Source: Patescibacteria group bacterium (lineage in GTDB: Bacteria > Patescibacteriota > Patescibacteriia > UBA9934 > GWF2-40-263). Taken from it: a DNA stretch of 64,000 bases. The position numbers and the translations under genes were made by a program. The stretch lies in the NCBI GenBank assembly GCA_018814025.1, contig JAHJAM010000023.1, forward strand, positions 1,896 through 65,895, read 5' to 3'. The notes below the pieces were generated by a model, which saw only the letters and a list, made by a program, of their open reading frames with translations, was not told the origin of the DNA and searched no databases. This document shows positions 1 to 64,000 of this stretch, in pieces. Within the stretch, counting starts at the first letter, position 1, and the number at the start of each line of letters is the position of its first letter.

Positions 1-47
1 AAACTTTCCTAAACTTATCGGCCGGACTGCGCTATAATGTTGACACT

Positions 48-329
48 ATGCCGGTTCCGAATCTCACCCTTCCCTTGACCGCGTTCTTAATCCTTTACGG
101 GATTTTTATTTGTATTTACGCGCTCTACACTTTTTTCAACGCTTACCATCTGATCAAATTCGGTTTAATCGGCCGCACCACTCGCTCCATTATTGTGGTC
201 CAGGCCGGGCTTTCATTAATCCTGCTGATCGTCTCGCTTTTTCTCGTCACTTATCAAGATTGGACCGTCACTTGGAATTTGACGGAAATATTTCAGCGTG
301 ACGCCGAACAAATCTTCCCCGCTTTATGA
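48..329 (+). CDS. small hydrophobic membrane protein (YdbS-like partner of the downstream bPH protein?)
   Basis: 93-aa ORF with two predicted TM helices; its stop overlaps the start of the next ORF (ATGA at 326). Confidence 0.35.
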   Translation: MPVPNLTLPLTAFLILYGIFICIYALYTFFNAYHLIKFGLIGRTTRSIIVVQAGLSLILLIVSLFLVTYQDWTVTWNLTEIFQRDAEQIFPAL

Positions 330-865
330 TGGATTTAAAAAAACTTCCCAACCGGCAAAAGCATGAAAAGGTGGTTTTATTTCTGCGCCGTCATTGGTTT
401 GCGCCCCTGACCATCGCCTTGACTTTCATTCTGCTGATCGTGGTGCCCGCTGGCTTAGTCGGATATTTTGCGGACAAACAGCATTGGTTTTCTCACCCCA
501 CGCTCGGACCGCTCTTGGTTTTAGCCGGCAGCATGTACTTCATGGCCGTTTGGCTGATCGCCAGCATTGAATTTACCGACTATTACTTGGATACCTGGAT
601 TGTCACCAACGAACGCATCATCAACATTGAACAAATCGGCTTATTTCATCGTCACGCTTCTGAAATGCATCTGGCCAGCATCCAAGACATCACCTCGGAT
701 GCCGAAGGTTTTCTGCACACCATGTTCAATTACGGCCAAGTCAACATTCAAACCGCAGCTGAAGAAAAAAGATTTAATTTCAAAGACGTGCCTTTCCCGG
801 ATCAAGTGAAAGATACAATTCTCAAACTGGTGGAAGAGGACAAAAAACGCCACGGTCAAAAATAA
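326..865 (+). CDS. membrane protein with bacterial PH (bPH_2 / YdbT-like) domain
   Basis: N-terminal TM pair followed by a motif pattern (WIVTNERII ... GQVNIQTA) reminiscent of the bPH_2 family; assigned from my recall of that family. Confidence 0.45.
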   Translation: MMDLKKLPNRQKHEKVVLFLRRHWFAPLTIALTFILLIVVPAGLVGYFADKQHWFSHPTLGPLLVLAGSMYFMAVWLIASIEFTDYYLDTWIVTNERIINIEQIGLFHRHASEMHLASIQDITSDAEGFLHTMFNYGQVNIQTAAEEKRFNFKDVPFPDQVKDTILKLVEEDKKRHGQK

Positions 866-870
866 ACAAT

Positions 871-905
871 AAAAAATCCCCCGGTTCAGCCGAGGGATTT
901 TTGAT
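871..905. terminator. bidirectional intrinsic terminator between convergent genes
   Basis: AAAAAATCCCCCGG-loop-CCGAGGGATTTTTGA hairpin flanked by an A-run and a T-run. Confidence 0.6.
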
Positions 906-909
906 TCGA

Positions 910-1458
910 TTAATCCGTATATGTTTGAATGTGTTTGGCCTCCATCATCAGCCGTTGCAAATCATCCATAAAGGGCCCGTAAACCGCGGTCGTTCTTTCC
1001 GCTGTTTCGATCAAATAAAAAGGCTGTTCGCCTTCTATCCCCGACCAATTCGGGCGGGCATAAACTTCGATGGTTGACCTGCCAGCCTTGCCGTCGCCTT
1101 CCGGTGGGCAATCGTTGTTCATTTCGATGCTCTGAATCAATTGAAAACCCGCAGGTGCCCCGTTGAATTTTGTGGTGGATTCATGATCCCGTCGTCGCGC
1201 CAAATAGTTCACAAACGTTTCCTTCTCCACGTAGTGCACTTCAGTCAGCACCTCTTTGCTTGGTTCGGAAAAAATTTTATCTTTAATGCCGATGGTTAAT
1301 CGATTTTGCTCGGCCACGACCTTCTCTAGAGTATTCACCTGCATCACTAAAAATATCAAAAAGAAAATCACCCCGATACTCCCCATTACCCCCATCAAAT
1401 CCCAAACTTGAGTGTGAGTTTTCTTCGGCGCTTGCGTCACTTGTGGAAACTCCTCCAT
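910..1458 (-). CDS. hypothetical membrane-anchored protein
   Basis: 182-aa ORF with one N-terminal TM helix; I recognise no family. Confidence 0.4.
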   Translation of the reverse strand: MEEFPQVTQAPKKTHTQVWDLMGVMGSIGVIFFLIFLVMQVNTLEKVVAEQNRLTIGIKDKIFSEPSKEVLTEVHYVEKETFVNYLARRRDHESTTKFNGAPAGFQLIQSIEMNNDCPPEGDGKAGRSTIEVYARPNWSGIEGEQPFYLIETAERTTAVYGPFMDDLQRLMMEAKHIQTYTD

Positions 1459-1468
1459 AAATTTTTGC

Positions 1469-3355
1469 TTACTTCCAATATCTTTCTAACTCGATGCCTT
1501 GATAAAAATATTTGAGAATGTCTTCGTACAAATCCCCGTTATTGGCCATGCACAAAGCCTCGGTCGCGGACATGCCCACGCCATGGCCCCAGAGCGCGTA
1601 CCCCTTGCTCTTGTCGCACGGGCAAGCTACTGATTTTAACCAATCAACCTGGCCGTTCCAGACTTCGCTCCAGTCCCGGGTTCGTCCATCGGTTCTTGAA
1701 AAATAAGGCGTCAAAGCCAACTCGCCGTTATAAGTGACAATTTGACCCCGCGATTCATCTACGGACTGCACAATGCGCGGACTGCGCGCTTCTTGGCCAT
1801 AGCCGCGATACACCTGGTCGTCCGCGTAGGCGGTCACGTGGAAAAACTCTTTGGCTCGCTTGGTATTTCTCTGCCAATGGTAAGTGGCGTAAGTCCGAGC
1901 CGCCGTCACCAAGGCTTTTTGATACTCCAGGTGCGAAATATTCGAGGTCTCGCCCAAGCCCTTCAAATAATAATCCATGGGCAACTCGTTAATGAGCCAA
2001 GTTCGATCTTTGTAATCATTGTAATGCAGTTCCAAAACATTGCGGAAAGTATTATCCGCGTGCGTGTAGTCCCGCGTGACTCGGCGGTCGAAATTCTCCA
2101 CCGTGCAAACTGCGTTTGGCACTTTAGGCACAAACCGCAACGCATAAGTTGATTGTTCCAAGCCTTGGCCGCGATCAAAATGGTATCGGCCATTCTTGTA
2201 AAAAGCCGAGACCGATTTTCCCGCCGGCAATTCGCCGAGCAGCGCGTTGTTGATGTCCCGCAATTCCCAATCCGTGGCGCAGCTGATGTCCACTTCCCAG
2301 TCCGTTTCCTCATCCACAATCAGCACTCCGACGCGCAGCATCAAAGGCGCGTCATATTTATAACTGGCTTGGACATTCGGTTCCGCGCCCGGCCGAGTCG
2401 GCGCCTTGATCACTTCAGGTGCGTTTGAAGTTACTTCCACCGGAATATCAATATAAAAATCCGGCACCTTCACGTCATCCACGGCTAATTGATAGCGGAC
2501 CACGTGCGCGCCTTGTGTCCGCGGCGCGGAAAAAGTGAAATCGATAAAATCCAAAGCGCCGGGTGCCACTGTGCCATTGTCATTGACCGCCAACTGCGTG
2601 GCTGACGACCAAGAAGTGTGATAAGTGTCCGCTTCAGACGAAGCTAAAGAAATATCCGGCAAGCGAATTTGTCTTTTTCCCCAAGTTTTGGTTCCGGTAT
2701 TTTTAATTCCGACTCGAAATGACACTGCTTCCCCGCCTCGCGCGGTCACGGTCTTGGCGCTGCGCAGCAAAAGCATGGCGGATAAACCCTCCGTGGCCGG
2801 ATCAGCGATTGCTTCCGGCGCCGGTTCAACTGTGGCCGTCGGGGTTGGCGTTTCTGCTTCAGCCACTACTTCAATCACCACCGCAAACTGGCCGCCCGGA
2901 ATCCAAGCCGTGTTTTCCGCTGCCAGCCAAAACACTTCCCGATAAACGCCGGTTTTCTCTGGAGCATCGAAAGTAAAATAAATGTGGCCCTTGCCGCCCG
3001 GCGCCACTCGCTCTTCTTCCAATCGCGCCGGCTGATCCGAACCATACCAAGATTCATCTTCAAAAATACTGGTTCGATATTTTGGTTCGTAGGTATAAAT
3101 TGACACGAATTCTGATCCGCCTCGCGTCCAGGCTTTGGCTCCGGTATTTTGAAACTCAACCATGAATCGAATATCTTGGCCGGCTTGCACCCGAATCGTT
3201 CCATTGCCGGTCGCGCCCGTCTGCACGCTTTCATAGCCGTGAAGCAGCGCCGCTTGGGCTTGATTGATGCCCAAAAACGAAAAGATAATAAACGCGGCCA
3301 GCATGCCGACCATTGTTTTTGAAATGGATAATTTACGAAAAAATGAGATATTCAT
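1469..3355 (-). CDS. secreted SpoIID/LytB-domain protein with N-terminal Ig-like repeats
   Basis: Signal peptide; C-terminal motif DYYLKGLGE...ALVTAARTYA fits the SpoIID/LytB amidase-enhancer domain. Confidence 0.6.
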   Translation of the reverse strand: MNISFFRKLSISKTMVGMLAAFIIFSFLGINQAQAALLHGYESVQTGATGNGTIRVQAGQDIRFMVEFQNTGAKAWTRGGSEFVSIYTYEPKYRTSIFEDESWYGSDQPARLEEERVAPGGKGHIYFTFDAPEKTGVYREVFWLAAENTAWIPGGQFAVVIEVVAEAETPTPTATVEPAPEAIADPATEGLSAMLLLRSAKTVTARGGEAVSFRVGIKNTGTKTWGKRQIRLPDISLASSEADTYHTSWSSATQLAVNDNGTVAPGALDFIDFTFSAPRTQGAHVVRYQLAVDDVKVPDFYIDIPVEVTSNAPEVIKAPTRPGAEPNVQASYKYDAPLMLRVGVLIVDEETDWEVDISCATDWELRDINNALLGELPAGKSVSAFYKNGRYHFDRGQGLEQSTYALRFVPKVPNAVCTVENFDRRVTRDYTHADNTFRNVLELHYNDYKDRTWLINELPMDYYLKGLGETSNISHLEYQKALVTAARTYATYHWQRNTKRAKEFFHVTAYADDQVYRGYGQEARSPRIVQSVDESRGQIVTYNGELALTPYFSRTDGRTRDWSEVWNGQVDWLKSVACPCDKSKGYALWGHGVGMSATEALCMANNGDLYEDILKYFYQGIELERYWK

Positions 3356-3466
3356 GTTGATCTTGAATGTTCACTGCCTAAGCGTGATTTATTTTTGTTT
3401 GTTCCCCTATTTTACCTTTCTTGCTACTTAGGGTCAATCCAATTACTATCATCTTGAAAGTCCGTC

Positions 3467-4906
3467 GTGATACACTATTTCCATATGACTTCCGCGGCCA
3501 AATTTTCCCAAAACATGACCATCCAAATCGCGGGTAAAATCGCGGCCGTTTTTGTCGGCTTGGGCATCATGGCCATCCTCACCCGCTCGCTTGGCCCCGA
3601 AGGTTTTGGCGAATACACCACGGCCGTCACCTTTCTGCAGTTATTTGGCGTAATCGTTGATTTCGGCTTAACTCTCACCTTGTTGGTCATGATTTCCGAA
3701 GTCGGCGCTGATCAAAATAAAATTACTAGTAACATTTTAACCCTGCGTCTTTTCTCCGGCTTGATTCTCTTCGCCTTGGCTCCTTTGGCCGTCCTGCCGT
3801 TTGCTTGGTCCGCCAACGTTAAGCTCGGCGTGGCCGTGGGCGCGGCCGCTTTCCTCTTTATGTCCGGCGCCACCATGCTGGTCGGCGTGTTCCAGCGCCA
3901 TGCTTGCCTGTGGCGGTCAGCCTTGGCGGAAATGTTGAACCGTTTTATCCTGATCGCTTTAGTGGCCTTGCTGGCTTACCTTAATTTGGGCGTGGTCTGG
4001 ATGATCGGCGCCATGATTGTCGCCAACCTTGCCTGGCTGGTTTCCATGATCTATTTCGCCCGGCCTTTCATCGCCATCCGGCCCCGATTTGATTGGCCGC
4101 TTTGGAAAAAAGTTATCTCCCGCTCCTGGCCCATCGCCGTTTCGATCATCTTCAACCTGCTTTACCTCAAGGGCGATATTCTTTTCCTGGCTTATTTCCG
4201 CGACGCCGCCGAAGTCGGTCTCTACGGCGCCGCCTACAAAATCATCGATGTCTTGACCGCCTTGCCGGTCATGTTCATGGGGCTTTTGCTCCCCATCTTG
4301 GTCAGCAGTTGGAGCGCCAATGATCGACCGGAATTCAAAAAACGTTTGGCCAGAACTTTTGACATCTTTATGATCAGCGCCATTCCGATTGTCATCGGCA
4401 CTCAAGCCGTGGCCGAGCCTCTGGCCCTCTTGTTTGCCGGCCCCGGCTTTGCCGCCACCGGCTCGGTTTTGCGCTGGCTGATTATTTCCATCATCGGGGT
4501 GTTCTTGGGCGCGCTTTACGGCCATACCGTTGTCGCTTTAAACAAACAAAAGCAAATGATCTGGGGCTATGTGGCCGTGGCCGTGCTTTCGATCATCGGC
4601 TATCTCTGGCTCATACCTTTATATGGGATGTACGGCGCCGCCTATGTCACGATTTTTTCCGAACTGCTCATCGCCTTGATTACTTTCTTGATGGTCTGGC
4701 GCGTTTCCCAAGCCCTACCCAGCTTATTAGTCACTCTGAAAGCCCTGGTTTCCGCGGCCATCATGTTTGGGGTGATCCAATCTCTGCCCAGCCTGCCGGT
4801 TCTGCTGACTGTCCTGATTGGCGCTTTGGTTTATCTGGGTTTGATGATCTTCTTGCGCGGCCTCAACCCCAAAGAACTCAAACTTCTGATCGCTGACCAA
4901 TCATAA
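3467..4906 (+). CDS. polysaccharide biosynthesis protein / Wzx-like oligosaccharide flippase (MOP superfamily)
   Basis: Polytopic protein of 12-14 TM helices of the expected length; native codon usage; the start could instead be 3485 or 3515. Confidence 0.6.
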   Translation: MIHYFHMTSAAKFSQNMTIQIAGKIAAVFVGLGIMAILTRSLGPEGFGEYTTAVTFLQLFGVIVDFGLTLTLLVMISEVGADQNKITSNILTLRLFSGLILFALAPLAVLPFAWSANVKLGVAVGAAAFLFMSGATMLVGVFQRHACLWRSALAEMLNRFILIALVALLAYLNLGVVWMIGAMIVANLAWLVSMIYFARPFIAIRPRFDWPLWKKVISRSWPIAVSIIFNLLYLKGDILFLAYFRDAAEVGLYGAAYKIIDVLTALPVMFMGLLLPILVSSWSANDRPEFKKRLARTFDIFMISAIPIVIGTQAVAEPLALLFAGPGFAATGSVLRWLIISIIGVFLGALYGHTVVALNKQKQMIWGYVAVAVLSIIGYLWLIPLYGMYGAAYVTIFSELLIALITFLMVWRVSQALPSLLVTLKALVSAAIMFGVIQSLPSLPVLLTVLIGALVYLGLMIFLRGLNPKELKLLIADQS

Positions 4907-4907
4907 T

Positions 4908-6212
4908 ATGTTCCCGATCTTAATTGTCGCCGCTCTCCTGCTCTTTACCGGCTTGGCCTGGCGTGATTTGCGCCTGGGTCTTTTTCTCATCGCCGCCGCC
5001 CTGCCCAGCTACCTCATCCGTTTTTCCCTTCAAGGCTTCCCCACCACTCTTTTGGAAGTGCTTATCATTATCCTTATTATTATCTGGCTCATCAAAAGAC
5101 CGTTTTCAATCCGATCGGACCAAATTCGGTCATGGTTGATACCCATCGCTCTGCTCATCATCGCCGCCACTCTTGGCATCTTTGTTTCCCCGGATAAAAT
5201 GGCCGCCTTAGGCGTCTGGAAAGCCTACTTCATCGAACCGCTCATTATTTTTTTCATCGCGCTTGATCTGCTCAAAGAAAAGTCAGACCAAGCCAAACTC
5301 ATGAATTACCTAGGTATTGGGGCTTTGTTCATCGCGTTCTTTGCCATTTGGCAAAAATTCACACTCTGGGGCATTCCCGCTCCCTGGAATATTGAAGGCC
5401 GGGTCGTGAGCATCTTCCCCTATCCCAACGCCGTGGGTTTATATCTTGGTCCGATTATTGCCTTGGGCTTCTTCTCTCTCATTTCCAACATGCAAAATAT
5501 CACCAGGCAAAGCCTGGTCCGGCTCCGCCGGATTTCCCGCCCGCGTCAATTTATTTCCAACCCATTTAACATTTTCTGGCTTGCGACCATTACCCTTTCC
5601 TCTCTCGCCATCGTCTTCGCCCAAACCGAAGCCGCCTATTTTGCCCTGCCCGCGGCCGTGGTGCTGATCCTGATCTTCTTCACCAAGTATCAAAAACCCG
5701 CGATTGTCATCGCGCTGATTATCATCGCCCTGCTCGCGATTATTCCCCCGGCCCGCCACGCCGTTTGGCAAAAAATTTCCCTGCAAGATTATTCCGGCAC
5801 GGTTCGTTTAGCCCAATGGCAGGAAACTTGGCATCTGCTTAAAGATCAACCTTTGTTTGGCGCCGGCTTGGCCGGCTATCCCACCGCGCTCGCGCCCTAT
5901 CACGCCCGGACCGATCTGGAAATTTTCCAATACCCGCACAATCTCATCCTTAATACCTGGACCGAACTCGGCCTGCTGGGTTTACTGGCCAGTCTGATCT
6001 TCATCTGGCTCTTGGGTCACCGTCTTTTTATTCCAACCTCGGCTCAGCGCTCCTGGCTTACCCTGGCCGCCGCCGCCGCTTTATTGGAAATGATCATTCA
6101 CGGCCTGGTTGATGTCCCGTATTTCAAAAATGATCTGGCGGTTTTAACCTGGCTGATTATCGCCCTCGTGCTATTATCAACCAAACCCCGATCCCCCAAG
6201 CTCAACCTCTAA
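4908..6212 (+). CDS. O-antigen ligase / Wzy_C-domain polymerase-like membrane protein
   Basis: Polytopic protein; a periplasmic loop carries the YPHNLILNTWTELGLLGL motif typical of Wzy_C; lies directly after the flippase gene. Confidence 0.6.
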   Translation: MFPILIVAALLLFTGLAWRDLRLGLFLIAAALPSYLIRFSLQGFPTTLLEVLIIILIIIWLIKRPFSIRSDQIRSWLIPIALLIIAATLGIFVSPDKMAALGVWKAYFIEPLIIFFIALDLLKEKSDQAKLMNYLGIGALFIAFFAIWQKFTLWGIPAPWNIEGRVVSIFPYPNAVGLYLGPIIALGFFSLISNMQNITRQSLVRLRRISRPRQFISNPFNIFWLATITLSSLAIVFAQTEAAYFALPAAVVLILIFFTKYQKPAIVIALIIIALLAIIPPARHAVWQKISLQDYSGTVRLAQWQETWHLLKDQPLFGAGLAGYPTALAPYHARTDLEIFQYPHNLILNTWTELGLLGLLASLIFIWLLGHRLFIPTSAQRSWLTLAAAAALLEMIIHGLVDVPYFKNDLAVLTWLIIALVLLSTKPRSPKLNL

Positions 6213-6218
6213 TCCCTT

Positions 6219-6905
6219 ATGCTCGACCGCCTAATTTTTCGCCACCAAAACAAACGCGAACGGCAAGCCTCCTGCTTGCTGGTGGTTATTGGTCTGATTA
6301 TTATCTCGGTTTTCTTGATTCAAATTACTGATTTTAAAATCAAACCGCCCACGGCCCCGCTTTTGCCTCCTTCTTCATCCCTGGTTCAAGCCTCCGATTT
6401 GGCTCAAGCCCAAAATCAAACCGACACCCGAATCTTCATCCCCGAAGAACTTTTTGGCTCAACCCTTCACACCATCGGCATTTATCATCAGGCCGTCGGC
6501 AACCTGCCCGCTGAATCAGTGGTTGTGGTTTTGAAAAAAGATGATTGGCGATTCGCGGAAATCACCCAAAGACCCGGACGCAGCCTGGCCCAAGAATTAA
6601 CCGAACAGACCAGATTTTCCCAAACCCCGATTCAACTCGGCCCCCTGGCCGGCGTGCTAATTGAGACTGATCCGGATTTTGAGCACTGCCTTGACCCGCA
6701 AGCTGACGGCACACCCGGTTTTTGCCTGCTCACCCACAAAATTATTTTTGAAATGGCGGGACAGCTCTTCACCGTGGCCGGTTCTGAACCTTCCATCACC
6801 CCCGGCGAACTGATTAGCCTGTCCCGTTCGATTGTTGCACAAGGATCCCCGCCAATTGACGCCGATGATTCTCCGCCGACCATTGACGAAACGATTTTGG
6901 AATGA
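6219..6905 (+). CDS. hypothetical membrane-anchored protein
   Basis: 228-aa ORF with a single N-terminal TM helix, continuing the same gene string. Confidence 0.35.
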   Translation: MLDRLIFRHQNKRERQASCLLVVIGLIIISVFLIQITDFKIKPPTAPLLPPSSSLVQASDLAQAQNQTDTRIFIPEELFGSTLHTIGIYHQAVGNLPAESVVVVLKKDDWRFAEITQRPGRSLAQELTEQTRFSQTPIQLGPLAGVLIETDPDFEHCLDPQADGTPGFCLLTHKIIFEMAGQLFTVAGSEPSITPGELISLSRSIVAQGSPPIDADDSPPTIDETILE

Positions 6906-6945
6906 TAGCCTGACTCCTCACTGCTTAATCTTTTTACCCAATTAC

Positions 6946-7035
<90 letters not shown>

Positions 7036-7037
7036 AC

Positions 7038-7070
7038 CAAAAAGTCCCGGCCAACGGTCGGGGCTTTTTG
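7038..7070. terminator. intrinsic terminator after tRNA-Ser
   Basis: AAAAAGTCCCGG-loop-CGGGGCTTTTT hairpin. Confidence 0.55.
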
Positions 7071-7156
7071 GTTTCCTCATTCTCTTCATTGCCGGGAACA
7101 TCCACTTGGCCTACAGTATATCTTAAGCTCTTCCATCTTATTTATCTTTATTATAT

Positions 7157-7978
7157 ATGAAGAAAAAACTTTTCACTTTAGCCGCCATTATCGTGGCGAT
7201 ATTTGCCCTTTACCTCATCCTTCCGGTTTCCCCGTTGCACGCGCCCGCGCCTGAAACTCCTGAGGATAATCTGGTTCGCCTTAATGATTTCCAGCCCGGT
7301 CAACTAATTGAGAGCCCCTTCGCCTTAACTGGCCAAGCCCGCGGTACTTGGTTTTTTGAAGACAGTTTTCCAGTCGAACTTCTGGATGACCAAGGCCGCG
7401 TCCTGGTCCAAACTCCGGCCCAAGCCCAAGCCGATTGGATGACCGAAGACTTTGTGCCTTTTTCCGTCACCCTAGATTTTATCCCCGCCTCCGCCACCGG
7501 CACCCTGGTCCTGAAAAAAGACAATCCTTCCGGCTTGCCGGAAAATGATGACGAGCGCCGCTTCCCAGTCAAGTTTAAAACGGCTGAAACCCAAACCGTG
7601 CAAGTCTATTTTGGCAATGACCAAACCGACCCCGGCATCATGCATTGTGAACGAACCTATCCCGCGGTCCGCGCCATCGCTCAAACCCCGGCCGTGGCCC
7701 GCGCCGCTCTTGAGGAACTGCTCAAGGGGCCGACCGCAAGCGAACAAGCCCAAGGCTTTCTGACTTCCTTGCCCGCGGGCGTAGCGATTCAGAGTCTCAC
7801 CATTGAAAATCGCGTGGCTCGGGTTGATTTTAATGAAGCCCTGGAATTCCAAGTCGGCGGCTCCTGCCGCGTGGCCGCCATCGTGTCGCAAATCACCAAT
7901 ACCTTGTTGCAGTTTTCCACCGTGGACTCGGTCGTCATCTCCATCAACGGCCGCACCCAAGACATTCTTCAACCCTGA
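7157..7978 (+). CDS. secreted GerMN-domain protein with N-terminal Ig-like (Gmad2-like) domain
   Basis: Signal peptide; C-terminal block ...ARAALEELLKGPT...GSCRVAAIVSQITNTLLQF... fits the GerMN domain; paralog of the gene at 53036. Confidence 0.55.
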   Translation: MKKKLFTLAAIIVAIFALYLILPVSPLHAPAPETPEDNLVRLNDFQPGQLIESPFALTGQARGTWFFEDSFPVELLDDQGRVLVQTPAQAQADWMTEDFVPFSVTLDFIPASATGTLVLKKDNPSGLPENDDERRFPVKFKTAETQTVQVYFGNDQTDPGIMHCERTYPAVRAIAQTPAVARAALEELLKGPTASEQAQGFLTSLPAGVAIQSLTIENRVARVDFNEALEFQVGGSCRVAAIVSQITNTLLQFSTVDSVVISINGRTQDILQP

Positions 7979-8072
7979 TTTCCATCCCCACCGCCCGGCA
8001 AACCCGGGCGGTTTTTCATTTCCAAAAATCAATTTTTTCCGCTATAATATCCTCAATAAAAACCTTCAGCTT

Positions 8073-8939
8073 ATGAGCCAAATTCGCAAAGCCATTATCC
8101 CGGTCGGCGGCATGGGCACTCGCTTCCTGCCCGCTTCCAAAGCCCAGCCCAAAGAAATGCTGCCTGTAGTTGATAAACCGGTTATTCAATATATCGTTGA
8201 AGAGGCGGTCAAAAGCGGCATTGAAGAAATCGTTTTCGTCACGGCCATTGGCAAGCGCGCCATTGAAGATCACTTCGACCGCAACTTCGAACTTGAATAC
8301 CGCCTTGAGCAAAAAAAGAAAGTCAAAGAGCTCAAGGAAGTTTCCGCCATTGGCCGGCTGGCCAAATTCGCTTTCGTTCGCCAGCACAAGCCCATGGGCG
8401 ATGGTCATGCGGTTTTATCTGCTCTGCCGTTTGTTGATGCCCACGAACCCGTGGCCATTCTCTTTGGCGATGATATCATCGATGCCAAAATCCCGGCCCT
8501 CAAACAGCTCATGCAGGTTTACGACAAATATCAGGATCCGGTCATTGCTTTGCAGGCCGTGCCCAAAAACGAAGTTTCCAAATACGGCGTCATCGGCGGT
8601 CATCAGGTTACGGACAAAATTTGGGAAATCAATCAATTTATCGAAAAACCCTCCCCGGCCAAAGCCCCGTCCAACTTGGCCGTGGTCGGCCGCTACATCA
8701 TCACCCCGGAAATTTTTAATATTCTGCAAAAACAAAAACCCGGCCCGGATGGCGAAATTCGTTTAGCCGATGCTTTTGCCGCTTACCTCAAACAAAAGCG
8801 CGCCCTTTACGGCCGAATTTTTGATGGCACGCGCTATGACTGCGGCAACAAGCTCGGTTTTCTGCGCGCCCAAATCGAACTAGGCAAAAAGCACCCGGAA
8901 ATCGGCAAAGAATTTAAAAAATATCTCAAAACGATTTAA
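8073..8939 (+). CDS. galU: UTP--glucose-1-phosphate uridylyltransferase
   Basis: MSQIRKAIIPVGGMGTRFLPASKAQPKEMLPVVDKPVIQY... is the canonical GalU N-terminus; a TATAAT element lies at 8043-8048; the long upstream part of ORF 7803 is rejected. Confidence 0.85.
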   Translation: MSQIRKAIIPVGGMGTRFLPASKAQPKEMLPVVDKPVIQYIVEEAVKSGIEEIVFVTAIGKRAIEDHFDRNFELEYRLEQKKKVKELKEVSAIGRLAKFAFVRQHKPMGDGHAVLSALPFVDAHEPVAILFGDDIIDAKIPALKQLMQVYDKYQDPVIALQAVPKNEVSKYGVIGGHQVTDKIWEINQFIEKPSPAKAPSNLAVVGRYIITPEIFNILQKQKPGPDGEIRLADAFAAYLKQKRALYGRIFDGTRYDCGNKLGFLRAQIELGKKHPEIGKEFKKYLKTI

Positions 8940-8976
8940 CCCTTTGACCCTACCTACTTTTACCCTACCTACCCTT

Positions 8977-10356
8977 ATGTTTCGAAAAACCCTCCCCATC
9001 TTCCTCCTGCTCACTTTCCTCTTCACCACCGGCCAAGGCTGCGGCGGTCCTTCGGTGGCCGAGCAAGCGGCCGCTCAGCCCGTCACTTTAACTATCTGGC
9101 GAGTTTTTGATGAAGACGACACCATGAAGGACATCATGAATGCCTACCGAACCCTTCACCCCAATGTTTCTTTTGAATATCGCCAAATGCGGGTTGATGA
9201 ATACAAAAACGAACTTTTGCGCGCTTTTGCCGAAGGCACGGGCCCGGATATCTTTTCCATCCATAACACCTGGATGAATGAATTCAAAAGTTTGATCGGT
9301 CCCTTGCCCGCCTCGCTGACCATTCCCTACATCGAAATCAAAGGCACTATTAAACAAGAAAAAATTATCACTTTGCGCGAAGAGCCTTCGATTACTCCGG
9401 CTCAAGTTCGCCGCGATTTCGTGGATGTGGTGGCTCAAGACGCGGTCATGCGCTATCAGCCCAATCCCAAAGACGTGCCGCAAGAACGAATTTTTGGCCT
9501 GCCCATGTCCGTGGACACCTTGGCCATGTTCTATAACAAAGATTTATTAAACGCGGCCGGGATTGCGCAGCCCCCGACCAACTGGGCCGAATTTCAAGCG
9601 GCCGTCGTCGCTCTCACCAGTATTGGCACGGATGATTTAATTATTCAATCCGGCGCCGCCTTGGGCGGCAGTGCGAACGTGGAACGAGCTTTTGATATCG
9701 TTTCTTTGCTCATGATGCAAAACGGCACGCCCATGATTGATGATCGCGGCAATTGCACCATTGGCTGGAATGATCGAGATAAACAAACCGTGCCCGGCGC
9801 GGACGCAGTCCGCTTTTACACTGATTTCGCCAACCCGCTCAAAGAGGTCTATGCCTGGAATGCCAGCCAGCCCAACTCCTTTGATGCTTTCACTTCCGGC
9901 AAAACCGCTTTCTTCTTCGGTTATTCTTACCACCTGCCTCAAGTCCGCTCGCGCGCCCCGAAACTCAATTTTGCCGTGGCCCCCACCCCGCAAATCAGCG
10001 GCGGCCACACCGTCAATTACGCCAACTATTGGGTGGAAACCGTTTCCAAAGCCACCAAAGCCAACAATTGGGCCTGGGATTTTGTCCAATTCGCCACCAA
10101 GGCCAACCAAGTTCAAAGCTATCTGAAAATCGCCAACCGGCCCACGGCTCGCCGCGATTTAATCAACAGCCAAATCGATGATGAAGATTTAAATCCCTTC
10201 GTCAGCCAATTGCTCACGGCTCAAAGCTGGTACCGCGGCCAAGACATTGAAGTGGCCGAACAAGCTTTCCTGGATTTAATCGATGCGGCTTTAGCTGGAA
10301 AAATTATCGAAGATGAAATTGATCTGACCCAAAGCAAAATCAACCAAACTCTATGA
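8977..10356 (+). CDS. extracellular solute-binding protein, family 1 (sugar-type ABC transporter SBP), lipoprotein
   Basis: Signal/lipobox (..TTGQGC); family-1 signature region ...VDTLAMFYNKDLLNAAGI; no permease or ATPase gene adjacent. Confidence 0.5.
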   Translation: MFRKTLPIFLLLTFLFTTGQGCGGPSVAEQAAAQPVTLTIWRVFDEDDTMKDIMNAYRTLHPNVSFEYRQMRVDEYKNELLRAFAEGTGPDIFSIHNTWMNEFKSLIGPLPASLTIPYIEIKGTIKQEKIITLREEPSITPAQVRRDFVDVVAQDAVMRYQPNPKDVPQERIFGLPMSVDTLAMFYNKDLLNAAGIAQPPTNWAEFQAAVVALTSIGTDDLIIQSGAALGGSANVERAFDIVSLLMMQNGTPMIDDRGNCTIGWNDRDKQTVPGADAVRFYTDFANPLKEVYAWNASQPNSFDAFTSGKTAFFFGYSYHLPQVRSRAPKLNFAVAPTPQISGGHTVNYANYWVETVSKATKANNWAWDFVQFATKANQVQSYLKIANRPTARRDLINSQIDDEDLNPFVSQLLTAQSWYRGQDIEVAEQAFLDLIDAALAGKIIEDEIDLTQSKINQTL

Positions 10357-10781
10357 GGAAAATCATCCTAACAATTTTTGTCGGCTGTCTTTTTCTCCTA
10401 TCCGCTGCCCCGGCCTTGGCCGATGTGTGCAAAAGTGATAGCTGTTCTAAAACCGAAGTCGGCGCTTTCATGCAAGATATTGCCGCCAAATGCTACAACA
10501 CCGGCGATTGTTCCTTGGCCGACATCATGATCGTGATTAACAACGTGGGAATTTATGTCCTGGGCATCATCGGCTCTCTGGTTCTGCTCATGTATGTCAT
10601 CGGCGGCATCATGATGCTGACCTCAGAGGGAGGAGATCGGAAAGTCCAAGGAAAAAAGATGATCGTCGGTGCCACTGTTGGCATGATCATTGTCTTTGCC
10701 GCTTACGCCGCCATCATCACCCTGGACAGTGTTTTGCGCAATCGCGGCCTGGCCGAAACCATTAGCGAACAACAAAAGTAA
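10353..10781 (+). CDS. T4SS-pilin-like (TrbC/VirB2-like) small membrane protein, paralog 1, with 4-Cys insert
   Basis: Signal peptide; C-terminal GGIMMLTSEGG..K..GKK.I..A.VG.II..AAYA two-TM motif shared with the four downstream genes; ATGA start/stop overlap with the SBP gene. Confidence 0.55.
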   Translation: MRKIILTIFVGCLFLLSAAPALADVCKSDSCSKTEVGAFMQDIAAKCYNTGDCSLADIMIVINNVGIYVLGIIGSLVLLMYVIGGIMMLTSEGGDRKVQGKKMIVGATVGMIIVFAAYAAIITLDSVLRNRGLAETISEQQK

Positions 10782-10808
10782 CCAAATCCAACCAATAATC
10801 TTTATCTT

Positions 10809-11159
10809 ATGAGAAAACAATACTGGCTTGGCACTTTCCTGGGGATAACTCTGGCCTGTCTGCCCCTGATCGCCTTTGGCGCCAAATTAACTAATCCCCT
10901 GGGCGAAGGTCCTGATGCCGCGGATTTCCGTGTTATAATAGGCCGAGTTATTCAGTTTCTTTTGGGCTTATCCGGCTCCTTGGCTTTGCTCATGTTTGTT
11001 TGGGGCGGCGTTCAGTGGATGATTTCCGGCGGCGTTCCGGACAAAATCAAAAAAGGCAAAGACACTTTGATTTGGGCAACTATCGGACTTGTGGTAATAT
11101 TTACTGCATACACGCTGGTCAGCACCCTGATCAAGGCTCTGGCCAACAGTCCGGCTTAA
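10809..11159 (+). CDS. T4SS-pilin-like (TrbC/VirB2-like) protein, paralog 2
   Basis: Same architecture: WGGVQWMISGG..DKIKKGKD...GLVVIFTAYTLVS. Confidence 0.55.
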   Translation: MRKQYWLGTFLGITLACLPLIAFGAKLTNPLGEGPDAADFRVIIGRVIQFLLGLSGSLALLMFVWGGVQWMISGGVPDKIKKGKDTLIWATIGLVVIFTAYTLVSTLIKALANSPA

Positions 11160-11221
11160 CTCGTATCTTTATCAAATAACTTAATTAACCTCACTATAAA
11201 CTTAAGAGGTAAAACATCCAT

Positions 11222-11614
11222 ATGAAAGAACTTTATTACAAAATCGGCACCAAGTTAGCCATTTTGCCCGTGCTCTTAGCCCCTAAAGCCACCTTCGCCC
11301 AAGCTTTGGGACAAGAAGATCTTTTCGGCGGCATAGGTTCAGAAGAGTTTGCTGGCTCTGCCGGTTTGGGAAGCGCTAATTTGACCGATACCATTGCTTC
11401 CATCATCCGCACCATCCTCGGATTTTTAGGCATCATCGCCGTGGTCATTATCCTCTTCGGCGGTTTCAAGTGGATGACTTCCGGCGGCGCTGAAGAAAAA
11501 GTTAAAGATGCCAAAAAACTCATCATCTCCGGCATTATCGGTTTGGTAATTGTACTCTCGGCCTTTGCCATTGCCTCATTTGTCATCACCAACATCGCTC
11601 AGGTTGCTGCTTAA
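11222..11614 (+). CDS. T4SS-pilin-like (TrbC/VirB2-like) protein, paralog 3
   Basis: FGGFKWMTSGGAEEKVKDAKKLIISGIIGLVIVLSAFAIASFVITN. Confidence 0.55.
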   Translation: MKELYYKIGTKLAILPVLLAPKATFAQALGQEDLFGGIGSEEFAGSAGLGSANLTDTIASIIRTILGFLGIIAVVIILFGGFKWMTSGGAEEKVKDAKKLIISGIIGLVIVLSAFAIASFVITNIAQVAA

Positions 11615-11687
11615 TCGAAACGATTTTCTTGGGCCAACCATTGGTTGGCCCATAACGCAAGCGGATAATTTTTTATCCCTTCGCGTT

Positions 11688-12149
11688 ATGAAAAAGATCC
11701 TCAACGCCTTTTTCTTGATCATTATCGGTCTGTTCTCGTTCAGTGCCGTCCCGGCCTTGGCCCAAGGCGGCGTGGCTTTGGAAGGCCTGGATAAAACCGC
11801 GGGCGTGGCCGAATACACCACTGGCGAATCCGCCAATCTGACTAATGTCGTGGGTGGGTTGATTGGTTCGCTTCTGGGCGTACTCGGCATCGTTTTCGTC
11901 ATCCTGCTTATCTATGGCGGCATCAGATATATGACCGCCAGCGGTGATGAAACGCACGTCAAAGAAGCCAAAAGCCTTTTAATCGCAGCCACTGTCGGAT
12001 TAATTATCACGATTTCTGCTTACGCCATTGCCTCATTTACCCTGTCGAGATTATCCATTGGCTTAGGTATTGATAATCAGGGAAAACTAATCTGCGATCC
12101 GGAAACCGGCGTCTGTGTTCAAGGCGGACCAGCCGTTCCCTCTGACTAA
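11688..12149 (+). CDS. T4SS-pilin-like (TrbC/VirB2-like) protein, paralog 4, with Cys-containing C-terminal tail
   Basis: Start placed at MKKILNAFFLIIIGLFSFSAVPALAQG (signal peptide); YGGIRYMTASGDETHVKEAKSLLIAATVGLIITISAYAIASF; the upstream extension of ORF 11550 is rejected. Confidence 0.5.
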   Translation: MKKILNAFFLIIIGLFSFSAVPALAQGGVALEGLDKTAGVAEYTTGESANLTNVVGGLIGSLLGVLGIVFVILLIYGGIRYMTASGDETHVKEAKSLLIAATVGLIITISAYAIASFTLSRLSIGLGIDNQGKLICDPETGVCVQGGPAVPSD

Positions 12150-12194
12150 TTGCAACATAAATTTTATTTATAATAATCAATTATCTAAATCGCT

Positions 12195-12578
12195 ATGAAA
12201 AACATGTTCTACAAAATCGGAGCCTGGATCTCCGTTCTCCCGGTCCTTCTGCTCCCCACCGCCACTTATGCCGGACTTACCGATGCTGGCACTAACCTGT
12301 CTCAAGTTGGCGATGCCGCTAGTTTATCGCAAAACGAAAGAAGCTTACCGAAATTGATTGGTGGTTTGATTAACGTCATTATTAGTGTCTTGGGAATTGT
12401 CTTCGTGATTCTAATTGTCTACGCGGGTATCCTTTATATGACCGCCGGCGGCGAAAAAGACAAAGTCGAAAAAGCCAAAAATCTGATGATCCAAGCGGTG
12501 ATTGGTTTAGTCATCATTGTGGCCGCTTACGCCATTTCAAGCTTTGTTATCACCCAACTCACCACCATCACTTCATAA
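12195..12578 (+). CDS. T4SS-pilin-like (TrbC/VirB2-like) protein, paralog 5
   Basis: YAGILYMTAGGEKDKVEKAKNLMIQAVIGLVIIVAAYAISSFVITQ. Confidence 0.55.
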   Translation: MKNMFYKIGAWISVLPVLLLPTATYAGLTDAGTNLSQVGDAASLSQNERSLPKLIGGLINVIISVLGIVFVILIVYAGILYMTAGGEKDKVEKAKNLMIQAVIGLVIIVAAYAISSFVITQLTTITS

Positions 12579-12586
12579 TCTAAATC

Positions 12587-12618
12587 CAAAAACACCCCGC
12601 TTGGGCGGGGTGTTTTTT
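12587..12618 (+). terminator. intrinsic terminator ending the pilin array
   Basis: AAAAACACCCCGC-TTG-GGCGGGGTGTTTTTT. Confidence 0.7.
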
Positions 12619-12622
12619 AATT

Positions 12623-12650
12623 AAAAAAGCCCTCGACCGAAGTCGAGGGC
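12623..12650 (-). terminator. intrinsic terminator of the minus-strand lipoprotein genes
   Basis: On the minus strand AGCCCTCGACTTCGGTCGAGGGCTTTTTT. Confidence 0.65.
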
Positions 12651-12677
12651 TGTGTCAGAGAAAGAACGGAAAGGAGA

Positions 12678-13220
12678 TCAGTAGTACTGATCCACGCTGT
12701 CGACCGGTCCGTTGCCTCGACGCGCGCGCTTTTCCCAGACCTTGCGGCATCGGCCCTGATAGTCGCAGGACAAACCCACAACCACGATCTGAGCTCCGGG
12801 CTGGTCAATCGGCACCCACAAGGCCTGCCCGATCGGCGCCGCCTTGTAAGACACGCTGTCATAGCGCCCGTCGCCGTCCAAGTCCGCAAAGACCTGAGCC
12901 AGCGGCATACCGAAGCAGTTGGTCGATAGCAGATACACGCCCATCGATTCGAAGTTTACCACCATGTGGCTGGCCGTCGGCGCCTTCTTCTCCATGTGCT
13001 GGATCTCGAAGCCGCGGAAACCCACGGGCTTGCACGCCTTGGCCGACAGATGAGAGGCCGCCTTGTTGTACTCCTGCACCTCCACGGACTGGCCTGCCCA
13101 ATTGGGCTGCATGATTCGGGCCGAAGCCAGCTGACCGCGCGAACCCGGGTTATAGGTGAAAGGCACCATCCCGCAACCCACGCTTGCCGCTGCCAGAATG
13201 AGGATTATGAAACATTTCAT
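12678..13220 (-). CDS. hypothetical lipoprotein (GC-rich, atypical codon usage)
   Basis: Signal peptide with lipobox (AASVGC); 180 aa; I recognise no family; composition differs from the flanking genes. Confidence 0.45.
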   Translation of the reverse strand: MKCFIILILAAASVGCGMVPFTYNPGSRGQLASARIMQPNWAGQSVEVQEYNKAASHLSAKACKPVGFRGFEIQHMEKKAPTASHMVVNFESMGVYLLSTNCFGMPLAQVFADLDGDGRYDSVSYKAAPIGQALWVPIDQPGAQIVVVGLSCDYQGRCRKVWEKRARRGNGPVDSVDQYY

Positions 13221-13249
13221 GATTCTTCTCCCTTCTGTTGTAGTGGTTG

Positions 13250-13909
13250 CTACTTCTGATCGAACTCGCCACCCAGCAGGATCTCGTTATCCTTCTTGAT
13301 GACGGTCATCTCGTCCTTCATGACCTTGTTCTCCGTTTCGGCCGCCACCACTCGCTCTTCAAGCTTCTTAAGAGCTTCGGCACCGGCCGCTGACAGGCTG
13401 GCTGTTCCTGACTGGCCGGTTGGCGTATTGGCGAAACCTTGCTGAACCGGCATCGAAGTGCCGCCCAAAGCCGAAACCGGAACTGCCGTCGGCGCCTGCA
13501 CCCCATTCATCCTCATCATCTGATCCCGAAGGGCCATCTGAGAATCCATGAGGTAGATCTGATCGATCCCGCCGCCGAACATGTTACCCATGCCCGGCAT
13601 ACCCATCATACCCATACCATTGCCACCAGAGGCTGCCTGGACCACACTCGCGTCGCCTGTGGCGGCGCGCTTGCAGTTCCCGAAATTGTCGCAGTCCTCG
13701 ATCTGGGCGTTCTTGCCTTCTTCCATGGCCTTAGCCGTTGCCTTAGCCACCACCGTATCCGCGGTCTCGAACCCGTGGGTCTTCTTCTCTACCCTGACCT
13801 TGGCATGGGTCTCGGGATCTGTCTCGTACCGGACCTTGGACTCGGAAGTGTAAGCACATCCCGAGAGCATCGAAATCGCCAACGCGATCATCATCACTCG
13901 CTTCATCAT
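13250..13909 (-). CDS. Met/Gly-rich lipoprotein with C-terminal coiled coil
   Basis: Start placed at MMKRVMMIALAISMLSGC (lipobox LSGC); low-complexity GNGMGMMGMPGMGNMFGGG segment; C-terminal heptad-like KKLEERVVAAETENKVMKDEM. Confidence 0.45.
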   Translation of the reverse strand: MMKRVMMIALAISMLSGCAYTSESKVRYETDPETHAKVRVEKKTHGFETADTVVAKATAKAMEEGKNAQIEDCDNFGNCKRAATGDASVVQAASGGNGMGMMGMPGMGNMFGGGIDQIYLMDSQMALRDQMMRMNGVQAPTAVPVSALGGTSMPVQQGFANTPTGQSGTASLSAAGAEALKKLEERVVAAETENKVMKDEMTVIKKDNEILLGGEFDQK

Positions 13910-14111
13910 CGCCTCCTGCTGGTTAAAACCAGACGTTCTGACTGTTAATATTTCAAGGTCCAAAAAAGGCACCAACTCGAGGGGATGTTATACGCCCGGT
14001 AGTCCAACCAATGGTTGCACTTCCGGGTCAAGCCGGAACGTCGTTTCGTTTGGCTTCATAACATAAGTTAGCACCTTTTTTGACCCCTCAAATGTCATTT
14101 TGCAACAGCTA

Positions 14112-14140
14112 AATATATCACAATTTTACGATTTTGTCAA
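14112..14140 (-). promoter_or_regulatory. consensus sigma70-like promoter (TTGACA-N17-TATATT) for the lipoprotein genes
   Basis: Minus-strand TTGACA at 14135-14140 and TATATT at 14112-14117 with an exact 17-nt spacer; a leader of about 190 nt reaches the gene start near 13909. Confidence 0.5.
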
Positions 14141-14197
14141 CCCGATAGGACAGCAAACGGTTGTACTACCGGGTCAAGGGTTTGAGGCTAATTTTAG

Positions 14198-14238
14198 TAA
14201 AAAAAGAGCCCAAGCGCGTGTAACAACGCGCTTGGGCT
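14198..14238 (-). terminator. intrinsic terminator of the 799-aa membrane protein gene
   Basis: Minus strand AGCCCAAGCGCG-TTGTTACA-CGCGCTTGGGCT followed by CTTTTTTT. Confidence 0.65.
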
Positions 14239-14243
14239 AGAAG

Positions 14244-16643
14244 TTAAAAGGACTTGCAATTCTTATCGAACTTAGCCTTGGCCGCCTGATTGTTGGCCAT
14301 CAGCTCCTTCCAATTGGCACACAGAGCCTGCTGTCTGGGCGTGAGCTTCGGCTTTCCTCCCTGCTTCTTGCCGCCAGTCCCAATGGACCGAACAACCGGG
14401 CTTGCTCTGGGCAGATCGTTCTTGGAAACCTCGCCCCTGAACAGGAGCCAGCCCAGGAAGATGGCAACCAACATGGCCGATATTGTAGCGATCAAACCGG
14501 CCAAGTCAGGGCTGAAAGCGCTCAGCCCATCTTTGTACGAGCGTTGCATGCTTGCCCTGACAACCCCGCCGATCACCAAACAAATGATGATAGACAGAAT
14601 CACGAACAGTGCCTTACCACTGAGATCAGGCAGCTGATCAACGCCCATGATCGACAGAGAACTGTCGTTGATCATGTATTTCTGCTGGCCGGAAGGCGTC
14701 TCCACGGTCTTGACCAGAACTCCGGGCAAATTGACCATCGTGCCCTTGGGCAGGACCACGATCCCGGCCGCTCCGTCGCACGTGAAGTGCTCGACCAAAG
14801 CCTTTTTCTGCGCTTTAGCCTCAGTCTGCTTGCTGACGTTGTTCTTATTCTCCTCAGTCAACAAGCACTTGTCAGTCAAAGCCGCACTCAGCTTCTCACC
14901 GAAGACCTTGAGGGCCGGCTCGTAGCGCTGGCCCGGCAAAGGCACAACCAGGGTGTTAACCTGCTCGCCCTTGTCCGAAAACTCAGCCTGCCAAGCCACG
15001 GTCACGGGAAAAGCTGCACTCTCGCGCAAATCGTTGATCACGGCCGCTCGGCCGCACACCAACAACATCACGATCGCCAGCAAGATCGGCCAAGTGCCGA
15101 TCCGCTCTTCGCTTTTGGCCGAAAACAGCCAGGCCGAGAGCAGCAGCGCCGCCAACGTTCCCACCACTCGGCCGAACATCGCAAAGTCAGCCAAGTTAAT
15201 GAACACGCACAGGACCATGTTGAGCACGATCGCCCAAGCCAGACCCCGAGCGTAATTCACGCCCCAATGGAAATCTCGGCCGGCCGCGATTTCCGTGACT
15301 CGATCCAGCACTGCCTCCACAGCCTTCACCGGAAGCAGTAGCAAGGCAAGCGGCAGTCCCAGCCCCATGGCCAGCCCAATCGCCAAGACCGGGTAACCGA
15401 TCAGTGTGGCCAACCATGGCAAAGCCAGGAGCAACACCGCGATCAGCAAGCCCACAATGGACCGCTTGACCCAGGTCCAGATGAACTGTTTTCGGCGCGT
15501 GGCGACTTGGTCGCCTCCCTCATCGTCCGTAAACAAAGAGAGAATCGTCGATTTCCACTCCTGGAAGGGCGCCAATTCCGCGCCGCTCACATCAAGAGCG
15601 GTGATGTATTCGATCATGAACTCTTCCGGCATTGTGCCGTCAGGCTCAATTTTTCCCTCGAGCTGATGAGCCAGCTCTTCCAGGACCTGCACATTGCGAA
15701 TCGTCGCCGGATTATTGACCGCTTCCAAGAACTTCTCAAAGTTCTTGTACTTGACTGAGGTGAAGCTCAGCGAAGTCGTCCCGCGCATCCGACGTGCCAC
15801 CGACCTGATCACGGCCACGTGGACCTTGATCAACAGCGGACTGGCCTGGTCGAAATTCTTGACCGAAGGCTGGGTAGCGGTTGAAGCTTTCTTTTGAAGA
15901 TCAACCTCACCCACATTCCCCATGCACACCGGACAGAAGAATTTCTTCTGAGCCAAAGCGATGCCGATGGGATGAACTTCGACTTTCCAGAGCTTGCCTC
16001 CGACCAGCACATCCTTTTTTAACTTGTTGTCCCACCGTGTGGTCTGGGCATTCAGCTCCTCAAACATAGCCTCCGCACTCGCATACAGCTCGCACGGAAC
16101 CACCGGATTGCCATTCTCCTTCTTCATGACCGTCCCGTCGGCATTGAGCGCCACGCGATGCGCACCAGCCACCCGGGGGGCGACCGCTGCCATCTCGTAC
16201 TCGCCCACCGACGCGGCCGTCGTACCCGCGGCCGGCGTACCCAATTTCTCATCAACCGTCCGGTCAATGAGATCTTCGAGATCCGCATCCGCCAGCCCGT
16301 CCACAGCACCGAAGCACAGATGAGGAATCAGGGCCTTGATCACGGCTTTGGTCTTGGGCTTCAAGTAAGCGCTTGGAATAAAATCCACGAGCCACTCAGC
16401 CGCCCCGCCGACCGCTCGTCCGAACATCTCGAACCCCGGCAGTTTGCGCGCGCCATTGATCAACAGGAAGAAGGACTTGGCGAACTCGTTCTCATTCTGG
16501 CGCTTGGCCAGCTCCACCAGCAATGAACCGGCCACGTTCCGAGCCCCTTTCTCAAAGGTCTCGGTTCCGACCGCCTTGCCGGCAGTACCAAAAAAGTCTC
16601 CAAACCTGCTCAAATCCAAGTCTCCAAAAGTCACCTTGGCCAT
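14244..16643 (-). CDS. large polytopic membrane protein of unknown function (about 400-aa soluble N-terminal region with a CPVC motif, then two TM clusters and a basic C-terminal tail)
   Basis: 799-aa ORF with a good SD (GGAGGAAAGAG) before the ATG; GC-rich with AAG-preferring codon usage unlike the flanks; I recognise no known domain. Confidence 0.5.
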   Translation of the reverse strand: MAKVTFGDLDLSRFGDFFGTAGKAVGTETFEKGARNVAGSLLVELAKRQNENEFAKSFFLLINGARKLPGFEMFGRAVGGAAEWLVDFIPSAYLKPKTKAVIKALIPHLCFGAVDGLADADLEDLIDRTVDEKLGTPAAGTTAASVGEYEMAAVAPRVAGAHRVALNADGTVMKKENGNPVVPCELYASAEAMFEELNAQTTRWDNKLKKDVLVGGKLWKVEVHPIGIALAQKKFFCPVCMGNVGEVDLQKKASTATQPSVKNFDQASPLLIKVHVAVIRSVARRMRGTTSLSFTSVKYKNFEKFLEAVNNPATIRNVQVLEELAHQLEGKIEPDGTMPEEFMIEYITALDVSGAELAPFQEWKSTILSLFTDDEGGDQVATRRKQFIWTWVKRSIVGLLIAVLLLALPWLATLIGYPVLAIGLAMGLGLPLALLLLPVKAVEAVLDRVTEIAAGRDFHWGVNYARGLAWAIVLNMVLCVFINLADFAMFGRVVGTLAALLLSAWLFSAKSEERIGTWPILLAIVMLLVCGRAAVINDLRESAAFPVTVAWQAEFSDKGEQVNTLVVPLPGQRYEPALKVFGEKLSAALTDKCLLTEENKNNVSKQTEAKAQKKALVEHFTCDGAAGIVVLPKGTMVNLPGVLVKTVETPSGQQKYMINDSSLSIMGVDQLPDLSGKALFVILSIIICLVIGGVVRASMQRSYKDGLSAFSPDLAGLIATISAMLVAIFLGWLLFRGEVSKNDLPRASPVVRSIGTGGKKQGGKPKLTPRQQALCANWKELMANNQAAKAKFDKNCKSF

Positions 16644-16830
16644 CTCTTTCCTCCGTATACGGCTAAGCCGATTTGTTTTTAGGTTGTTAACGATCTATTT
16701 AAACTCGGCTAAGCCGAGAGATCTCCCCATATGGGATTGCCGATTAATCGGCCTACCCGCATACGAAAGACACGTAAATATACCATATTTTAGCCAAAAT
16801 GTCAACCCTGTCTGACAGGGCCCTTGAAAC
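16644..16830 (-). promoter_or_regulatory. promoter (TTGACA-N17-TATATT, minus strand, 16777-16805) plus a palindrome-rich 5' leader for the 799-aa gene
   Basis: Palindromes CCCTGTCTGACAGGG (16806-16820, abutting the -35), GCCGATTAATCGGC (16739-16752), CGGCTAAGCCG twice (16660-16670, 16706-16716) and CCGTATACGG (16653-16662). Confidence 0.45.
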
Positions 16831-16864
16831 AAAAAATTCCATCACCGGGTGATGGAATTTTTAC
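16831..16864. terminator. bidirectional intrinsic terminator (ends the Fe-S operon on the minus strand)
   Basis: AAAAAATTCCATCACC-GG-GTGATGGAATTTTT, a symmetric hairpin with A and T runs. Confidence 0.65.
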
Positions 16865-16879
16865 AATATTTAAGCTGAA

Positions 16880-18085
16880 TTAAGCCAAAATCTCCTGATC
16901 AATACCCTGCCAATTCATCACTTTCGCCAAATCCCCGGTTCTTTGGTCAATCACCTTTGTCAGCGGTACTCGATCGCTGTTGCGCCCCATCACCACCGCC
17001 CCCACTAATTTGTTATCCCTCATCAACATTAATGTTGGACCATGCTCGTCTCCTTTTCTCACCAAAACCTTGTCCGCAGCTGCTAGTTCTACATCACCCA
17101 CAAAAGTAATATCCAATCCCAAAATCTCCATTGCATAACTTGGCACTTGTTGATATTCACTCCGCTCACCTGCCATAGACTTCGCCACCACTCGTCCTTG
17201 GCTCATGGCTTTTTGCCAATTGCCAAACATAATGTGCCGATTGGCGACTACGTCAAAATATTCCGCCACATCCCCAACCGCCCAGACGTCTTCAACATTG
17301 GTTTCTAAAAACTCATTCACTTTCACTCCGCGATCAACTTCAATCTCTGCATCCTTAATCCAACCCAAATCACTCTGGACCCCAATTCCAATTCCCAAAA
17401 TATCACACTCAACTTTTTGATTTTCCAGTTTCATTCCCTCTAATTCCTTTTCACCTTCGACTCCTAAAAATTTTTGTTCAGTCAAAATTTTCACACCTTG
17501 CTGGCGCAAATGTTCATTTAAAAATTCACCGGCTTCTTCATTCAAATTCTTGCTCCAAAAGTGTTGGCCGCGCAAAGCGATGGTGGTCGGCAATTCATGA
17601 GCAACAAATAGGTTCAAGTATTCGCAAGCGATTAAACCGCCGCCCCAAACCGCGGCCGGGTCGCCTTTTTTTCGCTCATTTAACAACTGTTTTAAGTGAT
17701 CCGCATCATCCAAACTCCGCAAATAAGAGACTCCACGCACATCTCCATCCACCACTCTTGGTTCATTTCCCGAAGCAATTAACAATTTATCATAAGGCAA
17801 CTCACGCCCATCAGAGAGTTCCACAAACTTATTTTTGGTATCACATTTCACTACTTCCACCCCACGCAACCATTCAATATTTTTCTCTTCATACCAACTT
17901 TCCTTTTTCAAAAACACCCGTTCGCGTTCTACTAAACCTTTTAAGTAATGCGGCAACAACACCCGCGAATATAACGGATGTTGTTCTTGGCTGATTAAAA
18001 TAATCTCACCGTCTGAATCAAGTTTTCGCAGTTCTTCGGCCGCTGTTGTACCAGCCACGCCTCCGCCCACGATTACGTACTTCAT
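16880..18085 (-). CDS. FAD-dependent pyridine nucleotide-disulfide oxidoreductase (ferredoxin/rubredoxin-reductase or NADH-oxidase-like)
   Basis: MKYVIVGGGVAGTTAAEEL Rossmann GxGxxG at the N-terminus; a second NAD-binding motif (GGGLIACE); about 400 aa. Confidence 0.7.
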   Translation of the reverse strand: MKYVIVGGGVAGTTAAEELRKLDSDGEIILISQEQHPLYSRVLLPHYLKGLVERERVFLKKESWYEEKNIEWLRGVEVVKCDTKNKFVELSDGRELPYDKLLIASGNEPRVVDGDVRGVSYLRSLDDADHLKQLLNERKKGDPAAVWGGGLIACEYLNLFVAHELPTTIALRGQHFWSKNLNEEAGEFLNEHLRQQGVKILTEQKFLGVEGEKELEGMKLENQKVECDILGIGIGVQSDLGWIKDAEIEVDRGVKVNEFLETNVEDVWAVGDVAEYFDVVANRHIMFGNWQKAMSQGRVVAKSMAGERSEYQQVPSYAMEILGLDITFVGDVELAAADKVLVRKGDEHGPTLMLMRDNKLVGAVVMGRNSDRVPLTKVIDQRTGDLAKVMNWQGIDQEILA

Positions 18086-18086
18086 A

Positions 18087-18353
18087 TTATAATTCTGGAA
18101 AAATTTGCTTGCCCTCTTCATTGTAAATAAATACTGCCAAAGTCGGACAAGACTGTGCGCCTAAAAGTATATTTTCCTTTTCTTCTTCACTCACTTCAAT
18201 CACTCGTTCATATTTGTTTCCCTCCGGACTTTGGCCGTGATCCAAAACCCAAGCTTTGTTCTCTTCATTAAGTTGAAAAGTCTCCGGCGCAATGGTCACG
18301 CATGAGGCCGCTCCAATACACAGTTCCGGATCGACTTTGATGGTTATCTTCAT
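18087..18353 (-). CDS. small ferredoxin (4Fe-4S / 3Fe-4S single-cluster type)
   Basis: CIGAASC...C..CP cysteine pattern within 88 aa; the stop abuts the oxidoreductase start. Confidence 0.55.
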   Translation of the reverse strand: MKITIKVDPELCIGAASCVTIAPETFQLNEENKAWVLDHGQSPEGNKYERVIEVSEEEKENILLGAQSCPTLAVFIYNEEGKQIFPEL

Positions 18354-18357
18354 AAAA

Positions 18358-18876
18358 TTATTTGTTACATTGATCTTTAAATGGACAAAAGAATTGCTCC
18401 TTTGGAGTTATTTTATCATTTTTACCCTGGCGTTCGTAATAATCATTCACCGCCGCCCGCAAAGCTTGATCCCCCAAAACGCTGCAATGAATCTTGCGCG
18501 CCGGCAAGCCCGAAAGCCGTTCAATGATATCCTGTGGCTTGAGTTTTTGGGCTTTATCTAGCGACATTCCGCCCTTCTCCATCACCATTTCCGAAAGCAT
18601 GGAAGTCGCGGCAATGGCGCTGGCGCAGCCAAAAGTTCGCCACTTGAATTCGGTAATCTTTTCCCCTTTTGGATCAACCTTGATCCAAACATGCATTTTG
18701 TCTCCGCAAGCCGGCGACCCGACCTGGCCCTCTCCATCGTATTCCCCTTCTTTGGGATCGGCTTTTAAAAAATTTCTGGGATTGAAAAAGTGATCTTTCA
18801 CCGTTTCCGAATAAAACCAAGATTGAGCCTGATCCGGACTTTCCACGTCTGTCAGTTTTTGTTCTTCATCAGCCAT
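18358..18876 (-). CDS. Fe-S cluster assembly scaffold NifU/IscU-like with a Cys-containing C-terminal extension
   Basis: Conserved Cys in GSPACGD, GCASAIA and HCS, as in IscU/NifU N-terminal domains. Confidence 0.7.
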   Translation of the reverse strand: MADEEQKLTDVESPDQAQSWFYSETVKDHFFNPRNFLKADPKEGEYDGEGQVGSPACGDKMHVWIKVDPKGEKITEFKWRTFGCASAIAATSMLSEMVMEKGGMSLDKAQKLKPQDIIERLSGLPARKIHCSVLGDQALRAAVNDYYERQGKNDKITPKEQFFCPFKDQCNK

Positions 18877-18877
18877 A

Positions 18878-20059
18878 TTATTTTGATAAATTCACTGGCG
18901 ATATCTCGCGGAGTTTTTCCACTAAAGGCGGCAATTTCTCCAGCACATAATTAATGTCTGCTTCGGTGGTCGAACGCCCCAAGGAAAATCGCAATGATCC
19001 GTGAGCTTCTTCAAATGGCCGGCCCGTGGCCACGATGACGTGCGAAGGATCAAGCGACGCGCTCGTGCAAGCCGAACCGGTCGAAGCGTAAATCCCTTGC
19101 GCATCCAAATATAAAACCAAAGCTTCGCCTTCGATATCCAAAAATGAAAGATTAACATTGTTGGGCAAGCGCTTGATTGCGTGTCCATTTATATAAGTCT
19201 TCGGCACTCGCTTTTGAATGCCCGCCATCAACTGGTCGCGCAGTTTAACCAGTCTGGCCGATTCCTTCTGTTTATTTTTTTGAGCGATTTCCAAGGCTTT
19301 GGCCATGCCCACGAATCCGGCCACGTTTTCCGTACCCGGCCGCAAGCCTTTTTGCTGATGCCCGCCGTGCATAATCGGTTTGATTTTCGTGCCTTTTCGA
19401 ATGTACAAAACCCCGACTCCTTTCGGCCCGTAAATCTTGCCCCCGTTTAAAGTCATCAAATCCACATGCAATTTTTCCACGGACAAATCCAAATATTCCG
19501 GCGCCTGGCAAGCATCCGTGTGAAAAACCGGCCGCGCCTTTTCGCCCCGCAGTTTCACGATTGCCTTGCCGATTTCAGCGATCGGCAAAATCGTGCCAAT
19601 CTCGTTGTTGGCGTACATGATCGAAACTAAAATCGTGTTCGGACGCATCGCGGCCATGACCTGTTCGGCAGTGATTAAACCGTCCGCATCCGGGGTCAGA
19701 TAAGTTACCTCAAATCCTTGCTCTCTTTCCAAATATTGAATGGTTTCCAAAACCGCGTGATGTTCAAACTTGGTGGTGATGATGTGCTTGCCCTGATCTT
19801 GATTGGCCCAAGCCGCGCCCAGGATGGCCAGATTGTCCGACTCGGTCCCGCCGGAAGTAAAAATAATTTCCGAAGCCCTGGCCTCCAAAATCTTCGCCAC
19901 GGTTTCACGCGCTTGATCCATGGCGTCTTTGCCTTTTTTCCCCGGCGTATGAAAACTCGAAGGATTGCCAAAATCCTCAGTCAAATAGGGTTTCATGGCC
20001 TCAAACACCTGTAAATCTAAAGGTGAAGTGGCCGCGTGATCAAGATAAACTTCTTTCAT
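18878..20059 (-). CDS. cysteine desulfurase (NifS/IscS, class V aminotransferase)
   Basis: MKEVYLDHAATSP...; PLP-lysine region; about 390 aa; immediately upstream of the scaffold gene. Confidence 0.8.
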   Translation of the reverse strand: MKEVYLDHAATSPLDLQVFEAMKPYLTEDFGNPSSFHTPGKKGKDAMDQARETVAKILEARASEIIFTSGGTESDNLAILGAAWANQDQGKHIITTKFEHHAVLETIQYLEREQGFEVTYLTPDADGLITAEQVMAAMRPNTILVSIMYANNEIGTILPIAEIGKAIVKLRGEKARPVFHTDACQAPEYLDLSVEKLHVDLMTLNGGKIYGPKGVGVLYIRKGTKIKPIMHGGHQQKGLRPGTENVAGFVGMAKALEIAQKNKQKESARLVKLRDQLMAGIQKRVPKTYINGHAIKRLPNNVNLSFLDIEGEALVLYLDAQGIYASTGSACTSASLDPSHVIVATGRPFEEAHGSLRFSLGRSTTEADINYVLEKLPPLVEKLREISPVNLSK

Positions 20060-20127
20060 AGTTCACGAATCTTAACAAAAAAACCCTTGCTCGGCAAGGG
20101 ATCGGCCAACTTTAATCATTCGCGTCA

Positions 20128-20709
20128 TTACGGCAAATCGACTCCAAAATAATAGCTGACTAAGCGCCCGACGCCATAACCCAGCATGGCCGCCCCCAAA
20201 GAAATCCCGGCCATTTCCAATCCGCTTTTCACTCGCGAACGTTTTGTGTATTTCGCGCTCCAAACCCCAAGCAGATACAGCACCGCCACCGTGGCCAGAA
20301 TCGATGGCAAATAAGAATCTTTAATCGGCAATAAAAAATACGGCAGTAAAGGCACGAAACCGCCCGCAAAATAACACACCCCCATTACCAATCCGGCTCG
20401 AATCGGCTGAACCAAAACATGTTCGCAATCTTTGTGTTTGTTATTCAAGGCCGAGGTTTGAGCCGCCGCGTAAGATTTTGACGACAAATAACTACCCGCG
20501 GCCATTGAAGACGCTTCCACCGCGATTAAAGTTAATCCAGCCAAAATCACCATGTAAGTATTCTGCGCCCCGGCCGCGATCCCGGTTACCGCTCCCAAAG
20601 TCGAAACTAAACTGTCTTCCAAACCGAAAACAATCTCGCGAATATTGCTGACAATTGCCTTTGGTCTGATCTTTAAAAACATATTAAAACAATTATACCA
20701 TTCTTTCAC
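20128..20709 (-). CDS. VIT1/CCC1-family iron/manganese transporter
   Basis: FGLEDSLVSTLGAVTGIA...EASSMAAGSYLS matches the VIT family motifs; 5 TM helices. Confidence 0.6.
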   Translation of the reverse strand: MKEWYNCFNMFLKIRPKAIVSNIREIVFGLEDSLVSTLGAVTGIAAGAQNTYMVILAGLTLIAVEASSMAAGSYLSSKSYAAAQTSALNNKHKDCEHVLVQPIRAGLVMGVCYFAGGFVPLLPYFLLPIKDSYLPSILATVAVLYLLGVWSAKYTKRSRVKSGLEMAGISLGAAMLGYGVGRLVSYYFGVDLP

Positions 20710-20759
20710 TCATGCTATACTGTAAAGGCATTAACATTCTATCCCCACTTTAATCCCCT

Positions 20760-21209
20760 ATGCACATTCCGCAGGAATACGGACAATTTGCCGAACCGAC
20801 CATGATCGTGGCCACTGACAGCCAGCAAGCGCGGCTCTTTCTGGCTCGGCAAAACCTCGTGGAGGAAGTCGGGGTGGTTGAAAGCCATTATCCGCCTAAG
20901 GATGATATGGAACGCACTTCCGGACAATCCCCCAGTGGCGATCACTTCGCTGAACAAAACGAATCCACCAAGACCATCTCGCGCGAAAAGCTTTATCAAG
21001 CGTTATCTGAAGAATTAATGAACCGCTTTCATCGCCAAGAGTTCTCCAGTCTAATTTTGGCCGCGCCTGAGGAACATTTAAACGAATTGCGCGATTCGCT
21101 TCATCTGGATTTGATCAAACGAACTCAGGCGTTCATCCCCAAACTTCTGACTTCCGAAGATTTGCTCGACATTATCATCCACGCCCAAGATGCATTAGCT
21201 GAAAACTAA
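20760..21209 (+). CDS. Host_attach-family protein (release-factor-like fold; 'protein required for attachment to host cells' family)
   Basis: MIVATDSQQARLFL...LILAAPEEHLNELRDSLH...IPKLLTSEDL resembles the Host_attach/baeRF-like family as I recall it. Confidence 0.4.
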   Translation: MHIPQEYGQFAEPTMIVATDSQQARLFLARQNLVEEVGVVESHYPPKDDMERTSGQSPSGDHFAEQNESTKTISREKLYQALSEELMNRFHRQEFSSLILAAPEEHLNELRDSLHLDLIKRTQAFIPKLLTSEDLLDIIIHAQDALAEN

Positions 21210-21218
21210 ACTCAAATC

Positions 21219-21252
21219 AAAAACACCCCGGTTGAGCCGAGGTGTTTTTATT
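21219..21252. terminator. bidirectional intrinsic terminator
   Basis: AAAAACACCCCGGTTGAGCCGAGGTGTTTTTATTT. Confidence 0.65.
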
Positions 21253-21259
21253 TCTGCCG

Positions 21260-24200
21260 CTATTGGACGGCCGGCGCCTCAGCGAAAGGATTCAAGACCG
21301 GCAAATCAATTTCTCCTTCTTCGCCCGTACCCGCTTCGCTCGCCGCTACCGCTGCTTTAGCCACCACATGAACTACAATGCCGGCTGTTTCCAATTGTCC
21401 GCCGTTTTTTTCTTCCGCCACTGCCCGCAAAGCCCAGTCGCCCGAAGACGGCAAACCCCAAGTGAAAGTCAAAAATGGTGACTCGGGATTAATTTTCGCG
21501 GCCACGCTTTGCTGATCCCCAAGACCGATTGGTTGGGCCAACACTGTTACCAAACGATACTTGGTCGGCTGATCGATTGAGACCACCACGTCAAACTCAT
21601 TCTGTCCCTCCGACCACTCAATGGTTTGGCCATTCTTGGGATCAATAATTTCGAACCCGCTGGCCGCGGCCTCGCTCATAATCCGCAGACCCTCGGTATC
21701 GGACCCGCTATTGCCCACATCATCATAAGCCACCACTTTCAAAGTGTGGTAGCCCCGCTCCACCGTATTGGGTATAATCGCCTGCAAGTTGTAGGGAAAA
21801 TATTGATCATATCCCAGGAAAAAACCGTCCAGATAAAATTCCACTCGAGCCACGCCGCGCGCCGCTTCCGCTTCCACTTCAATCATCACCCCTCGATCGT
21901 TAATGTCTGTGTTATCGCGCGGACTGTTAATCTGCACGGATGGAAAATTCTCCGGCACATGCACGTCATCAAACTCAGTCGGCGCTTCGGCTCGCATGAT
22001 TTCCACCCCGGTCTCTTCTTGTTTCTTTTGAATCCAGATTTCAATGGCTGCTTCCCAGTTTTTATAATATGGATCCTGATCCGGCTTGCCGGGTGCGGCC
22101 CCCAAAACATCGCTCCGATCCACGTAATGCAATAAGGAGTGATATTGCGCGAATAGTTTTTCTTCCTTGTATTGCGGTGGCGTGTATTCGGTGGCTAATT
22201 TTCCCGTAATCTTATCAACCGTTACTTGTTTTTGCTCCAACTGTCCGTCTAAAACCGCTTTTCCCGTGATTGGAATATTTGGAGCGGTAAATGATTCCAC
22301 GGCCTCGCCTTCCAAAGCTTTGCGCATGAATGAATTCCAAATCGGTCCGGCCACGGTTGAGCCGCCCGCGCCTCGGTGCATTTCTGCATTGTCATTATTG
22401 CCGCCCCAGACCCCGGCCGCCAAAGACGGCGTATAGCCCACGGTCCAAGCGTCATGATAATCATTGGTCGTGCCGGTTTTGGCCGCCACTGGCCGCCCGC
22501 CCAAAGTCAGCGGGCTATTGCTGCCAAAAAACGGAGTTCTGGCCGCATTATCCGACAAAACATTAGTCATCATGCGAGCCACGTTCTCGTCCATGACTTT
22601 ATATCCGCTCGTTTCTTTCCACTCTCGCAGCACTTGTCCCTCGGCATCTTCCACTTTCAAAATGACCACCGGGTCATAATGAACTCCCTCATTGGCAAAC
22701 GCGGCAAAAGCGTTGACGTGTTCCAAAAGTTTCACTTCTCCGCCACCCAAAACAATTGCCAAACCGAATCGGGACCGATCGGCAAAAGACGTGTAACCCA
22801 GGTCTTCCGCAAAGCCCAAGGCATTTTCCACCCCGACCATATACAGCATTTTTACCGCCGGGATATTCAAAGAGCCTTGGATGGCATCGCGCACCCGAAT
22901 TGGGCCTCTTTCTTTCAAATCATAATTGTTCGGCGAATAGTTGCCCGTAGCCGTGGGGAAATCCGTCTTCACATCCCAAAGCACCGTATTGGGCGTATAA
23001 CCCATATCAAAAGCCTTGGCGTAAACGATCGGTTTGATGCTTGAACCCGGCTGGCGCAAGCGGGTGGAAACATTAACCATGCCGTCAATCTCATCATCAA
23101 AATAATCCTTACTGCCCACCATAGCTAAAATCTGGCCGTTTTTCGGATCAATTGCCACCAAGGAAGCATTGTTGAAACCCAAAGCTTCGCCATTGGCTTC
23201 CACTCCTTCCCAAACCGCCTCTTCCGCGGCTTCTTGTTTTTCAAAATCTATGGTCGTAATCACTTTTAATCCGCCATCCTCAACCATGCGCTGCCCATAT
23301 TCTTCCTCCAGCATTTCTTTAACGTAAAAAACGAAATGCGGCGCTTTAATATTTGTCACGCTGACTTCAACCGGCGTGATCTCGGCTTTGGCTTTATCTG
23401 CCTCCTCCCGGCTGATAAATTCCAAATCAACCATCCCATCCAAAATCCAGTTTCGACGCGTCTCCAGGCTTTCCTGGTCATTCAGATAAGCCGTTGGCGC
23501 CTGTGGCAAAGCCGCTAAGGTCGCGGCTTCAGCCAAAGTTAGCTGATCCACTGTTTTTCCAAAATAATTTTGCGCCGCGGCCTGAACGCCATAATAAGTT
23601 GATCCGTAAGGAATCTCATTGAAATAAATTTGCAGAATTTCGTCCTTGGAATAGCGCCGTTCCAACTCCAAGGAGATAAGTAATTCCTTGATCTTTCTGA
23701 TCACGGTTCGCTCCGGTGACAAAATCGCATTCTTCACCAACTGCTGAGTCAGAGTCGATCCACCACCCTTTTTGCCCCGATAGACCACCGCCCGCAGCAA
23801 ACCCGTAAAACTAAAACCGTGATGAGAACAAAATTTTCGATCCTCGGCCGCAATTGTAGCTTGGAGCACGAAAAGCGGGATGCCGTTTAAATCCTTCTCC
23901 ATTTGATCGTCATCGTTGCAAAACCCTTCTTGAATTTTTACTAAAGTCCGATTTTCATCTCCGAAAATTTCATAAAGCAAATGCTCGCCGGTTCGGTCAT
24001 AAATTTTCGTACTCTGGCTGATCGACCGTTCGGTCAAAGAATTGGGATCCGGCAAATCTCGACTGATGAAAGCAAACAACCCGAGCAAAAACAATGAGCC
24101 TGCCACCCCCAAAACCACGGCCAGCAAGATTAAGTTCTTCATAATCTCTCTGGGCTGCCAGCCGCCGCTGTGATGATATGTTGTATTTGATCGGACCGTG

Positions 24201-24313
24201 CTCTTTTTCCAACCGTGTCCTTGAGAATATTTTTTACCCATATTGTCTTTAGAATAGCCTAAATCTACCATTTTTCCAAGCCTTAATTTCCTTTGAATAC
24301 CATTTCGACTCAT
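21260..24313 (-). CDS. penicillin-binding protein 1A (bifunctional GT51 transglycosylase / transpeptidase) with a long C-terminal Ig-like extension
   Basis: GT51 motif IAAEDRKFCSHHGFSF; transpeptidase motifs SSIKP, SLN and KTGT; N-terminal TM helix; the start may be internal (MKNLILLAV...). Confidence 0.8.
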   Translation of the reverse strand: MSRNGIQRKLRLGKMVDLGYSKDNMGKKYSQGHGWKKSTVRSNTTYHHSGGWQPREIMKNLILLAVVLGVAGSLFLLGLFAFISRDLPDPNSLTERSISQSTKIYDRTGEHLLYEIFGDENRTLVKIQEGFCNDDDQMEKDLNGIPLFVLQATIAAEDRKFCSHHGFSFTGLLRAVVYRGKKGGGSTLTQQLVKNAILSPERTVIRKIKELLISLELERRYSKDEILQIYFNEIPYGSTYYGVQAAAQNYFGKTVDQLTLAEAATLAALPQAPTAYLNDQESLETRRNWILDGMVDLEFISREEADKAKAEITPVEVSVTNIKAPHFVFYVKEMLEEEYGQRMVEDGGLKVITTIDFEKQEAAEEAVWEGVEANGEALGFNNASLVAIDPKNGQILAMVGSKDYFDDEIDGMVNVSTRLRQPGSSIKPIVYAKAFDMGYTPNTVLWDVKTDFPTATGNYSPNNYDLKERGPIRVRDAIQGSLNIPAVKMLYMVGVENALGFAEDLGYTSFADRSRFGLAIVLGGGEVKLLEHVNAFAAFANEGVHYDPVVILKVEDAEGQVLREWKETSGYKVMDENVARMMTNVLSDNAARTPFFGSNSPLTLGGRPVAAKTGTTNDYHDAWTVGYTPSLAAGVWGGNNDNAEMHRGAGGSTVAGPIWNSFMRKALEGEAVESFTAPNIPITGKAVLDGQLEQKQVTVDKITGKLATEYTPPQYKEEKLFAQYHSLLHYVDRSDVLGAAPGKPDQDPYYKNWEAAIEIWIQKKQEETGVEIMRAEAPTEFDDVHVPENFPSVQINSPRDNTDINDRGVMIEVEAEAARGVARVEFYLDGFFLGYDQYFPYNLQAIIPNTVERGYHTLKVVAYDDVGNSGSDTEGLRIMSEAAASGFEIIDPKNGQTIEWSEGQNEFDVVVSIDQPTKYRLVTVLAQPIGLGDQQSVAAKINPESPFLTFTWGLPSSGDWALRAVAEEKNGGQLETAGIVVHVVAKAAVAASEAGTGEEGEIDLPVLNPFAEAPAVQ

Positions 24314-24480
24314 GGAACAGTAAAAGTATGAAATTCGTTATTACTTTGCTGTTCAAACTCTGAATCGTCAAATTGCCAGCGTGGATATCTGGGATTGACG
24401 ATTCTCCATTTTTCTGATAACATGCTTCCAGCTCCCAAAGGGGGGCTTTTCTTATTTCCGGGAGGCTTAATTGTATCCCT

Positions 24481-25020
24481 ATGGCCGCAAGCAAAAAACA
24501 ATTCACCCCACAAACCATCCTCTCGGCTTGCCGCCGTCATTTTGTGGACTTTAGTTTTGTCATCTTGGCCGGCATCTTAGCCTTCAATGTGATTTTTGCG
24601 ACAGCCGTCAGTGCTGACAGCAATCAAGCCGCCCAATTCCCCAAAAAAGAAACCGTGGCCATGATGGTTGAAGCCATGCAAAATCAAACCACCGGTTACG
24701 GTTCTTTGCCTGAAGCCGGGGTGGGCCAACCGCGCTGGAGCATCACTGTTCCGGTTACCGCCTACTCTTCCGAACCCTGGCAAACCGATGACACCCCCTT
24801 CATCACCGCTTCCGGCACCCATGTCCGCGACGGCATTGTGGCCGCCAACTTTCTTCCGATCGGCACCCAAGTTCGCATCCCCGAAGTCTATGGTGATAAA
24901 GTCTTTGTGGTTGAAGATCGCATGAACCCCCGTTACTACTACCACCTGGATATTTGGATGTCCCAAACGCCTGAAGCCAAAAACTTTGGACGCAAACACT
25001 TAAAAATTGAGGTATTTTAA
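24481..25020 (+). CDS. 3D-domain (MltA-like) membrane-anchored protein
   Basis: TM anchor; C-terminal TAYSSEPWQTDDTPFITASGTHVRDGIVAANFLPIGTQVRIP...HLDIWM fits the 3D domain. Confidence 0.55.
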   Translation: MAASKKQFTPQTILSACRRHFVDFSFVILAGILAFNVIFATAVSADSNQAAQFPKKETVAMMVEAMQNQTTGYGSLPEAGVGQPRWSITVPVTAYSSEPWQTDDTPFITASGTHVRDGIVAANFLPIGTQVRIPEVYGDKVFVVEDRMNPRYYYHLDIWMSQTPEAKNFGRKHLKIEVF

Positions 25021-25073
25021 GCTAAAGAATTGATCAATCAGTTAATTTCTGTTACATTTTGACCAAGAATTCA

Positions 25074-25148
25074 GGCCACGTGGCGAAGTGGTAACGCAGC
25101 GGTCTGCAAAACCGCGATGCGCCGGTTCAAATCCGGCCGTGGCCTCCA
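25074..25148 (+). tRNA. tRNA-Cys (anticodon GCA)
   Basis: Acceptor GGCCACG/CGTGGCC; anticodon stem GCGGT/ACCGC with loop CTGCAAA; T-loop TTCAAAT; CCA is encoded. Confidence 0.8.
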
Positions 25149-25164
25149 AAATCATCTAATCATC

Positions 25165-25194
25165 AAAAACCCCCGCTTTTGCGGGGGTTTTAGT
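25165..25194. terminator. bidirectional intrinsic terminator (tRNA-Cys / dnaN)
   Basis: AAAAACCCCCGC-TTTT-GCGGGGGTTTT. Confidence 0.65.
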
Positions 25195-25202
25195 TTGAAA
25201 TT

Positions 25203-26336
25203 TTATTGTTTGATCGGCATCACGATGTAAAGATATTCCTTTTTTTCTTCTTTTGGGGTGATCAAACACGGATTTGACGGATCGATCATTTCAAATAATA
25301 TCTTCTCAGTTGAAATTGCATTCAGTCCATCCAGCAAATATCGATAATTAACCGTCACATTATTAACTTCTCCGGTAATTTCCGCCGTGCAAGTCGCCAC
25401 ATTCTCACCCCGGTTATTGTCCACGGCTCTGATTGAAAATTCGCCTTTACTTGGCGCAATTTCCAAGGTCACATCAAAAAGTCCGGTCTTTGAAAACAAA
25501 CTTGCCGCTTTCACCGCTTTAATAAAATCTTCACGGTCAATCATCACGGAAGTTCGATATTGTTTAGGGATAATTTGCCGATAATCAGGGTAATTTCCTT
25601 CAATTATACGTGAAATTAACTCCACCGAACCATAATTGAATACCACCTGATTTTCGGACAAATTCATCACTATCTCGCCTGGTGCATCAACCGAATCCTT
25701 GAAAACCGAAAGAATGCGGCCAACCTCAGATAAAGCTTTGGTTGGTACGATCACTTCCATATCCTCAAGCGGCGCCTTGGCTAATGGCAAGGTTCGCTCG
25801 GCCAGTCGATAAGAATCAGTCGCCGCCAAAACAACCTGTCCCCCGCCGTCTTTTGTAAACCGCATAAAAACCCCGGTTAACTCCGGTCGAGATTCATTCA
25901 AAGCCGAAGCGAATAAAACTTGCGTCAAAGCCCGGCGAAAATCATCTGCTTTAATTTGATATGACTTACTCGCTTCGACGGTTGGGATCAAAGGAAACTC
26001 TGAGGCTGATACGCCATTAATCCGCGTCTTATGATTTCCACACACCACCCTCATACCGTCATCCTTAATTTCCATCTCCACAGTTTCATTCGGCAGCAAA
26101 GAAACATAGTCTAAAAATAATTTTGTCGGAGTCGTATATTCGCCCGGCGCATCAACCTTTCCCCTTACGCTGCAGCTGATCGCCGTTTCCAAATTGGTCG
26201 TAGTAAAACGAATATTTCCGCCTTCTGCCTTGATCAAAACATTCTGCAACACCGGTAAATTAACTCCTTTGTTAATTAAATGTCCGGTAACCGACAAACC
26301 TTGATATAAGTTTTCCCTTGTACAAGAAATTTTCAT
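25203..26336 (-). CDS. dnaN: DNA polymerase III beta sliding clamp
   Basis: 377 aa, MKISCTRENLYQGLS..., three-domain clamp length, directly downstream of dnaA. Confidence 0.85.
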   Translation of the reverse strand: MKISCTRENLYQGLSVTGHLINKGVNLPVLQNVLIKAEGGNIRFTTTNLETAISCSVRGKVDAPGEYTTPTKLFLDYVSLLPNETVEMEIKDDGMRVVCGNHKTRINGVSASEFPLIPTVEASKSYQIKADDFRRALTQVLFASALNESRPELTGVFMRFTKDGGGQVVLAATDSYRLAERTLPLAKAPLEDMEVIVPTKALSEVGRILSVFKDSVDAPGEIVMNLSENQVVFNYGSVELISRIIEGNYPDYRQIIPKQYRTSVMIDREDFIKAVKAASLFSKTGLFDVTLEIAPSKGEFSIRAVDNNRGENVATCTAEITGEVNNVTVNYRYLLDGLNAISTEKILFEMIDPSNPCLITPKEEKKEYLYIVMPIKQ

Positions 26337-26612
26337 ATTCTTTCCTCCCGCTTTTTATTATAATTTTTTCTTTATATATAACAGTAGTAACAATAAGGTA
26401 TGTGGATGGTTTGGATAACTCATTTTAACCCTGATTTTACAGGCTGTTCTTATTACGCAGATGTGCGCTTCTTTGTGTGGTGAACCTGCTTAGAATGAGG
26501 ATACTTTACTCTTTGATTCTGAACACAATATTTATCTACAGTTACCAAGTGTTTGTTCCACAGCTTTATTCACAATCGAGAGTTCACTTTTCCACAGTCT
26601 GATCACAGAAAT
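26337..26612. promoter_or_regulatory. putative oriC segment (dnaA-dnaN intergenic) with a DnaA-box cluster and an AT-rich unwinding element
   Basis: Near-consensus boxes TTATCTACA (26532), TGTTCCACA (26553), TTATTCACA (26568), TTTTCCACA (26588) and TGTGGATGG (26401); AT-rich run 26350-26395. Confidence 0.55.
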
Positions 26613-28019
26613 TTAAAGTGCGTACAGTCTTTGCTTAATCAATTCAATATCATGTCTTAATTTTTCATCTTCCTCCAAGCAGCCATTAATTTTTTCATAA
26701 GCGTGCATGGCTGTGGTGTGGTCGCGACCGCCTAATTCTGTGCCAATCGTCGGATAACTCATCTTCATTTCTTCCCGCATAATGAACATGGTAATTTGAC
26801 GGGGAAAGGCCAAACGTTTTTCTCGACTCTTGCCTAAAAGGTCTTCGATTTCCAGGTCAAAATATCCGGCCATGGTTTGGATTAGCTGTCGCGGGGTTAC
26901 ATTCTTTCGTGTTCCGGTCGGCTTAAAGCTGGCCATGATCGGTTGCACGGTATCAACGGTCGGTGAAATATTTTTAAATTGATGGAAAGCGATAATTTTA
27001 TTCAATGCCCCTTCCAATTCTCGCACATTGCTTTGGACGGCCATGGCCATGCAATGGAGTACTTCATTAGCCAGTGGATAACCTTTTTCTTGGCACTTCG
27101 TTTCCAGGATGGCCACGCGCGTTTCAAAGTCCGGACTGCCGACATCGGCCATCATCCCGCACTCAAATCGGGAAATTAACCTGCTTTCCAGGGTTGGGAT
27201 GGCTTTTGGTGGTCGGTCAGAAGTGATCACAATCTGTCTGTTTGACTGATATAATTGGTTAAAAGTGTGAAAAAACTCCTCTTGAGTGCCTTCTTTTCCG
27301 GTAATAAATTGGATATCGTCAACCAGTAGCAAATCGACATTTCTATAGCGATTTTTGAATTCTCGAGCCTGTCCGCCCCGAACCGCATTAATAAAGTCAT
27401 TGGTAAAACGCTCGCAAGTCACGTATAAAACTTTAACATTTGGGTTTTTATTGATCATTTCGTTCCCGATCGACTGCAACAGGTGAGTTTTTCCCAGACC
27501 CACCCCACCATAGATAAATAATGGGTTATAAACTCCTCCTGGCTGGGCCGCCACCGCCTGAGCTGCCGCATGAGCCAGCTCATTTTGTTTACCCACCACG
27601 AAATTTACAAAATTATATTTGCTGTTTACGGTTAAATCTCCTGAAACTTGTGATTGGCTGCCGGCTGATGGCATTGGTTGATGAGTCTGTAAGTTTTCTT
27701 GGTCGGGGATGGACTCTGGCCTATTCCCCATCACCTCTGCAGGGATCATTTGTGGTGATGCTGGGCGATTTTCAACTCGGTAGACGATCGTCTTAGTCCG
27801 GTTTCCGGTCAGATTCTGCAACGAAGTCATGATCTCTTTGTGATACTTCTTCTCAAGCCAGGCTTTGGTAAAAAGATTAGGTACGCCAATTATGACCTCC
27901 TCCTCCCGGCAAGATGCGATAAAAGTATTTTTAAACCAAGTGGTGAAATTAGCTTTGCTTAAAGAGAGTTCAAGCTCTCCCAAGACCGCCTGCCACAACT
28001 CATTTGAATCCATACTCAC
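26613..28019 (-). CDS. dnaA: chromosomal replication initiator protein DnaA
   Basis: N-terminal domain I (WQAVLGEL), AAA+ Walker A GGVGLGKTHLL, C-terminal DNA-binding domain. Confidence 0.9.
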   Translation of the reverse strand: MSMDSNELWQAVLGELELSLSKANFTTWFKNTFIASCREEEVIIGVPNLFTKAWLEKKYHKEIMTSLQNLTGNRTKTIVYRVENRPASPQMIPAEVMGNRPESIPDQENLQTHQPMPSAGSQSQVSGDLTVNSKYNFVNFVVGKQNELAHAAAQAVAAQPGGVYNPLFIYGGVGLGKTHLLQSIGNEMINKNPNVKVLYVTCERFTNDFINAVRGGQAREFKNRYRNVDLLLVDDIQFITGKEGTQEEFFHTFNQLYQSNRQIVITSDRPPKAIPTLESRLISRFECGMMADVGSPDFETRVAILETKCQEKGYPLANEVLHCMAMAVQSNVRELEGALNKIIAFHQFKNISPTVDTVQPIMASFKPTGTRKNVTPRQLIQTMAGYFDLEIEDLLGKSREKRLAFPRQITMFIMREEMKMSYPTIGTELGGRDHTTAMHAYEKINGCLEEDEKLRHDIELIKQRLYAL

Positions 28020-28292
28020 CCCAGAGATTGAAGAAATAAATCAAAGACTAGCTTCGACAGTGTAAACCATATATCCACAAGCAGGCAAGTCCTGTGAGTA
28101 AACTTGACAAATTCATAAAAGTCCATAAAATCAAGCTCTCAAGAGGGTCTTCTAATAAACAACAACAAAAGACCATCATCCCTGTTGCGGTTGTTCACCG
28201 ACCGCTCATTCATCAAAAATAACAGTTGATAAACTGTGGATGATTTGTTAATATGGGGAACAGTTAATGCTGAATTTGTAATCAATAATTTT
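28020..28292. promoter_or_regulatory. dnaA/rpmH divergent promoter region with DnaA boxes (possible second oriC half)
   Basis: ATATCCACA at 28070-28078; TGTGGATGA at 28235-28243; TAATAT -10-like element at 28248. Confidence 0.45.
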
Positions 28293-28448
28293 ATGGCCAC
28301 CAAAAGAACCTATCAGCCCAAAAAAAAGCGCCGAGCCAAAGTCCACGGCTTCCGGAGCAAAATGAAAACCGCCAGCGGCCGCAAAGTGCTGAGCGCTCGT
28401 CGTGCCAAAGGCCGCAAAAAAGTTTCCGTTCAAGCTAAGAAGAAATAA
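28293..28448 (+). CDS. rpmH: 50S ribosomal protein L34
   Basis: [44 protein letters not shown]; the upstream part of ORF 28236 is rejected. Confidence 0.9.
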
Positions 28449-28449
28449 C

Positions 28450-28788
28450 ATGCTGCCCAAGGAAAATCGTCTTCGCCTTGATAAAGATATCAAAACGCTC
28501 TTTGCCAAAGGAAAGGGCGTTTTTGGTGTTATTTGTGGAATCAAATATCGTTCAAATCATTTGTCGGTTTCTCGCTTCGCGGTTGTGGTTGGCATCAAAG
28601 TTTCCAAAAAGGCTGTGGTTCGTAATCGTTTGCGCCGGCAGATTCGGGCCATGCTTCGCCAGGAGCTTGAACATTTTCGTCCCGGTTATGATCTGATGAT
28701 TTTGGTTCGCCCGGCCGCCGTTAATCAAACCCGCGATGAGATTCAGACAGATTTGTTGAAAAACCTGAAGAAAACCCCGGTTTTATAG
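28450..28788 (+). CDS. rnpA: ribonuclease P protein component
   Basis: MLPKENRLRLDKDIKTLFAKG...; basic protein of about 112 aa directly after rpmH. Confidence 0.8.
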   Translation: MLPKENRLRLDKDIKTLFAKGKGVFGVICGIKYRSNHLSVSRFAVVVGIKVSKKAVVRNRLRRQIRAMLRQELEHFRPGYDLMILVRPAAVNQTRDEIQTDLLKNLKKTPVL

Positions 28789-28792
28789 TTTT

Positions 28793-29068
28793 ATGATCGA
28801 ATGGATTTTGCGCTTGCCTCGACGTCTGGCCATGCTGATCATTCGCCTTTATCAAAAGACCTTGTCTTTTGATCATGGTTTGCCCAGATTTCTTTTCCCG
28901 CACGGTTATTGTCGGTTTCATCCTACCTGTTCCCAATATGGATATGAGTGCTTTCGAGCCCACGGCCTGATCAAAGGAAGTTTATATGCCGTCTGGCGCA
29001 TTCTCAGATGCAATCCTTGGTCCCGGGGCGGCCATGATCCGATTCCCAAAAATAAATCCGGCTTTTAA
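28793..29068 (+). CDS. yidD: membrane protein insertion efficiency factor YidD
   Basis: HGLPRFLFPHGYCRFHPTCSQYGYEC...CNPW is the conserved YidD core. Confidence 0.8.
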   Translation: MIEWILRLPRRLAMLIIRLYQKTLSFDHGLPRFLFPHGYCRFHPTCSQYGYECFRAHGLIKGSLYAVWRILRCNPWSRGGHDPIPKNKSGF

Positions 29069-29310
29069 GCCGGATTTTTGAATGCTTGATCAGGGATTTC
29101 GAATTGTTTCATTCTCGTCGTTGCCCCTCGGATCAGTTCAATTTGTGAAGGCGCAATCTTCAGCTCTTGCGAGAGCAGTTTAATAACCGCCTCATTCGCC
29201 CTCCCCTTTTCCGGTGCGGCCACCACCGCCACTTTCACTGTTTCCCGATCCAGCCAAGCGATTACCTTGTTGCTTTTTGCTCTGGGTTTAACGTGTACAG
29301 TCAGGATCAT
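29065..29310 (-). CDS. DUF167 (YggU-like) protein
   Basis: LTVHVKPRAKSNKV...KVAVVAAPEKGRANEAVIKLLSQELKIA fits DUF167; start chosen at MILTV to minimise overlap with the upstream gene. Confidence 0.5.
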   Translation of the reverse strand: MILTVHVKPRAKSNKVIAWLDRETVKVAVVAAPEKGRANEAVIKLLSQELKIAPSQIELIRGATTRMKQFEIPDQAFKNPA

Positions 29311-30115
29311 AGGTGCATTCGGCCGCTTCAATCGTTTCCGTGGCCTTGATAATTTCTTCATGGATATGTCCGTTAGAAGCCACCAAATCTCGGCAGCAAA
29401 CATTCCAAGGATGTCCGCAATAATCAGTAATTCCCCCGCCGGCTTCTTTTACCAGCAAGGCTCCGGCCGCCGTGTCCCAGGATTTCGCGCCAGTTAAGAT
29501 GACCCCCTCGGTCCGTCCGCAAGCCACGGTTGTCAGCATGATGGCCGCTGAACCCAGGCGGCGGAAATACGAAGTGGTTTTTTCCAAAGCATACAAGATT
29601 TGTCCGTGCCGAATCACGCTTTCGTTATCATGCGCTCGTCCGGCCATCAGCATTCTTCGGCCGTGCATGTCTCGATCGGAAACCATAATTTTTTCTCCAT
29701 TTAAAGTTGTGCCCTTGCCAGCTTCGGCCAAGAATAATTCATCCTGTATTGGATCATAGATTAATCCCAAAACCGGTTCCTTGTCTTTGATCAACGCAAT
29801 CGTAATCGCAAACAAGGGGATGCCGCGCGTAAAATTTGAAGTGCCGTCCAAAGGGTCGATCACCCAGGTTAATTGGTCTGACATTTCAAAGTTATCGGAG
29901 TTTTCCATTTCCTCACTCAAGATTGAATAGTTTGGAAACGCGGATTTGAGTCTTTCGATAATTATTTTATTTGAGGCCAAATCCACTTCCGAAACCGGTT
30001 CATTATGCTTTTTGTAAGTGATGTTATTTGCATGTTTGGATTTAAAAGCCGACCGAAGAATTTCTCCGGCCTCGTTGGCTACACTGATGGCAATATCCGC
30101 TTCTTTTTCGTACAT
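29288..30115 (-). CDS. inositol monophosphatase family protein (SuhB-like)
   Basis: WVIDPLDGT and WDTAAG motifs; start placed at MYEKEADIA. Confidence 0.8.
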   Translation of the reverse strand: MYEKEADIAISVANEAGEILRSAFKSKHANNITYKKHNEPVSEVDLASNKIIIERLKSAFPNYSILSEEMENSDNFEMSDQLTWVIDPLDGTSNFTRGIPLFAITIALIKDKEPVLGLIYDPIQDELFLAEAGKGTTLNGEKIMVSDRDMHGRRMLMAGRAHDNESVIRHGQILYALEKTTSYFRRLGSAAIMLTTVACGRTEGVILTGAKSWDTAAGALLVKEAGGGITDYCGHPWNVCCRDLVASNGHIHEEIIKATETIEAAECTYDPDCTR

Positions 30116-30185
30116 ATTCACTAAAAAACACAACATTCACCTTACCGCGTCTGGAGATTATTGCAAGCCTCAAGGTTTCATCAAT

Positions 30186-30217
30186 AAAAAAACCCCGCGT
30201 CTAGATCGACGCGGGGC
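30186..30217 (-). terminator. intrinsic terminator of the secreted-protein gene
   Basis: Minus strand CCCCGCGTCGATCTAGACGCGGGG followed by a T-run. Confidence 0.6.
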
Positions 30218-30237
30218 CGGGTTACAGAACTAAACTG

Positions 30238-31416
30238 TTATTTCTTGGCCGACATCTTTTTGTTAGCCTTCTTCTTCTTTTTTGCCGAAGCGGCCGTTAG
30301 CCCTTCAAGCTGAGCACCAGGGTAAGTTCCGTCGACCAAATATTGGCTGAACAGAGACTTGGTCATCTCTCGGAGATCCTCGGTAAAAACTTCCGGGGTC
30401 GTCTGTTTTTCTCGAGTTCCCACAAAAGAACCAATTCTCATTTCTACTCGGCAGGGAGTCATCGAAATCACCTTTCCCTCGATGGGGTCTTCGGCCTGCA
30501 TTCCGGAAACAGTTACCGAAACCGTAGTGATGCCTTCTTGGTTGGCAGCTGCCACCACCACCTGTCCGCCCATGGCCTTGATCATGGAATGCAGATCAGC
30601 TCGTACGGCATTGGCGGCCGCGTTCATCGGGAACACGCCCGTATCAGTCTCCTCAATCGTTCGGGTCACCAGCACCCCAAATTTCTGATCCTTGAAGTTT
30701 GGGATCTGAGCGATCTGTTGGGCCTGGTTCTTGGCTCCCAAAGCCGCCAGACACTTCTCCTGCATGCCGCGCGCTTCGTCGCTGATCCGCGCCATGTTCT
30801 GAACGCAGAACTTCTCGAACACGCTTTCTTCCTGGCTGTCGTGTTCGCATCCATACTTGTCCGAGTTTGAGAATTCAGCTAAAGCTCGACACTGCTGGCG
30901 CAGGCCATCAAGCTTCAGAGCCAAATCGCCCGCATCCTCCCAAAGACCCATGGCCACAATCCGCTCGTAACGCAGTTTTGTGTTGCCCAGGGCTTCACGA
31001 TTGTCCAGGATTTTCTGCCTGGCCTTGGCTCGGTTCTCGCGCTTGAGTTCAAGCACAGTGTCCGCTTGCTTCCTGATCCCCAAAAACTCGGCGCACTTCA
31101 GACCCTCATCGGGCCAGTGCTCGAGCAAAGGCTGGAAAGCTGCCTGGCAAAATTTTCGGTATTTCACTTCCGTGGGCGAACTCTGCTCAATGGACACGCC
31201 GTCCTGGAGTGCATAGTAGTCATTGTCCAAGGCGTCTTGCCAAGCCGAGAAAGCCACCAGCAGCGCCTGGGGCTGTCCCGAGCTCTGCCAATTTGCAGTT
31301 GCTGCCTTGGCCGCCCGGACATATGCCTCGTTGCTCTCCTGCGCCAAAGCTGGCGGAACCGTAATCCATGCGATCATCAAACAAGAGACAGAAAGAAACT
31401 GTTTGTGAAGGTGCAT
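30238..31416 (-). CDS. secreted hypothetical protein with poly-Lys C-terminal tail
   Basis: Signal peptide (..ITVPPALAQE); 392 aa; C-terminus SAKKKKKANKKMSAKK; good SD (AGGAGG); no family recognised. Confidence 0.45.
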   Translation of the reverse strand: MHLHKQFLSVSCLMIAWITVPPALAQESNEAYVRAAKAATANWQSSGQPQALLVAFSAWQDALDNDYYALQDGVSIEQSSPTEVKYRKFCQAAFQPLLEHWPDEGLKCAEFLGIRKQADTVLELKRENRAKARQKILDNREALGNTKLRYERIVAMGLWEDAGDLALKLDGLRQQCRALAEFSNSDKYGCEHDSQEESVFEKFCVQNMARISDEARGMQEKCLAALGAKNQAQQIAQIPNFKDQKFGVLVTRTIEETDTGVFPMNAAANAVRADLHSMIKAMGGQVVVAAANQEGITTVSVTVSGMQAEDPIEGKVISMTPCRVEMRIGSFVGTREKQTTPEVFTEDLREMTKSLFSQYLVDGTYPGAQLEGLTAASAKKKKKANKKMSAKK

Positions 31417-31481
31417 ATCTCTCCTCCTAACCTCAATCAGGTTGTTTTGTCTAAGGTTAGATTGTCATCATTTGACCGCTA

Positions 31482-31540
31482 ACTATAGCAAAAAAATCAC
31501 CTTTTGTCAACCCCGTACCACCATGCACTGTGGTACGGGG
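31482..31540 (-). promoter_or_regulatory. consensus promoter (TTGACA-N17-TATAGT) with an 11-bp-stem hairpin abutting the -35
   Basis: Minus-strand -35 at 31505-31510 and -10 at 31482-31487; hairpin CCCCGTACCAC-N8-GTGGTACGGGG at 31511-31540, flanked by direct GTCAAC repeats. Confidence 0.45.
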
Positions 31541-31586
31541 TCAACCCTTGTAAGCAAAAAACCGCCCATTTTTGGGCGGTTTTCAG

Positions 31587-32879
31587 TTATTTCACCATGG
31601 CATTTCTGAGCAAATCAATCACTTTTCGGTTGCGTTGCATGCTTTCCATGTATTCCCGATAGACCGGGGAATATATTTGTTTTTTCGCCTCTTCATTATC
31701 TTGATATCGTTCAGCCAAAGCGTCTAATTCCTGATCCATTTCTTTTTGATCAACTTCTACTTTCTCTCGTCTGGCAATTTCGCTCAAGAGCAAAGCTACT
31801 TTGATTCGCATTAAGGCTTGCGGGGTAAAATCCAGTTTCAAATCCGCCAAGGTTCTCTTAATGCTTTCTAAATATTTATCAAATTCCATGCCCTGATCTT
31901 CCACTCGGTGCTGCAGCTCGTGGGCCATTTTATTAATTTCTTCATTCAAGAGCAGATCCGGGATATCTTCAAAACGCGATTTATCCGCAATCAATTCTAA
32001 CATCTCTTTTTCTTGTCGAAACTTTTCTTCACTGTCTTTTTCCTTTTGCAGATTCTCTCGGATCAAGCCTTTCATGGTTTCCAAATCTTTTTGCCCCAGG
32101 CTCTTGGCAAACTCATCGTTGATTTCTGGCAAATCCAAGTGAAAGATTTCTTTAATCGCCACTTCGAATTCCACTTCGGCGCCGGCAATCATTTTTTGCA
32201 CGTGGTCCTCGGGAAAAGTTAAAACAAATTTCTTTTCTTCCCCCTCTTTCAAACCCAGCAATTGTTCTTTAAACCCCGGGATATAATATTCCTCGCTTAA
32301 AAAAATCGCATGATTTGGTGATTGTCCGCCATCCACGGGCACGCCGTCTTTTTTCATGTTCACGGATAGGACGACCTTGTCTTGATCATCAACTATCGAA
32401 CCTTCTTTGCCCCGTGTTTCTTTGGTTTGCATGCGCTGCAAATCCTTCAAGGCCAAATCAATATCCTTATCCTCAATCTCCGGTTTCTTCGCCTTGACCG
32501 ACAAGGTTTTAAAATCAGCCAGCTTGGTCACCTTTGGCATGCGAGTTACTTCAGCCGTATACACCAAATCATTGCTTGGCACCATTTTTTCCATCTCAAT
32601 TTTTGGCTGGCCCACTGTGTCGATTTCCTGCTCCAAAACCGCTTGCACAAAAGTTTTGCGCACAATATTTTCTAAAGCCTCTTCCAAGATTTTCATTTCT
32701 CCAAACTTTTGCCTAATCACTTCATAATCGGCTTTGCCCGGGCGAAAGCCGTCAATCTTGGTGTTTTGCGCCAGGCGCTTCGCCGCCTCTTCCATGTGAG
32801 GTCGGGTTTCTTCTTTGGGTACGGTAATGGTTAATTTGACGCGATTTTTTTCTAAATCTTCTCTTGTATGTGTAGCCAT
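31587..32879 (-). CDS. tig: trigger factor
   Basis: 430 aa with an N-terminal ribosome-binding domain (KIDGFRPGKA motif), a PPIase-like middle domain and a C-terminal domain. Confidence 0.85.
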   Translation of the reverse strand: MATHTREDLEKNRVKLTITVPKEETRPHMEEAAKRLAQNTKIDGFRPGKADYEVIRQKFGEMKILEEALENIVRKTFVQAVLEQEIDTVGQPKIEMEKMVPSNDLVYTAEVTRMPKVTKLADFKTLSVKAKKPEIEDKDIDLALKDLQRMQTKETRGKEGSIVDDQDKVVLSVNMKKDGVPVDGGQSPNHAIFLSEEYYIPGFKEQLLGLKEGEEKKFVLTFPEDHVQKMIAGAEVEFEVAIKEIFHLDLPEINDEFAKSLGQKDLETMKGLIRENLQKEKDSEEKFRQEKEMLELIADKSRFEDIPDLLLNEEINKMAHELQHRVEDQGMEFDKYLESIKRTLADLKLDFTPQALMRIKVALLLSEIARREKVEVDQKEMDQELDALAERYQDNEEAKKQIYSPVYREYMESMQRNRKVIDLLRNAMVK

Positions 32880-32951
32880 AAGATATTTTTGCTTTTTAGT
32901 CCCCGGACTATAACCAAAAACCTCATTATTGTCAATAATATCAGAGATAAA

Positions 32952-32980
32952 TCAAAACACCCCGGACTAGCCGGGGTGTT
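32952..32980 (-). terminator. intrinsic terminator after the pyrophosphatase gene
   Basis: AAAACACCCCGG-ACTAG-CCGGGGTGTTT. Confidence 0.6.
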
Positions 32981-32992
32981 TACTAATCTTTC

Positions 32993-34990
32993 TTATCCCA
33001 AGATAAAGGCCACAATCAGAATTGCCACAATGTTCAAGATCTTGATCATCGGGTTGATGGCCGGTCCGGCCGTATCTTTATATGGGTCGCCCACGGTATC
33101 GCCAGTCACAGCTGCCGCGTGAGCCGGGCTGCCTTTGCCGCCGAAGTGTCCGGACTCAATGTATTTCTTGGCATTGTCCCAAGCTCCCCCGCCAGCCGTC
33201 ATGGAGATGGCCACGAAAATACCGGTAATGATTGAGCCAATCAATAATCCGCCCAAAGCTTCCGGTCCCAGGCCAAAGCCAACTACTACTGGGGCCAACA
33301 CCGCCAAGAGCGATGGCGCAATCATGTAATGAATCGCGTCCTTAGTGACCAAATCCACGGCCTTCCCATAATCCGGCTTGGCCGTGCGATCCATAATGCC
33401 CGGAATTTCTTTGAACTGTCGGCGCACTTCCATTACCACGCCTTTCGCCGCTTTGCCCACTGCCTCCATAGCCAGGGCCGCAAATAAATAAGTGACCAGT
33501 CCGCCCAAGAACAAACCCGCGATCACTGATGGGTTTTCCAAACTGAATACCACGAATTTTCCTTCAGCCTCAATCGTGTGAATGTAATCGCTGAACAAAA
33601 TCACGGTTGCCAAACCGGCTGAGCCAATTGCGTAAGCCTTGGTTACGGCCTTGGTCGTGTTGCCGACCGCATCCAATGGATCAGTCACGTCGCGCACCTC
33701 CTCAGGCAGCTCAGCCATCTCCGCAATCCCGCCCGCGTTATCCGTAATCGGTCCGAAAGCATCAATCGCCACAATAATTCCGGTTAAAGACAGCATGGAC
33801 ATGGCCGCAATCGCGATTCCGTAGAGTCCGGCTAATTGATAGGCCAAAAGAATTCCAATCACGATCGTTAAGACCGGCAGGGCGGTCGATTTCATGGACA
33901 AAGCAATACCGCTGATAATATTGGTGCCATGTCCGCCCTCAGACGATTCCGCCAATTTTTTCACCGGTGAATATTGAGTGCCGGTGTAGTACTCGGTAAT
34001 CATGATGAGGAGTGCGGTAATCACCAATCCCAGCAAAGCCGAATAGAAAATATTATTCGTGTTAATCCCTTCAATTCCCGTGAGCATTTTTTGGGTGATC
34101 GGCCAGAAGCCTAAAGCCGCTAATACGCCAGCCACTCCCAATCCTTTATATAAAGCACCCATGATATTCTTGTTCTTTCCCAGCTTGATGAAGAAGGTGC
34201 CTAAGATCGAAGCCACAATCGCGATCGCGCCCAAAGCTAAAGGATATAAAATCACATTGGTGACATTTGGAAATAACAGTGACCCCAACAGCATAGTGGC
34301 CACGCAAGTCACGGCGTAAGTTTCAAACAAGTCCGCGGCCATACCCGCACAGTCGCCCACATTGTCGCCCACGTTATCAGCAATCACGGCCGGGTTGCGC
34401 GGATCATCTTCCGGAATTCCCGCTTCAGTTTTTCCCACCAGGTCAGCGCCCACGTCAGCGGCCTTGGTAAAGATTCCGCCGCCCAAGCGAGCAAACACGC
34501 TAATCAAAGATCCGCCAAAACCCAATCCGATCAAAGCGTGGACATTACCGGTGACCGCATAAAATCCCGTCACCCCCAACAAAGCTAAACCCACCACAAA
34601 AAGTCCGGTCACGGATCCGCCGCGCACGGCCACATCCATGGCCTTGGATAAACCATCTTTGGCCGCCTCCGTGGTTCGCACATTGGCTCGCACTGAAACC
34701 GACATGCCAATCACGCCAGCTAAACCGGACAAAACAGCACCGATGGCAAAAGCCACGGCCATGGTCCAGCCCAAAGTGAAGCCGAGCACAAAAAAGATCA
34801 CAATTCCAATCATGGCGATCATCTTATATTGGCGAGCCATGTAAGCGTTGGCTCCTTCTTGAATGGCATGCGCGATGCCTTTCATTTTTCCGTCCCCGGC
34901 CGGCAGCTTTAATATCCAATTAGTTAGCACTGCTCCGTAAACGAGTGCCAAGATCCCGGCACCCAAAGCGTAATAAATGATGTTATCCAT
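32993..34990 (-). CDS. hppA: membrane-bound proton/sodium-translocating pyrophosphatase
   Basis: [17 protein letters not shown] and DNVGDNVGD signature motifs; 665 aa; about 15 TM helices. Confidence 0.9.
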
Positions 34991-35079
34991 ATTGTGCGTT
35001 AATTTTGACTCAAATAAAGTTAGTGAGATTTAGTAAGAATACGGTGGTATACTAGGGAAAATTAGCTATTTAGTCAATC

Positions 35080-35676
35080 ATGCAAACCCCCACCTATCTA
35101 ATTGAGCGCGAACTCATTGATCAAGGATTTCAAGCCATTGTTGGGGTTGATGAAGCCGGCTGTGGCGCCTTAGCCGGACCGTTGGTGGCCGCGGCCGTGG
35201 TTCTGCCCATTAATTCCCGCCTCAAATTACTTCGCGATTCTAAACTCCTTAGTTCGCGTCAGCGCGATCAGCTTTATGATCTGATTATCGACAAAGCCGC
35301 GGCCTGGGCCGCCGGTTCTGTTTCTGTGGAGGAGATTTACCAACTTGGCCTGCGTCCGGCCAATTACCTCGCCATGCGTCGAGCCATTGATCAAATCCCA
35401 AGCGTTGATTTTGTCTTGGTCGATGCTTGGACCCTGCCCGGACTCCCCTATCCGCAGCGAGGCATCATTCGGGGCGACCGTCTGGTCAAATCAATTGCCG
35501 CCGCCTCCATCATTGCCAAGGTGACTCGCGATCGTCTCATGAAAAACTTGGCCGTTGAATATCCGGAGTATCATTTCGGAGTTCATAAAGGCTACGGCAC
35601 TCTGCTTCATCGCCAAGCCATTAAAGAACATGGCCCATGCCCCATCCATCGTCTCAACTATAAAACTTTTCGCTAA
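35080..35676 (+). CDS. rnhB: ribonuclease HII
   Basis: VGVDEAGCGALAGPLVAAAVVL active-site motif; 198 aa. Confidence 0.85.
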   Translation: MQTPTYLIERELIDQGFQAIVGVDEAGCGALAGPLVAAAVVLPINSRLKLLRDSKLLSSRQRDQLYDLIIDKAAAWAAGSVSVEEIYQLGLRPANYLAMRRAIDQIPSVDFVLVDAWTLPGLPYPQRGIIRGDRLVKSIAAASIIAKVTRDRLMKNLAVEYPEYHFGVHKGYGTLLHRQAIKEHGPCPIHRLNYKTFR

Positions 35677-35755
35677 TCTATCAGCAATTTCCATCCCAGA
35701 CCATTGACGAAAAGCCTTTTTCTCGATAATCTGTGGGTTACCATTAACTTGAGTC

Positions 35756-37084
35756 ATGAAAATATTCTTCCAACAATATTTTGTCCGCTTTCTATTATTT
35801 CTGCTTCGCAGTTTAATTTTGGTTAAACGTTACGGCGGTCCTCTGCTTAAAAAAATCTTCGCTCCCCCAACCGCGGTTGGGCGTTTTTTATTGCGCACCA
35901 TCGGCGTTCCTGTTTATCGTCTGATTTTCAAAATCAAAAATCATTTTTCCCGGATCATTCTGCCGGCCAAAAGCCGTGTCCTCTATCTGGTGTCCAATCG
36001 GTTCGTGATTCACGGCGCCATCATCGCCATCACCTTGTTAACCATTGGCTTAAGCTTCGGCCAAGGCGAAGTCCGGGCTGAAACTTTTGGCACCCGTTCC
36101 TTGCTTTACTCCATGGTTGCTCAGGATGATTTTGCTATTATTGAAGTTGTCTCCGCCGCCGAACTCCCCGAAGCCAACCCGGTTTCTTATTTGGGCAACA
36201 ATGCCATTGATCCGCTCGATCATTTGGATATCGATATCAATTATGTTAATTCTGAATCCGGTCTTGATAACGGTTCGGCTTTAGCCTCGCATGCCGACCC
36301 GGTCAATGTGCCCAAGCGCGAAGCAATTATTGATTACACCATCGAGTCCGGCGACACTTTGGGTGGTATTTCTGAAAAATTCGGTTTAAGTCTGAGTACG
36401 GTTTTGTGGGCCAATGATTTAACCTACCGCAGCACCATCCAACCTGGCGATACTTTGAAAATCCTACCCGTCGATGGTTTGTTGCACACCGTCAAAGACG
36501 GCGATACGCTAAATAAGATAGCCAATTCTTATAATGCCGATGTTGATGAAACTCAGCGCGTCAATAAATTAGCAAGCCGTGATGATATCAATATCGGCGA
36601 AGTGTTGCTGGTGCCCGGCGGCGAAAAGCCTGCGCCCGTGGCCGCCAGCATTACTGCCCCGGTCAGCAGCATCTTTACCGCCCCCAGCACATCTTCTACC
36701 GCTGCTCGCGGTTCATCCACTGGCAGCGGTGATTGGGTTTGGCCTTCAGATTGGCGGGTCATTACCCAATACTATTCTTGGCGCCATACCGGTTTAGATA
36801 TCGACGGCGATTACAATACCAATAACTACGCGGCCGCGGCCGGCGTGGTTACTTACAGCGGTTGGTACAATGGTTACGGGTACACTGTTGATATCGATCA
36901 CGGCGACGGTATCATGACCCGCTACGCCCACCACTCCAAACTTTTTGTCGATGTCGGCGATACAGTTTATGCTGGTCAAGCTCTAGGAAAAACCGGTACC
37001 ACCGGCCGTTCCACCGGTACCCACCTTCACTTTGAAGTGCGAGTTAACGGGGTCACCCAGAACCCGCTTGATTGGATCAGATAA
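35756..37084 (+). CDS. LysM-domain M23 family metallopeptidase
   Basis: Two LysM repeats (YTIESGDTLGGISEKFGLS.., HTVKDGDTLNKIANSYNAD..) and an M23 core HTGLDIDG...HLHFEV. Confidence 0.8.
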   Translation: MKIFFQQYFVRFLLFLLRSLILVKRYGGPLLKKIFAPPTAVGRFLLRTIGVPVYRLIFKIKNHFSRIILPAKSRVLYLVSNRFVIHGAIIAITLLTIGLSFGQGEVRAETFGTRSLLYSMVAQDDFAIIEVVSAAELPEANPVSYLGNNAIDPLDHLDIDINYVNSESGLDNGSALASHADPVNVPKREAIIDYTIESGDTLGGISEKFGLSLSTVLWANDLTYRSTIQPGDTLKILPVDGLLHTVKDGDTLNKIANSYNADVDETQRVNKLASRDDINIGEVLLVPGGEKPAPVAASITAPVSSIFTAPSTSSTAARGSSTGSGDWVWPSDWRVITQYYSWRHTGLDIDGDYNTNNYAAAAGVVTYSGWYNGYGYTVDIDHGDGIMTRYAHHSKLFVDVGDTVYAGQALGKTGTTGRSTGTHLHFEVRVNGVTQNPLDWIR

Positions 37085-37125
37085 AACGAGCCTCCGGGCT
37101 CGTTTTTTGATATAATTGTTTTCGT

Positions 37126-37509
37126 ATGAAGAATCAGTGCGCCAATTGCCAAGCTCAAGTCAAAGCTCTTAACGAGAAATGCCAAGGTTGTGGCTTCAAA
37201 ATCGTTATGGAACCCGAGGAACAAATCCGCGCTCGCTATTTGCGTGCTCCGTCTCTCGGGGCCCTATTTTTCACCCAAGGCTGGACCTTCGGCGCCAAGC
37301 TTTATCTCTGGTTTGTCTTATCCTTCATCCCCATCGTCGGCTTTGTGGCTTTATTCGCTTGCTTCTTTTTTGGCCGCCGCTGGTCTTGGGAACAAGGCGG
37401 CTGGGGTAGTTGGGAAGAATTCCAAAAGCGCATGCGCTTGCTGGATATTATTGCCACCGTTTGGATTCTCGGCTTGGTTATGGTTTGGTACCTCGCTTCC
37501 CGTCCTTAG
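37126..37509 (+). CDS. zinc-ribbon membrane protein (hypothetical)
   Basis: N-terminal CxxC...CxxC (CANCQ...CQGCG) followed by 3 TM helices. Confidence 0.4.
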   Translation: MKNQCANCQAQVKALNEKCQGCGFKIVMEPEEQIRARYLRAPSLGALFFTQGWTFGAKLYLWFVLSFIPIVGFVALFACFFFGRRWSWEQGGWGSWEEFQKRMRLLDIIATVWILGLVMVWYLASRP

Positions 37510-37560
37510 TCTTGAAAACATGACTCATCCGTGCTAAGTTCCGGATGATTTTTATTACCT

Positions 37561-38244
37561 ATGAAACATCTCGCCATTATTTTAGACGGCAATCGCCGCT
37601 GGGCCAAAGCTCAAGGCTTGCCAACTTTCGAAGGCCATCGCCGCGGTTATGATCGCGTCAAAGAAATCGGCCTAGCCGCCCTGGAACGAGGCATCGAACA
37701 CCTCACGGTTTTTGCTTTCTCCACTGAAAATTGGAAACGTTCCGAAGAAGAAGTTGGTTACTTAATGGATCTCCTGCTTAAAGCCCTAACCAAAGACCTG
37801 GATTTCTACATGAAGCATCAGGTGCGTCTGAAAGTCATTGGCCGCCGAACCGGTCTTTCTGACAAAATTCAAGCCGCTATTGCCGAAGCTGAAGACAAAA
37901 CCAAAGGCAACACCGCCGGCCAAATCAATCTTTGCATCAACTACGGCGGCCGCGCCGAACTCGTCGATGCGGTCAAAGACATCGTCGCTTCCGGCGTAAA
38001 TCCGGAACAAGTCACCGAAGAACTTATTTCCTCCAAAATCTGGATGAAAGATATTCCGGATCCCGATCTTATTATCAGAACTTCCGGTGAACAGCGCACT
38101 TCCGGTTTCCTCACTTGGTCCGGCACTTACAGCGAAATTCTTTTTGTGGAAAAACCCTGGCCCGACTTCACAGTTGAAGATCTGGACGCCGCCATTGATA
38201 ATTTTTCAAACCGCGACCGCCGCTTTGGGGGAAACAGCAAATAA
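37561..38244 (+). CDS. uppS: isoprenyl transferase (undecaprenyl diphosphate synthase)
   Basis: HLAIILDGNRRWA and ENWKRS motifs. Confidence 0.85.
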   Translation: MKHLAIILDGNRRWAKAQGLPTFEGHRRGYDRVKEIGLAALERGIEHLTVFAFSTENWKRSEEEVGYLMDLLLKALTKDLDFYMKHQVRLKVIGRRTGLSDKIQAAIAEAEDKTKGNTAGQINLCINYGGRAELVDAVKDIVASGVNPEQVTEELISSKIWMKDIPDPDLIIRTSGEQRTSGFLTWSGTYSEILFVEKPWPDFTVEDLDAAIDNFSNRDRRFGGNSK

Positions 38245-38272
38245 AAAAACGAGCCGGCTGGCTCGTTTTTTA
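38244..38272. terminator. bidirectional terminator between uppS and the ComM/YifB gene
   Basis: AAAAAAACGAGCCGGCTGGCTCGTTTTTT. Confidence 0.6.
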
Positions 38273-39787
38273 GTCAAACAACTCCGCTGGCCGATAGCGC
38301 AGCGCCTCGGCAATATGAGTGGCCGTAATCATCTCCTCGCCTGCCAAGTCCGCGATCGTGCGCGCGACTTTTTTGACCCGTGTAAACCCGCGCGCGGACA
38401 GTCGTTGGGCATCCAGCGCCTGTTTTAAAAGAGCTGTCCCCTCTTTTTCTATCTCACAATGTTGTTTTAAACTCGAAGTCGGAATCTCCGCATTGGTTAG
38501 ATAATTTGTTTTCTTATACCTCTTTTCTTGGAGCCGGCGTGCCACCCCAACTCGCTGGCGAATTGTTTTTGAATCCTCCGCATCTTTTTCTCCCATCAAT
38601 TTATCAACTTCCACGTTCGGCACCTCGATTATCAAATCGAATCTGTCGAGCAACGGTCCGGAAATTCTTTTTCGATACTGACTAATATTTCGCGCCGAGC
38701 AAATACACGCTCGATGCGGATCACTCGCGTACCCGCACGGACAAGGATTCGTGGCCGCCATCAAAAGAAATCTTGAAGGGAATCGTACGCTCGCGGCCGC
38801 TCGCGACACATGAACGAAGCCATCTTCCAATGGCTGACGCAAATGTTCCAACACATGTCGAGAAAATTCCGCCAGCTCATCCAAGAATAAAACACCGCGA
38901 TGAGCTAACGTCACCTCGCCTGGCCGCGGCCAGGTTCCTCCACCTACTAAAGAGATAGCCGAACATGAATGATGTGGTGTGCGAAACGGTCGTTCCCTGA
39001 TCAAACCGCCCTGTATTGGCAAGGTTCCAGCCACGGACGCAATCGAAGTCACCTCCAAAGATTCTTCATGCGTGAGCGGTGGCAGGATTGAAGGTAAGGA
39101 TCGAGCCAGTAGCGTCTTGCCCGTCCCCGGCGGTCCCTTGAGCAAAACATTGTGTCCGCCCGCCGCCGCAATCTCCAGTCCCCTTTTTGCCTGTTCTTGG
39201 CCTTTTATGTGTTTAAAATCGATATATGAATCCAAACACACTTTATTCATTTTCACCGGAATCGCCTCCGGAATTGCGTTTATGTTTTTTAAGTGTTCAA
39301 CCACTGATAGCAGACTCGTCGCCGGCAATACTCGCAATTTCCCCACCGCCAAAGCCTCCTGAATATTTTGTTCGGGTACGAATATCGTCATGTATCCTAA
39401 ATTTTTCGCCATCAAAGCCGAAGTTAAAACACCGGTTACGGGACGAACTTGCCCGTCCAAAGCCAGCTCACCTAAAAATAAAGTTTTATCCAAATCCGTC
39501 CGATCAAATTCGCCTTGTGCCAATAAAATTGCCAAAGCGATTGGCAGGTCGAAGCTCGAACCTTGTTTCTTGATGTCTGCCGGCGCCAAGTTCACGGTCA
39601 CTCGCGTACGCGGAAAACTAAAGCGCGAATTTTTTATGGCCGCGCGAATCCGATCGCGCGCTTCTTTAACCGATACGTCCGGCAAACCCACAATATTAAA
39701 ATTCGGCATGCCAGGCGATACATCTGCTTCCACGGTAATTGGCCGAGCCTCTATCCCAATTACCGCGCTGGAAAGAATATTAAACAT
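38270..39787 (-). CDS. YifB/ComM-family Mg-chelatase-like AAA+ ATPase
   Basis: N-terminal Lon-like domain, Walker A GPPGTGKT and a ChlI-type C-terminus; start placed at MFNILSSAV. Confidence 0.8.
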   Translation of the reverse strand: MFNILSSAVIGIEARPITVEADVSPGMPNFNIVGLPDVSVKEARDRIRAAIKNSRFSFPRTRVTVNLAPADIKKQGSSFDLPIALAILLAQGEFDRTDLDKTLFLGELALDGQVRPVTGVLTSALMAKNLGYMTIFVPEQNIQEALAVGKLRVLPATSLLSVVEHLKNINAIPEAIPVKMNKVCLDSYIDFKHIKGQEQAKRGLEIAAAGGHNVLLKGPPGTGKTLLARSLPSILPPLTHEESLEVTSIASVAGTLPIQGGLIRERPFRTPHHSCSAISLVGGGTWPRPGEVTLAHRGVLFLDELAEFSRHVLEHLRQPLEDGFVHVSRAAASVRFPSRFLLMAATNPCPCGYASDPHRACICSARNISQYRKRISGPLLDRFDLIIEVPNVEVDKLMGEKDAEDSKTIRQRVGVARRLQEKRYKKTNYLTNAEIPTSSLKQHCEIEKEGTALLKQALDAQRLSARGFTRVKKVARTIADLAGEEMITATHIAEALRYRPAELFD

Positions 39788-39853
39788 AAAACTTCCACCG
39801 CTATTGGTGGAAGTCAATTTCTATTCATAACTTATCAGAAAAAAATTGCTTTG

Positions 39854-40360
39854 TCAAATATCATCCTCACCCGACTTCAGTTGTTTTCGTTGAGTCAAGA
39901 TCAATAACCCAGCCACACCGACCAAAATCACCACATCAGAAAAATTTATGGCCAAACGACTGAAAAACATAATGTAATCAACCGTGAACCCGTAAACCAG
40001 ACGATCATACATGTTTCCGGCGGCTCCGATAATGATAATCATCGCCATCAATGAGACTTTTGGTCGGTTTCCCCAATTCCGAATGATGATTTGGATCAAG
40101 AAAAAGCCGATAACCAATGAAATCAAGACAATCACCCACATTTTAAAAGGAATATCAAAGGCAATTCCGAAATTTTTGTGAATTGCCAAGGAAAAAAAAG
40201 CCGGATCAACAAGACTCCCCTCGTCGGGGAGTATTTTTAAGGCAGTGAATTTTACAATTTCATCGGCAATAACAATTAATACAAATATTATCGCATATCC
40301 GATGATGTTGATTTTCTTGATTAAACCTCTTGTGTCAAGGTTTTCTTGCATTTGATGCAT
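39854..40360 (-). CDS. lspA: lipoprotein signal peptidase II
   Basis: Four TM helices with the NxGxAF and GAAGNMYDR..G.V.D motifs. Confidence 0.75.
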   Translation of the reverse strand: MHQMQENLDTRGLIKKINIIGYAIIFVLIVIADEIVKFTALKILPDEGSLVDPAFFSLAIHKNFGIAFDIPFKMWVIVLISLVIGFFLIQIIIRNWGNRPKVSLMAMIIIIGAAGNMYDRLVYGFTVDYIMFFSRLAINFSDVVILVGVAGLLILTQRKQLKSGEDDI

Positions 40361-40695
40361 GAACTTGAAGTCGGACGAGCTAACAGGCGCTTTTCGTCAA
40401 TTTCTTGTTTACAGTACTTACAAATACCGTAAACCCCCTTCTCGAGCTGTCTAAGGGCTGATTCTACGTCTCTTAAGGCCTTTTCTAGCTCACTCTCCAA
40501 TGAAAGATTATTGCTAAATTGAGCTACTTCCGAGGCATTCTCATCTTCCTTATCACCCAGATTAGGAAAATCTGCATTAAAATCAGTTTCTGCTGCTTGG
40601 GGGTTTCGATGTGCGAATTTAGATAATTCTTGTTCTAAACGTGTTTTTTCCTCTGACAACCGCTCTTTCATTTGTTCTACAATTTGCTTATCCAT
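40321..40695 (-). CDS. DksA/TraR-family C4 zinc-finger protein
   Basis: Coiled-coil N-terminal part followed by C..C-x17-C..C (CKYCKQ...CIKCKK). Confidence 0.65.
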   Translation of the reverse strand: MDKQIVEQMKERLSEEKTRLEQELSKFAHRNPQAAETDFNADFPNLGDKEDENASEVAQFSNNLSLESELEKALRDVESALRQLEKGVYGICKYCKQEIDEKRLLARPTSSSCIKCKKTLTQEV

Positions 40696-41272
40696 AAAAT
40701 AAGAAATTACTTATTGTTTCCTTATCTTAGCATCGAATTACTTACAAGGCAATAGTTCGACAGGACAATTTAACAAATAAAAAAGGGTCTCATAGCCCCT
40801 AAATGAAGATTTTGTGGGTGAGACCCTAAGCTGTAGATCGTGGCTTGAGACATGCCGGGTTCTGGGCTCGAGGGAACCTCACAACTCGACATGCCTTTTG
40901 GCACATGCGATCTTGGCGTCAACTCAGCCCCTCTACCATTCAATGGTCGTCTTCGCGGATGCTCATCTGGCGAGCAACTTTTGTGCGAGCTGACCGAGGA
41001 TGGTGATTCTGTTTTATTTCTATTTTATGGTGAACAGTAAAGAGGTGGGGTATTTTCCGAAAGTCATGATGAACAGGTGTGGGGGACCTATTGCCGGACT
41101 AACCGGACACCTTCGGAAAACTTCCCAGAGTTGGGAACATGGAAAGAACGTTTACTCATCTATAATATCATGTTGAACACTAAATGTCAACGCTGAAATA
41201 CTAATCTAATATTAGGTAAAAACATCACTGAAAATAAAAAAAGTGTTCAAGAACACAATCCAATCTAAAAAG

Positions 41273-41312
41273 TTATCCACAATTATGTCGAATTATATAC
41301 AAGTTATCCACA
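41273..41312 (+). promoter_or_regulatory. pair of perfect DnaA boxes (TTATCCACA x2, direct orientation, 31-bp pitch)
   Basis: Exact 9-mers at 41273-41281 and 41304-41312 within an AT-rich noncoding stretch. Confidence 0.5.
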
Positions 41313-41313
41313 A

Positions 41314-42591
41314 TCAATTACATAGCAAAATCTTTGTATCAAATAGGCTATTTCGAATACCCACAGAGGAATAGGCCTCGGTGATCGGAAAAGCAATTTG
41401 CCAGTTTCGTGTATGCAAATTATTAGCCGACAGACCAACCCAGGAATCAACATTCATAAACCCACTCGTTCCACCACAAGGTGCCTCACGAAGAGAATTA
41501 TCCTCGCCGGTTAGCCAGAATCGAACTAACGCTTCTCGATTGCTGATTACCAACCGGCCACGATCATATCCAGAAAATAGATAATGTGTTGGATCAACCA
41601 AAACTCGCGACCATGGCACACCAGCTATCACCAATTCCTCAACCGATATTGCAGCCGGGTCAACCGAAATCTCTTGAGCTGTTGAATTATCAGACAAGAC
41701 GAAATCAGATATTCGCGGAGAATGTAAAGCTGCTGATAATTTGATTAGTTTCTTATGCATTTCCGGGTCATTTTCATCCTGATAACTGCTTATCAAGAAT
41801 CCAACCCCGTCTTCATCGTTTGAAAGCATTACAAGCTCAATGTTTTGTTCGAAAATACGTGTAAAACTAGCTAAATTTTGATCAAATTCTTCTATTAGTG
41901 GATAAACAGGCAAATTTGAATGAACTGAGAAGTTTGTCAAGAATGGCGTTGACATAATTCCAAACACGTCTTCAGGTATTGTTTTCCAAGGCAGTGCTGT
42001 CAAATCCGATTTTGGCAAAGAAATTTCCAAGTTATTTCCATCCCCATATATGTCACCTCTAATTAGAGGGTCATTCAATATCAATATCTGACCCAACAGC
42101 TTTGTTTCAAACATAAATGGAATATTCGGCAGGTTCCACCCCCTTTTGAGTTGAGTTGTGGAAAAAGGCATGATCTGATTGGCAAGAAAAAGATGATTTG
42201 GTCCGATTTCCCGCACGACAATCCCCTGAGCATCCAGTTCATCCCGGGGTAAGGTGTTTAATGACCCTCGAATTCCGACTGACATATTTCCGTCATTTTG
42301 GATATATATTGCCACTTCGCCCTGAGCAAATCCCACCAAGTCCGATATGGTTAAAGATTTTCCGGTTATTAGGGGAATATTGAGCAGGTTCTTCTCAATA
42401 ATAGGCCAAGTATTTCGATCCGGTGCCAGACGAATAATGGCTATGGTTCCATCCGGGACAATCTCGGAGATTGTTTGTCGAGAAAACCACCAAAAAGAGG
42501 CACAGTACGCCAACACTGTTAGCAATAGTGCCAAAAGCAATATCCAAACAACCCGCCGTGAACGGCGGGTTGTTTTATACGAATTACGCAT
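41314..42591 (-). CDS. hypothetical membrane-anchored protein
   Basis: Start placed at MRNSYKTTRRSRRVVWILLLALLL (TM helix) so that it does not overlap pnp; no family recognised. Confidence 0.4.
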   Translation of the reverse strand: MRNSYKTTRRSRRVVWILLLALLLTVLAYCASFWWFSRQTISEIVPDGTIAIIRLAPDRNTWPIIEKNLLNIPLITGKSLTISDLVGFAQGEVAIYIQNDGNMSVGIRGSLNTLPRDELDAQGIVVREIGPNHLFLANQIMPFSTTQLKRGWNLPNIPFMFETKLLGQILILNDPLIRGDIYGDGNNLEISLPKSDLTALPWKTIPEDVFGIMSTPFLTNFSVHSNLPVYPLIEEFDQNLASFTRIFEQNIELVMLSNDEDGVGFLISSYQDENDPEMHKKLIKLSAALHSPRISDFVLSDNSTAQEISVDPAAISVEELVIAGVPWSRVLVDPTHYLFSGYDRGRLVISNREALVRFWLTGEDNSLREAPCGGTSGFMNVDSWVGLSANNLHTRNWQIAFPITEAYSSVGIRNSLFDTKILLCN

Positions 42592-42613
42592 TGGAATATT
42601 CAGCTTTTGCACA

Positions 42614-44857
42614 TTATTTTCGGAATGGTTTCTTGAAGCGACTAAATCCTCCCTTTTTGTCATCGCGGTTATAAGGTTTCCGATCTCCACTCGGGGCTGC
42701 ATTAGCCGGCTTTTCCGGATAGACATTGCCCTCGGCTTGTTTCATGGAAAGGTTTACCCGTCCCTTGTCATCGATTTCGATCACCTTAACATTAACCTCA
42801 TCGCCAATTTTTACGATATCAGACACCTTTTCAACTCGCCAAGGAGCCAATTCACTGACGTGAACCATTCCATCCTTTTTTGGCAGGATTTCTACAAACG
42901 CACCAAAGTCCATTAACCGAACGACTTTGCCTTTATAGATTTCACCGACTTCGATATCTTTGACGATTCTTTCCACCCAAGCCTTGGCTTTATCAGCAGC
43001 TTCTCCACCGATTGAAGTAATCATAACCAATCCGCTATCTTCAATATCAATTGATTGTACGCCTGTGGTATCAATAATTTCATTAATCATTTTTCCGCCC
43101 GGACCGATTACTTCACCGATTTTTGCCGGATCAATCTGCACAGTAATAATGCGTGGAGCGTATGGTGACATCTCTGCGCGTGGTTCAGGAATCGTCTTCT
43201 GGATTACATCCAAAATTTCCATTCGCGCCTCGCGTGCTTGTTTGAAAGTTTGTTCCACGATTTCGCGGCTCAAGCCCTCGGTTTTGGTATCCATTTGAAT
43301 TGCAGTGATTCCCTCTCGGCTGCCCGCGATTTTGAAGTCCATGCCGCCTTTGCCGTCTTCCAGATCTTGAATGTCAGTCAGAACTTTCCAATCACCCTTA
43401 TCATTGGTGGCCACGCCCATGGCAATTCCGGCCACCGGCGTCTTAATCGGCACGCCTGCGTCCATCAAAGCCAAGGTCGATCCGCAAGTTGAAGCCATGG
43501 AACTGGATCCATTGGAGCCCATTGTTTCCGAGACCAAGCGGATGGTGTACGGGAAATCTTCTTTGCTTGGAATCATTGGCGCCAAAGCCTTTTCCGCCAA
43601 AGCGCCATGGCCGATATCGCGTCGGCTTGGGCCGCGCATGGGTTTAACTTCTCCTACTGAGTAAGGAGGAAAGTTATAGTGATGGAAAAAGCGCTTGGTG
43701 CCCATGAATTCCATTCCATCCATTGTTTGTTCATCGCCCGGCGCCCCTAAAGTCGTGACAGTTAACACCTGGGTCTCACCGCGCGAGAAAAGTCCGCTGC
43801 CATGCACTCTCGGCAACAATTGAACCTCACCAACCAGTTTTCGGATTTCTGTAATCTTTCGGCCGTCAACTCGTTTATCATTTTCAATAATCTCGCGAGT
43901 TACCTCGTCTTCCAGCACTTCAATCACCGTATCCAGGCCATAGCGCACCTCTTCGGGATCAACCCCTTGTTCTAATAAGAAAGCCTCTGTTCGCTTCTTC
44001 AATTCTGTCTTTTGTTGATAGCGTTCAGTTTTCGTTGCTTGTGGTTGTCCAAAAAACAATTCTTTCACTTGTGCCACAATAAACGGTCGAGCTTTCGCGG
44101 CAATCTCTTCTTTCTTAATAACCAAAGCTTTCTCTTCATCAGTCTTCGGGGCATTTAAGTCAACTTTTTCTTTACCCACTTCTTGACGGATTTTTTCAAT
44201 CAAAGCCACCGGTTCTTTAAGGTTTTCCATGCCGTACCAAAAAGCTTCCAGTACAGTATCTTCCGGAGCTTCATTGGCCCCGGCTTCAACCATGATGATG
44301 TTTTCTGAAGTTCCGGCAAAGGCTAGATCCAAAAGTGATTTTGCACGTTCTTCATAAGTTGGATTGATTATCCAGGCGCCATCAACTTGTCCGATTCGAA
44401 TGTCGGCGATTGGACCGTTCCAAGGGATTTGGCTTATGTGCAAAGCACAGCTCGCTCCAATCAAACCCAGGATGTCTGCATCATTTTCCCCATCAAACGC
44501 CAAGCAAGTCACAATTACTTGCACTTCATTTCGCATGCTTTGGTCGAACAAAGGGCGAATCGCTCGATCGATAAAGCGTGATGTCAAAATCGCCTCATCG
44601 ACGGCTCGGCCTTCGCGTTTCATAAACCGTGAGCCTTTAATGCGGCCGGCCGCGTACATTTTTTCTTCGTAGTCGACCATGAGCGGAAAGAAATCAACTC
44701 CTTCCCGAGCGCTTTCGCTCATTACCACTGTGGCCAAGACCACGGTTTCGCCATACTGCACCAAGCAGGCTCCATGAGCTTGCTCAGCGTACTTGCCTGT
44801 GGAAATGGTCAAAGTTTTGCCACCCCACTGGGTCTCAAATTTCTTGAGTTCTGTCAT
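42614..44857 (-). CDS. pnp: polyribonucleotide nucleotidyltransferase (PNPase)
   Basis: Two RNase PH domains, KH and S1 domains; start placed at MTELKKFETQWGG. Confidence 0.9.
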   Translation of the reverse strand: MTELKKFETQWGGKTLTISTGKYAEQAHGACLVQYGETVVLATVVMSESAREGVDFFPLMVDYEEKMYAAGRIKGSRFMKREGRAVDEAILTSRFIDRAIRPLFDQSMRNEVQVIVTCLAFDGENDADILGLIGASCALHISQIPWNGPIADIRIGQVDGAWIINPTYEERAKSLLDLAFAGTSENIIMVEAGANEAPEDTVLEAFWYGMENLKEPVALIEKIRQEVGKEKVDLNAPKTDEEKALVIKKEEIAAKARPFIVAQVKELFFGQPQATKTERYQQKTELKKRTEAFLLEQGVDPEEVRYGLDTVIEVLEDEVTREIIENDKRVDGRKITEIRKLVGEVQLLPRVHGSGLFSRGETQVLTVTTLGAPGDEQTMDGMEFMGTKRFFHHYNFPPYSVGEVKPMRGPSRRDIGHGALAEKALAPMIPSKEDFPYTIRLVSETMGSNGSSSMASTCGSTLALMDAGVPIKTPVAGIAMGVATNDKGDWKVLTDIQDLEDGKGGMDFKIAGSREGITAIQMDTKTEGLSREIVEQTFKQAREARMEILDVIQKTIPEPRAEMSPYAPRIITVQIDPAKIGEVIGPGGKMINEIIDTTGVQSIDIEDSGLVMITSIGGEAADKAKAWVERIVKDIEVGEIYKGKVVRLMDFGAFVEILPKKDGMVHVSELAPWRVEKVSDIVKIGDEVNVKVIEIDDKGRVNLSMKQAEGNVYPEKPANAAPSGDRKPYNRDDKKGGFSRFKKPFRK

Positions 44858-44992
44858 ATTTTTGGTCCTGTTGAAGCTCAAGAAGTCGAGATCTCTCTCG
44901 AAATCTTTCTGTCTCAACAGGACAGTTATTAATTAAGTGGCACATAAGTGCCAGATTTAGGTCAGGGATTAATCCCTGACCGGATCTGTTAC

Positions 44993-45553
44993 CTAAAATG
45001 TCATCCGTCTTTCTCTTGCCCCTTTGTTTTTATCACCGCCACCATCAGTTCGGGCGTTGGCTAAAATGTATTTTTTCGGTGCATCAGACAAGTTTGTATA
45101 ATGATCCACGACTTCGACTAATCTTGAAGAAGTGGTTTCGCGAAAGGCCATGACTTCCACGATCCGCCCGCGGTTTCTCACATATTCGACCAGCGGAATG
45201 TAATCCCCGTCCCCGGAAACCAGGACGATCACGTCCAGCATATCCAGCATGCGGATGATATCCACGGTCAGACCCACATCCCAATCCGCTTTTTTCTGGC
45301 CGGATAAATATTCCATCAATTCTTTCTCCTTGGTTTCAATGCCGGCTTTTTGCAAAGCTTCGAAAAAGGGCGATTCTTCATGGGTTTTGGTTCGCACCAC
45401 GTAAGCAATGGCTCGAATTAATCTTCGCTTGCCCACGGCATCAGCTAAGATTCCCTTAAAATTTACCTTGCGCTGAAAAAGGTGTCGCGCACTGTAATAC
45501 ATGTTTTGCGTGTCGATAAATACGCCCACGCGCTGCTCCGGATTCTGTATCAT
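44993..45553 (-). CDS. NYN-domain (LabA-like, PIN-like) protein
   Basis: VGVFIDTQNMYYS...IVLVSGDGDYIPLVEYVRNRG fits the NYN/LabA domain. Confidence 0.65.
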   Translation of the reverse strand: MIQNPEQRVGVFIDTQNMYYSARHLFQRKVNFKGILADAVGKRRLIRAIAYVVRTKTHEESPFFEALQKAGIETKEKELMEYLSGQKKADWDVGLTVDIIRMLDMLDVIVLVSGDGDYIPLVEYVRNRGRIVEVMAFRETTSSRLVEVVDHYTNLSDAPKKYILANARTDGGGDKNKGARERRMTF

Positions 45554-45639
45554 ATTGTTAAAATTAGCGGGAACCGGTCAATCCAGCCCCATGGTTATAA
45601 AAAGTGAAAAGCCCGGCCAATGATAAGCCGAGCTTTCGT

Positions 45640-45906
45640 TTATTTCAATTTAAGCGCTTCTTTAATTTTGTTTGCCGCTTTGGCATCCTCGCGCTCTAAG
45701 TATTTCAGCAATCGGCGTCGCTCATTTACTTTTTTGATTAAGCCGCGCCGAGAAGAATAATCTTTTTTATGCTCCTTCAAGTGCTTGGTCAGCATTTGAA
45801 TTTCGCTGGTCAAAATCGCGATCTGCACTTGGGGCGAACCAGTGTCTGATTCGTGAGTGCGATATTTTTCAATTATCTTCTGCTTCTGTTTGACGTCTAA
45901 CATAGT
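45640..45906 (-). CDS. rpsO: 30S ribosomal protein S15
   Basis: ...[47 protein letters not shown]; start placed at MLDVKQK. Confidence 0.85.
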
Positions 45907-46087
45907 TTCATATTTCGTGCGCTGATCCGAGTGCCGGGAGACGAGCCCCAAACCCAGAAAAACGACCTTAATTATGTGCCGAGCTTAACAATCGAACCCC
46001 AATTTGTCAAGTTTTCACCCTCTTTTGACTTCAGTTGGTCCACCTTCTATACTTAAGAACATAATCATCACCATAACTAAAAATATT

Positions 46088-46501
46088 ATGTTTAGTGAAG
46101 GCGGTTCATATCCCGAAGAAGCAAAAATAAAATGGGAACAAAGAAGGGCTGAAGAACAACACCAAAAAGAACTTCAGCAAATAAAAGATAAGTTCGCAGC
46201 CGAAGATGTTCGTGGACAGTTTAAGCAATATGCTGACGAAGCAATGGCCAAGCTTTTTGAAATTCCTGCTATTGCTCAGCGCTTTGATCAAGACCCGGCT
46301 TTCCGTCAAGAAATTGAAGATCTTAAGGCGGCTCTTGTGAGTGCCAAGGATTTTGACCAGGCTAACAAAATCGTCGAATCTTTTTCACCAGAAGCGGGTG
46401 CCGCCATGAAAGATTTCTTGCCGGTTGTTGAGGGCACGGTTATTCATGAACCCATCGATTTGGAATATTCAAAAGATGCTTCGCCTTCACTTGAAAGTTA
46501 A
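46088..46501 (+). CDS. hypothetical protein
   Basis: ORF 46004-46501; start ambiguous (M at 46004 or 46088); charged, helical; followed by a terminator at 46514-46560. Confidence 0.35.
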   Translation: MFSEGGSYPEEAKIKWEQRRAEEQHQKELQQIKDKFAAEDVRGQFKQYADEAMAKLFEIPAIAQRFDQDPAFRQEIEDLKAALVSAKDFDQANKIVESFSPEAGAAMKDFLPVVEGTVIHEPIDLEYSKDASPSLES

Positions 46502-46560
46502 AAGCAACTTAATAAAAATCCCCCGCTTAGCCGTTTGCTGAGCGGGGGATTTGTGTTTTG

Positions 46561-46956
46561 CTACGAAAGTAGTCTTCTGGTTCGGAGTACCAAACCGACC
46601 TTCCATCGTACTTGATCTCGGCGTTCTTTCGGCCCCTCCAAAGAGGTCTGGCACAAGCCCAAGGCCAAAAGTTCGCGATTATCGAGAAACCCATATTCAT
46701 CAATCGGATCTTTCGGATCCGAGAAAATGCTTTTGAGCACAGCTTCTGGCAAGTAGTCCGGCAGCTCGATTGATTCCAAGGTATGAAAGAAGCTCACTTG
46801 CTGTCCTTCGTCCAGCTCTGACAGGTTGAGCATTTGTATAAAAATCGGATTGCGCATCTCCCAAGTCTCTTTGCATTCATGCAAAAAGCTTTGCGGATTG
46901 CGACGATACCAAGCCGCATCGTGCTGGGACAGGTTAAGGTGCATGTTTTCCTCCAT
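46561..46956 (-). CDS. hypothetical small protein (divergent partner A)
   Basis: Start placed at MEENMHLNL; about 130 aa; promoter in the left arm of the 46986-47030 palindrome. Confidence 0.4.
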   Translation of the reverse strand: MEENMHLNLSQHDAAWYRRNPQSFLHECKETWEMRNPIFIQMLNLSELDEGQQVSFFHTLESIELPDYLPEAVLKSIFSDPKDPIDEYGFLDNRELLALGLCQTSLEGPKERRDQVRWKVGLVLRTRRLLS

Positions 46957-46969
46957 TGAAGAACAGCGA

Positions 46970-47046
46970 AATCTATCATTTAATTGCGGTTTTGTCAAGC
47001 CTCTGACCGTCTGGGGCTTGACAAAACCGCCAAAATCAACTACTAT
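46970..47046. promoter_or_regulatory. divergent consensus promoters embedded in a perfect 45-bp palindrome
   Basis: GCGGTTTTGTCAAGCC-N13-GGCTTGACAAAACCGC (46986-47030); plus strand TTGACA(47018)-N17-TACTAT(47041); minus strand TTGACA(46993-46998)-N17-TAGATT(46970-46975). Confidence 0.55.
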
Positions 47047-47071
47047 CATCAGTTCAATCGTGGAGGAAGAA

Positions 47072-47500
47072 ATGGAAATGGACACCAACCAACCCATTAA
47101 CCTGTTTTCTCACCCCAGGTTCGATCAGAAATTCTTTGGCAAGCTGCACAGCATCTTACAGATCCACAATCCGCTTGAAGGTTGTTGGGCCCAGGCTCCA
47201 GTCGCGGCCGCTCGGATTACGCTCGAGCTGATCGCGGATGCCGAGTTGCCGCCTGAGTGGCTCAAGAATCATCTCACTATCTGGCTTATCGGCCACGGTT
47301 GTGACGTGATTCTGACCATTCAAAACATTGTGGATAAGCGCTGGGGCGAAGATAGGTATTTCCATCTTCAGGTCACAACCTGGCCGACGCACCCCATCTC
47401 TCTGGATCAGTTCCAGGACATCCACCTAGTATCATCCAGCGGCCAATGCTGGTCATCCCCCCTTGCAACTTTACGGATTCAGAAAGTCAGCCACGGCTAA
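47072..47500 (+). CDS. hypothetical small protein (divergent partner B)
   Basis: GGAGG six nt upstream of ATG 47072; about 142 aa; weak resemblance to partner A around an ELP..EWL segment. Confidence 0.45.
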   Translation: MEMDTNQPINLFSHPRFDQKFFGKLHSILQIHNPLEGCWAQAPVAAARITLELIADAELPPEWLKNHLTIWLIGHGCDVILTIQNIVDKRWGEDRYFHLQVTTWPTHPISLDQFQDIHLVSSSGQCWSSPLATLRIQKVSHG

Positions 47501-47593
47501 CCGCCTTCCAACCACAGTCTCCGGACTGTGGTTTTTTCTATTATCCTGCCCCAAAATGTGATACATTGTAAGCAATTCTTAATCGAAAATTTT

Positions 47594-48670
47594 ATGTCAA
47601 CCAGTCCAGAAATGCGCGGCTACGTGCCCGAAGCAGCCAAACCTAAAGCCGAGTTTGATGTTCTCAAAGAAGCTCAAGTTGAAAAAGCCGAGAAGCTCAA
47701 GCAATTGGACCAATTCGCGGAGAGATTTGCCAAGCTTCAAGAGCAAGCGGCTCAGATGAGTACCACTTCAGCGAAAGACCGTTTTAACCAACTTCATAAT
47801 CTTGTTGAAAGTTTAGCTGAACAACAAAATGAATTTTTAACCTACGTTCAAAATAAGATCTATCAAGCGGACGAAGGTGGTTTTTACCACGGCGAAGTTC
47901 CAAAAGATCTGCTTTCCCGAATCAATGAGGTCGCTACCGTGAGTCATATTCTCGAAGTCCGGGCCAATGTTGAATATAATGATATGCTGCCCAAAATGCA
48001 GACACTAAGTGAAGCCAGGGAACAGCATCGAGATGAATTAGAAAACATGAATACTGTTGTTGATAAAACATCCGGAGTCAAAGTGGCCGGTGTTCAGCAA
48101 TTTGAAGTCGATCCCAATACTGATTTGGGCAAAACCGCGATAGATGATTTGCGAGCCGATCTTAATACCAGCCAAGGAGAGGTATTTTCTTCTCGATCAA
48201 AAGACCAAGTCATCTCTGAAACCGTCAAACAAGAACCAGAAAATTTTATCCCTACTCAAATCGATACTAAAGTTGATCGTGATGAGCACATTTTTACCAC
48301 CCCAGACATTAATGCCGATACCATCCGCGAAGAACTAATCAAAACCAAGATTGAAGCTCCGAAAACGATCGTTAAAGATGTAAGAACCACCAAAGTCGGA
48401 GGTCCAGGAACCGTGGTTGAAGATCTGCCTTTTGCCAAGCCCGAAGATGTCATTGCTCTGGACCCAGATGTAACCGAAAAGACTATTGTCGAACCGGCCG
48501 CTCAAGATCAAACCGTGGTCGATGATAAAATCGGCGCCAAAGTTTTTGCCAATGAGGTCGAGCGGATTTCCGGCCGGGCTCAAAAGACCCAAGTCGATAC
48601 CCATCCCCTGTCCGAACTGATAGGTGACGAAGAAGTCACCCAAGTCGCCCGTCCGCCCAAGGCCGCATAA
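47594..48670 (+). CDS. hypothetical acidic coiled-coil protein
   Basis: Start placed at MSTSPEMRGY; 358 aa, Glu/Asp/Gln-rich; no family recognised. Confidence 0.4.
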   Translation: MSTSPEMRGYVPEAAKPKAEFDVLKEAQVEKAEKLKQLDQFAERFAKLQEQAAQMSTTSAKDRFNQLHNLVESLAEQQNEFLTYVQNKIYQADEGGFYHGEVPKDLLSRINEVATVSHILEVRANVEYNDMLPKMQTLSEAREQHRDELENMNTVVDKTSGVKVAGVQQFEVDPNTDLGKTAIDDLRADLNTSQGEVFSSRSKDQVISETVKQEPENFIPTQIDTKVDRDEHIFTTPDINADTIREELIKTKIEAPKTIVKDVRTTKVGGPGTVVEDLPFAKPEDVIALDPDVTEKTIVEPAAQDQTVVDDKIGAKVFANEVERISGRAQKTQVDTHPLSELIGDEEVTQVARPPKAA

Positions 48671-48673
48671 ACT

Positions 48674-49879
48674 ATGCCTTTTCATCCCTTCACCTCCCAT
48701 CCGTTTTGCCTGCCTCGCCAGGGTCTGTCCCCGGCCAGTCTATTCCCGACCTTGGTGATGAACCGATTGATCGGCTTTTTATCCGGTTCGCTCCTCAACC
48801 TGTTTTTCCCGATTTTTCTCTATCAAATTCTTCACTTCTCCATTCAGTATGTTCTGCTTTGGTATGGCTTGAACTATCTGATCCGAATCCCCTTTTTCGT
48901 GCCCGGCTCAAAATTATTTACTCGTTTCGGTTTGGTGCCGGCCATGGTGGTCGGGACCATCGGCGCTTTTGTCTTTCATTTGTGCGTTTATCTTTTAAGC
49001 GCCGGCGCCACTGAAATCTGGTTTTGGCTTTCCCTGGCCGCCATCGGTTTGGCCTTTAACAATATTTTTTATTGGTCGCCTTTTCACGTTGATTTTGCTC
49101 AGATGACGGTTAAAGATCATCGCGGCCGCCAGATCAGCCGATTTTATGCCATTCACCAGCTGATCAGTTTTATCTCGCCCATCATCAGCGGTTACGTGAT
49201 TGCGGTCTACGGTTTTTCTTTTGTCTTCCTGTTTGCCACGATTTTGCAGATTCTCAGTTTAGCTCCTCTGGCCTATCTGCCCAACTCTTTTGTGAAATAT
49301 GAATTCGGTTACTGGGAAACCCTGCGCAAGCTGGTGAGCAAAAAGTACCGCAACATGTGCTTGGCCATGGCCGCCAATGGCGCGGAAAACTTGGTGGGCG
49401 TGATTATCTGGCCGATTTTTCTTTTCATGATTTTCGACGGCCAATATTTGGATTTAGGAGTTTTTGCTTCCGTTATCATTATGATCAGCCTCATGTTGGA
49501 ATTATTCATTGGCAAAAAAACCGACTCGAAATCCAAAAGAAAGCTTTTGCGGCTCGGGACCGGGATCTATTCTCTGGGTTGGGTGGCCAAGGCCGCGGTT
49601 TCAACCGTGGTTGGGGTTTTTGCCGCCGCCACTTTTCACAGTTTCGGTTCGATTCTTCTGCGCACGCCCTTGGCCGCTGTGATTTATGAACAAGCTGCGG
49701 ACTCCGGCCATTATATTGATGAATACACAGTCCTGCGTGAAATTGGACTGAACATCGGCCGGGTGCTGATGGTTGTTGTGTTGATGTTGCTGATGCACTG
49801 GTTCTCGATTGCTTGGTCGTTTGTCATCGCGGCCGTGGTTTCGCTGGGTATGACCAAAATCGGTCAGCGAGTCAGTTAA
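48674..49879 (+). CDS. MFS-type transporter
   Basis: About 12 TM helices in two six-helix halves separated by a charged loop (KKYRNM). Confidence 0.5.
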   Translation: MPFHPFTSHPFCLPRQGLSPASLFPTLVMNRLIGFLSGSLLNLFFPIFLYQILHFSIQYVLLWYGLNYLIRIPFFVPGSKLFTRFGLVPAMVVGTIGAFVFHLCVYLLSAGATEIWFWLSLAAIGLAFNNIFYWSPFHVDFAQMTVKDHRGRQISRFYAIHQLISFISPIISGYVIAVYGFSFVFLFATILQILSLAPLAYLPNSFVKYEFGYWETLRKLVSKKYRNMCLAMAANGAENLVGVIIWPIFLFMIFDGQYLDLGVFASVIIMISLMLELFIGKKTDSKSKRKLLRLGTGIYSLGWVAKAAVSTVVGVFAAATFHSFGSILLRTPLAAVIYEQAADSGHYIDEYTVLREIGLNIGRVLMVVVLMLLMHWFSIAWSFVIAAVVSLGMTKIGQRVS

Positions 49880-49887
49880 CAGCAAAA

Positions 49888-49927
49888 CAAAAACACCCCG
49901 ACCAGCGTCGGGGTGTTTTATTTTTTG
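49888..49927. terminator. bidirectional intrinsic terminator
   Basis: AAAAACACCCCGACCAGCGTCGGGGTGTTTTATTTTTT. Confidence 0.65.
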
Positions 49928-49928
49928 A

Positions 49929-50702
49929 TTACGCGCCCAGCAAGCTGTCAATAATCTGTTTGACTGATTCGTATGGCAGCGCGCCGCGGATCGGTACTGC
50001 TCCGCCGTCCGCGCCAATCACGAATGATCCCGGAGTGCCTTCCACCCCGGCCGCGGCTCCGCCCTGGGCTTGGGTTCTGATTTTCGCGATATATTTTTCG
50101 CTTTCCAAGCAATCATTAAACTGGGTCATTTTCAGGCCAAGTTTGGTTGCGGTCTGTTTAAAGAAGTCCATGCCCAATGATTCTTGATCCCCGAACATAA
50201 TGCTGATGAATTCGTAAAATTTTCCCTGTTCACCCGCGCATTCGGCCGCGTTGGCCGCTGGTTCGGCCTGGGGGTGAAAAGATAATGGAAAGTGGCGGAA
50301 CACCCAGCGCACTTGGCCCGGATATTCATTAACTGTCTGCTGAGCATTCGGGTGGAATCTCTCACAGAAAGGGCATTCAATATCTGAGTATTCAATCACG
50401 GTAATCGGCGCATTGGGGTCGCCTAAAATATAATCATCCTCGGTCACGATCGGGATGCCGGCCGGTTGAGTATCCACCGTGTCAGCGGGGTCATTAACCA
50501 CAATCGGGTTATTATCCGCGGCCTGGCCTGGCAGCGCACAGCCACCCTTGAGCAGACAGCTGCCCAAAATAATAAATCCAATGGTTCCCAACACTAGAAT
50601 CGCGGCTATGAATCCACCGATAAACGCGGTTTTCGGAGGCATGGTTTCCAAAAACGATGGTTTTGGTTTGGTTGGAACCGGATGGGGAGTGTATGAAGGC
50701 AT
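49929..50702 (-). CDS. DsbA-like thiol:disulfide oxidoreductase, membrane anchored
   Basis: Thioredoxin-fold CPFC active site (EYSDIECPFCERFH); N-terminal TM helix. Confidence 0.7.
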   Translation of the reverse strand: MPSYTPHPVPTKPKPSFLETMPPKTAFIGGFIAAILVLGTIGFIILGSCLLKGGCALPGQAADNNPIVVNDPADTVDTQPAGIPIVTEDDYILGDPNAPITVIEYSDIECPFCERFHPNAQQTVNEYPGQVRWVFRHFPLSFHPQAEPAANAAECAGEQGKFYEFISIMFGDQESLGMDFFKQTATKLGLKMTQFNDCLESEKYIAKIRTQAQGGAAAGVEGTPGSFVIGADGGAVPIRGALPYESVKQIIDSLLGA

Positions 50703-50814
50703 GTCCATAAAAATTATTTTCAAAAGTTAGTATAAGTGGATTTATCCTACCGTTGATTCCGGATTTTGACAACCGGATGCAAATCTTTGTGTTGTGTCGT
50801 ATAATATAGATGAT

Positions 50815-51738
50815 ATGGCCGTCCCCCTCTCAAAATTAATTACTGATTTTTTGGAGTATCTTGAAGTTGAGCGCGGGCGTTCGCAAAGAACTATTCGCAA
50901 TTATGATTTCTATTTGCGCCGTTTCAGCGAATGGGCCAAGAATCCCGCTCCAGCCAAAATTGATCGGGACATGATTCGCCAGTATCGCCTTTGGCTAAAC
51001 CGTTCTTTGCCTGGCCGGGCTGAAGAGAATTTAAAAAAGAGCACGCAAAACTATCATCTCATTGCCTTGCGTTCATTTTTGAAATATTTATCCAAGCGCG
51101 ATATCTCTTCCCTGCCCCCGGAACAGATCGAGCTATCCAAACAAAGCCAGCGTACGGTCGAATTTTTGGAAGCTGATGAATTAGCTCGACTTTTAGCCAT
51201 TCCGGCCAAGCATGATGATTTAATTTCCCTGCGCGACCATGCAATTCTCGAGCTCCTCTTCTCTACTGGTCTGCGCGTTTCCGAATTAGCCAATCTCAAA
51301 ATCGATCAAGTTAATCTCGAGCGTGATGAATTCACGGTCCGCGGCAAGGGTGATAAACCTCGGATCGTGTTTTTGTCTGACGATGCCAAAGCTTCGGTCA
51401 AGACATATCTTAAAAAACGCCAAGATCCTGCGCCGTTCATGTTTGTTTCCCACGATCGCGCCAAAATTGGCCGTCAAGAACAAAAACCCATCACCGCCCG
51501 ATCCATTGAACGCTTAGTCGAGCGCTACGCCAAGCAAGCCGGCATTACCAAAAAAATCACTCCTCACACCCTGCGCCACACTTTTGCCACCGATCTTCTT
51601 CTAGCCGGCGCTGACATTCGATCCGTCCAATCCCTGCTGGGGCACGAATCCATCACCACCACGCAAATCTACACCCACATCACCAACCAGCAATTAAAGG
51701 ATGTCCACAAAAAATTCCACGGGAAAAACCGCAAATAA
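50815..51738 (+). CDS. tyrosine site-specific recombinase XerC/XerD family
   Basis: N-terminal SAM-like domain (LEYLEVERGRSQRTIRNY) and C-terminal catalytic ...HTLRHTFATDLL...LGHESITTTQIYTH. Confidence 0.8.
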   Translation: MAVPLSKLITDFLEYLEVERGRSQRTIRNYDFYLRRFSEWAKNPAPAKIDRDMIRQYRLWLNRSLPGRAEENLKKSTQNYHLIALRSFLKYLSKRDISSLPPEQIELSKQSQRTVEFLEADELARLLAIPAKHDDLISLRDHAILELLFSTGLRVSELANLKIDQVNLERDEFTVRGKGDKPRIVFLSDDAKASVKTYLKKRQDPAPFMFVSHDRAKIGRQEQKPITARSIERLVERYAKQAGITKKITPHTLRHTFATDLLLAGADIRSVQSLLGHESITTTQIYTHITNQQLKDVHKKFHGKNRK

Positions 51739-51766
51739 AAAACACCCCGGCTGAGCCAGGGTGTTT

Positions 51767-52597
51767 TTAAATCGACAAGAAATACCCGATAATCATGCCC
51801 GCGGCCAGCATGGGCATGGCCGGGATGCCGGTTTTGATCACGGTCGCCAGTATCGTGTTTATCAGTCCGCCAATAATGGCGCCGGCCAAGACCGCCAAAG
51901 CTACCGGAATCGTGTGGGAAAAACTCACGGCCGCAATGAAGATTCCTGGCAGGAATAAATCACCGGCGCCCAGCATGGCACTGCTGTCTTTTAAATTCGG
52001 TTTGGCCTTCCAGGCAATATGAGCGCGCGGCGCCAATAGTAATAAAGGGACGTTTTGTTCCACGGCCGTCGCTGCCAAGCGCGGAATAAAGCGCGTAGCA
52101 AAAACACCCAAGACATCGTAAACGCTAATGATTATCAAGACCATGATTATGAGCTCCACCGAATATCCCAGCCCGATTGGCAGTGATCCAAACAACACGG
52201 CCGCCAGGATGAAAACATTATTCGAGATGAAGCTGCGATACATGCGCTCGTAAATCAGCAAACCCATCGCCAAGAAGAAAGCCAGCTCCACACTAAAATA
52301 AATCGCGGCGCCGCCAAAAATTAGAAAGGATAAAATCATGGCCACGAGTGTTCCAAAGATATGCCGTCGTCGCACCAGATATAAAATGAACAGCGCAATC
52401 AACAAGGATAATAAGAAATCCAGCAAAGTAATTTGACCGGATTGTGATGAAACATATTGCAGGGAAGCAATAATTTTTGGCGAGGTCAGGCTGGCGAATA
52501 GAATAATCAAAAGCCAAACCAGCATTCCGCTGGCGATCAGCATCAGAATGCTATTGGCCCGTTCGCGTTTTTTCAATTGTTTCACTCCTCCTGGCAT
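51767..52597 (-). CDS. presenilin / signal-peptide-peptidase-like intramembrane aspartyl protease (A22 family homolog)
   Basis: Polytopic protein with YD (ISVYDVLG), GxGD (MLGAGDLF) and a PAL-like (IPAMPM) motif in successive TM helices. Confidence 0.5.
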   Translation of the reverse strand: MPGGVKQLKKRERANSILMLIASGMLVWLLIILFASLTSPKIIASLQYVSSQSGQITLLDFLLSLLIALFILYLVRRRHIFGTLVAMILSFLIFGGAAIYFSVELAFFLAMGLLIYERMYRSFISNNVFILAAVLFGSLPIGLGYSVELIIMVLIIISVYDVLGVFATRFIPRLAATAVEQNVPLLLLAPRAHIAWKAKPNLKDSSAMLGAGDLFLPGIFIAAVSFSHTIPVALAVLAGAIIGGLINTILATVIKTGIPAMPMLAAGMIIGYFLSI

Positions 52598-52666
52598 ATC
52601 GTGCTAATATTGTAGCATACGATTGACAAAGCTGGTGAAATCAAGTAACATTCCCTGCTACAATAT

Positions 52667-52743
52667 GCACCCGTAGCTCAACCGGATAGAGCAGGAGGGT
52701 TCTAACCTCAAGGTTGCAGGTTCGAGTCCTGCCGGGTGTACCA
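52667..52743 (+). tRNA. tRNA-Arg (anticodon TCT)
   Basis: Acceptor GCACCCG/CGGGTGT; D arm GCTC..GAGC; anticodon loop GTTCTAA; T-loop TTCGAGT; CCA encoded; unusual G27-A43 mismatch and G32. Confidence 0.7.
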
Positions 52744-52944
52744 TCGAGCTTGGCTCGAACAGATAGTAATTTCTCATGGCGACTATGGTGTAACGGTTAG
52801 CACATCAGTTTGTGGTACTGATAGCGAGGGTTCGACTCCCTCTAGTCGCCCCATCGAGCTTAGCTCGATTGTTTCGCGGTTAGCCAAAGCTAAGCTTTGG
52901 CCGTACTCGAGATAAGCTCGATGATCAGGCCAGCTGAGCTGGCC
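52744..52944 (+). repeat. cluster of five AGCT-core palindromic hairpins trailing the tRNAs
   Basis: TCGAGCTTGGCTCGA (52744), TCGAGCTTAGCTCGA (52854), GCCAAAGCTAAGCTTTGGC (52883), TCGAGATAAGCTCGA (52907), GGCCAGCTGAGCTGGCC (52928). Confidence 0.5.
52778..52853 (+). tRNA. tRNA-His (anticodon GTG) with encoded G-1
   Basis: G-1 pairing with C73; acceptor GCGACTA/TAGTCGC; anticodon stem TCAGT/ACTGA with loop TTGTGGT; T-loop TTCGACT. Confidence 0.75.
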
Positions 52945-52960
52945 CACCAAAACAAATAAT

Positions 52961-52983
52961 CTCCCTTTTGGGGAGGTTTTTTG
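52961..52983 (+). terminator. intrinsic terminator closing the tRNA cluster
   Basis: CTCCC-TTTTG-GGGAG followed by GTTTTTT. Confidence 0.55.
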
Positions 52984-53035
52984 TATTAATCCTTTACTAA
53001 TCCGCCTCAAATCAGTAAGCTATGGGCGCTATTCT

Positions 53036-54061
53036 ATGAAACGATTCCTCCCCACAATTTTAGCGGTCATTCTGGTTATTGGCGCCAGTTGTTTCGTTTA
53101 TCCCCGGTCAGAAACTCCGGCCGTGCCAAATCTCACCGCCCCCGCTCCCTCAACCATTGTTGAGGATCTATTTGGCGTCATCGATCAAATCAATGCTGCC
53201 GATCGCATTATGAGGATTCTTTTGCCCGATGGCGGTCTGGAAGAAGTTATTTTCACCGATCAACACTCCATCGTCGCTTCTGATCTCGGTCTATTGGCTC
53301 ATGTCTCAGGAGAACGCGAACTTTCAACCCGCCAAATCAAAGCTGACGCCATCCAACTGATCGGTTCACCCAACCTGTTTATTACTTCTCCCGAACCCGG
53401 TGCGGTTGTCACCTCCCCCATTATCGTGTTTGGCTTTGGCCGCGTTTTTGAACAAACCTTTCTTTGGCGCCTTAAAGATTCCAGCGGAGCCGTAGTTGGT
53501 CATGGTTACGCCATGACTAGCGCGCGCGACCTGGGTCAATTCGGTCCGTTTCGCTTGGAAATATTTCCGCCAGTTTTGCCTGACAAGTCTTTCACTTTAG
53601 AAATTTTTGCAGCTTCGCCGCGCGATGGCAGCGAACAAGATTTAGTGTCTGTCCCTCTTCATCTATTGTCCGCCGAGGCCACCACTTTCAATATTTTTCT
53701 TAGCAACCCTAATCAAGGCTCAGCTCATGATTGTTCTTTGGTCTATCCCGTGACCCGCACCATCGCCAAAACCAGTGCCGTGGGTCGCGCCGCTTTGCTT
53801 GAACTTTTGGTCGGTCCCACCCCGGAAGAAAAGTCCCAAGGCTACCAAACCCAGATCCCCGTTGGCACCCGGTTAAATTCTCTCAGCATCACCAGCGATA
53901 CCGCTATCGCGGATTTCTTTTTTCCTCCATATAATATTGCTGGCTCATGTCGAGTCATGGCCATTAATGAAGCAATCAACCAAACACTTTTGCAGTTCTC
54001 CACCGTAAATAATGTGGATATCTTAGAAAATGGCGGCTATCCGGTCAGTCTTGAGCCTTAA
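53036..54061 (+). CDS. secreted GerMN-domain protein with Ig-like (Gmad2-like) domains (paralog of 7157-7978)
   Basis: Signal peptide; C-terminal ...VGRAALLELLVGPT...GSCRVMAINEAINQTLLQF... Confidence 0.55.
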   Translation: MKRFLPTILAVILVIGASCFVYPRSETPAVPNLTAPAPSTIVEDLFGVIDQINAADRIMRILLPDGGLEEVIFTDQHSIVASDLGLLAHVSGERELSTRQIKADAIQLIGSPNLFITSPEPGAVVTSPIIVFGFGRVFEQTFLWRLKDSSGAVVGHGYAMTSARDLGQFGPFRLEIFPPVLPDKSFTLEIFAASPRDGSEQDLVSVPLHLLSAEATTFNIFLSNPNQGSAHDCSLVYPVTRTIAKTSAVGRAALLELLVGPTPEEKSQGYQTQIPVGTRLNSLSITSDTAIADFFFPPYNIAGSCRVMAINEAINQTLLQFSTVNNVDILENGGYPVSLEP

Positions 54062-54127
54062 ACATATTGAACAAAATTTAGTAAATCCGCTCCATTGAGC
54101 GGTTTTTTGTTTTCATAACTAAATCCC

Positions 54128-54156
54128 TTGACAGTCTCTTAACCCTGAGATATTAT
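54128..54156 (+). promoter_or_regulatory. consensus promoter TTGACA-N17-TATTAT driving the GC3-extreme orphan gene
   Basis: Exact hexamers with a 17-nt spacer; followed by the leader hairpin CCGCAAAATTTGCGG (54168-54182) plus TTTTGCTCTTTT. Confidence 0.55.
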
Positions 54157-54343
54157 ACCCGCCATCGCCGCAAAATTTGCGGTTTTGCTCTTTTCAAGTG
54201 AAGTGTTCAAAGCAGTTAAAAACGATCTCCTCCAGTTTCACTGGTGGCCTCGGATTCCGAAAGGACCGAGTCTGGCATACGAAATATCTCGGTGCCAGCG
54301 ATCGTTCTTAAAGATGCCCCAAAAAGGGCAGCGGGAGTGCCAG

Positions 54344-55429
54344 ATGACTCAGAACCAGAACCGGAACCGGAACACCACCACGGGCAACAACCGCCGCTAC
54401 CGCCGGCACGAAAACGAGCCAACCAAGCTCACCAAGTTTTCGTACGCCACCGATGGCGGCAGCCTCGACGTGGTCACCGGTCCCATGCACTCGGTGCACG
54501 GGTACCTTCAGCGGACCAAGGACAAGATCGCCATCTCGGCCATCTCGCTGAGCACTCTGCTCAAGCAGGCCATTGTCTCGGTGATCGTGTTCAAGAGCGA
54601 CAAACCCGGCATGTTCTCAACCAAGACCTTGATCCCCAAGGCCATCCTCGATGAGGTCTACCGAACCGCCAGCTACTACAGCGGCGTGCCCATCCAGATG
54701 GCCTGGCTGCGCCTCTTCGGGGATCTGGACCACAAGGTCCGCGTCGCCAGCTTCGACAGCGAGATCTTCAACGACAACTTCGGCTTCCTGGTCAACCGGT
54801 TCATGAAGGAGTTCAGCTTCATCTTTAAGGGCGGTCTGCTCAACGGCCATGCCGACACCAACACGCTGGTTCTCACCGCCCCGTACAACCCCAAGGCCAC
54901 GCGCCAGACCTACGCAAGCAACGGCACCAACTTCGGGCCGCTGCCCACGGTCACCGACAAGTCGGTCTGCCAGAGTGTCTTCGGCAAGAACCTGCTGGTG
55001 CAGGCCGAGCGCGGCGGTAACATCATGTTCGGGCTCACCAGCCAGAACCTGAGCGACTACCTCAACCACAAGATCGCCAAGCCCGACTGGGTCAAGGCCG
55101 GCAAGTTCGATGGCAACATCATCGAGCTCTCCAGCATCCCGGTCAACGCCGGCGTCATGGTCGTCACCACCGAGCGCAAGGGTGACCGTCGCTTCGACCT
55201 GGTTCGCGTGAACTGGGACAAGGATCTGCCCGTGATCCGGCCGGATCGCCAGATCCAGGTCATGGGGATCGCTCCGGTGATCCGCACCGACCAGAATGGC
55301 ATCATCACCTACGGCAGCGACCTGGACAACAGCTTCATCGGCATCATCCCGACTGACCAGCTGGGCTCCGAGTTCGCGGGCCTGATCGCCACCCCGCCGG
55401 TCGCCTCCACCCTGCCGAACATCATGTAG
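54344..55429 (+). CDS. orphan protein of foreign composition with an Asn/Arg-rich N-terminal arm (unknown function; capsid-like N-terminus is speculative)
   Basis: GGGAG six nt before ATG 54344 (alternative ATG at 54314); 362 aa; codons almost all C/G-ending (AAG, TTC, AAC, GAC, ATC), unlike the neighbours; N-terminus MTQNQNRNRNTTTGNNRRYRRHENE. Confidence 0.55.
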   Translation: MTQNQNRNRNTTTGNNRRYRRHENEPTKLTKFSYATDGGSLDVVTGPMHSVHGYLQRTKDKIAISAISLSTLLKQAIVSVIVFKSDKPGMFSTKTLIPKAILDEVYRTASYYSGVPIQMAWLRLFGDLDHKVRVASFDSEIFNDNFGFLVNRFMKEFSFIFKGGLLNGHADTNTLVLTAPYNPKATRQTYASNGTNFGPLPTVTDKSVCQSVFGKNLLVQAERGGNIMFGLTSQNLSDYLNHKIAKPDWVKAGKFDGNIIELSSIPVNAGVMVVTTERKGDRRFDLVRVNWDKDLPVIRPDRQIQVMGIAPVIRTDQNGIITYGSDLDNSFIGIIPTDQLGSEFAGLIATPPVASTLPNIM

Positions 55430-55487
55430 TTCGGCCCAGAACACTTCCCCCTTTCCCCAGTACTCTCTCCGGGTCGCTGGGAAACCT

Positions 55488-55524
55488 CGCCGGTGCGCAC
55501 CTCGTGTGTGCACCGGCTTTTTTG
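55488..55524 (+). terminator. intrinsic terminator of the orphan gene
   Basis: GCCGGTGCGCAC-CTCGT-GTGTGCACCGGC followed by TTTTTT. Confidence 0.65.
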
Positions 55525-55584
55525 TTGACTTAACTTTTCTCTCTGGATAACCTAACCCCAGGTCTTTTACTGAAAGGGACAAAC

Positions 55585-56052
55585 ATGAACCATAAGCCGC
55601 CGATTTTTATCGGAGCTGATCACGCTGGTTGGGAATTGAAGCAAGCCATCAAAAAATATTTTTTCGACTCAGGGTATGATGTCACGGATTTTGGCAATCT
55701 TGATCTTGATCCCAATGATGATTATCCGGACTTTGCTCTGGCCGTGGCTCAAAACGTCGCCGCGGTTGAAAACGCTCGCGGTTTTCTCTTCTGCGGCAGC
55801 GCTCAGGGCATGGTCATGTGCGCCAACAAGGTCAAAGGTATTCGTGCCGCCTTGGGTTGGAGCATCAATGCCGCCCGAAGTTCCCGCCGGCACAACGATG
55901 CCAACATCCTTTGTCTGCCGGCCCGCGATCTGGCCTTGAGCCTGGCCAGGCAGATCGTGGACCTGTGGCTGTTCACTCCCAAGAGTTCGGAAGAACGCCA
56001 TGCTCGCCGGGTGCAAAAAATCGCCGAGTACGAAGCTCAACAGACCAATTAG
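55585..56052 (+). CDS. rpiB: ribose-5-phosphate isomerase B (RpiB/LacAB family)
   Basis: IFIGADHAGWELKQ ... LFCGSAQGMVMCANK motifs; 155 aa. Confidence 0.8.
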   Translation: MNHKPPIFIGADHAGWELKQAIKKYFFDSGYDVTDFGNLDLDPNDDYPDFALAVAQNVAAVENARGFLFCGSAQGMVMCANKVKGIRAALGWSINAARSSRRHNDANILCLPARDLALSLARQIVDLWLFTPKSSEERHARRVQKIAEYEAQQTN

Positions 56053-56127
56053 GTCGCTCAAACCGACGCCTCTGCGCGTCGGTTTTTTAGTGGACTAAGG
56101 CCCCAAAAGCCCGTAAGATACCACTAT

Positions 56128-58773
56128 ATGGCTAATCGCAAAGAAACCTTTTTAATCCTCGATGGCAACGCGCTTCTGCACCGCGCCTGGCACGCTCTTC
56201 CCCCGTTAACCACCAAAGATGGCACCGTGGTTCATGCCGCCTACGGTTTTGCCATGGTGCTTGAGAAAATGCTCGAGCAGTATCAACCCACTTACATGGC
56301 GGTTGCTTGGGACACCAAAGAACCCACTTTTCGTCATGAGAAATTTAAGGCCTACAAAGCCCAGCGCGAGGAAAAAGCCCAGGAGCTTTATGATCAAATT
56401 CCCATCATCCAAAATATTCTGAGCGTCTTTAATATCCCGTCTCTGGCCGCGCCCGGTTTTGAAGCTGATGATATTATTGCCACTTTGGCTGATCAAGCTT
56501 CTCAAAAAGAAATTCATACTTTCATCGTCACCGGCGATTTGGACGCGCTTCAGCTGGTTGATCCCACCAACACCGTGGTCTTTTTTCAAAAAGGCATTTC
56601 CGAAACCAAACATTATGATGAACAGGCCGTGTTTGATCGTTACGGTTTTACTCCCAAACAGTTGGTTGATTATAAAGCCTTGCGCGGCGACCCGTCCGAC
56701 AACATTCCGGGCGTGCCTGGCATTGGGGAAAAAACCGCTGTCCTTCTAGTTCAAGAGCATCATGACATTGCTGGGATCATTCAGGCCCTGAAAGACGGTC
56801 TGATTCCGGAAAAATTCGCCAAAAAACTCAAAGGCCAGGAACAGGTTATGCAAGATTCTCTTGATCTGGTCAAAATGGTCCATGATGTGCCCATCTCTTT
56901 TAAATTTTCCCATTCCAAAGTCAGACAACCGGATCTGAACAAACTTCTCAGCCTTTATCGCGATTTGGAATTTCGTTCTCTATTGCGCAAGCACGCTCAA
57001 GAGATCCCGCCGCCGCCCGCGCCCAAGAAACCGATTTTCAAAAAATCTCCGTTAACCGTGGTCCGCCACCTCAATCAGTTTCAAACCGATCTTCATCAGC
57101 TTGCCAATGATGCTTTAGGTATTATGTTGCTCGAACAGGCTCAAGATCTCTTTGGTGCCACTCTATCCGGCTTAATTATTTCTGATGGCTCTCGGACCAT
57201 CATCTTTCCCAACCCAAATCAAGCCGCCCTTGATTTAACCGAGCAAAAATTGACTCAAGCCTCTTCGGTCATCGTCCACGATCTCAAAAAACTTGCACAT
57301 CTGACTGGCTGGCCCGCGGCTGATCGGTATTTTGATCTCATGCTCGCTTCCTATCTTTTACATTCCGGTTCTCGTTCCCACGATCTCGCCTCCATCGTCA
57401 ACGAACACCTGCAATTGAAGATTGCCGAAATTCCCGAGCATTGCGCTTCAGACAAAGAACATGCAAGCCTGGCCGCTCTGGTCAGTGCTTATCCCAAATT
57501 AGCGAAAATCATGTCAGACGAATTGGCCTCAACCAACATGACTAAGGTATTTAAAGAGATTGAAATGCCCCTGATCCCAGTTTTATTTGAACTTGAACAA
57601 AATGGTATCAAACTTGATGTCAAAGCCTTGGCGGTATTTTCCAAAGAATTGAAAAAAGAACTTGATCGCTTGACCAAAGCCATTCATGAACAGGCCGGTG
57701 AAGAATTAAATATCAATTCTCCTTCTCAACTCGCGACCATTCTATTTGAGAAACTAAATCTGCCCACCAAAGGCATTAAAAAAACGCAAAAAGGCTTTTC
57801 CACGGCCGCGCCCGAGCTGGAAAAGCTCACGGCCGCGCACCCGATCGTGCCGCTTATCTCTGAATACCGCGAACTTGCCAAACTCCAATCAACTTATGTC
57901 GAAGCCCTGCCCGAGTTGGTCGGTCAGGACGGCCGCTTGCACACCACCTTCAACCAAACCGTGACCGCCACCGGTCGTTTATCATCCTCCAATCCCAATT
58001 TGCAGAACATCCCGATTAAAACCGAACTGGGCAACAAAATCCGCCAAGCTTTCATCGCGGACAAGGGTCAGAAATTAATCGCGGCCGATTATTCGCAAAT
58101 CGAATTGCGCCTGGTTGCGCATTTAGCCAAAGATAAGTCTTTCATCAACGCTTTTAATGAAGGTGCCGACATTCACATCCGGACCGCGGCCGAGATTGCC
58201 GGCATCGCTGAGGACCAAGTCACCAAAGAAATGCGCCGCGCCGCCAAAGCCATCAACTTTGGGGTGATCTACGGCATGGGCGCGCATGCTTTGGCTCGAT
58301 CCACCGGCCAATCATTCCGCGAGGCCCAAGACTTCATTGATCGCTACTTTATTCTGCACAAATCGGTTCGAGAGTATCTAGACGGCACCAAAGCTTTTGC
58401 CCACGCCGAAGGTTACGTGGAAACTCTTTTCGGCCGCCGCCGTTATCTGCCCGAACTTGAGAGCGGCCTGCCCATGCTGGTTGCCTCAGGCGAGCGTATG
58501 GCCATCAACATGCCGGTTCAGGGCACGGCCGCGGATTTAATGAAAATGGCCATGATTGAAGTGCATGGCTGGTTGAAGCAAAGCGGCTGGCCCGCCAAAA
58601 TGTTATTGCAGGTACATGACGAAATCGTGATCGAAGTCGCTAGCGATGCCGTGGACAAAGTCGCCAAAGGTATTAAGGAAATCATGGAAAACATCGCCCA
58701 ATTATCCGTCCCGCTGGTTGTCGATGTGGAAGTCGGAACCAACTGGGGAGAGATGGAAGCCTGGAAAAAATAA
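56128..58773 (+). CDS. polA: DNA polymerase I
   Basis: 5'-nuclease domain (ILDGNALLHRAWHA), central exonuclease-like region, family A polymerase motifs (DYSQIELR, KAINFGVIYG, QVHDE). Confidence 0.9.
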   Translation: MANRKETFLILDGNALLHRAWHALPPLTTKDGTVVHAAYGFAMVLEKMLEQYQPTYMAVAWDTKEPTFRHEKFKAYKAQREEKAQELYDQIPIIQNILSVFNIPSLAAPGFEADDIIATLADQASQKEIHTFIVTGDLDALQLVDPTNTVVFFQKGISETKHYDEQAVFDRYGFTPKQLVDYKALRGDPSDNIPGVPGIGEKTAVLLVQEHHDIAGIIQALKDGLIPEKFAKKLKGQEQVMQDSLDLVKMVHDVPISFKFSHSKVRQPDLNKLLSLYRDLEFRSLLRKHAQEIPPPPAPKKPIFKKSPLTVVRHLNQFQTDLHQLANDALGIMLLEQAQDLFGATLSGLIISDGSRTIIFPNPNQAALDLTEQKLTQASSVIVHDLKKLAHLTGWPAADRYFDLMLASYLLHSGSRSHDLASIVNEHLQLKIAEIPEHCASDKEHASLAALVSAYPKLAKIMSDELASTNMTKVFKEIEMPLIPVLFELEQNGIKLDVKALAVFSKELKKELDRLTKAIHEQAGEELNINSPSQLATILFEKLNLPTKGIKKTQKGFSTAAPELEKLTAAHPIVPLISEYRELAKLQSTYVEALPELVGQDGRLHTTFNQTVTATGRLSSSNPNLQNIPIKTELGNKIRQAFIADKGQKLIAADYSQIELRLVAHLAKDKSFINAFNEGADIHIRTAAEIAGIAEDQVTKEMRRAAKAINFGVIYGMGAHALARSTGQSFREAQDFIDRYFILHKSVREYLDGTKAFAHAEGYVETLFGRRRYLPELESGLPMLVASGERMAINMPVQGTAADLMKMAMIEVHGWLKQSGWPAKMLLQVHDEIVIEVASDAVDKVAKGIKEIMENIAQLSVPLVVDVEVGTNWGEMEAWKK

Positions 58774-58782
58774 TTGAGAATT

Positions 58783-58815
58783 AAAAACCCCGAGCGCGTC
58801 TCGCTCGGGGTTTTG
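58783..58815. terminator. bidirectional terminator (polA / methyltransferase)
   Basis: AAAAACCCCGAGCGCGTCTCGCTCGGGGTTTTGA. Confidence 0.6.
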
Positions 58816-58817
58816 AG

Positions 58818-59390
58818 TTACGGTTTCATCAAGATCAGTTCTCGGATGAGGTGGGTATGAGGCAAAGGTTCTATGTCGAACCGTTGGAAATCATCGGTCT
58901 GGACGACCCGAAACAAACGAGTCCAATCTGCGATCGTTGCTTCCGGCAGTTCGTAGTCGATCTGACCAGCGTGGTCAGTGATTCGCCGATTGAAATGAAC
59001 CAAGAAATGCCCGCCCGGCTTCAGGACGCGAAATATCTCCGCGATCGCCACCGCTGCTTTTAAGTAATGAATCACGTTGACCATATAGGCCGCGGCCACG
59101 GTTTCGGAAGGAAATCGCAGCTCATGGGCGTCCATCAAACGGATTGTCACATCGGGATTGTGCAAGCTGGCCAGCGCAATTTCATCGAGATCGTTATCCA
59201 AGCCCACAATTCGCAAGCCGTTTTTCTTGAACACTGCCACGTCCCGACCGCTGCCGCAGCCGACATCAAGCACTGTTCCTACCAGGCCGAATTTCTTAAG
59301 GAAACCGGCAAAGCGAACCGCGTACTTGTCCGGGTGGTTATCCCAGTGTCGACCCTCAACATACTTTTCAAAGAGCGCTTGGTTTTCCAT
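58818..59390 (-). CDS. class I SAM-dependent methyltransferase
   Basis: VLDVGCGSGRD (motif I) ... LKPGGHFLV; start placed at MENQALFEKY. Confidence 0.7.
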   Translation of the reverse strand: MENQALFEKYVEGRHWDNHPDKYAVRFAGFLKKFGLVGTVLDVGCGSGRDVAVFKKNGLRIVGLDNDLDEIALASLHNPDVTIRLMDAHELRFPSETVAAAYMVNVIHYLKAAVAIAEIFRVLKPGGHFLVHFNRRITDHAGQIDYELPEATIADWTRLFRVVQTDDFQRFDIEPLPHTHLIRELILMKP

Positions 59391-59474
59391 GTTTTCCTCC
59401 TGGGAAGAAGCTGAAAATATATAAGTTGCCGGCAATTTTGTCAATCATCAGAAATCAGGTAAGATGCCACCACT

Positions 59475-60449
59475 ATGCTTATCTTTATTTTCGGCGAAGA
59501 TTCTTTCCAAGTACAAGAAAAGGTCAAGGAAATGAAGGACGCTTTTGCCAAAAAGTTTGACCCCACTGGTTTGAATACTCAAATTTTCCCGCCCGAAGGC
59601 TCGGACAAGCTTGAGACCGGTGAAATCCTGCAGGCCGCCTGTTCCTACCCTTTTATGAGTGAGCGGCGCTTAGTCGTGATTCGTGATTTGATCGCTCGCG
59701 TTAAGAAAGATGAGGAAGCTGTCTGGATCCAAGGCCTTTCTCGCATCCCGGATTCTTCAATTGTCATTTTTTGGGAAACCATGGATCCCAAAGCCCTTGA
59801 AAAAAAGTCCTTGTTTAAAGAATTAAAAAAATTTTCTCAAGTTTATTTTTATCCATTCCCGGAATTACAAGGTTCTGAACTGCAAAAGTGGGCCGCGGCC
59901 CGAATTTCGTCTCGGGCCGGTCGGATCGATTCCCCTGCTTTGCGTACGCTAGTTGAACGCGTCGGATCAGATCTGTGGCAGCTGGCGAGCGAGATCGAGA
60001 AACTCGTCGCTCTGGCCGACGGCCAGCTCATCAATCAGCAAATGATTGAGGATAATGTCAGCGCGTCCTTCGAGGGCGAGATCTTCGCGCTCATCGACGC
60101 GGTCGCTAACAAAAAAGGCGTTGATGCGCTTCGTCGTTTGCAGCGCGAACGTTGGGCTGGTACCAATGATTTTTATTTGATTAGTATGCTCGCCCGCCAA
60201 GTCCGCATTCTCCTGGCCGCGCGCTCGATGCTGGATGAGAATCCTCGCGCTCTTAAACAAGATCTGGCCGATGCCATGGCTCTTCATCCGTTTGTGGCCC
60301 AAAAAGCCCTGCAACAGGCGCGCGCCTTCTCCTTTACCGATCTCAAACACACTCACGACCTGCTTTTCGAATTTGATTGGAAAATGAAATCCGGCCTTAT
60401 CAGTGCAGATTTGGCCGTGGATTTAATAACAACTGATTTACTGAAATAA
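59475..60449 (+). CDS. holA: DNA polymerase III delta subunit
   Basis: MLIFIFGEDSFQVQEKVKEM... N-terminus and a three-domain, 324-aa layout typical of HolA. Confidence 0.6.
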   Translation: MLIFIFGEDSFQVQEKVKEMKDAFAKKFDPTGLNTQIFPPEGSDKLETGEILQAACSYPFMSERRLVVIRDLIARVKKDEEAVWIQGLSRIPDSSIVIFWETMDPKALEKKSLFKELKKFSQVYFYPFPELQGSELQKWAAARISSRAGRIDSPALRTLVERVGSDLWQLASEIEKLVALADGQLINQQMIEDNVSASFEGEIFALIDAVANKKGVDALRRLQRERWAGTNDFYLISMLARQVRILLAARSMLDENPRALKQDLADAMALHPFVAQKALQQARAFSFTDLKHTHDLLFEFDWKMKSGLISADLAVDLITTDLLK

Positions 60450-60488
60450 AAAAGCCCCGACCATTTCTGGTCGGGGCAGTGCGTTTTC

Positions 60489-60779
60489 TCAACCCATTAT
60501 CTCAAACCGGATCACTTCCACTTGATCTTGTCCGCCTTCGGATTTAACTTTCTCTATCTCAACATCAGAAACCCCAAGATTCACCAATTGATCCAAATCC
60601 ACCATCTGTACATCCTTGATCAGAACATTCACATCCCAATCTTCCCCATCATAAGACTCGGCTCGATAAGTTTCACCAACCCGATACTTCCCCATCTCCT
60701 CGCCCACCCGAATCGTCATGTTTTTAAATCGGTCTAACAATGCTTGTTTATAATCTGCTGGAAATAAAATATTTTTCAT
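60489..60779 (-). CDS. hypothetical small acidic protein (possibly ASCH/PUA-like)
   Basis: 96 aa; terminator at 60447-60477 downstream; no confident family. Confidence 0.35.
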   Translation of the reverse strand: MKNILFPADYKQALLDRFKNMTIRVGEEMGKYRVGETYRAESYDGEDWDVNVLIKDVQMVDLDQLVNLGVSDVEIEKVKSEGGQDQVEVIRFEIMG

Positions 60780-60821
60780 ACAATTTCATTATATCAAAAA
60801 CGGCCCCGCAGGGCCGTTTTC

Positions 60822-61088
60822 TTATTTTCCTAAAGCATTGAGCTTTTTCATCATGCGAGACTTGTAGCGAGCCGCCGTGTTCTTTTTGAGAACGCCTTTG
60901 GCCAAAGCCTTATCAAATTTCTTTCCCAGCAACTTGGCCACTTCCGCAGCCTCGCTTTTCTTATTGGTGTCGATCAGTTTTCGAAATTTGACCCGCAATG
61001 ATTTTAGCTCTGCTTTGACTAGCATGTTGCGCCGGGCACGCTTGACGTCCTGTCGCAAAGACTTTTTTGCACTGGCTAGATTTGGCAT
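60822..61088 (-). CDS. rpsT: 30S ribosomal protein S20
   Basis: MPNLASAKKSLRQDVKRARRN...AARYKSRMMKKLNAL. Confidence 0.85.
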   Translation of the reverse strand: MPNLASAKKSLRQDVKRARRNMLVKAELKSLRVKFRKLIDTNKKSEAAEVAKLLGKKFDKALAKGVLKKNTAARYKSRMMKKLNALGK

Positions 61089-61152
61089 ATTTCTTATCTT
61101 TGAGCGTGATAATTAATAGCGTGGGCTCAGTATAGCTTATCTATCCGACTTG

Positions 61153-62268
61153 TCAATCGTTGCTACCGGGCGCCTCGATTTCCAACGGGTCCAATTCTTT
61201 TAATGTTGTGCCCTCGGTAATTCGATATATATCCTTATCGATTTTTTTCAATTCTTTTGATGAATCAGAATATGCTCGAAAAGTTGTTTCAATATGTTTA
61301 CCTAATTTATTATGGTGCTCCTCATAAGCCTTCATGTGGCGCATGAGCTGTTCGGCGTGCTTTTGAATATCTTTGACCGATTCTTCGATTTGTAGGGCTT
61401 TCAAGCCCAAAATAACCGTTTGCAGATAAGCAAAGAAAGAAGTCGGAGATACGATCATCACTCTCTTTTCAAAAGCGTATTCAATCAAGTTACGAGTATT
61501 AACCGGAACTGCTCCGACCGAAGAAGTTATTAAATTATGATAAACACCTTCGGCCGGTACAAACATAAATGCAAAATTCGTCGTTCCCTTTTCCGGTCGG
61601 ATATATTTGCTCGTCTCATCTATTCGTTTCTTCACGTCTGATTTGAATCCTTTCTCCAGTTCCGCCCGAAGGTTCGGTTCCTGTTCTTGCGAAATCTTAT
61701 TATAGTTCTCTAAGGAAAATTTTGCGTCAATCGGTATCAACATTTCTTTGACGAAGATTACTGCATCAGGAATTAGCTTCTGTCCCGTGTTCTCATCAAT
61801 CCCAAGATCATATTGCATTCGATATTGCGTAGGTTGTAAAACCTGGCCCAAAAGAGTTTCCAGCCAGAATTCTCCCAATATCCCCCGCTGCTTTGGATTC
61901 TTCAGAATGTTTTCTAAACTTTGTAGTTGCTCGGAAAATCCAAGAACCTGCTTATTGGTTTCATCTAGTTTGGTTAATTTTTCGGTCACGTCTTTCACGA
62001 TGGTCGAGGTGTGCTCAAATTGCTTCTGCATGGTTTTTGATGACTCTCCCATGTTGCGCATCAATTGATTGTTCATGTTATCGATGCGTTCTTGTATCTC
62101 GCTTCGATCCCGGTTGGTGGCTTGCATCAATTCCTTGCGAAAGTCATTCATTAAAGACACAACACCGCTCGATTCGGTCATCCCGGAAGATCGGCGCGAT
62201 ATTAAAAGGAACACGATAATGATACTTATGAGGATTAGAATACCTAACAGGATTGTTGTAAGTTCCAT
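61153..62268 (-). CDS. rmuC: DNA recombination protein RmuC
   Basis: N-terminal TM helix, coiled coil, conserved IPDAVIFVKEMLIPIDAKF core. Confidence 0.7.
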   Translation of the reverse strand: MELTTILLGILILISIIIVFLLISRRSSGMTESSGVVSLMNDFRKELMQATNRDRSEIQERIDNMNNQLMRNMGESSKTMQKQFEHTSTIVKDVTEKLTKLDETNKQVLGFSEQLQSLENILKNPKQRGILGEFWLETLLGQVLQPTQYRMQYDLGIDENTGQKLIPDAVIFVKEMLIPIDAKFSLENYNKISQEQEPNLRAELEKGFKSDVKKRIDETSKYIRPEKGTTNFAFMFVPAEGVYHNLITSSVGAVPVNTRNLIEYAFEKRVMIVSPTSFFAYLQTVILGLKALQIEESVKDIQKHAEQLMRHMKAYEEHHNKLGKHIETTFRAYSDSSKELKKIDKDIYRITEGTTLKELDPLEIEAPGSND

Positions 62269-62369
62269 AATCTAATGTTTACTGGTGAATTGCATTAGAG
62301 TATCATATCGCTCATAGTCAGTATAGGAAATTAGAGTCCATTAACATTTTACGACACATAAGATTAAGA

Positions 62370-62444
62370 GCCCCTGTAGCTCAACGGATAGAGCGGATCC
62401 GTCCTAAGGATAGGATGGGGGTTCAATTCCCTCCGGGGGCACCA
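62370..62444 (+). tRNA. tRNA-Arg (anticodon CCT)
   Basis: Acceptor GCCCCTG/CGGGGGC; anticodon loop GTCCTAA; T-loop TTCAATT; CCA encoded; same G27-A43 and G32 features as tRNA-Arg(TCT); followed by CGAGCTGAGCTCG. Confidence 0.7.
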
Positions 62445-62760
62445 CCGAGCTGAGCTCGTTTGATGTTCACTTCCGATGGAGTCTTTTTTATTCATATCAG
62501 AACTAATTCAAGATTTGGATTGATGTACATTTAGTTTATTACTCCAAAGCATTAATTAGATATACTGTGATGTCTGACATATCCAAAGTCTGATTAAGAA
62601 TTGTATACAAAACCAAAGATTCTATCGTATCAATATTCAAAAATCCTTAATCAATATCTCGGGGGGATCGAATACAAGTGAGGTATACCAAAATCGAGTT
62701 CCATGTGAAACAAATCAAAATTTTCTTAAGTCGTATACGTTATCAAAATACCAAAGTTAT

Positions 62761-62836
62761 GGGCCTGTAGCTCAGTTGGTAGAGCGCTGCATTCGCATTG
62801 CAGAGGTCAGGAGTTCGACTCTCCTCAGGTCCACCA
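62761..62836 (+). tRNA. tRNA-Ala (anticodon CGC)
   Basis: G3-U70 pair; anticodon stem CTGCA/TGCAG with loop TTCGCAT; T-loop TTCGACT; CCA encoded. Confidence 0.8.
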
Positions 62837-62837
62837 G

Positions 62838-62868
62838 TAAAAACACCAGCTTAGCTGGTGTTTTTACT
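62838..62868 (+). terminator. intrinsic terminator after tRNA-Ala (contains a CCAGCTTAGCTGG core)
   Basis: AAAAACACCAGCTTAGCTGGTGTTTTT. Confidence 0.6.
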
Positions 62869-63318
62869 TATCAGCAAAATCTGAACCGTTGATGGGAAAA
62901 GAAAATATCTAAACCGTAACAATATGTATATATTGAGAAACAATAACGAATGAGTGAATACATCCGCAAACAAAATATAGTTTTGTATTCGCAACCAAAT
63001 CATCGATTACTCAACTCAGCAACTTATCAGTAACCGACATATTGGTCGCAATTCAATCAGCCGATCCTCATAAATGATTTGAAAAAAGGGAATCGAGGTG
63101 CAAATTGAATATATAATAGAACAATATAGATTGTCTAAACTAGTCTAGACAAACAAATTTTTTGGGGATAAGTCAGAGTTTTTTTCAATTTTATAGCATT
63201 TTATGTCAAATTTGAGACTTATCCACACCAGTATATCTACATTTTTTAGCTAATCTTAGCATAAAAACAACTTGACGACAATTCTTATTCATGGTATTTT
63301 GCGTGCAGGTCGAATTCT

Positions 63319-64000
63319 ATGCGTTTTTCAATTTTCACGATCATCTTTGTGGGGATCTTGACCAGTGCCTTCGTCGCACACGGTCAGATGTCTTCTACAA
63401 ATTTTGAAATCCAATGGGATTCTGTGGGAATTGGCGGAGCCGATACGAGTAGCTCTACCAACTATGAACTTCGCGATACTGGCGGCAATTCATCAATAGG
63501 AAATTCCTCAAGCACTTCCTATCAAGTTGCCTCCGGATATCGAGCCGGCATTTTCGATCAGATCATTACATTTGATGTATTCGCTCAAAACAATGCTTCA
63601 GAGCGAGCAGCTACTGGTCTGTCCGGCACCACAGTCACCACTTCAACTGCCGGATTATCGATCGGCGACCTGGTAGTTGTTGTCCAAGACAAAGGCGCAA
63701 CCCAAGTTTCAGGAATTGGCCGCATCGCTTCAATCGGTGCTGGAACCATCATCCTGGATGAGCTTAAAGACAGCGGCACAACTCCAGTGTTCGACGGTTC
63801 CAATGATTATGTCTACCGGTTGTCCGGCACCTCTGCCAATCTGGGTGACATTGTCACCTCAGCCATTAGCACTTCTGTCATCGGTTTTGATGTATCCGCG
63901 GATTTGGATGGGGGATACGTGATTCAGGTTTATGAAGATGGCAATCTGCGCGATGGAGCCAATGATATAAATGATGTAGCTGACACGGCCGTCTCTACCG
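63319..64000 (+). CDS. secreted Ser/Thr/Gly-rich surface protein (5' part; runs off the window end)
   Basis: ATG at 63319 with signal peptide MRFSIFTIIFVGILTSAFVAHG; frame 1 stays open to position 64000; not in the supplied ORF track because no stop lies within the window. Confidence 0.5.
   Translation, partial: MRFSIFTIIFVGILTSAFVAHGQMSSTNFEIQWDSVGIGGADTSSSTNYELRDTGGNSSIGNSSSTSYQVASGYRAGIFDQIITFDVFAQNNASERAATGLSGTTVTTSTAGLSIGDLVVVVQDKGATQVSGIGRIASIGAGTIILDELKDSGTTPVFDGSNDYVYRLSGTSANLGDIVTSAISTSVIGFDVSADLDGGYVIQVYEDGNLRDGANDINDVADTAVST

What the first reader, a model, noticed from the sequence alone, without database searches (positions are those of the whole stretch)
10353..12650. Tandem array of five T4SS-pilin-like (TrbC/VirB2-like) paralogs
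Five consecutive same-strand genes (142, 116, 130, 153 and 127 aa) each encode a signal peptide and a conserved C-terminal block: hydrophobic helix, YGG(I/F)xxMTSGG/AGG, a K-rich turn ((D/E)KVK(D/E)AK(K/N)L(I/M)I) and a second helix ending AYAI(A/S)SF(V/T)IT. This matches the small VirB2/TrbC-type pilins found in multiple copies in CPR/Patescibacteria genomes, which are thought to build DNA-uptake or cell-cell-contact pili. Paralog 1 carries a 4-Cys insert and paralog 4 a 2-Cys C-terminal tail, so they may be disulfide-stabilised (a DsbA-like gene lies at 49929). A perfect 21-nt palindrome (GGGCCAACCATTGGTTGGCCC, 11631-11651) separates paralogs 3 and 4, and the array ends in a strong terminator. 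The size and diversification of the array suggest antigenic/phase variation or a multi-subunit pilus.
Basis: partly seen in the sequence, partly recalled or inferred. Interest (0 to 1): 0.55.

Follow-up and report, generated by a model that had tools for sequence, protein, structure and literature searches.

The report
VirB2-like pilin gene array, Patescibacteria
Five neighbouring genes in an ultra-small (CPR/Patescibacteria) bacterium encode type IV secretion pilin-like proteins, a kind of array already described for this phylum; the copies are old, ordered and specialised rather than rapidly varying, and a conserved RNA hairpin splits the array in two.

Summary
Five same-strand genes (10353-12578) each encode a signal peptide followed by a two-helix hydrophobic hairpin. 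Four pass Pfam T4SS_pilin (PF18895), and one also passes TrbC/VirB2. NCBI already names these proteins "pilin", and tandem VirB2-like arrays of 2-11 genes are published for Patescibacteria (PMC12102498; essential in Southlakia, PMC10633639). So this is an ordinary member of a known kind.

- **Ordered, old paralogs.** Each paralog has positional orthologs in relatives, and these are more similar than the paralogs are to each other. This argues against antigenic or phase variation and for specialised subunits.
- **Conserved upstream genes.** Across relatives of this lineage the array directly follows galU and an orphan sugar-type solute-binding lipoprotein. In the window that gene's stop overlaps the first pilin's start codon.
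- **The palindrome is part of an RNA element.** It belongs to a covarying two-hairpin element after gene 3, and the second hairpin pairs the start codon of gene 4. A strong hairpin follows the gene-3 ortholog in 87% of 69 arrays.
- **No secretion machinery nearby.** No VirB4, VirB6 or VirD4 lies in the 64 kb window.
- **Variable neighbour.** A hypervariable, GC-rich three-gene block lies convergent to the array.

Pilus formation is inferred, not shown.

The parts
8073..8939 (+). galU (UTP-glucose-1-phosphate uridylyltransferase), a conserved upstream neighbour of the array
   Evidence: TIGR01099 scores 347.4 bits against a cutoff of 326.8. Pfam NTP_transferase also matches. A homolog lies upstream of the pilin array in 49 of 80 related loci.
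8944..10356 (+). Orphan family-1 solute-binding protein, probably a lipoprotein (..TGQGC), directly upstream of the array. Its TGA stop overlaps the ATG of P1 (ATGA at 10353-10356).
   Evidence: SBP_bac_1 scores 94.5 bits and SBP_bac_8 76.3 bits. There are weak GanS/MalE-like matches. A homolog lies directly upstream of the first pilin in 55 of 80 related loci, mostly 0-100 nt away. The overlap is read from the sequence. No ABC permease or ATPase was found among the large ORFs scanned.
10353..10781 (+). P1: divergent pilin paralog (142 aa) with a 4-Cys exposed N-terminal segment. Position-1 ortholog class.
   Evidence: PF18895 scores 20.7 bits, below the 26.6 cutoff. It best-hits array position 1 in most syntenic loci, at up to 53% identity. 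The four Cys align across orthologs.
10809..11159 (+). P2: shortest pilin paralog (116 aa). Position-2 ortholog class.
   Evidence: PF18895 scores 55.5 bits and PF04956 TrbC 30.9 bits against a cutoff of 27.9. It best-hits position 2 in most syntenic loci, at up to 68% identity.
11222..11614 (+). P3: the most conserved paralog (130 aa) and the candidate major subunit
   Evidence: PF18895 scores 41.8 bits. NF045849 scores 42.6 bits against a cutoff of 40. Orthologs reach 73% identity at array position 3 or 4. The AF2 model is a helical hairpin, H54-86 and H91-129, with mean pLDDT of 92-96 per 10-residue block over residues 61-120.
11631..11651 (+).
   Evidence: Fold of 11612-11700 gives MFE -36.3 kcal/mol and z -6.15, with 0 of 200 shuffles as stable. 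All 7 modelled pairs show compensatory double changes across 8 loci.
11652..11690 (+). SL2: hairpin with a conserved outer stem (C)AUAACGYRAG / YUCRCGUUAUG and a covarying inner stem. Its 3' arm contains the would-be ribosome-binding region and the AUG of P4.
   Evidence: Covariance model R1 finds it once per locus, always right after the P3 ortholog, in 8-9 of the related loci within 1.26 Mb. Rfam has no match here.
11688..12149 (+). P4: pilin paralog (153 aa) with a 2-Cys C-terminal tail. Belongs to the variable distal class.
   Evidence: PF18895 scores 33.4 bits and NF045849 41.4 bits. Its best hits fall at varying late positions in relatives.
12195..12578 (+). P5: pilin paralog (127 aa). 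Last-position ortholog class.
   Evidence: PF18895 scores 42.4 bits and NF045849 39.9 bits, just under the cutoff of 40. It best-hits the last array gene in many relatives.
12593..12618 (+). Intrinsic terminator of the array (8-bp GC stem, 4-nt loop, T6)
   Evidence: Read from the sequence. The 70 nt after P5 fold at -31.9 kcal/mol. Array-terminal regions in relatives have median MFE -21.2 and z -4.06.
12678..16643 (-). Convergent GC-rich block of three genes: two lipoprotein-like proteins of 180 and 241 aa, and a 799-aa polytopic membrane protein. It is adjacent to the array; a functional link is not shown.
   Evidence: No Pfam or NCBIfam family matches apart from one negligible sub-cutoff lipoprotein hit on the 241-aa protein. 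GC is 0.57-0.61 against 0.48 for the window. Related loci carry blocks of the same architecture and a similar GC excess at the same place, with no detectable sequence similarity. The 799-aa protein has only two homologs among the 8,000 word-sharing candidates scored from a 5.8-billion-protein database, both in the same synteny.

Best explanation
The region is a chromosomal array of five anciently diverged VirB2/TrbC-like pilins (Pfam T4SS_pilin family) in a Patescibacteria (CPR) bacterium of the Uhrbacteria/Magasanikbacteria-type lineage. It lies about 14 kb from dnaA.

**Shown**
- Each gene encodes a cleavable Sec-type signal peptide and a two-helix hydrophobic hairpin joined by a short Gly- and Lys-rich turn.
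- The five genes are ordered orthologs of genes in related genomes.
- They sit downstream of galU and an orphan solute-binding lipoprotein whose stop codon overlaps the first pilin's start.
- A covarying two-hairpin RNA element lies between genes 3 and 4.

**Inferred**
- After export and signal-peptide cleavage, the hairpins are extracted from the membrane and polymerised into a pilus or an envelope-spanning tube. The assembling machine would be a monoderm-type T4SS (VirB4/VirB6-like) encoded elsewhere in the genome. Such a structure would support contact or exchange with a host cell.
- The variable N-terminal segments and C-tails would face outward. This is by analogy with solved VirB2/TraA pili.
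- P3 is the major subunit. It is the most conserved paralog, and its gene is followed by a strong hairpin in nearly all related arrays. This resembles the attenuator or stabiliser hairpins after major-subunit genes of other pilus operons.
- P1 is a specialised minor, tip or adhesive subunit. It is Cys-rich and its Cys positions are conserved.
- P4 and P5 belong to a distal set of variable copy number. Their expression is lowered or gated by SL1 (transcript end or stabiliser) and SL2 (occlusion of the P4 translation start).
For: **Family**
- PF18895 is above cutoff for 4 of 5 paralogs, and PF04956 for P2.
- NF045849, the Mycoplasma ICE pilin-like family, is above cutoff for P3 and P4.
- A profile of the five paralogs found 2289 homologs at E<=1e-3, almost all carrying PF18895. 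Those with an informative organism name are from Patescibacteria. Ten of the best 120 also carry PF04956, and one is named VirB2 by JGI.

**Topology**
- Hydrophobic segments.
- AF2 helical hairpin with mean pLDDT of 92-96 over residues 61-120.

**Arrays are the norm**
- The median is 6 pilin ORFs per related locus, range 1-13.
- The literature reports 441 arrays of 2-11 genes. The pilin array is essential in Southlakia epibionticum (PMC12102498, PMC10633639, PMC12857230).

**Ancient ordered paralogs**
- P1 maps to position 1, P2 to position 2, P3 to position 3 or 4, and P5 to the last position. Ortholog identity exceeds paralog identity.

**RNA element**
- Window fold has z -6.15.
- 85% of cells are paired against 67% in shuffles. 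Fifteen pairs show double changes against 9.0 expected, with 0 of 500 shuffles reaching either value. Slid controls pair at 39-55%.
- Across 69 arrays, the 70 nt after the P3 ortholog have median MFE -24.5 and z -3.8, and 87% reach -15 kcal/mol or lower. Other internal genes give -7.9, z 0.15 and 13% (p=1.9e-28).
- Several lineages have a canonical terminator at that place.

**Linkage to upstream genes**
- The solute-binding protein is found in 55 of 80 loci and galU in 49 of 80. Other neighbours are found in only 11-17 of 80.
Against: - No VirB4, VirB6, VirD4 or VirB11 gene is in the 64 kb window or within 10 kb of the arrays in related loci. The conserved downstream families there are housekeeping genes by inspection, not by Pfam scan.
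- Whether this genome has a T4SS at all could not be tested.
- No pilus has been seen in any Patescibacterium. The literature calls it a possibility (PMC12857230).
- Fold searches of the model return only generic helical hairpins: ATP synthase subunit c and coiled coils. No VirB2 or TraA structure appears among the matches listed.
- The PDB sequence search found nothing.
- tblastn against plasmids found nothing.
- P1 is below the Pfam cutoff.
- The major/minor assignment rests on conservation and RNA structure only. No expression data were available.
- The covariation test has only 8 sequences, 7 of which built the model.
Confidence: 0.6

Rival explanations
1. The hairpin proteins do not build an extended pilus. 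They form a short membrane or cell-wall-spanning oligomeric conduit, or act as accessory membrane subunits. This structure would work with the translationally coupled solute-binding lipoprotein in uptake of host-derived sugars or glycans.
For: - The gene order galU, solute-binding protein, pilins is conserved, with an ATGA stop/start overlap in the window.
- The binding protein is an orphan, with no permease or ATPase among the large ORFs scanned in the window.
- The best Foldseek probability (0.89) is to the ring-forming ATP synthase c hairpin.
- There are weak DctQ-type matches for P5 and for some homologs.
- Reviews speculate on an uptake role for the Patescibacteria T4SS (PMC12857230).
- No T4SS genes lie near these arrays in this lineage.
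Against: - The only significant family matches are to T4SS pilins.
- The DctQ and c-subunit resemblances are below threshold and are expected for any pair of hydrophobic helices.
- Conserved gene order is not proof of physical interaction.
Confidence: 0.2
2. The array is a reservoir for antigenic or phase variation, so that one or a few variable pilins are shown at a time to evade host or phage recognition.
For: - There are several divergent copies, with variable exposed N- and C-terminal segments.
- The distal part of the array varies in copy number between genomes, from 5 to 13.
- The literature suggests adaptation to different hosts (PMC12102498).
- SL2 could gate expression of the distal copies.
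Against: - The paralogs are old and positionally orthologous.
- Two near-identical MAGs have 99-100% identical arrays.
- There are no homopolymer or simple-sequence tracts, tandem repeats or invertible-segment repeats.
- No recombinase is adjacent; the nearest integrase-family gene is at 50794.
- DNA identity between copies is too low for gene conversion. The longest shared stretches are 42-47 nt at 72-74%.
Confidence: 0.07
3. The proteins are type IV pilus or competence pseudopilins (type IV filament family) rather than T4SS pilins.
For: - CPR genomes commonly encode type IV pili used for adhesion and DNA uptake (PMC10633639).
- A ComM-like Mg-chelatase family ATPase is in the window at 38270-39817.
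Against: - There is no class III prepilin leader or N_methyl match. The signal peptides are ordinary Sec type with AxA sites, and the proteins have two hydrophobic helices after the signal rather than one N-terminal helix plus a globular domain.
- No PilB, PilC or PilD lies nearby.
Confidence: 0.02

Closest known systems
VirB2-like pilin arrays of Patescibacteria (Pfam PF18895 T4SS_pilin), e.g. the six-pilin array in the T4SS locus of Southlakia epibionticum ML1
   Same: - Same Pfam family.
- Small proteins with a signal peptide and a two-helix hairpin.
- Tandem, sequence-divergent copies. The published mean identity is 25% with a maximum of 54%; here it is 28-44%.
- Chromosomal location near the replication origin.
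   Different: - Here the array is not next to virB4 or other T4SS genes. Published data give this for about 40% of assemblies (pilin near virB4 in 1135 of 1948).
- It is tied instead to galU and a solute-binding protein.
- Positional orthology and the internal RNA element were not found in the papers read here. No paper in the searched library links a solute-binding protein to these arrays.
TrbC/VirB2 pilins of Gram-negative conjugation and effector T4SS (Pfam PF04956; T-pilus VirB2, RP4 TrbC, F TraA)
   Same: - Signal peptide, two hydrophobic helices and a short charged turn.
- P2 passes the PF04956 cutoff, and P3-P5 give sub-threshold matches.
   Different: - There is no BLAST-level similarity to plasmid pilins.
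- No cyclisation or acetylation partner gene (TraF, TraX) was seen.
- The host is a monoderm.
- There are five ordered paralogs rather than a single pilin gene.
- No adjacent T4SS operon.
Mbov_0395 / MMCAP2_0565 family pilin-like conjugal transfer proteins of Mycoplasma ICEs (NCBIfam NF045849)
   Same: P3 (42.6 bits) and P4 (41.4 bits) pass the cutoff of 40, and P5 scores 39.9. These are also monoderm hosts with an MPF-FATA-type T4SS.
   Different: The Mycoplasma proteins are encoded as single genes on mobile ICEs next to conjugation genes. Here the genes form a chromosomal five-gene array with no relaxase or T4SS genes nearby.
VirB2 paralog arrays of Bartonella and Anaplasma T4SS
   Same: Tandem amplification of divergent virB2 copies (cited in PMC12102498).
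   Different: Those arrays are interpreted as antigenic variation in animal pathogens. Here the copies are old, ordered orthologs.
Major-subunit attenuator or stabiliser hairpins of pilus operons (e.g. after papA), cited from general knowledge and not tested here
   Same: A strong hairpin sits directly after one particular subunit gene inside a multi-subunit operon.
   Different: In the window's clade there is no U-tract. A second hairpin additionally pairs the next gene's start codon. No expression data are available.

Membership tests
Pfam PF18895 T4SS_pilin (Patescibacteria VirB2-like pilins) | Profile match above the curated gathering score | tested here: met
   P2 scores 55.5, P3 41.8, P4 33.4 and P5 42.4 bits against a cutoff of 26.6. 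P1 scores 20.7, below the cutoff, but it is an ordered ortholog class within the same arrays.
Pfam PF18895 T4SS_pilin (Patescibacteria VirB2-like pilins) | Small protein with a cleavable signal peptide followed by two hydrophobic helices joined by a short turn | tested here: met
   Hydrophobic segments were found. The AF2 model has helices at 54-86 and 91-129 with high confidence. Cleavage sites were judged by inspection only.
TrbC/VirB2 pilin (Pfam PF04956) | Profile match above the gathering score | tested here: inconclusive
   P2 scores 30.9 bits against a cutoff of 27.9, so it passes. P3 scores 23.8 and P4 and P5 score 16.7, all below the cutoff. P1 gives no match.
TrbC/VirB2 pilin (Pfam PF04956) | Fold similar to solved T4SS pilins (TraA, VirB2) | tested here: inconclusive
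T4SS pilus system (functional membership) | Encoded together with, or in a genome that has, VirB4 and VirB6-type assembly proteins | tested here: not met
   None of about 50 large ORFs in the 64 kb window matches these families. None was recognised within 10 kb of arrays in related loci, judged by clustering and inspection. The rest of the genome is not testable with these tools. Published data show about 40% of Patescibacteria assemblies that encode both VirB4 and VirB2-like pilins keep them apart.
T4SS pilus system (functional membership) | Polymerises into an extracellular filament | not testable with these tools
   This needs microscopy or proteomics. It has not been shown for any Patescibacterium (PMC12857230).
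NCBIfam NF045849 Mbov_0395 family pilin-like conjugal transfer protein | Score above the curated cutoff (40 bits) | tested here: inconclusive
   P3 (42.6) and P4 (41.4) pass. P5 (39.9), P2 (19.2) and P1 (16.0) do not.
Phase- or antigenically variable pilin locus | A variation mechanism: invertible promoter with recombinase, simple-sequence tracts, or silent cassettes similar enough for gene conversion | tested here: not met
   There are no tandem repeats or homopolymers of 7 nt or more in the array, no flanking inverted repeats and no adjacent recombinase. The copies share only 42-47 nt stretches at 72-74% identity. The paralogs are positionally orthologous across genomes.
Type IV pilin / pseudopilin | Class III leader peptide with N-methylation motif, and a single N-terminal helix | tested here: not met
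   There is no N_methyl match. The signal peptides are ordinary and the topology is two-helix.
Rfam families (for the intergenic RNA element) | Covariance-model match | tested here: not met
   No match lies in 11615-11690 even at E<=10. The only sub-threshold matches are terminator-like and lie at 12433-12679, plus one weak match at 12048-12207.

The most novel reading that the evidence does not exclude
In this CPR lineage the conserved unit galU, solute-binding lipoprotein and ordered pilins would be a dedicated host-glycan or sugar acquisition organelle. A VirB2-type tube would be capped or primed by the Cys-rich first pilin and fed by, or feeding, the coupled binding protein. The conserved two-hairpin RNA after the major pilin gene would be a new regulatory RNA, for example a temperature-, ligand- or protein-responsive switch. 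That switch would decide whether the distal, copy-number-variable pilins are made. The adjacent hypervariable GC-rich lipoprotein and membrane-protein block would be the host-specificity part of the same apparatus.
Probability: 0.1. Interest if true: 0.8.

Novelty: new member of a known kind. Interest (0 to 1): 0.35.

Why it matters
VirB2-like pilin arrays are among the few envelope systems known to be essential for the host-dependent life of Patescibacteria, and nobody knows what they build or carry. This locus adds no new kind of system.

- The copies are specialised and ordered, so a multi-subunit structure is more likely than antigenic variation.
- One paralog stands out as the likely major subunit.
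- An unannotated, covarying RNA element divides the array.
- A solute-binding protein is genetically coupled to it, which fits the proposed uptake role.

Each of these points can be tested with metatranscriptomes or in the cultivable Saccharibacteria systems.

Tried and rejected
- **Relatives search with all five paralogs.** The alignment had no stretch conserved enough to search with. It was redone with P3-P5.
- **PDB sequence search with the pilin profile.** Only a chance hit to a designed protein, E 0.82.
- **tblastn of P2 against 72,556 plasmids.** No match.
- **Metagenome scan for the SL2 sequence pattern.** The 120 stretches returned were chance matches. Model R1 accepted only one of the 80 loci searched, an unrelated perfect palindrome without pilin genes.
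- **The three downstream unknown proteins as T4SS parts.** There were no Pfam, NCBIfam or PDB matches beyond one negligible sub-cutoff lipoprotein hit. jackhmmer found no link to the positional equivalents in relatives. They remain unassigned.
- **Second copy of the palindrome core (14004-17) as a shared operator.** It does not recur in relatives, and about 0.15 such pairs are expected in 9 kb (my own estimate). It was treated as probable chance.
- **Start-codon sequestration as a general rule across all related arrays.** The effect is only modest: pairing of the -15 to -1 region is 0.53 against 0.41. The claim is therefore limited to the window's clade.
- **Promoter scan.** The number of matches equals the chance expectation, so it was not used.

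Full report
**1. Observation**

The five genes are real. ORFs of 142, 116, 130, 153 and 127 aa lie head to tail on the + strand at 10353-10781, 10809-11159, 11222-11614, 11688-12149 and 12195-12578, with spacers of 27, 62, 73 and 45 nt.

Each protein starts with a hydrophobic signal segment that ends in an AxA-like site (by inspection). Two further hydrophobic segments follow. Pairwise identities are 28-44%.

P1 carries four Cys in the mature N-terminal part and P4 two in its C-tail.

The 21-nt palindrome is at 11631-11651. A canonical terminator closes the array at 12593-12618, and a second hairpin serves the convergent gene. The DsbA-like gene is confirmed.

**2. Family**

- Pfam T4SS_pilin (PF18895) is above its cutoff for P2-P5 and just below for P1.
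- TrbC/VirB2 (PF04956) is above its cutoff for P2.
- NCBIfam NF045849, a pilin-like conjugal transfer protein of Mycoplasma ICEs, is above its cutoff for P3 and P4.
- A profile of the five paralogs finds 2289 homologs at E<=1e-3, nearly all carrying PF18895. Those with an informative organism name are from Patescibacteria (Uhrbacteria, Falkowbacteria, Parcubacteria).
- The window's own proteins are in NCBI under the name 'pilin', on a 72,881-bp contig.
- The AF2 model of P3 is a confident helical hairpin.
- Fold searches cannot tell this fold from any other helical hairpin. The PDB sequence search and the plasmid tblastn gave nothing.

**3. Context**

The window is a CPR-type chromosome around the origin of replication: dnaA at 26613-28019, then dnaN and rnpA. 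None of about 50 large ORFs is a VirB4, VirB6, VirD4, VirB11 or type IV pilus assembly protein.

A second MAG (GCA_018822945.1) has the same locus at 99-100% protein identity.

**4. What is already known**

Quinonero-Coronel et al. 2025 (PMC12102498) searched 3,035 Patescibacteria genomes with PF18895 and PF04956. They report:
- 441 VirB2 arrays of 2-11 genes;
- mean identity of 25% between array members;
- the pilin gene near virB4 in 1135 of 1948 assemblies;
- frequent placement of T4SS genes near dnaA.

Wang et al. 2023 (PMC10633639) showed that the pilin series in the T4SS locus of Southlakia epibionticum is essential for epibiotic growth. A 2025 review calls a pilus in these monoderms an intriguing possibility and speculates on uptake from the host (PMC12857230).

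The array is therefore a member of a described kind.

**5. Comparative analysis of 80 related loci**

**(a) Arrays are the rule.** The median is 6 pilin ORFs per locus, range 1-13.

**(b) The paralogs are positionally orthologous.**
- P1 best-hits array position 1, P2 position 2, P3 position 3 or 4, and P5 the last gene. P4 hits variable late positions.
- This holds in genomes whose flanking solute-binding protein is only 35-60% identical.
- Ortholog identity (up to 53, 68 and 73% for P1, P2 and P3) exceeds paralog identity.
- The duplication is therefore old and the copies are specialised. Copy-number change happens in the distal part of the array.
- P1 orthologs keep the four Cys positions. 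Many also carry a Cys-rich C-terminal extension that the window's P1 lacks.

**(c) The upstream genes are conserved.**
- The galU gene is found in 49 of 80 loci and the orphan family-1 solute-binding protein in 55 of 80. Other neighbours are found in only 11-17 of 80.
- The binding-protein gene usually ends 0-100 nt before the first pilin.
- In the window its TGA overlaps the ATG of P1.
- The papers read here do not mention this link, and no paper in the searched library does.

**(d) No T4SS genes near these arrays.** By clustering and inspection, no T4SS gene lies within about 10 kb of the arrays in this lineage.

**6. The palindrome is part of a conserved RNA element**

The P3-P4 spacer folds into two adjacent hairpins with MFE -36.3 kcal/mol and z -6.15; 0 of 200 shuffles are as stable.
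- SL1 is the palindrome.
- SL2 (11652-11690) pairs (C)AUAACGC with GCGUUAUG. The would-be ribosome-binding region and the AUG of P4 therefore sit inside the stem.

Seven close relatives have the same architecture, with different SL1 sequences and covarying SL2 inner stems.

A covariance model finds the element once per locus, always directly after the P3 ortholog, in 8-9 loci out of 1.26 Mb searched.

On the 8-sequence alignment:

| Measure | Observed | Shuffled | Shuffles reaching observed |
|---|---|---|---|
| Cells paired | 85% | 67% | 0 of 500 |
| Pairs with changes on both sides | 15 | 9.0 | 0 of 500 |

Slid controls pair at only 39-55%. The sample is small and the alignment was fitted to the model.

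SL1 keeps its pairing but not its sequence. It therefore acts as a structure in RNA rather than as a sequence-specific DNA operator. Rfam has no match.

Beyond this clade the sequence motif changes, but the principle holds. For the 70 nt after each gene in 69 arrays:

| Position | Median MFE (kcal/mol) | Median z | Fraction at -15 or lower |
|---|---|---|---|
| After the best P3 ortholog | -24.5 | -3.8 | 87% |
| After other internal genes | -7.9 | 0.15 | 13% |
| After the last gene | -21.2 | -4.06 | 82% |

The difference between the first two rows has p=1.9e-28. The spacer after the P3 ortholog is also longer, at 98 nt against 20 nt. Several lineages have a plain intrinsic terminator at that place.

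Occlusion of the next start site is strong in the window's clade, with pairing of 0.73-0.92. Overall it is only modest.

**7. Interpretation**

*Shown:* family membership, topology, ordered orthology, the conserved operon neighbours and a conserved structured spacer.

*Inferred:*
- The proteins are exported and processed, then assembled by a T4SS encoded elsewhere into a pilus or tube.
- P3 is the major subunit. It is the most conserved paralog, and its gene is followed by an attenuator-like structure, as after major-subunit genes of other pilus operons (general knowledge).
- P1 is a disulfide-stabilised specialised subunit.
- P4 and P5 are distal subunits made at a lower or regulated level.

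*Rivals:*
- The main rival is that the hairpin proteins, together with the coupled binding protein, form a membrane or wall conduit for uptake without an extended filament. I cannot exclude this.
- Antigenic or phase variation is unlikely. The paralogs are old and ordered, there is no variation machinery, and two sampled populations carry identical arrays.
- Type IV pilins are excluded by signal type and topology.

**8. The neighbour**

A GC-rich block lies convergent to the array at 12678-16643. Its GC is 0.57-0.61 against 0.48 for the window. It encodes two lipoprotein-like proteins and a 799-aa polytopic membrane protein with no family match.

Related genomes with lower GC (0.40-0.52) carry a block of the same architecture and high GC (mostly 0.55-0.67) at the same place, but with no detectable sequence similarity. 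The 799-aa protein has only two database homologs, at 41-44% identity, in the same synteny.

Whether this block belongs functionally to the pilin system is open.

**9. Verdict**

The variation hypothesis is not supported.

The array is a new member of a known kind, so interest is moderate to low. The added value is fourfold: ordered orthology, coupling to the solute-binding protein, the unannotated RNA element, and the hypervariable GC-rich neighbour.

Noticed in passing
window 12678-16643 (minus strand); equivalents L023 11217-15385, L008 11375-15498, L069 11294-15336, L016 11672-14627, L050 11358-15290: A GC-rich three-gene block lies convergent to the pilin array: two lipoprotein-like proteins plus a 660-860 aa polytopic membrane protein. 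Its GC is mostly 0.55-0.67 against genome values of 0.40-0.52. It keeps its position and architecture across species but shows no detectable sequence similarity. The window's 799-aa protein has only two homologs among the candidates scored from a 5.8-billion-protein database.
   Followed up: partly
window 8073-10356; L004-L083: In this lineage galU and an orphan family-1 solute-binding lipoprotein directly precede the pilin array (49 and 55 of 80 loci). In the window the binding protein's TGA overlaps the ATG of the first pilin (ATGA at 10353-10356). No ABC permease or ATPase was found among the large ORFs scanned in the window.
   Followed up: partly
window 14004-14018 and 14112-14140 (minus strand): A second copy of the palindrome core (CAACCATTGGTTGG) lies in the spacer between the 799-aa and 241-aa genes. 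It sits inside a possible 23-codon ORF and downstream of a near-consensus TTGACA-17-TATATT promoter. It does not recur in relatives, so it is probably chance.
   Followed up: yes
L048 9950-20308, L054 9950-20012, L058 7250-15859, L065 9908-15367: In a few related genomes the pilin-like domain is part of very large ORFs (541-2897 aa) rather than small stand-alone genes.
   Followed up: no
one search hits P0003, P0005, P0010 (249-262 aa): Some homologs are about twice the usual length and carry PF18895 together with PF27259. They may be fused or extended pilins.
   Followed up: no
L007, L008, L023, L053, L006, L069 (first gene of each array): Position-1 pilins of relatives carry an extra C-terminal tail of about 60-90 aa with 8-10 Cys. 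The window's P1 lacks this tail, whereas the window's P4 has a short 2-Cys tail.
   Followed up: partly
record titles of L004-L006, L009-L011 and many others: Many GTDB genome records titled 'uncultured Gammaproteobacteria bacterium isolate binchicken/SRP...' carry typical Patescibacteria loci syntenic with Uhrbacteria. The titles look like placeholders or mislabels.
   Followed up: no
window 16832-16862: A perfect 15+15 nt inverted repeat (AAAAATTCCATCACC / GGTGATGGAATTTTT, 1 nt apart) lies between the 799-aa gene and the Pyr_redox gene.
   Followed up: no
window 12150-12177: The AT-rich P4-P5 spacer holds a promoter-like match (TTGCAA-16-AATAAT), which could give P5 its own start. The scan's total number of matches equals the chance expectation.
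   Followed up: no
window 7157-7978 and 53036-54061: Two paralogous Gmad2 plus Germane domain proteins are in the window. One lies just upstream of galU.
   Followed up: no

Follow-up and report, generated by a model that had tools for sequence, protein, structure and literature searches.

S-layer and surface-antigen cassettes (slpA, rsaA and ompA-type) combine very strong promoters with distinctive codon usage and with proteins that diverge rapidly from one relative to the next, and S-layer and ompA-type mRNAs carry long structured 5′ UTRs. Among described leaders, RNA thermometers and translational riboswitches sequester the Shine-Dalgarno (SD) sequence, and the pnp and rnc leader hairpins are processed by RNase III; bldA/TTA in Streptomyces exemplifies rare-codon control. 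Genomic islands found by composition show atypical GC3, codon usage and tetranucleotide frequencies together with sharp terminator boundaries. In Patescibacteria, where pilin arrays are widespread, MPF-FATA-like type IV secretion systems (T4SS) include the polytopic VirB6 and small, fast-evolving lipoproteins of the VirB7 family, for which there is no HMM, by VirB2-like pilins near the origin (PMC12102498). Here we describe a gene block that resembles each of these systems in part, found in a 64,000-nucleotide window (the whole stretch of DNA analysed) from a Patescibacteria group bacterium. We consider it probable that the block is resident and vertically inherited, a rapidly diversifying envelope gene set particular to an Uhrbacteria-type clade and under specialised expression control.

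The block comprises three minus-strand genes, encoding a 799-aa protein with seven transmembrane (TM) segments and two lipoproteins of 219 and 180 aa, arranged in two transcription units (TU1 and TU2) that each have their own promoter and terminator. Its true neighbours are an Fe-S/Pyr_redox operon on one side and a pilin array on the other:

16831–16864, minus strand: terminator of the upstream Fe-S/Pyr_redox operon, the module's upstream boundary (hairpin and T-run, by inspection)
16777–16805, minus strand: TU1 promoter, TTGACA-N17-TATATT with TG-extended -10 (exact motif match)
16644–16776, minus strand: TU1 5′ leader, about 133 nt (minimum free energy, MFE; consensus structure; covariance model)
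14244–16643, minus strand: 799-aa polytopic protein (ORF; hydropathy; homologue searches)
14207–14238, minus strand: TU1 intrinsic terminator, 13-bp stem then T-run (terminator scan)
14112–14140, minus strand: TU2 promoter, TTGACA-N17-TATATT with TG-extended -10 (exact motif match)
13910–14111, minus strand: TU2 5′ leader, about 200 nt (MFE; pair conservation; covariance-type match)
13250–13909, minus strand: 219-aa lipoprotein (ORF; lipobox LSGC)
12678–13220, minus strand: 180-aa lipoprotein (ORF; lipobox VGC)
12628–12651, minus strand: TU2 intrinsic terminator (terminator scan; repeat and inverted-repeat inspection)
10353–12578, plus strand: five VirB2-like pilin paralogues (PF18895) in a convergent array, context only (neighbour annotation)

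This layout bears out the initial annotation's description of a self-contained cell-envelope module with one polytopic protein, two lipoproteins and its own promoters and terminators, and of three products outside any known family: Pfam, PHROG, NCBIfam, PADLOC, PDB and fold searches with the trio were all empty. The long antisense shadow ORFs that it had listed in the block were also found. Its account of the surroundings held for the adjoining Fe-S genes, which are G+C-poorer, but the 'pnp-like' gene that it treated as a neighbour lies ~26 kb away.

An identical TTGACA-N17-TATATT promoter had been proposed for each unit, and both copies are present with a TG extension; exact matches to TTGACA-N14-TGnTATAWT occur in the window at these two promoters only, with 0.03 expected. 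The TU1 spacer contains the near-palindrome ATTTTGGCTAAAAT (16787–16800), and its sequence is unchanged in three related lineages (L001, L002 and L012) and almost so in L019, while the TU2 promoter is kept in L002, L012, L014, L015 and L019. The terminators said to bracket the block were likewise located, at 12628–12651 on one side and at 16831–16864 on the other. The former is placed back to back with a second terminator (12583–12622), which belongs to the convergent pilin operon. The latter was missed by the terminator scan because its stem has too few G-C pairs; the stem is retained through compensatory changes in L001, L002 and L012, the same lineages in which the TU1 terminator is kept.

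Both units begin with a strongly structured leader. The TU1 leader (MFE -54.7 kcal/mol, z -5.5) is predicted to fold into several helices, of which the closing one, 14 bp long, joins UCUUUCGUAUGCGG to CCGUAUACGGAGGA and would sequester the SD sequence by pairing an anti-SD stretch with GGAGG. Across four lineages its consensus structure comprises 33 pairs, and compensatory changes occur in 4 of these; its covariance model matches this locus only, and on visual inspection L015, L017 and L020 have similar closing helices. The TU2 leader (MFE -74.2 kcal/mol, z -5.2) contains a long helix at 13949–14094, running from UUUGAGGGG...AAGGYGC to GYGCCUU...CCUU and bearing a conserved CCCCUC at its apex; near the leader's 5′ end the helix is almost continuous for about 30 bp, and a small hairpin stands immediately ahead of the SD sequence. 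For 23 pairs in this leader, 93% of cells were paired and both partners have changed in 8 pairs, a result reached by none of 500 shuffles (slid controls, 41–55%), and the leader was independently matched in L019 (59 bits, E 5e-13). Neither leader matched Rfam 15, where the only hits were sub-threshold and all fell on terminator hairpins. These data indicate that both leaders are probably undescribed, conserved, structured cis-regulatory RNAs, with compensatory changes drawn from only four to five sequences. The TU1 closing helix covers GGAGG as in SD-sequestering leaders, and the ~30-bp TU2 helix recalls RNase III-processed hairpins; unlike these known leaders, however, the two have no Rfam family and are restricted to a single locus of a single clade.

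The 799-aa protein begins with a region of ~390 aa, predicted to be cytoplasmic, followed by five TM segments, a predicted extracytoplasmic beta-rich domain of ~135 aa, two further TM segments and a basic tail that terminates in a C-x20-C helical hairpin. This topology derives solely from hydropathy and charge, and the TM count would put the very basic tail outside, contrary to the positive-inside rule. Residues H162, C184 and C237-x2-C240 are invariant among close homologues, and C593 and C622 of the beta-rich domain are conserved. A word search of 5.8 billion proteins returned only 3 homologues and a profile search of 1.84 billion representatives returned 15, the latter found solely at the Uhrbacteria-type locus; these 15 members retain the cytoplasmic domain, some seven TM segments and a PSTA-rich tail that closes with C-x10-20-C. 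The AlphaFold2 model is weak (pLDDT 64, pTM 0.34), and the protein had no match in Pfam, PHROG, PADLOC, NCBIfam or PDB and no fold match.

The 219-aa lipoprotein has a Gly/Met-rich low-complexity centre and a coiled-coil-like C-terminal segment; it is 33% identical to its counterpart in L002 (6112–6813), and L017, L019 and L020 carry orthologous lipoproteins with Gly/Tyr-rich centres at the same position. The 180-aa lipoprotein has a conserved C-terminal domain with an ADLDGDGRxD (DxDxDG-type) motif and is 43% identical to its counterpart in L003 (3515–4099). The alignment of its family spans six lineages, and a PDB search with it gave no match.

The initial annotation had proposed looking for the block at the same locus in relatives, and we found it in all eight other Uhrbacteria-type lineages examined, with the pilin and Fe-S sides in place wherever the contig reaches them. 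The large gene follows the Fe-S operon in each, the small genes follow the large gene wherever the contig runs past it, and the pilin array faces the block in all five lineages with long enough contigs; no empty site was found in these eight lineages. Its chromosomal position is therefore fixed across the nine lineages examined, this window included. Flank proteins of the eight lineages are 54–87% identical to those of the window, whereas block proteins are only 25–44% identical or beyond alignment. Against L002 the flanks are 76–87% identical and the block 33–43%; against L012 the flanks are 75–86% identical and the large protein 26%; and for L014 and L017 the values are 54–81% for the flanks and 41–69% for the pilins, with the block at no more than 24% and not significant. 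By these identities, the block proteins evolve several-fold faster than all of their neighbours, yet they retain their architecture. The large protein is a mosaic, with a conserved core (66–84%) and variable ends (16–32%), and the hypervariable coding DNA of the block lies beside conserved regulatory DNA. Signs of a diversity-generating retroelement were absent (no RT domain in neighbours, no long near-identical repeat), and the block matches no anti-phage defence-system protein in the PADLOC models.

The composition of the block is distinct from that of its surroundings, as had been noted by eye. Its genes have a G+C content of 0.57–0.61, against 0.42–0.49 in the adjoining Fe-S genes, and GC3 values of 0.725, 0.736 and 0.779, where the 56 other genes average 0.531 (sd 0.085), giving z +2.3 to +2.9, with just one other gene in the window higher. 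In tetranucleotide usage, the block correlates with the remainder of the window at 0.29, compared to 0.54±0.08 for other tiles. The reported preference for AAG over AAA is marked (AAG 0.79 in the block versus 0.32 in other genes) and extends to GAG (0.76 versus 0.30) and CAG (0.91 versus 0.37), such that 78–88% of Lys/Glu/Gln (K/E/Q) codons are G-ending in the block compared to 30% elsewhere (z 3.4–4.1). The preference for C- and G-ending codons could be narrowed down: C-ending two-fold codons are also favoured, but four-fold sites are no outlier (GC4 0.67–0.74 versus 0.62±0.11, z 0.4–1.0). The odd composition thus sits in two-fold codon boxes and is mainly a matter of codon choice, as in bldA/TTA and tRNA-modification-tunable transcripts, where a few genes use codons that the genome avoids (here AAG, GAG and CAG); unlike those cases, the block is not known to have a dedicated tRNA or modification enzyme.

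This bias recurs across the clade. A GC3 excess of +0.216±0.054 was seen in 8 of 8 lineages with non-saturated GC3, this window included, and block GC3 follows the GC3 of each genome (block versus flank, r=0.81); in the high-GC lineage L020 the block shows no compositional contrast. In five lineages the G-ending K/E/Q fraction is 0.72–0.90 in the block versus 0.28–0.41, and in the low-GC L019 it is 0.54 versus 0.36, while the GC4 shift across these six lineages is just +0.03 to +0.23. The bias recurs in the orthologues of six lineages despite sequence saturation, indicating that a local force in each genome maintains it and, therefore, that ancestry from a donor is not the cause.

One candidate for such a force, although an unlikely one, is a recombination hot spot with GC-biased gene conversion, in which imported alleles are favoured by diversifying selection and frequent homologous exchange, anchored on the leaders and flanks, drives both divergence and GC3. 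Recombining bacterial genes have higher GC3 (PMC4450053), the rise here is strand-symmetric relative to same-strand flanks (the block and its same-strand neighbours have equal third-position G-C skew), and both the mosaic large protein and the juxtaposition of conserved regulatory with hypervariable coding DNA speak in its favour. However, gene conversion should affect four-fold sites at least as strongly, and GC4 shifts by only +0.06 in the window and +0.03 in L012 compared to +0.34 to +0.50 for K/E/Q codons. GC3 is also even over the conserved and variable parts of the 799-aa gene, and in L017 purD lies between the block genes with a near-normal GC3 of 0.59 (block, 0.82–0.85), indicating an effect of the genes themselves rather than of their region.

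We are similarly doubtful that the trio encodes very abundant, S-layer-like surface proteins whose atypical codons are translationally optimal. No promoters in the window are better than the block's two, and like S-layer and ompA-type genes the block has long structured 5′ UTRs; abundant surface antigens typically diverge fast, and the G-ending K/E/Q fraction is above average in rpsT (0.50) and PPase (0.44). Other genes of the window prefer A-ending codons, however, with G-ending fractions of 0.28 in tig, 0.26 in pnp, 0.16 in the pilins and a value within 0.16–0.28 in polA, although with a single ribosomal protein gene in the window this codon test is weak. An SD sequence sequestered by the TU1 leader is ill-suited to maximal translation, and unlike S-layer cassettes the block encodes membrane-embedded and lipid-anchored products with no SLH-type, S-layer or other cell-wall-binding domain.

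It is quite improbable that the block encodes extremely diverged T4SS parts, with a VirB6-like polytopic protein and VirB7-like lipoproteins assembling the adjacent VirB2-like pilins. The pilin array adjoins in all five long-contig lineages, the locus lies ~10 kb from dnaA/dnaN, a frequent site of Patescibacteria T4SS genes, and the 799-aa protein, with ~7 TM segments, is polytopic in the manner of VirB6/TrbL (five or more). However, no VirB4 or VirD4 was found in the window or within ±10 kb in five relatives, the 799-aa protein matched neither TrbL/VirB6 or PrgH profiles nor the solved VirB6 fold, and similarity of the lipoproteins to TraV or EexN is restricted to the signal peptide. Unlike VirB6, the 799-aa protein has a central TM bundle and the 390-aa cytoplasmic N-domain; the module converges tail to tail with the pilins; and its family numbers only 15 representatives, compared to the widespread pilin arrays (PMC12102498).

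The initial annotation's view that the block is an island from a G+C-richer donor, not yet adjusted to host composition, is very hard to sustain: the GC3 and tetranucleotide values, the block's own promoters and terminators and its orphan proteins are island-like, but the block keeps its place in eight other lineages, even at a flank identity of 54%, its GC3 excess recurs in each non-saturated lineage at an offset of +0.22 regenerated per genome in two-fold codons rather than in base composition, four-fold sites and strand skew are ordinary, there is no integrase or transposase inside (as the initial annotation had itself observed), no flanking direct, bracketing or att-like repeat and no tRNA boundary (nearest tRNA at 6946, about 5.6 kb away), and tblastn against phage and plasmid collections found nothing. 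Shared synteny and composition across the lineage is also the outcome that the initial annotation itself had named as refuting its view. The clade's common ancestor may have acquired the block, but this would not explain the composition seen today because synonymous sites are saturated.

If the block is the resident, vertically inherited envelope set that we favour, the 799-aa protein would serve as a 7-TM anchor, its N-terminal domain on the cytoplasmic side and its ectodomain and basic two-Cys-hairpin tail facing outward, and would form a surface complex with the two lipoproteins; exposure to hosts or phages would drive the diversification of this complex. A working tie with the adjacent VirB2-like pilin array may exist, judging by synteny. 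Output would be set post-transcriptionally: the TU1 leader would block the ribosome-binding site until the leader is opened, the long TU2 helix would act as a processing or stability element, and the atypical codons would tune translation. What looks foreign by composition here is probably an old, fixed part of the lineage's chromosome.

We found the three minus-strand open reading frames proposed by the initial annotation to be present, together with the promoter TTGACA-N17-TATATT at the start of each of their two transcription units (TU1 and TU2), in both cases with a TG extension, and terminators on both sides of the block.

16831-16864, minus strand: hairpin, terminator of the upstream Fe-S operon
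14244-16643, minus strand: open reading frame of the large protein (799 aa)
14207-14238, minus strand: intrinsic terminator, 3' end of TU1
13250-13909, minus strand: open reading frame of the first small protein (219 aa), lipobox LSGC
12678-13220, minus strand: open reading frame of the second small protein (180 aa), lipobox VGC
12628-12651, minus strand: intrinsic terminator, 3' end of TU2

The 799-aa product carries locus tag KJ611_03210 in a public record (GCA_018822945.1, a Patescibacteria MAG). The exact pattern TTGACA-N14-TGnTATAWT has two matches in the 64 kb, both of them the block promoters (0.03 expected). GGCTAAAAT was rejected as a recurrent window motif (2 matches versus 0.9 expected). 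A near-palindrome, ATTTTGGCTAAAAT, lies within the TU1 promoter spacer (16787-16800, minus strand), unchanged in three relatives and near-identical in L019 (L numbers denote contigs of relatives holding the same locus), a lineage in which flank-protein identity to the window is only around one half; this conservation suggests a candidate protein-binding site. Comparison across 6216-26643 shows 8 single-position differences between the window and the NCBI copy in ~20 kb, of which 2 fall inside the block, and 8 in ~14.5 kb between the window and a Logan copy of that region, with 7 common to both copies; the window thus represents a third assembly or strain that differs slightly from these two, and at 8 per 20 kb, SNP density is uninformative.

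The G+C enrichment first estimated by eye holds when measured, with the block genes at 0.57-0.61 compared to 0.42-0.49 in adjacent genes, and GC3 at 0.725-0.779 compared to 0.531±0.085 in the 56 other window genes (z +2.3 to +2.9). Tetranucleotide correlation with the rest of the window is 0.29 for the block and 0.54±0.08 for other tiles. The claimed preference for AAG over AAA is likewise borne out and extends to GAG and CAG (AAG/GAG/CAG fractions of 0.79/0.76/0.91 versus 0.32/0.30/0.37 elsewhere), and the antisense shadow ORFs are found as described, an expected by-product of high GC3. Four-fold sites of the block are no outlier (GC4 0.67-0.74 versus 0.62±0.11, z 0.4-1.0), whereas the G-ending share of Lys, Glu and Gln codons (K/E/Q) reaches 0.78-0.88 versus 0.30±0.14 (z 3.4-4.1). 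In third-position G-minus-C skew the block matches its same-strand neighbours, consistent with long residence.

We traced the locus through homologues of two proteins, the large one and the flanking Pyr_redox protein, and located it in eight other lineages, nine in all with the window. Flank proteins are 75-87% identical to the window's in L001/L013, L002/L003 and L012, and ~54-66% identical in L014, L015, L017/L018 (a Candidatus Uhrbacteria assembly), L019 and L020. The order Fe-S operon, Pyr_redox, large Pfam-less polytopic protein is found in 8/8 lineages; one or two small secreted or lipoproteins come next in every relative whose contig continues, and sufficiently long contigs then carry a convergent array of 4-6 PF18895 pilins followed by SBP_bac_8 and NTP_transferase. 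No empty site was seen among these eight lineages. Further loci were sought by a search of genome and metagenome contigs with an alignment (A1), which gave no match, and by comparing the flank protein with GTDB representatives, which returned distant oxidoreductases only. A third homologue search with a 17-sequence profile found no new members, and a leader DNA pattern gave one match, inside a dxr gene, which we rejected as chance.

Within this fixed order the proteins themselves diverge strongly. Compared to L014 and L017, neighbours are 54-81% and pilins 41-69% identical, whereas the three block proteins reach at most 24% in alignments that are not significant. The large protein is 26% identical in L012, against 75-86% for its flanks, and in L002/L003 the block proteins are 41/33/43% identical, against 76-87%. 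Despite divergence, the large protein retains a cytoplasmic N-terminal region of ~370-390 aa and ~7 TM segments, with a Pro/Ser/Thr/Ala- or Lys-rich tail ending in C-x10-20-C in nearly all 15 family members. The product of the first small gene is always a lipoprotein, its centre rich in Gly/Met or Gly/Tyr, and the second small gene encodes a domain with an ADLDGDGRxD motif. In L019, positions 13101-14057 are empty in public gene calls yet encode a member of this third family, a lipoprotein with QADLDGDRRID. A profile search of 1.84 billion representatives returned only the 15 members of the large-protein family, and all those whose context was examined lie at this locus. In line with the initial annotation, which recognised none of them, the products match no known family, with no real match in Pfam, PHROGs, PADLOC or NCBIfam and none among PDB sequence profiles for the large protein or the 180-aa family; neither homology nor fold assigned a function, and AF2 models of the large protein were of low confidence (pLDDT 43 with 3 sequences, 64 with 15). 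The block is a clade-fixed, hypervariable envelope trio.

The compositional anomaly recurs with it. GC3 excess is present in all 8 lineages with non-saturated GC3, window counted (mean +0.216±0.054; flank-block r=0.81), and is absent only in L020, whose whole genome stands at GC3 ~0.86.

GC3 of flanks and block genes in lineages with non-saturated GC3
L019: flanks 0.33, block 0.50-0.57
L001: flanks 0.41, block 0.57-0.63
Window: flanks 0.49, block 0.73-0.78
L012: flanks 0.50, block 0.67
L017: flanks 0.51, block 0.82-0.85
L015: flanks 0.52, block 0.68-0.82
L002: flanks 0.57, block 0.80-0.87
L014: flanks 0.60, block 0.77-0.80

One Uhrbacteria lineage provides a natural control: a purD gene (L017 12104-13390, also in L018) is inserted between the large gene and the two small genes, and its GC3 is 0.59 amid block genes at 0.82-0.85, which shows the anomaly to be a property of the genes rather than of the surrounding DNA. 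In the codon comparison, which covers window genes and the relatives' locus, the split between high K/E/Q and ordinary GC4 is repeated in L002, L012, L014 and L017, and is less clear in low-GC L019 (K/E/Q 0.54 versus 0.36, with a GC4 shift about as large). Only two other window genes have the K/E/Q signature, both Pfam-less orphans. The 414-aa orphan at 54185-55429 (plus strand) has the highest GC3 of the window (0.87) and a K/E/Q fraction of 0.84; it differs from the block in that its four-fold sites are also high (GC4 0.88), and by-eye inspection of its translation reveals no TM segment. The 392-aa, secreted-looking orphan at 30238-31416 (minus strand) has a K/E/Q fraction of 0.67 though its GC4 (0.58) is below average, is preceded by an extended -10 consensus promoter with one mismatch (31482-31510), and may belong to the block's expression or codon class. 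The idea that pilins and block have reciprocal codon biases was dropped, being borne out in this window only and not in relatives.

Standard optimal-codon selection is not clearly supported as the source of this signature: rpsT (0.50) and PPase (0.44) do have K/E/Q G-ending fractions above average, but tig, pnp, polA and the pilins favour A-ending codons (G-ending 0.16-0.28). GC-biased gene conversion (PMC4450053) fits poorly on its own, as it predicts a four-fold shift at least as large, which is not seen in the window. Horizontal acquisition, the reading put forward by the initial annotation, is refuted by the criterion which that annotation itself had set, synteny with the same composition across the lineage; the block lacks an integrase or transposase, as the annotation had observed, bracketing repeats and an adjacent tRNA are absent too, and tblastn against 50,697 phage and 72,556 plasmid records gave no match. 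Because the orthologues are saturated in sequence, their common codon preference cannot be donor inheritance, and its persistence past saturation requires an active force. The preference is therefore kept up in each genome by some force on the block genes, for example selection acting on decoding or on features of the mRNA. The locus is a clean case of composition-based island calling failing, in that the genes with the most aberrant codon usage in the region are, among its lineage-specific genes, those with the deepest roots.

Intergenic DNA of the block is far better conserved than its coding DNA, and both units begin with a strongly folded leader.

16644-16776, minus strand: TU1 leader, fold -54.7 kcal/mol, z -5.5
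13910-14111, minus strand: TU2 leader, fold -74.2 kcal/mol, z -5.2

Covariation of the leaders rests on 4-5 sequences, in which the TU1 consensus has 33 pairs with compensatory changes at 4 pairs of the inner hairpin, and the 23-pair TU2 helix has 93% of cells paired and 8 pairs changed on both sides. The predicted TU1 fold is closed by a 14-bp helix between UCUUUCGUAUGCGG and CCGUAUACGGAGGA that buries the Shine-Dalgarno sequence. The long TU2 helix is kept as far as L014, L015 and L019; none of 500 shuffles matched its pairing, slid controls gave 41-55%, and a covariance model detected an independent copy in L019 (59 bits) and no other in the sequence searched. The T-run of the TU2 leader was rejected as an attenuator terminator, since it forms the long helix's 3' arm and co-varies with an A-run. 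Neither leader has an Rfam match, and we regard them as two new candidate cis-regulatory leader RNAs. A palindromic element of ~35-49 nt, CCCGG[T/A]AGT.CAACC...CTA.CGGG, occurs in two 73% identical copies, one at the TU2 leader helix apex (13984-14032) and one directly upstream of the TU2 -35 box, flanked by duplicated TTGAC (14130-14178); both are missing at matching sites in relatives, and the window holds no third copy. Elsewhere, ~460 nt at 40696-41155 (minus strand), between a near-consensus promoter (41162-41190) and a terminator-like hairpin with U-run, contain no convincing ORF and no Rfam match and fold far better than shuffles (z -5.0); they are a possible structured RNA, so far unannotated, upstream of the DksA-like gene.

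From the anatomy of the three proteins, we infer that they form a membrane complex. The large protein would anchor it through 7 TM segments, holding one domain in the cytoplasm and exposing two parts on the outside, a beta-rich ectodomain with two conserved Cys and a basic tail that ends in a two-Cys hairpin; the two lipid-anchored proteins would be partners completing the complex. Strong promoters would drive its synthesis, the leaders and perhaps also codon choice would gate translation, and its exposure would drive diversification. The block's position near a VirB2-like pilin array and dnaA/dnaN is reminiscent of Patescibacteria's type IV secretion system (T4SS), in which VirB6 is reported to be extremely divergent and VirB7 to be a fast-evolving lipoprotein (PMC12102498; PMC10633639). 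However, it converges on the pilin operon with no virB4 close by, neither virB4 nor virD4 occurs anywhere in the 64-kb window, and no similarity of block proteins to any T4SS part was detected; we offer the link as a hypothesis only. The stretch that holds the array (8944-12578, plus strand) comprises an SBP_bac_8 lipoprotein gene followed by five VirB2-like pilin paralogues (PF18895). Because the first pilin gene starts before the SBP gene has ended (overlap 10353-10356), the SBP gene and pilins are probably co-transcribed.

Patescibacteria are believed to be host-attached, and to our knowledge their surface machinery is almost entirely uncharacterised. The present analysis adds three orphan families of envelope proteins and two candidate cis-regulatory RNAs, all fixed at one locus beside the pilin array across a Patescibacteria clade. 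It is conceivable, though we think it improbable, that the trio serves Uhrbacteria-type episymbionts as a specificity determinant facing hosts or phages, and that it is part of a small expression class not recognised before. Genes of this class would have consensus extended -10 promoters, structured leaders specific to their locus and an inverted K/E/Q preference that would tie translation to tRNA pool state or U34 modification; the two orphans described above also have the codon preference, one of them with its near-consensus promoter. If true, this reading would amount to a programme of surface variation gated by codons, in a minimal genome.

Follow-up and report, generated by a model that had tools for sequence, protein, structure and literature searches.

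By sequence comparison, the 799-aa protein encoded in a 64-kb stretch of Patescibacteria DNA (the window, by which we mean the whole stretch analysed) is a new family, and the RNA leader ahead of its gene is a new RNA motif. The word new refers here to protein family and RNA motif as judged from sequence alone; genomes of this kind commonly contain unannotated genes. NCBI names the ORF hypothetical protein KJ611_03210, Patescibacteria group bacterium. The limits and length given for it in the initial annotation were reproduced exactly, with an ATG start (Table 1), and both the motif KKFFCPVCMGNVGEVD and the C-terminus ...CANWKELMANNQAAKAKFDKNCKSF were found in the translation. It is, as had been proposed, the largest non-housekeeping ORF in the window, the only longer ones encoding PBP1 (1017 aa) and PolA (881 aa). 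A frame of 777–826 codons is unbroken at the syntenic position in four lineages and more than 100 columns of the four-sequence alignment are invariant; the gene is therefore real, and the ORF is not open by chance. On this sequence evidence it is an expressed-looking gene and the founder of a four-member orphan family.

Table 1 Features of the 799-aa gene, the adjoining lipoprotein operon and the pilin array (positions in the window).
Feature	Position	Strand	Details
Promoter, 799-aa gene	16777..16805	(-)	TTGACA, 17-nt spacer, TG-extended TATATT; 11/12
Conserved structured 5′ leader, 129 nt	16644..16772	(-)	Closing helix of 13-14 bp with three internal hairpins inside
799-aa ORF, orphan 7-TM membrane protein	14244..16643	(-)	ATG start; 799 aa
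Residues 1-135, helical N-terminal region, predicted cytoplasmic	16239..16643	(-)	Poorly conserved, 20-31% identity between homologues
Residues 136-260, invariant H162, C184, C237-x-x-C240	15864..16238	(-)	Four-sequence alignment
Residues 261-378, juxtamembrane domain, all-helical; motifs MRG286-288, SGAEL353-357	15510..15863	(-)	Most conserved segment
Residues 379-537, basic RRKQFIWTWVKR segment, then TM1-TM5	15033..15509	(-)	Hydropathy, alignment
Residues 538-676, predicted extracytoplasmic beta-rich domain	14616..15032	(-)	Invariant GxQxNTLVVPLP (559-570); Cys pair C593/C622
Residues 677-737, TM6 and TM7	14433..14615	(-)	Poorly conserved, 17-26% identity
Residues 738-799 and stop codon, basic tail	14244..14432	(-)	Conserved LCxxW motif, second Cys (C775, C796)
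Intrinsic terminator, 799-aa gene	14207..14238	(-)	13-bp stem and T-run; kept in L003 and L001
Second promoter, lipoprotein operon	14112..14140	(-)	TTGACA-17-TG-TATATT; kept in L003 and L007
Lipoprotein-operon leader, conserved	13910..14105	(-)	Long hairpin 13962-14081 with GGUGCC end, then UUUUUU
LP1, 219-aa lipoprotein, lipobox LSGC	13250..13909	(-)	Cys pair C73/C79
LP2, 180-aa lipoprotein, lipobox VGC	12678..13220	(-)	Four invariant Cys: C63, C102, C152, C158
Terminator, lipoprotein operon	12628..12651	(-)	Convergent gap facing pilin array
Array of five VirB2/TrbC-like 'T4SS_pilin' genes	10353..12578	(+)	PF18895, E = 6e-15 to 4e-4

The initial annotation could place the protein in no known family, and searches of Pfam, NCBIfam, PHROGs, PADLOC and the PDB bore this out; a confident profile match that explains the whole architecture was looked for and none was found. 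With all three proteins of the locus (the 799-aa protein and the lipoproteins LP1 and LP2), Pfam, NCBIfam, PHROGs and PADLOC gave nothing above lipobox-level matches, and the PDB gave no match by sequence or profile. The window's 799-aa protein had no Pfam match at E ≤ 1, and Pfam searches with all four family members at E ≤ 10 returned no recurrent family; its best PHROG match had E = 0.98, and PADLOC gave no significant match (best E = 0.021, 10.8 bits). Against 5.8 billion clusters, word-indexed searching with the single sequence and with a profile recovered the known relatives alone. Exhaustive phmmer against 1.84 billion representatives recovered three relatives with 28–46% identity, contributing one further member that is 28% identical. 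All three are Patescibacteria with the gene at the same oriC-proximal locus. No relatives of the 799-aa protein were found when GTDB genomes, JGI metagenomes and IMG/VR were scanned with back-translated sequence, or when 72,556 plasmids and 50,697 phage records were searched by tblastn. As far as these sequence collections reach, the family occurs in a single narrow clade of Patescibacteria and nowhere else.

The protein has an N-terminal region of ~395 aa before TM1, in line with the soluble ~400 aa described previously. Hydropathy and AlphaFold secondary structure place the TM helices at residues ~396–416, 417–438, 466–488, 490–508, 516–537, 677–697 and 714–736. The two clusters recognised in the initial annotation are thus retained, with the count revised from about four helices and a second cluster to five plus two. 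The CPVC motif (C237-x-x-C240) lies at 15924–15935. Its reading as a possible metal site stands, while that of a lone half zinc ribbon does not, the motif belonging to the invariant set H162/C184/C237/C240, which is probably a four-ligand metal (Zn) site, judging from the alignment. Residues 261–378 are 58–81% identical among the three closer homologues and have the best local pLDDT (63–78). An acidic helix carrying E443, D447, E451 and D457 lies between TM2 and TM3, and the invariant residues M476, C479 and N483 share one face of TM3. The C-terminal tail, predicted to form a helix-turn-helix, is basic as reported before (charges +13/-4, pI 10.2). This architecture is kept even in the family member with 28% identity.

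We infer a topology with seven TM helices, the N-terminus inside and the C-terminus outside. The protein has no signal peptide and carries five positive charges directly ahead of TM1, both of which support N-in, and the short loops hold 14 positive charges on the predicted inside against 5 on the predicted outside. The conserved Cys pairs of the protein are confined to predicted outside segments, and LP1 and LP2, the certainly exported lipoproteins, have even numbers of invariant Cys. Together, the positive-inside counts on short loops and the Cys pairing would place the loop at residues 538–676 outside. The beta-rich loop of ~140 aa and the basic tail are thus predicted to be external, each with a disulfide, as are LP1 and LP2. 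A naive positive-inside reading would put the strongly basic tail in the cytoplasm. AlphaFold models of the full-length protein (3 sequences) and of residues 255–740 (4 sequences) had pLDDT values of 42.8 and 54.9, respectively; both are of low confidence and too weak to support a fold assignment, so domain folds and contacts with LP1 and LP2 are given as predictions. Foldseek against the PDB returned nothing at E < 0.001.

The expression signals claimed for the gene were all recovered. An SD (GGAGG) lies 6 nt ahead of the ATG, the promoter upstream matches the sigma-70 consensus at 11/12 positions, and the terminator hairpin of the upstream gene stands ahead of that promoter. Three of the four lineages share all 29 promoter bases, and the remaining one differs by a single base. 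Nine promoters in the window score 11/12, which rules out any special promoter strength at this gene. The long structured leader proposed in the initial annotation is 129 nt in length and has a minimum free energy of -54.7 kcal/mol, below that of dinucleotide shuffles (z = -5.1 to -5.9). In its closing helix the 5′ segment CUUUCGUAUGCGG pairs with CCGUAUACGGAGG, sequestering the SD, and each of the four orthologous leaders has its SD paired to nt 4–8 (P(unpaired) ≤ 0.1). Modelling thus shows a leader predicted to fold the SD against its own 5′ end. The consensus structure has 32 pairs, four of them with compensatory changes, although with four family members the covariation and conservation statistics are thin. 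Promoter and leader DNA is 82–85% identical between lineages, compared with 74–79% for housekeeping coding sequences, and the leader is better conserved than the 799-aa protein itself. Rfam gave no match for 16644–16805 at E ≤ 1 and none for the whole window at gathering thresholds (4227 families). A covariance model of the leader found one copy per locus and no second copy in the window, and an exact-pattern scan of the genome and metagenome collections gave 0 matches.

The lipoprotein genes form a second transcription unit, whose promoter resembles that of the 799-aa gene beyond both hexamers. Both units combine a strong promoter with a leader conserved above the coding sequences. The long hairpin of the lipoprotein leader is terminator- or attenuator-like, with GGUGCCUUUUUU as the candidate termination site, and this leader also carries a 37-nt palindromic insertion (13995–14031) seen in this window only. 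A conserved small ORF in the leader was considered and rejected, the frame being lost in L003. LP1 begins with MMKRVMMIALAISMLSGC and LP2 with MKCFIILILAAASVGC. In each, a basic n-region is followed by a hydrophobic core and then by a lipobox whose final Cys is invariant in all homologues. By these signal peptides and lipoboxes, the two would qualify as bacterial lipoproteins, and a neighbouring solute-binding protein also has a lipobox, which suggests that the lipoprotein pathway is present. LP1 further contains an invariant Gly/Met-rich NGMGMMGMPGM sequence, a Pro-rich linker and a coiled-coil-like C-terminal helix. LPAM_1 and lipoprotein-family models matched weakly on the signal-peptide segment of LP1 and LP2. 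No family match for LP1 was found in Pfam, NCBIfam, PHROGs or PADLOC; its weak PHROG matches, which include Rz-like spanins (E = 0.03–0.13), span the signal peptide and lipobox only.

The three genes differ from their surroundings in divergence and codon choice. Flanking proteins are 65–87% identical between lineages (most 74–87%), compared with 28–48% for the 799-aa protein and 42–52% for LP1 and LP2; on sequence identity, divergence of the three genes runs at two to three times the pace seen elsewhere in the locus. They also share an inverted codon preference. In the window, AAG, GAG and CAG make up 68–96% of their Lys, Glu and Gln codons, compared with 12–37% in other gene sets; the pooled fraction for the three genes is 0.72–0.92 in the four lineages, and flanking genes of the other lineages have 0.25–0.57. 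A 'GC-rich foreign island' (GC3 anomaly) is weakened as an account of this, as the three genes hardly depart from other membrane genes at four-fold sites and the anomaly is seated in the A/G and C/T choices of two-fold sites. Synonymous sites are saturated across the four lineages, so dN/dS is no guide there. Relaxed constraint, in place of positive selection, could account for the fast divergence. The most variable parts of the protein are the predicted cytoplasmic N-region and TM6–7, not the predicted outside loop, a distribution that poorly matches diversifying selection of a purely external kind.

The 799-aa gene always has the Fe-S cluster genes (IscS-NifU-ferredoxin-reductase) on one side and, where sequenced, the two lipoprotein genes on the other. 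Co-occurrence with the lipoprotein genes, the check suggested in the initial annotation, is seen in the three lineages whose contigs extend that far. VIT1 (iron transport) is also a neighbour, alongside IscS, NifU and ferredoxin, and the locus is ~10 kb from dnaN/dnaA. Beyond the lipoprotein genes, two lineages have a VirB2-like pilin array, the second being L007. In the window the first pilin gene overlaps the stop codon of the solute-binding lipoprotein gene (8944–10356) and scores 20.7 bits against PF18895, under the cut-off of 26.6; three others score 41.8–55.5 bits, and the fourth gene (153 aa) has a precomputed PF18895 match. The array is convergent with the lipoprotein operon and is not co-transcribed with it. 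Arrays of VirB2-like pilin genes have been described in a T4SS survey (PMC12102498), the supplements of which do not include this assembly.

Our preferred reading, held tentatively and at somewhat less than an even chance, is an envelope complex that is specific to the clade, diversifies fast and is produced under RNA control. The 799-aa protein would form the membrane-spanning core, with its outside loop and basic tail engaging LP1 and LP2. The cytoplasmic part would comprise the variable helical region, the His-Cys3 metal site and the conserved helical domain joined to the conserved 5-TM bundle; bundle and juxtamembrane domain may couple the surface assembly to the cytoplasm, as a conduit or a signal relay. 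We propose that exposure to the host cell or to phages of an episymbiotic bacterium subjects the complex to diversifying pressure or to frequent allelic exchange. Synthesis of the 799-aa protein would be off by default, the leader being opened by a factor, ligand, processing or temperature before ribosome binding, and the terminator-like hairpin may gate the lipoprotein operon. A further-reaching and rather improbable version has the three genes specifying a new kind of trans-envelope complex at the host-contact interface of an episymbiotic Patescibacterium, its diversity maintained by allelic exchange, with two new cis-regulatory RNA classes, one SD-sequestering and one attenuator-like, that answer a host- or contact-derived signal. 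Frequent allelic exchange would account for the persistent bias towards G-ending codons as well as for a divergence out of step with the genome.

Much of bacterial diversity belongs to the ultra-small Patescibacteria, which live attached to other cells and whose interface proteins are mostly uncharacterised. The locus would represent a compact three-gene envelope module without detectable relatives outside its clade. Flanks with 65–87% identity around a module with 28–52%, and inverted Lys, Glu and Gln codons in four lineages, are what is expected of a host-specificity or phage-interaction determinant.

Several features of the locus could instead point to a domesticated mobile-element or phage remnant, for example a superinfection-exclusion, abortive-infection or lysis-type membrane module whose potentially harmful product is silenced by the leader at the level of translation. 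Codon usage unlike the rest of the genome, orphan status with fast divergence, and autonomous strong promoters and terminators are all consistent with this, as is a leader that would be off by default through long-range pairing of its 5′ end with the SD, a fold that recalls the inert full-length hok and tisB mRNAs. The spanin-like PHROG matches of LP1 also point this way, although they are limited to the signal peptide and lipobox, and the 799-aa protein has neither a significant PADLOC match nor a PHROG match better than E = 0.98. The phage records, plasmids and IMG/VR hold no relative, no integrase, repeats or tRNA were found at the borders, and the genes occupy the same position in four lineages with saturated synonymous sites, so their codon usage should mirror current forces and not past transfer. 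We regard a remnant as unlikely. Handling of soft metals (Cu/Zn) is very unlikely; here the cytoplasmic His-Cys3 site and the intramembrane TM3 Met/Cys/Asn site would act together with Met-rich LP1, an extracellular metal sponge or chaperone, near Fe-S assembly and VIT1 genes. Both sets of residues in the 799-aa protein and NGMGMMGMPGM in LP1 are invariant, the latter resembling the Met-rich motifs for Cu(I) in CopA, PcoA and Ctr1, and IscS, NifU, ferredoxin and VIT1 are neighbours. However, Gly/Met-rich tails also occur in chaperones (the GGM repeats of GroEL), and a terminator and a separate promoter divide the 799-aa gene from the Fe-S genes. No similarity to metal transporter, HMA, CopC/D, CusF or CDF models was detected, no metal-sensing regulator or known metal riboswitch was found, and metal systems seldom evolve at such speed.

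The neighbouring pilins suggest another origin, namely a highly diverged membrane part of the type IV secretion-like apparatus of Patescibacteria, acting as a VirB6-like channel or as a platform for VirB2-pilin extraction and assembly, with LP1 and LP2 as VirB7-like partners. Monoderm VirB6-like proteins such as TcpH of pCW3 (tcp locus; TrbL/VirB6, PF04610) are polytopic, ~830 aa in length and have a sizeable extracytoplasmic loop, and the 799-aa protein is of similar size and type; a protein of this type should have at least five TM helices plus a large extracytoplasmic loop, and ours has 5 + 2 helices and a 139-aa loop in the inferred topology. Its gene adjoins the five-gene VirB2-like array, an adjacency retained in a second lineage, ~10 kb from dnaN/dnaA and near oriC, a frequent site of T4SS genes in Patescibacteria (PMC12102498). 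VirB6 homologues are reported to be few in certain classes, 'suggesting extreme sequence divergence' (PMC12102498). Against this, none of the four members has a TrbL/VirB6 or other T4SS Pfam match at E ≤ 10, and hhalign of the family profile with TcpH gave a probability of 0.4%, on which homology to VirB6/TcpH was rejected. The large ORFs of the window hold no VirB4, VirB3 or coupling-protein domain, and the pilin genes are convergent with the 799-aa gene, transcribed separately and terminated separately. TcpH-type proteins also put their TM helices first, in contrast to the 395-aa cytoplasmic region that comes first here. A secretion origin is decidedly unlikely in our assessment. A spurious or decaying ORF without function has next to no probability: homologues restricted to a tiny clade and 'hypothetical protein' as sole annotation would suit it, but the 777–826-codon frame is intact at 28–48% identity, the alignment has >100 invariant columns and a block with 58–81% identity, SD, promoter and leader are conserved, and the 28%-identical member retains the architecture, a pattern that effectively refutes it.

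Some other known systems show partial likenesses. Peptidase_A24 prepilin peptidases and polytopic zinc proteins also combine cytoplasmic Cys ligands, including CxxC, with a multi-helix membrane domain, and pilin-like genes lie near the 799-aa gene. However, the family has no Peptidase_A24 or DiS_P_DiS match and lacks paired intramembrane Asp residues or GxGD; no invariant Asp lies inside any TM helix, with E443, D447, E451 and D457 in the TM2–TM3 loop. The ligand set, H...C...CxxC, spreads over 80 residues, and the pilins next door belong to the VirB2 type, not to type IV pilins. The zinc-binding anti-sigma factors (ZAS), with HxxxCxxC in a short N-terminal domain, were rejected as relatives, as H162 precedes C237xxC240 by 75 residues and Pfam gave no RsrA or zf-HC2 match. 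Like the lipoprotein partners of envelope machines (VirB7, spanins), LP1 and LP2 are small and fast-evolving with canonical signal peptides and lipoboxes, and their genes come after a membrane protein gene; they differ in that their database matches are restricted to the lipobox region. The organism is thought to be single-membraned, so outer-membrane anchor roles do not apply.

The leader recalls SD-sequestering leaders such as RNA thermometers, translational riboswitches and hok/tisB. In all four orthologues a 5′-proximal CUUUC anti-SD pairs with GGAGG, within a long closing helix that surrounds internal hairpins with compensatory changes. It belongs to none of the 4227 Rfam families, and its closing helix (13–14 bp) is much longer and more stable than those of RNA thermometers. 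Its target would be a membrane protein of 799 aa and not, as for hok/tisB, a small toxin. The two conserved leaders of the module are amenable to testing in vitro without culturing the organism.

Comparison of four lineages shows that the 799-aa gene and the two downstream lipoprotein genes, LP1 and LP2, form a real, clade-restricted envelope module that is fast-evolving, has distinct codon usage and carries RNA-level control elements under strong purifying selection. The 799-aa protein, identical to the NCBI entry “hypothetical protein KJ611_03210” (GCA_018822945.1, Patescibacteria group bacterium), has no match in the family libraries Pfam, NCBIfam, PHROGs and PADLOC, or in the PDB by sequence or profile search. 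A word-indexed search of 5.8 billion clusters yielded two relatives, P0002 (44–46% identity) and P0003 (41–44%), and exhaustive phmmer against 1.84 billion representatives added only P0004 (28%). A profile built on all four members found no further relatives, and scans of plasmids, phages, IMG/VR, JGI metagenomes and GTDB species genomes yielded none. The initial annotation was thus right to leave the protein outside any known family. Patescibacteria commonly carry orphan genes; what is unusual here is that extreme rarity, a contrast in rate, a codon inversion that is kept up and leaders more conserved than coding sequence come together. The locus defines a new protein family and a new leader RNA motif.

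The window is an ordinary oriC-proximal stretch of Patescibacteria chromosome, encoding DnaA, DnaN, PBP1, VIT1, IscS-NifU-ferredoxin-reductase, H+-PPase, PNPase, PolA and six tRNAs. In all four lineages the 799-aa gene lies directly 3′ of IscS-NifU-ferredoxin-Pyr_redox_2. LP1 and LP2, whose co-occurrence had been proposed as a check, come next in every lineage with a long enough contig (three), and the pilin array beyond them recurs in the lineage of sample ERR14790950. That lineage is represented by two contigs, L001 and L007, meeting at an inverted repeat; the L001 3′ end (TCAATGCACCACC) and the L007 5′ end (GGTGGTGCATTGA) are reverse-complementary. The assembly apparently broke at this repeat, just downstream of the terminator of the 799-aa gene, and the two contigs are therefore probably contiguous. 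The first pilin gene (142 aa, four Cys) overlaps by 4 nt the stop codon of a solute-binding lipoprotein gene (region 8944–12578, + strand). This setting suggests envelope or host-interface biology for the 799-aa protein.

Features of the module, its surroundings and the 799-aa protein
Feature	Position	Strand	Remarks
799-aa ORF	14244-16643	-	ATG start
Promoter of 799-aa gene	16805-16777	-	TTGACA-17 nt-TG-extended TATATT; 11/12 sigma-70-type match
Terminator of 799-aa gene	14238-14207	-	13-bp stem
Lipoprotein operon promoter	14140-14112	-	operon also has own terminator
Lipoprotein operon promoter + leader	13910-14140	-	~80% identical to contig L003; present in L007
Long hairpin in lipoprotein leader	13962-14081	-	ends GGUGCC, then UUUUUU
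LP1	13250-13909	-	downstream of 799-aa gene, same strand
LP2	12678-13220	-	downstream of 799-aa gene, same strand
Five divergent VirB2/TrbC-like “T4SS_pilin” genes	10353-12578	+	facing LP1/LP2
dnaA and dnaN	25203-28019		near pilin array
Second orphan gene, 361 aa	54344-55429	+	N-terminus MTQNQNRNRNTTTGNNRRYRRH...; no Pfam match
Promoter of 361-aa orphan gene	54128-54156	+	11/12; leader ~190 nt
N-region	residues 1-260		identity 19-31%
Helical juxtamembrane domain	residues 261-378		identity 58-81% among three closer members
TM1-5	residues 379-537		identity 58-65% among three closer members
Loop	residues 538-676		identity 40-46% among three closer members
TM6-7	residues 677-737		identity 17-26%
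Tail	residues 738-799		identity 18-40%

The ORF proved to be as first described, with its coordinates, ATG and quoted motifs all present, and the strong Shine-Dalgarno (SD) sequence, own promoter and long structured leader reported for it were likewise borne out. GGAGG precedes the ATG by 6 nt, and the 11/12 promoter comes after the terminator hairpin that ends the upstream reductase gene. With its own promoter and terminators on both sides, the gene is therefore a separate transcription unit with a leader of ~129 nt. Promoter and leader are 82–85% identical between lineages over aligned bases, compared with 74–79% for housekeeping coding DNA and 64–68% for the gene's own coding sequence. Each of the four leaders, folded alone (z = −4.0 to −5.9), forms a closing helix of 13–14 bp that pairs GGAGG with nucleotides 4–8 (CUUUC), leaving an SD unpaired probability of at most 0.1. 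Of the 32 pairs in the consensus fold, four, all in a variable internal hairpin, show compensatory changes. Rfam gave no match; the covariance model derived from these four sequences detects a single copy at each locus and no other in the window, and exact-pattern scans of collections of genomes and metagenomes gave no hits.

The promoter of the lipoprotein operon resembles that of the 799-aa gene, and the operon has a conserved leader of its own that also lacks an Rfam match. Its SD is free, unlike the sequestered SD of the 799-aa gene, and its long hairpin looks like a conditional terminator or attenuator, or the terminator of a ~140-nt small RNA. Both leaders are directly testable. A ~37-nt palindromic element (TTGACCCGGnAGTnCAACC...CTAnCGGG) is inserted at 14141–14178, upstream of this promoter, and at 13995–14031 (−), within the leader; neither copy is in the orthologous region of L003 and the window holds no others. 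It resembles a REP/MITE-like mini-insertion.

Hydropathy and secondary structure from two AlphaFold runs give the 799-aa protein seven membrane helices. The two transmembrane groups of the initial annotation stand, and its count of about four helices in the first becomes a 5 + 2 arrangement, the sole correction to that description. Between the groups lies a loop of 139 residues, and the second is followed by a basic tail (+13/−4, pI 10.2). Pairwise identity among the four sequences is very uneven along the protein. Invariant residues include H162, C184 and C237-x-x-C240, best read as a predicted cytoplasmic four-ligand zinc site; MRG286–288 and SGAEL353–357; an acidic stripe between TM2 and TM3 (E443/D447/E451/D457); M476/C479/N483 on one face of TM3; GxQxNTLVVPLP at 559–570; C593 and C622 in the loop; and LC775xxW in the tail, where all four proteins carry another Cys close to the C-terminus. 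We infer from sequence an N-in, C-out topology, because there is no signal peptide, five Lys/Arg directly precede TM1, positive charges in short loops number 14 predicted inside versus 5 predicted outside, and conserved Cys pairs are confined to predicted outside segments. Invariant Cys are also even in number in the certainly exported lipoproteins (LP1, 2; LP2, 4), matching these pairs. The main feature against this topology is the very basic tail. In LP1, a Gly/Met-rich stretch (NGMGMMGMPGM) is also invariant, and the protein has a coiled-coil-like helix at its C-terminal end.

Flanking proteins of the other lineages share 65–87% identity with those of the window, against 28–48% for the 799-aa protein and 42–52% for LP1/LP2. 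This divergence is out of step with the genome: flanks in contigs L006 (65–86%) and L002 (76–87%) are similarly close to the window's, whereas the 799-aa protein is 28% identical in L006 and 45% in L002. GC3 is 0.73–0.78 in the module genes versus 0.32–0.69 in the window's other real genes (one further orphan excepted). Their four-fold sites (0.70–0.73) are like those of other membrane genes (0.69), and it is the two-fold sites that are inverted: AAG makes up 72–96% of Lys, GAG 68–80% of Glu and CAG 88–95% of Gln codons, shares that are 12–37% in the window's other gene sets. The pooled G-ending fraction for these amino acids is 0.72–0.92 in the module in all four lineages versus 0.25–0.57 in the flanks. 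As synonymous sites are saturated between lineages, we take the bias to be under present-day maintenance and not left over from a single ancient transfer. It might be caused by recurrent allelic replacement, by selection on mRNA, or by biased gene conversion, a process proposed for bacteria, at a recombination hot spot. Window-wide, four-fold-site GC is 0.69 in membrane or secreted protein genes versus 0.59 in cytoplasmic ones, a genome-wide trend separate from the module's codon anomaly.

A joint reading, which we put forward tentatively, is that the 799-aa protein would be the membrane-spanning core of the module, engaging the lipoproteins through its outside loop and tail and linking surface to cytoplasm through the conserved 5-TM bundle and juxtamembrane domain. 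Exposure to a host cell or to phages might drive diversification, and translation of the 799-aa gene would stay off until the leader is opened. That the module is instead a domesticated mobile-element or defence/lysis module seems unlikely. The VirB2-like pilin array close by, and published work on Patescibacteria T4SS (PMC12102498), make a diverged T4SS membrane component an attractive identity for the protein, yet neither profile tests nor the gene content of the window support it; VirB4 was not found anywhere in the 64 kb, despite the closeness of dnaA/dnaN to the array, and we consider this identity quite improbable. A soft-metal handling system is a distinctly remote prospect, and a non-functional ORF is barely credible.

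The codon anomaly is more extreme in the 361-aa orphan gene (GC3 0.87; G/C-ending two-fold codons 0.92), flanked by a Germane/Gmad2 gene and rpiB; this gene and those of the module may form one class of atypical genes. Four other ORFs of 179–470 aa, at 30238–31416 (−), 41314–42726 (−), 47528–48670 (+) and 24481–25020 (+), lack a Pfam match; the N-terminus of the first resembles a signal peptide, and this ORF has an 11/12 promoter at 31510.
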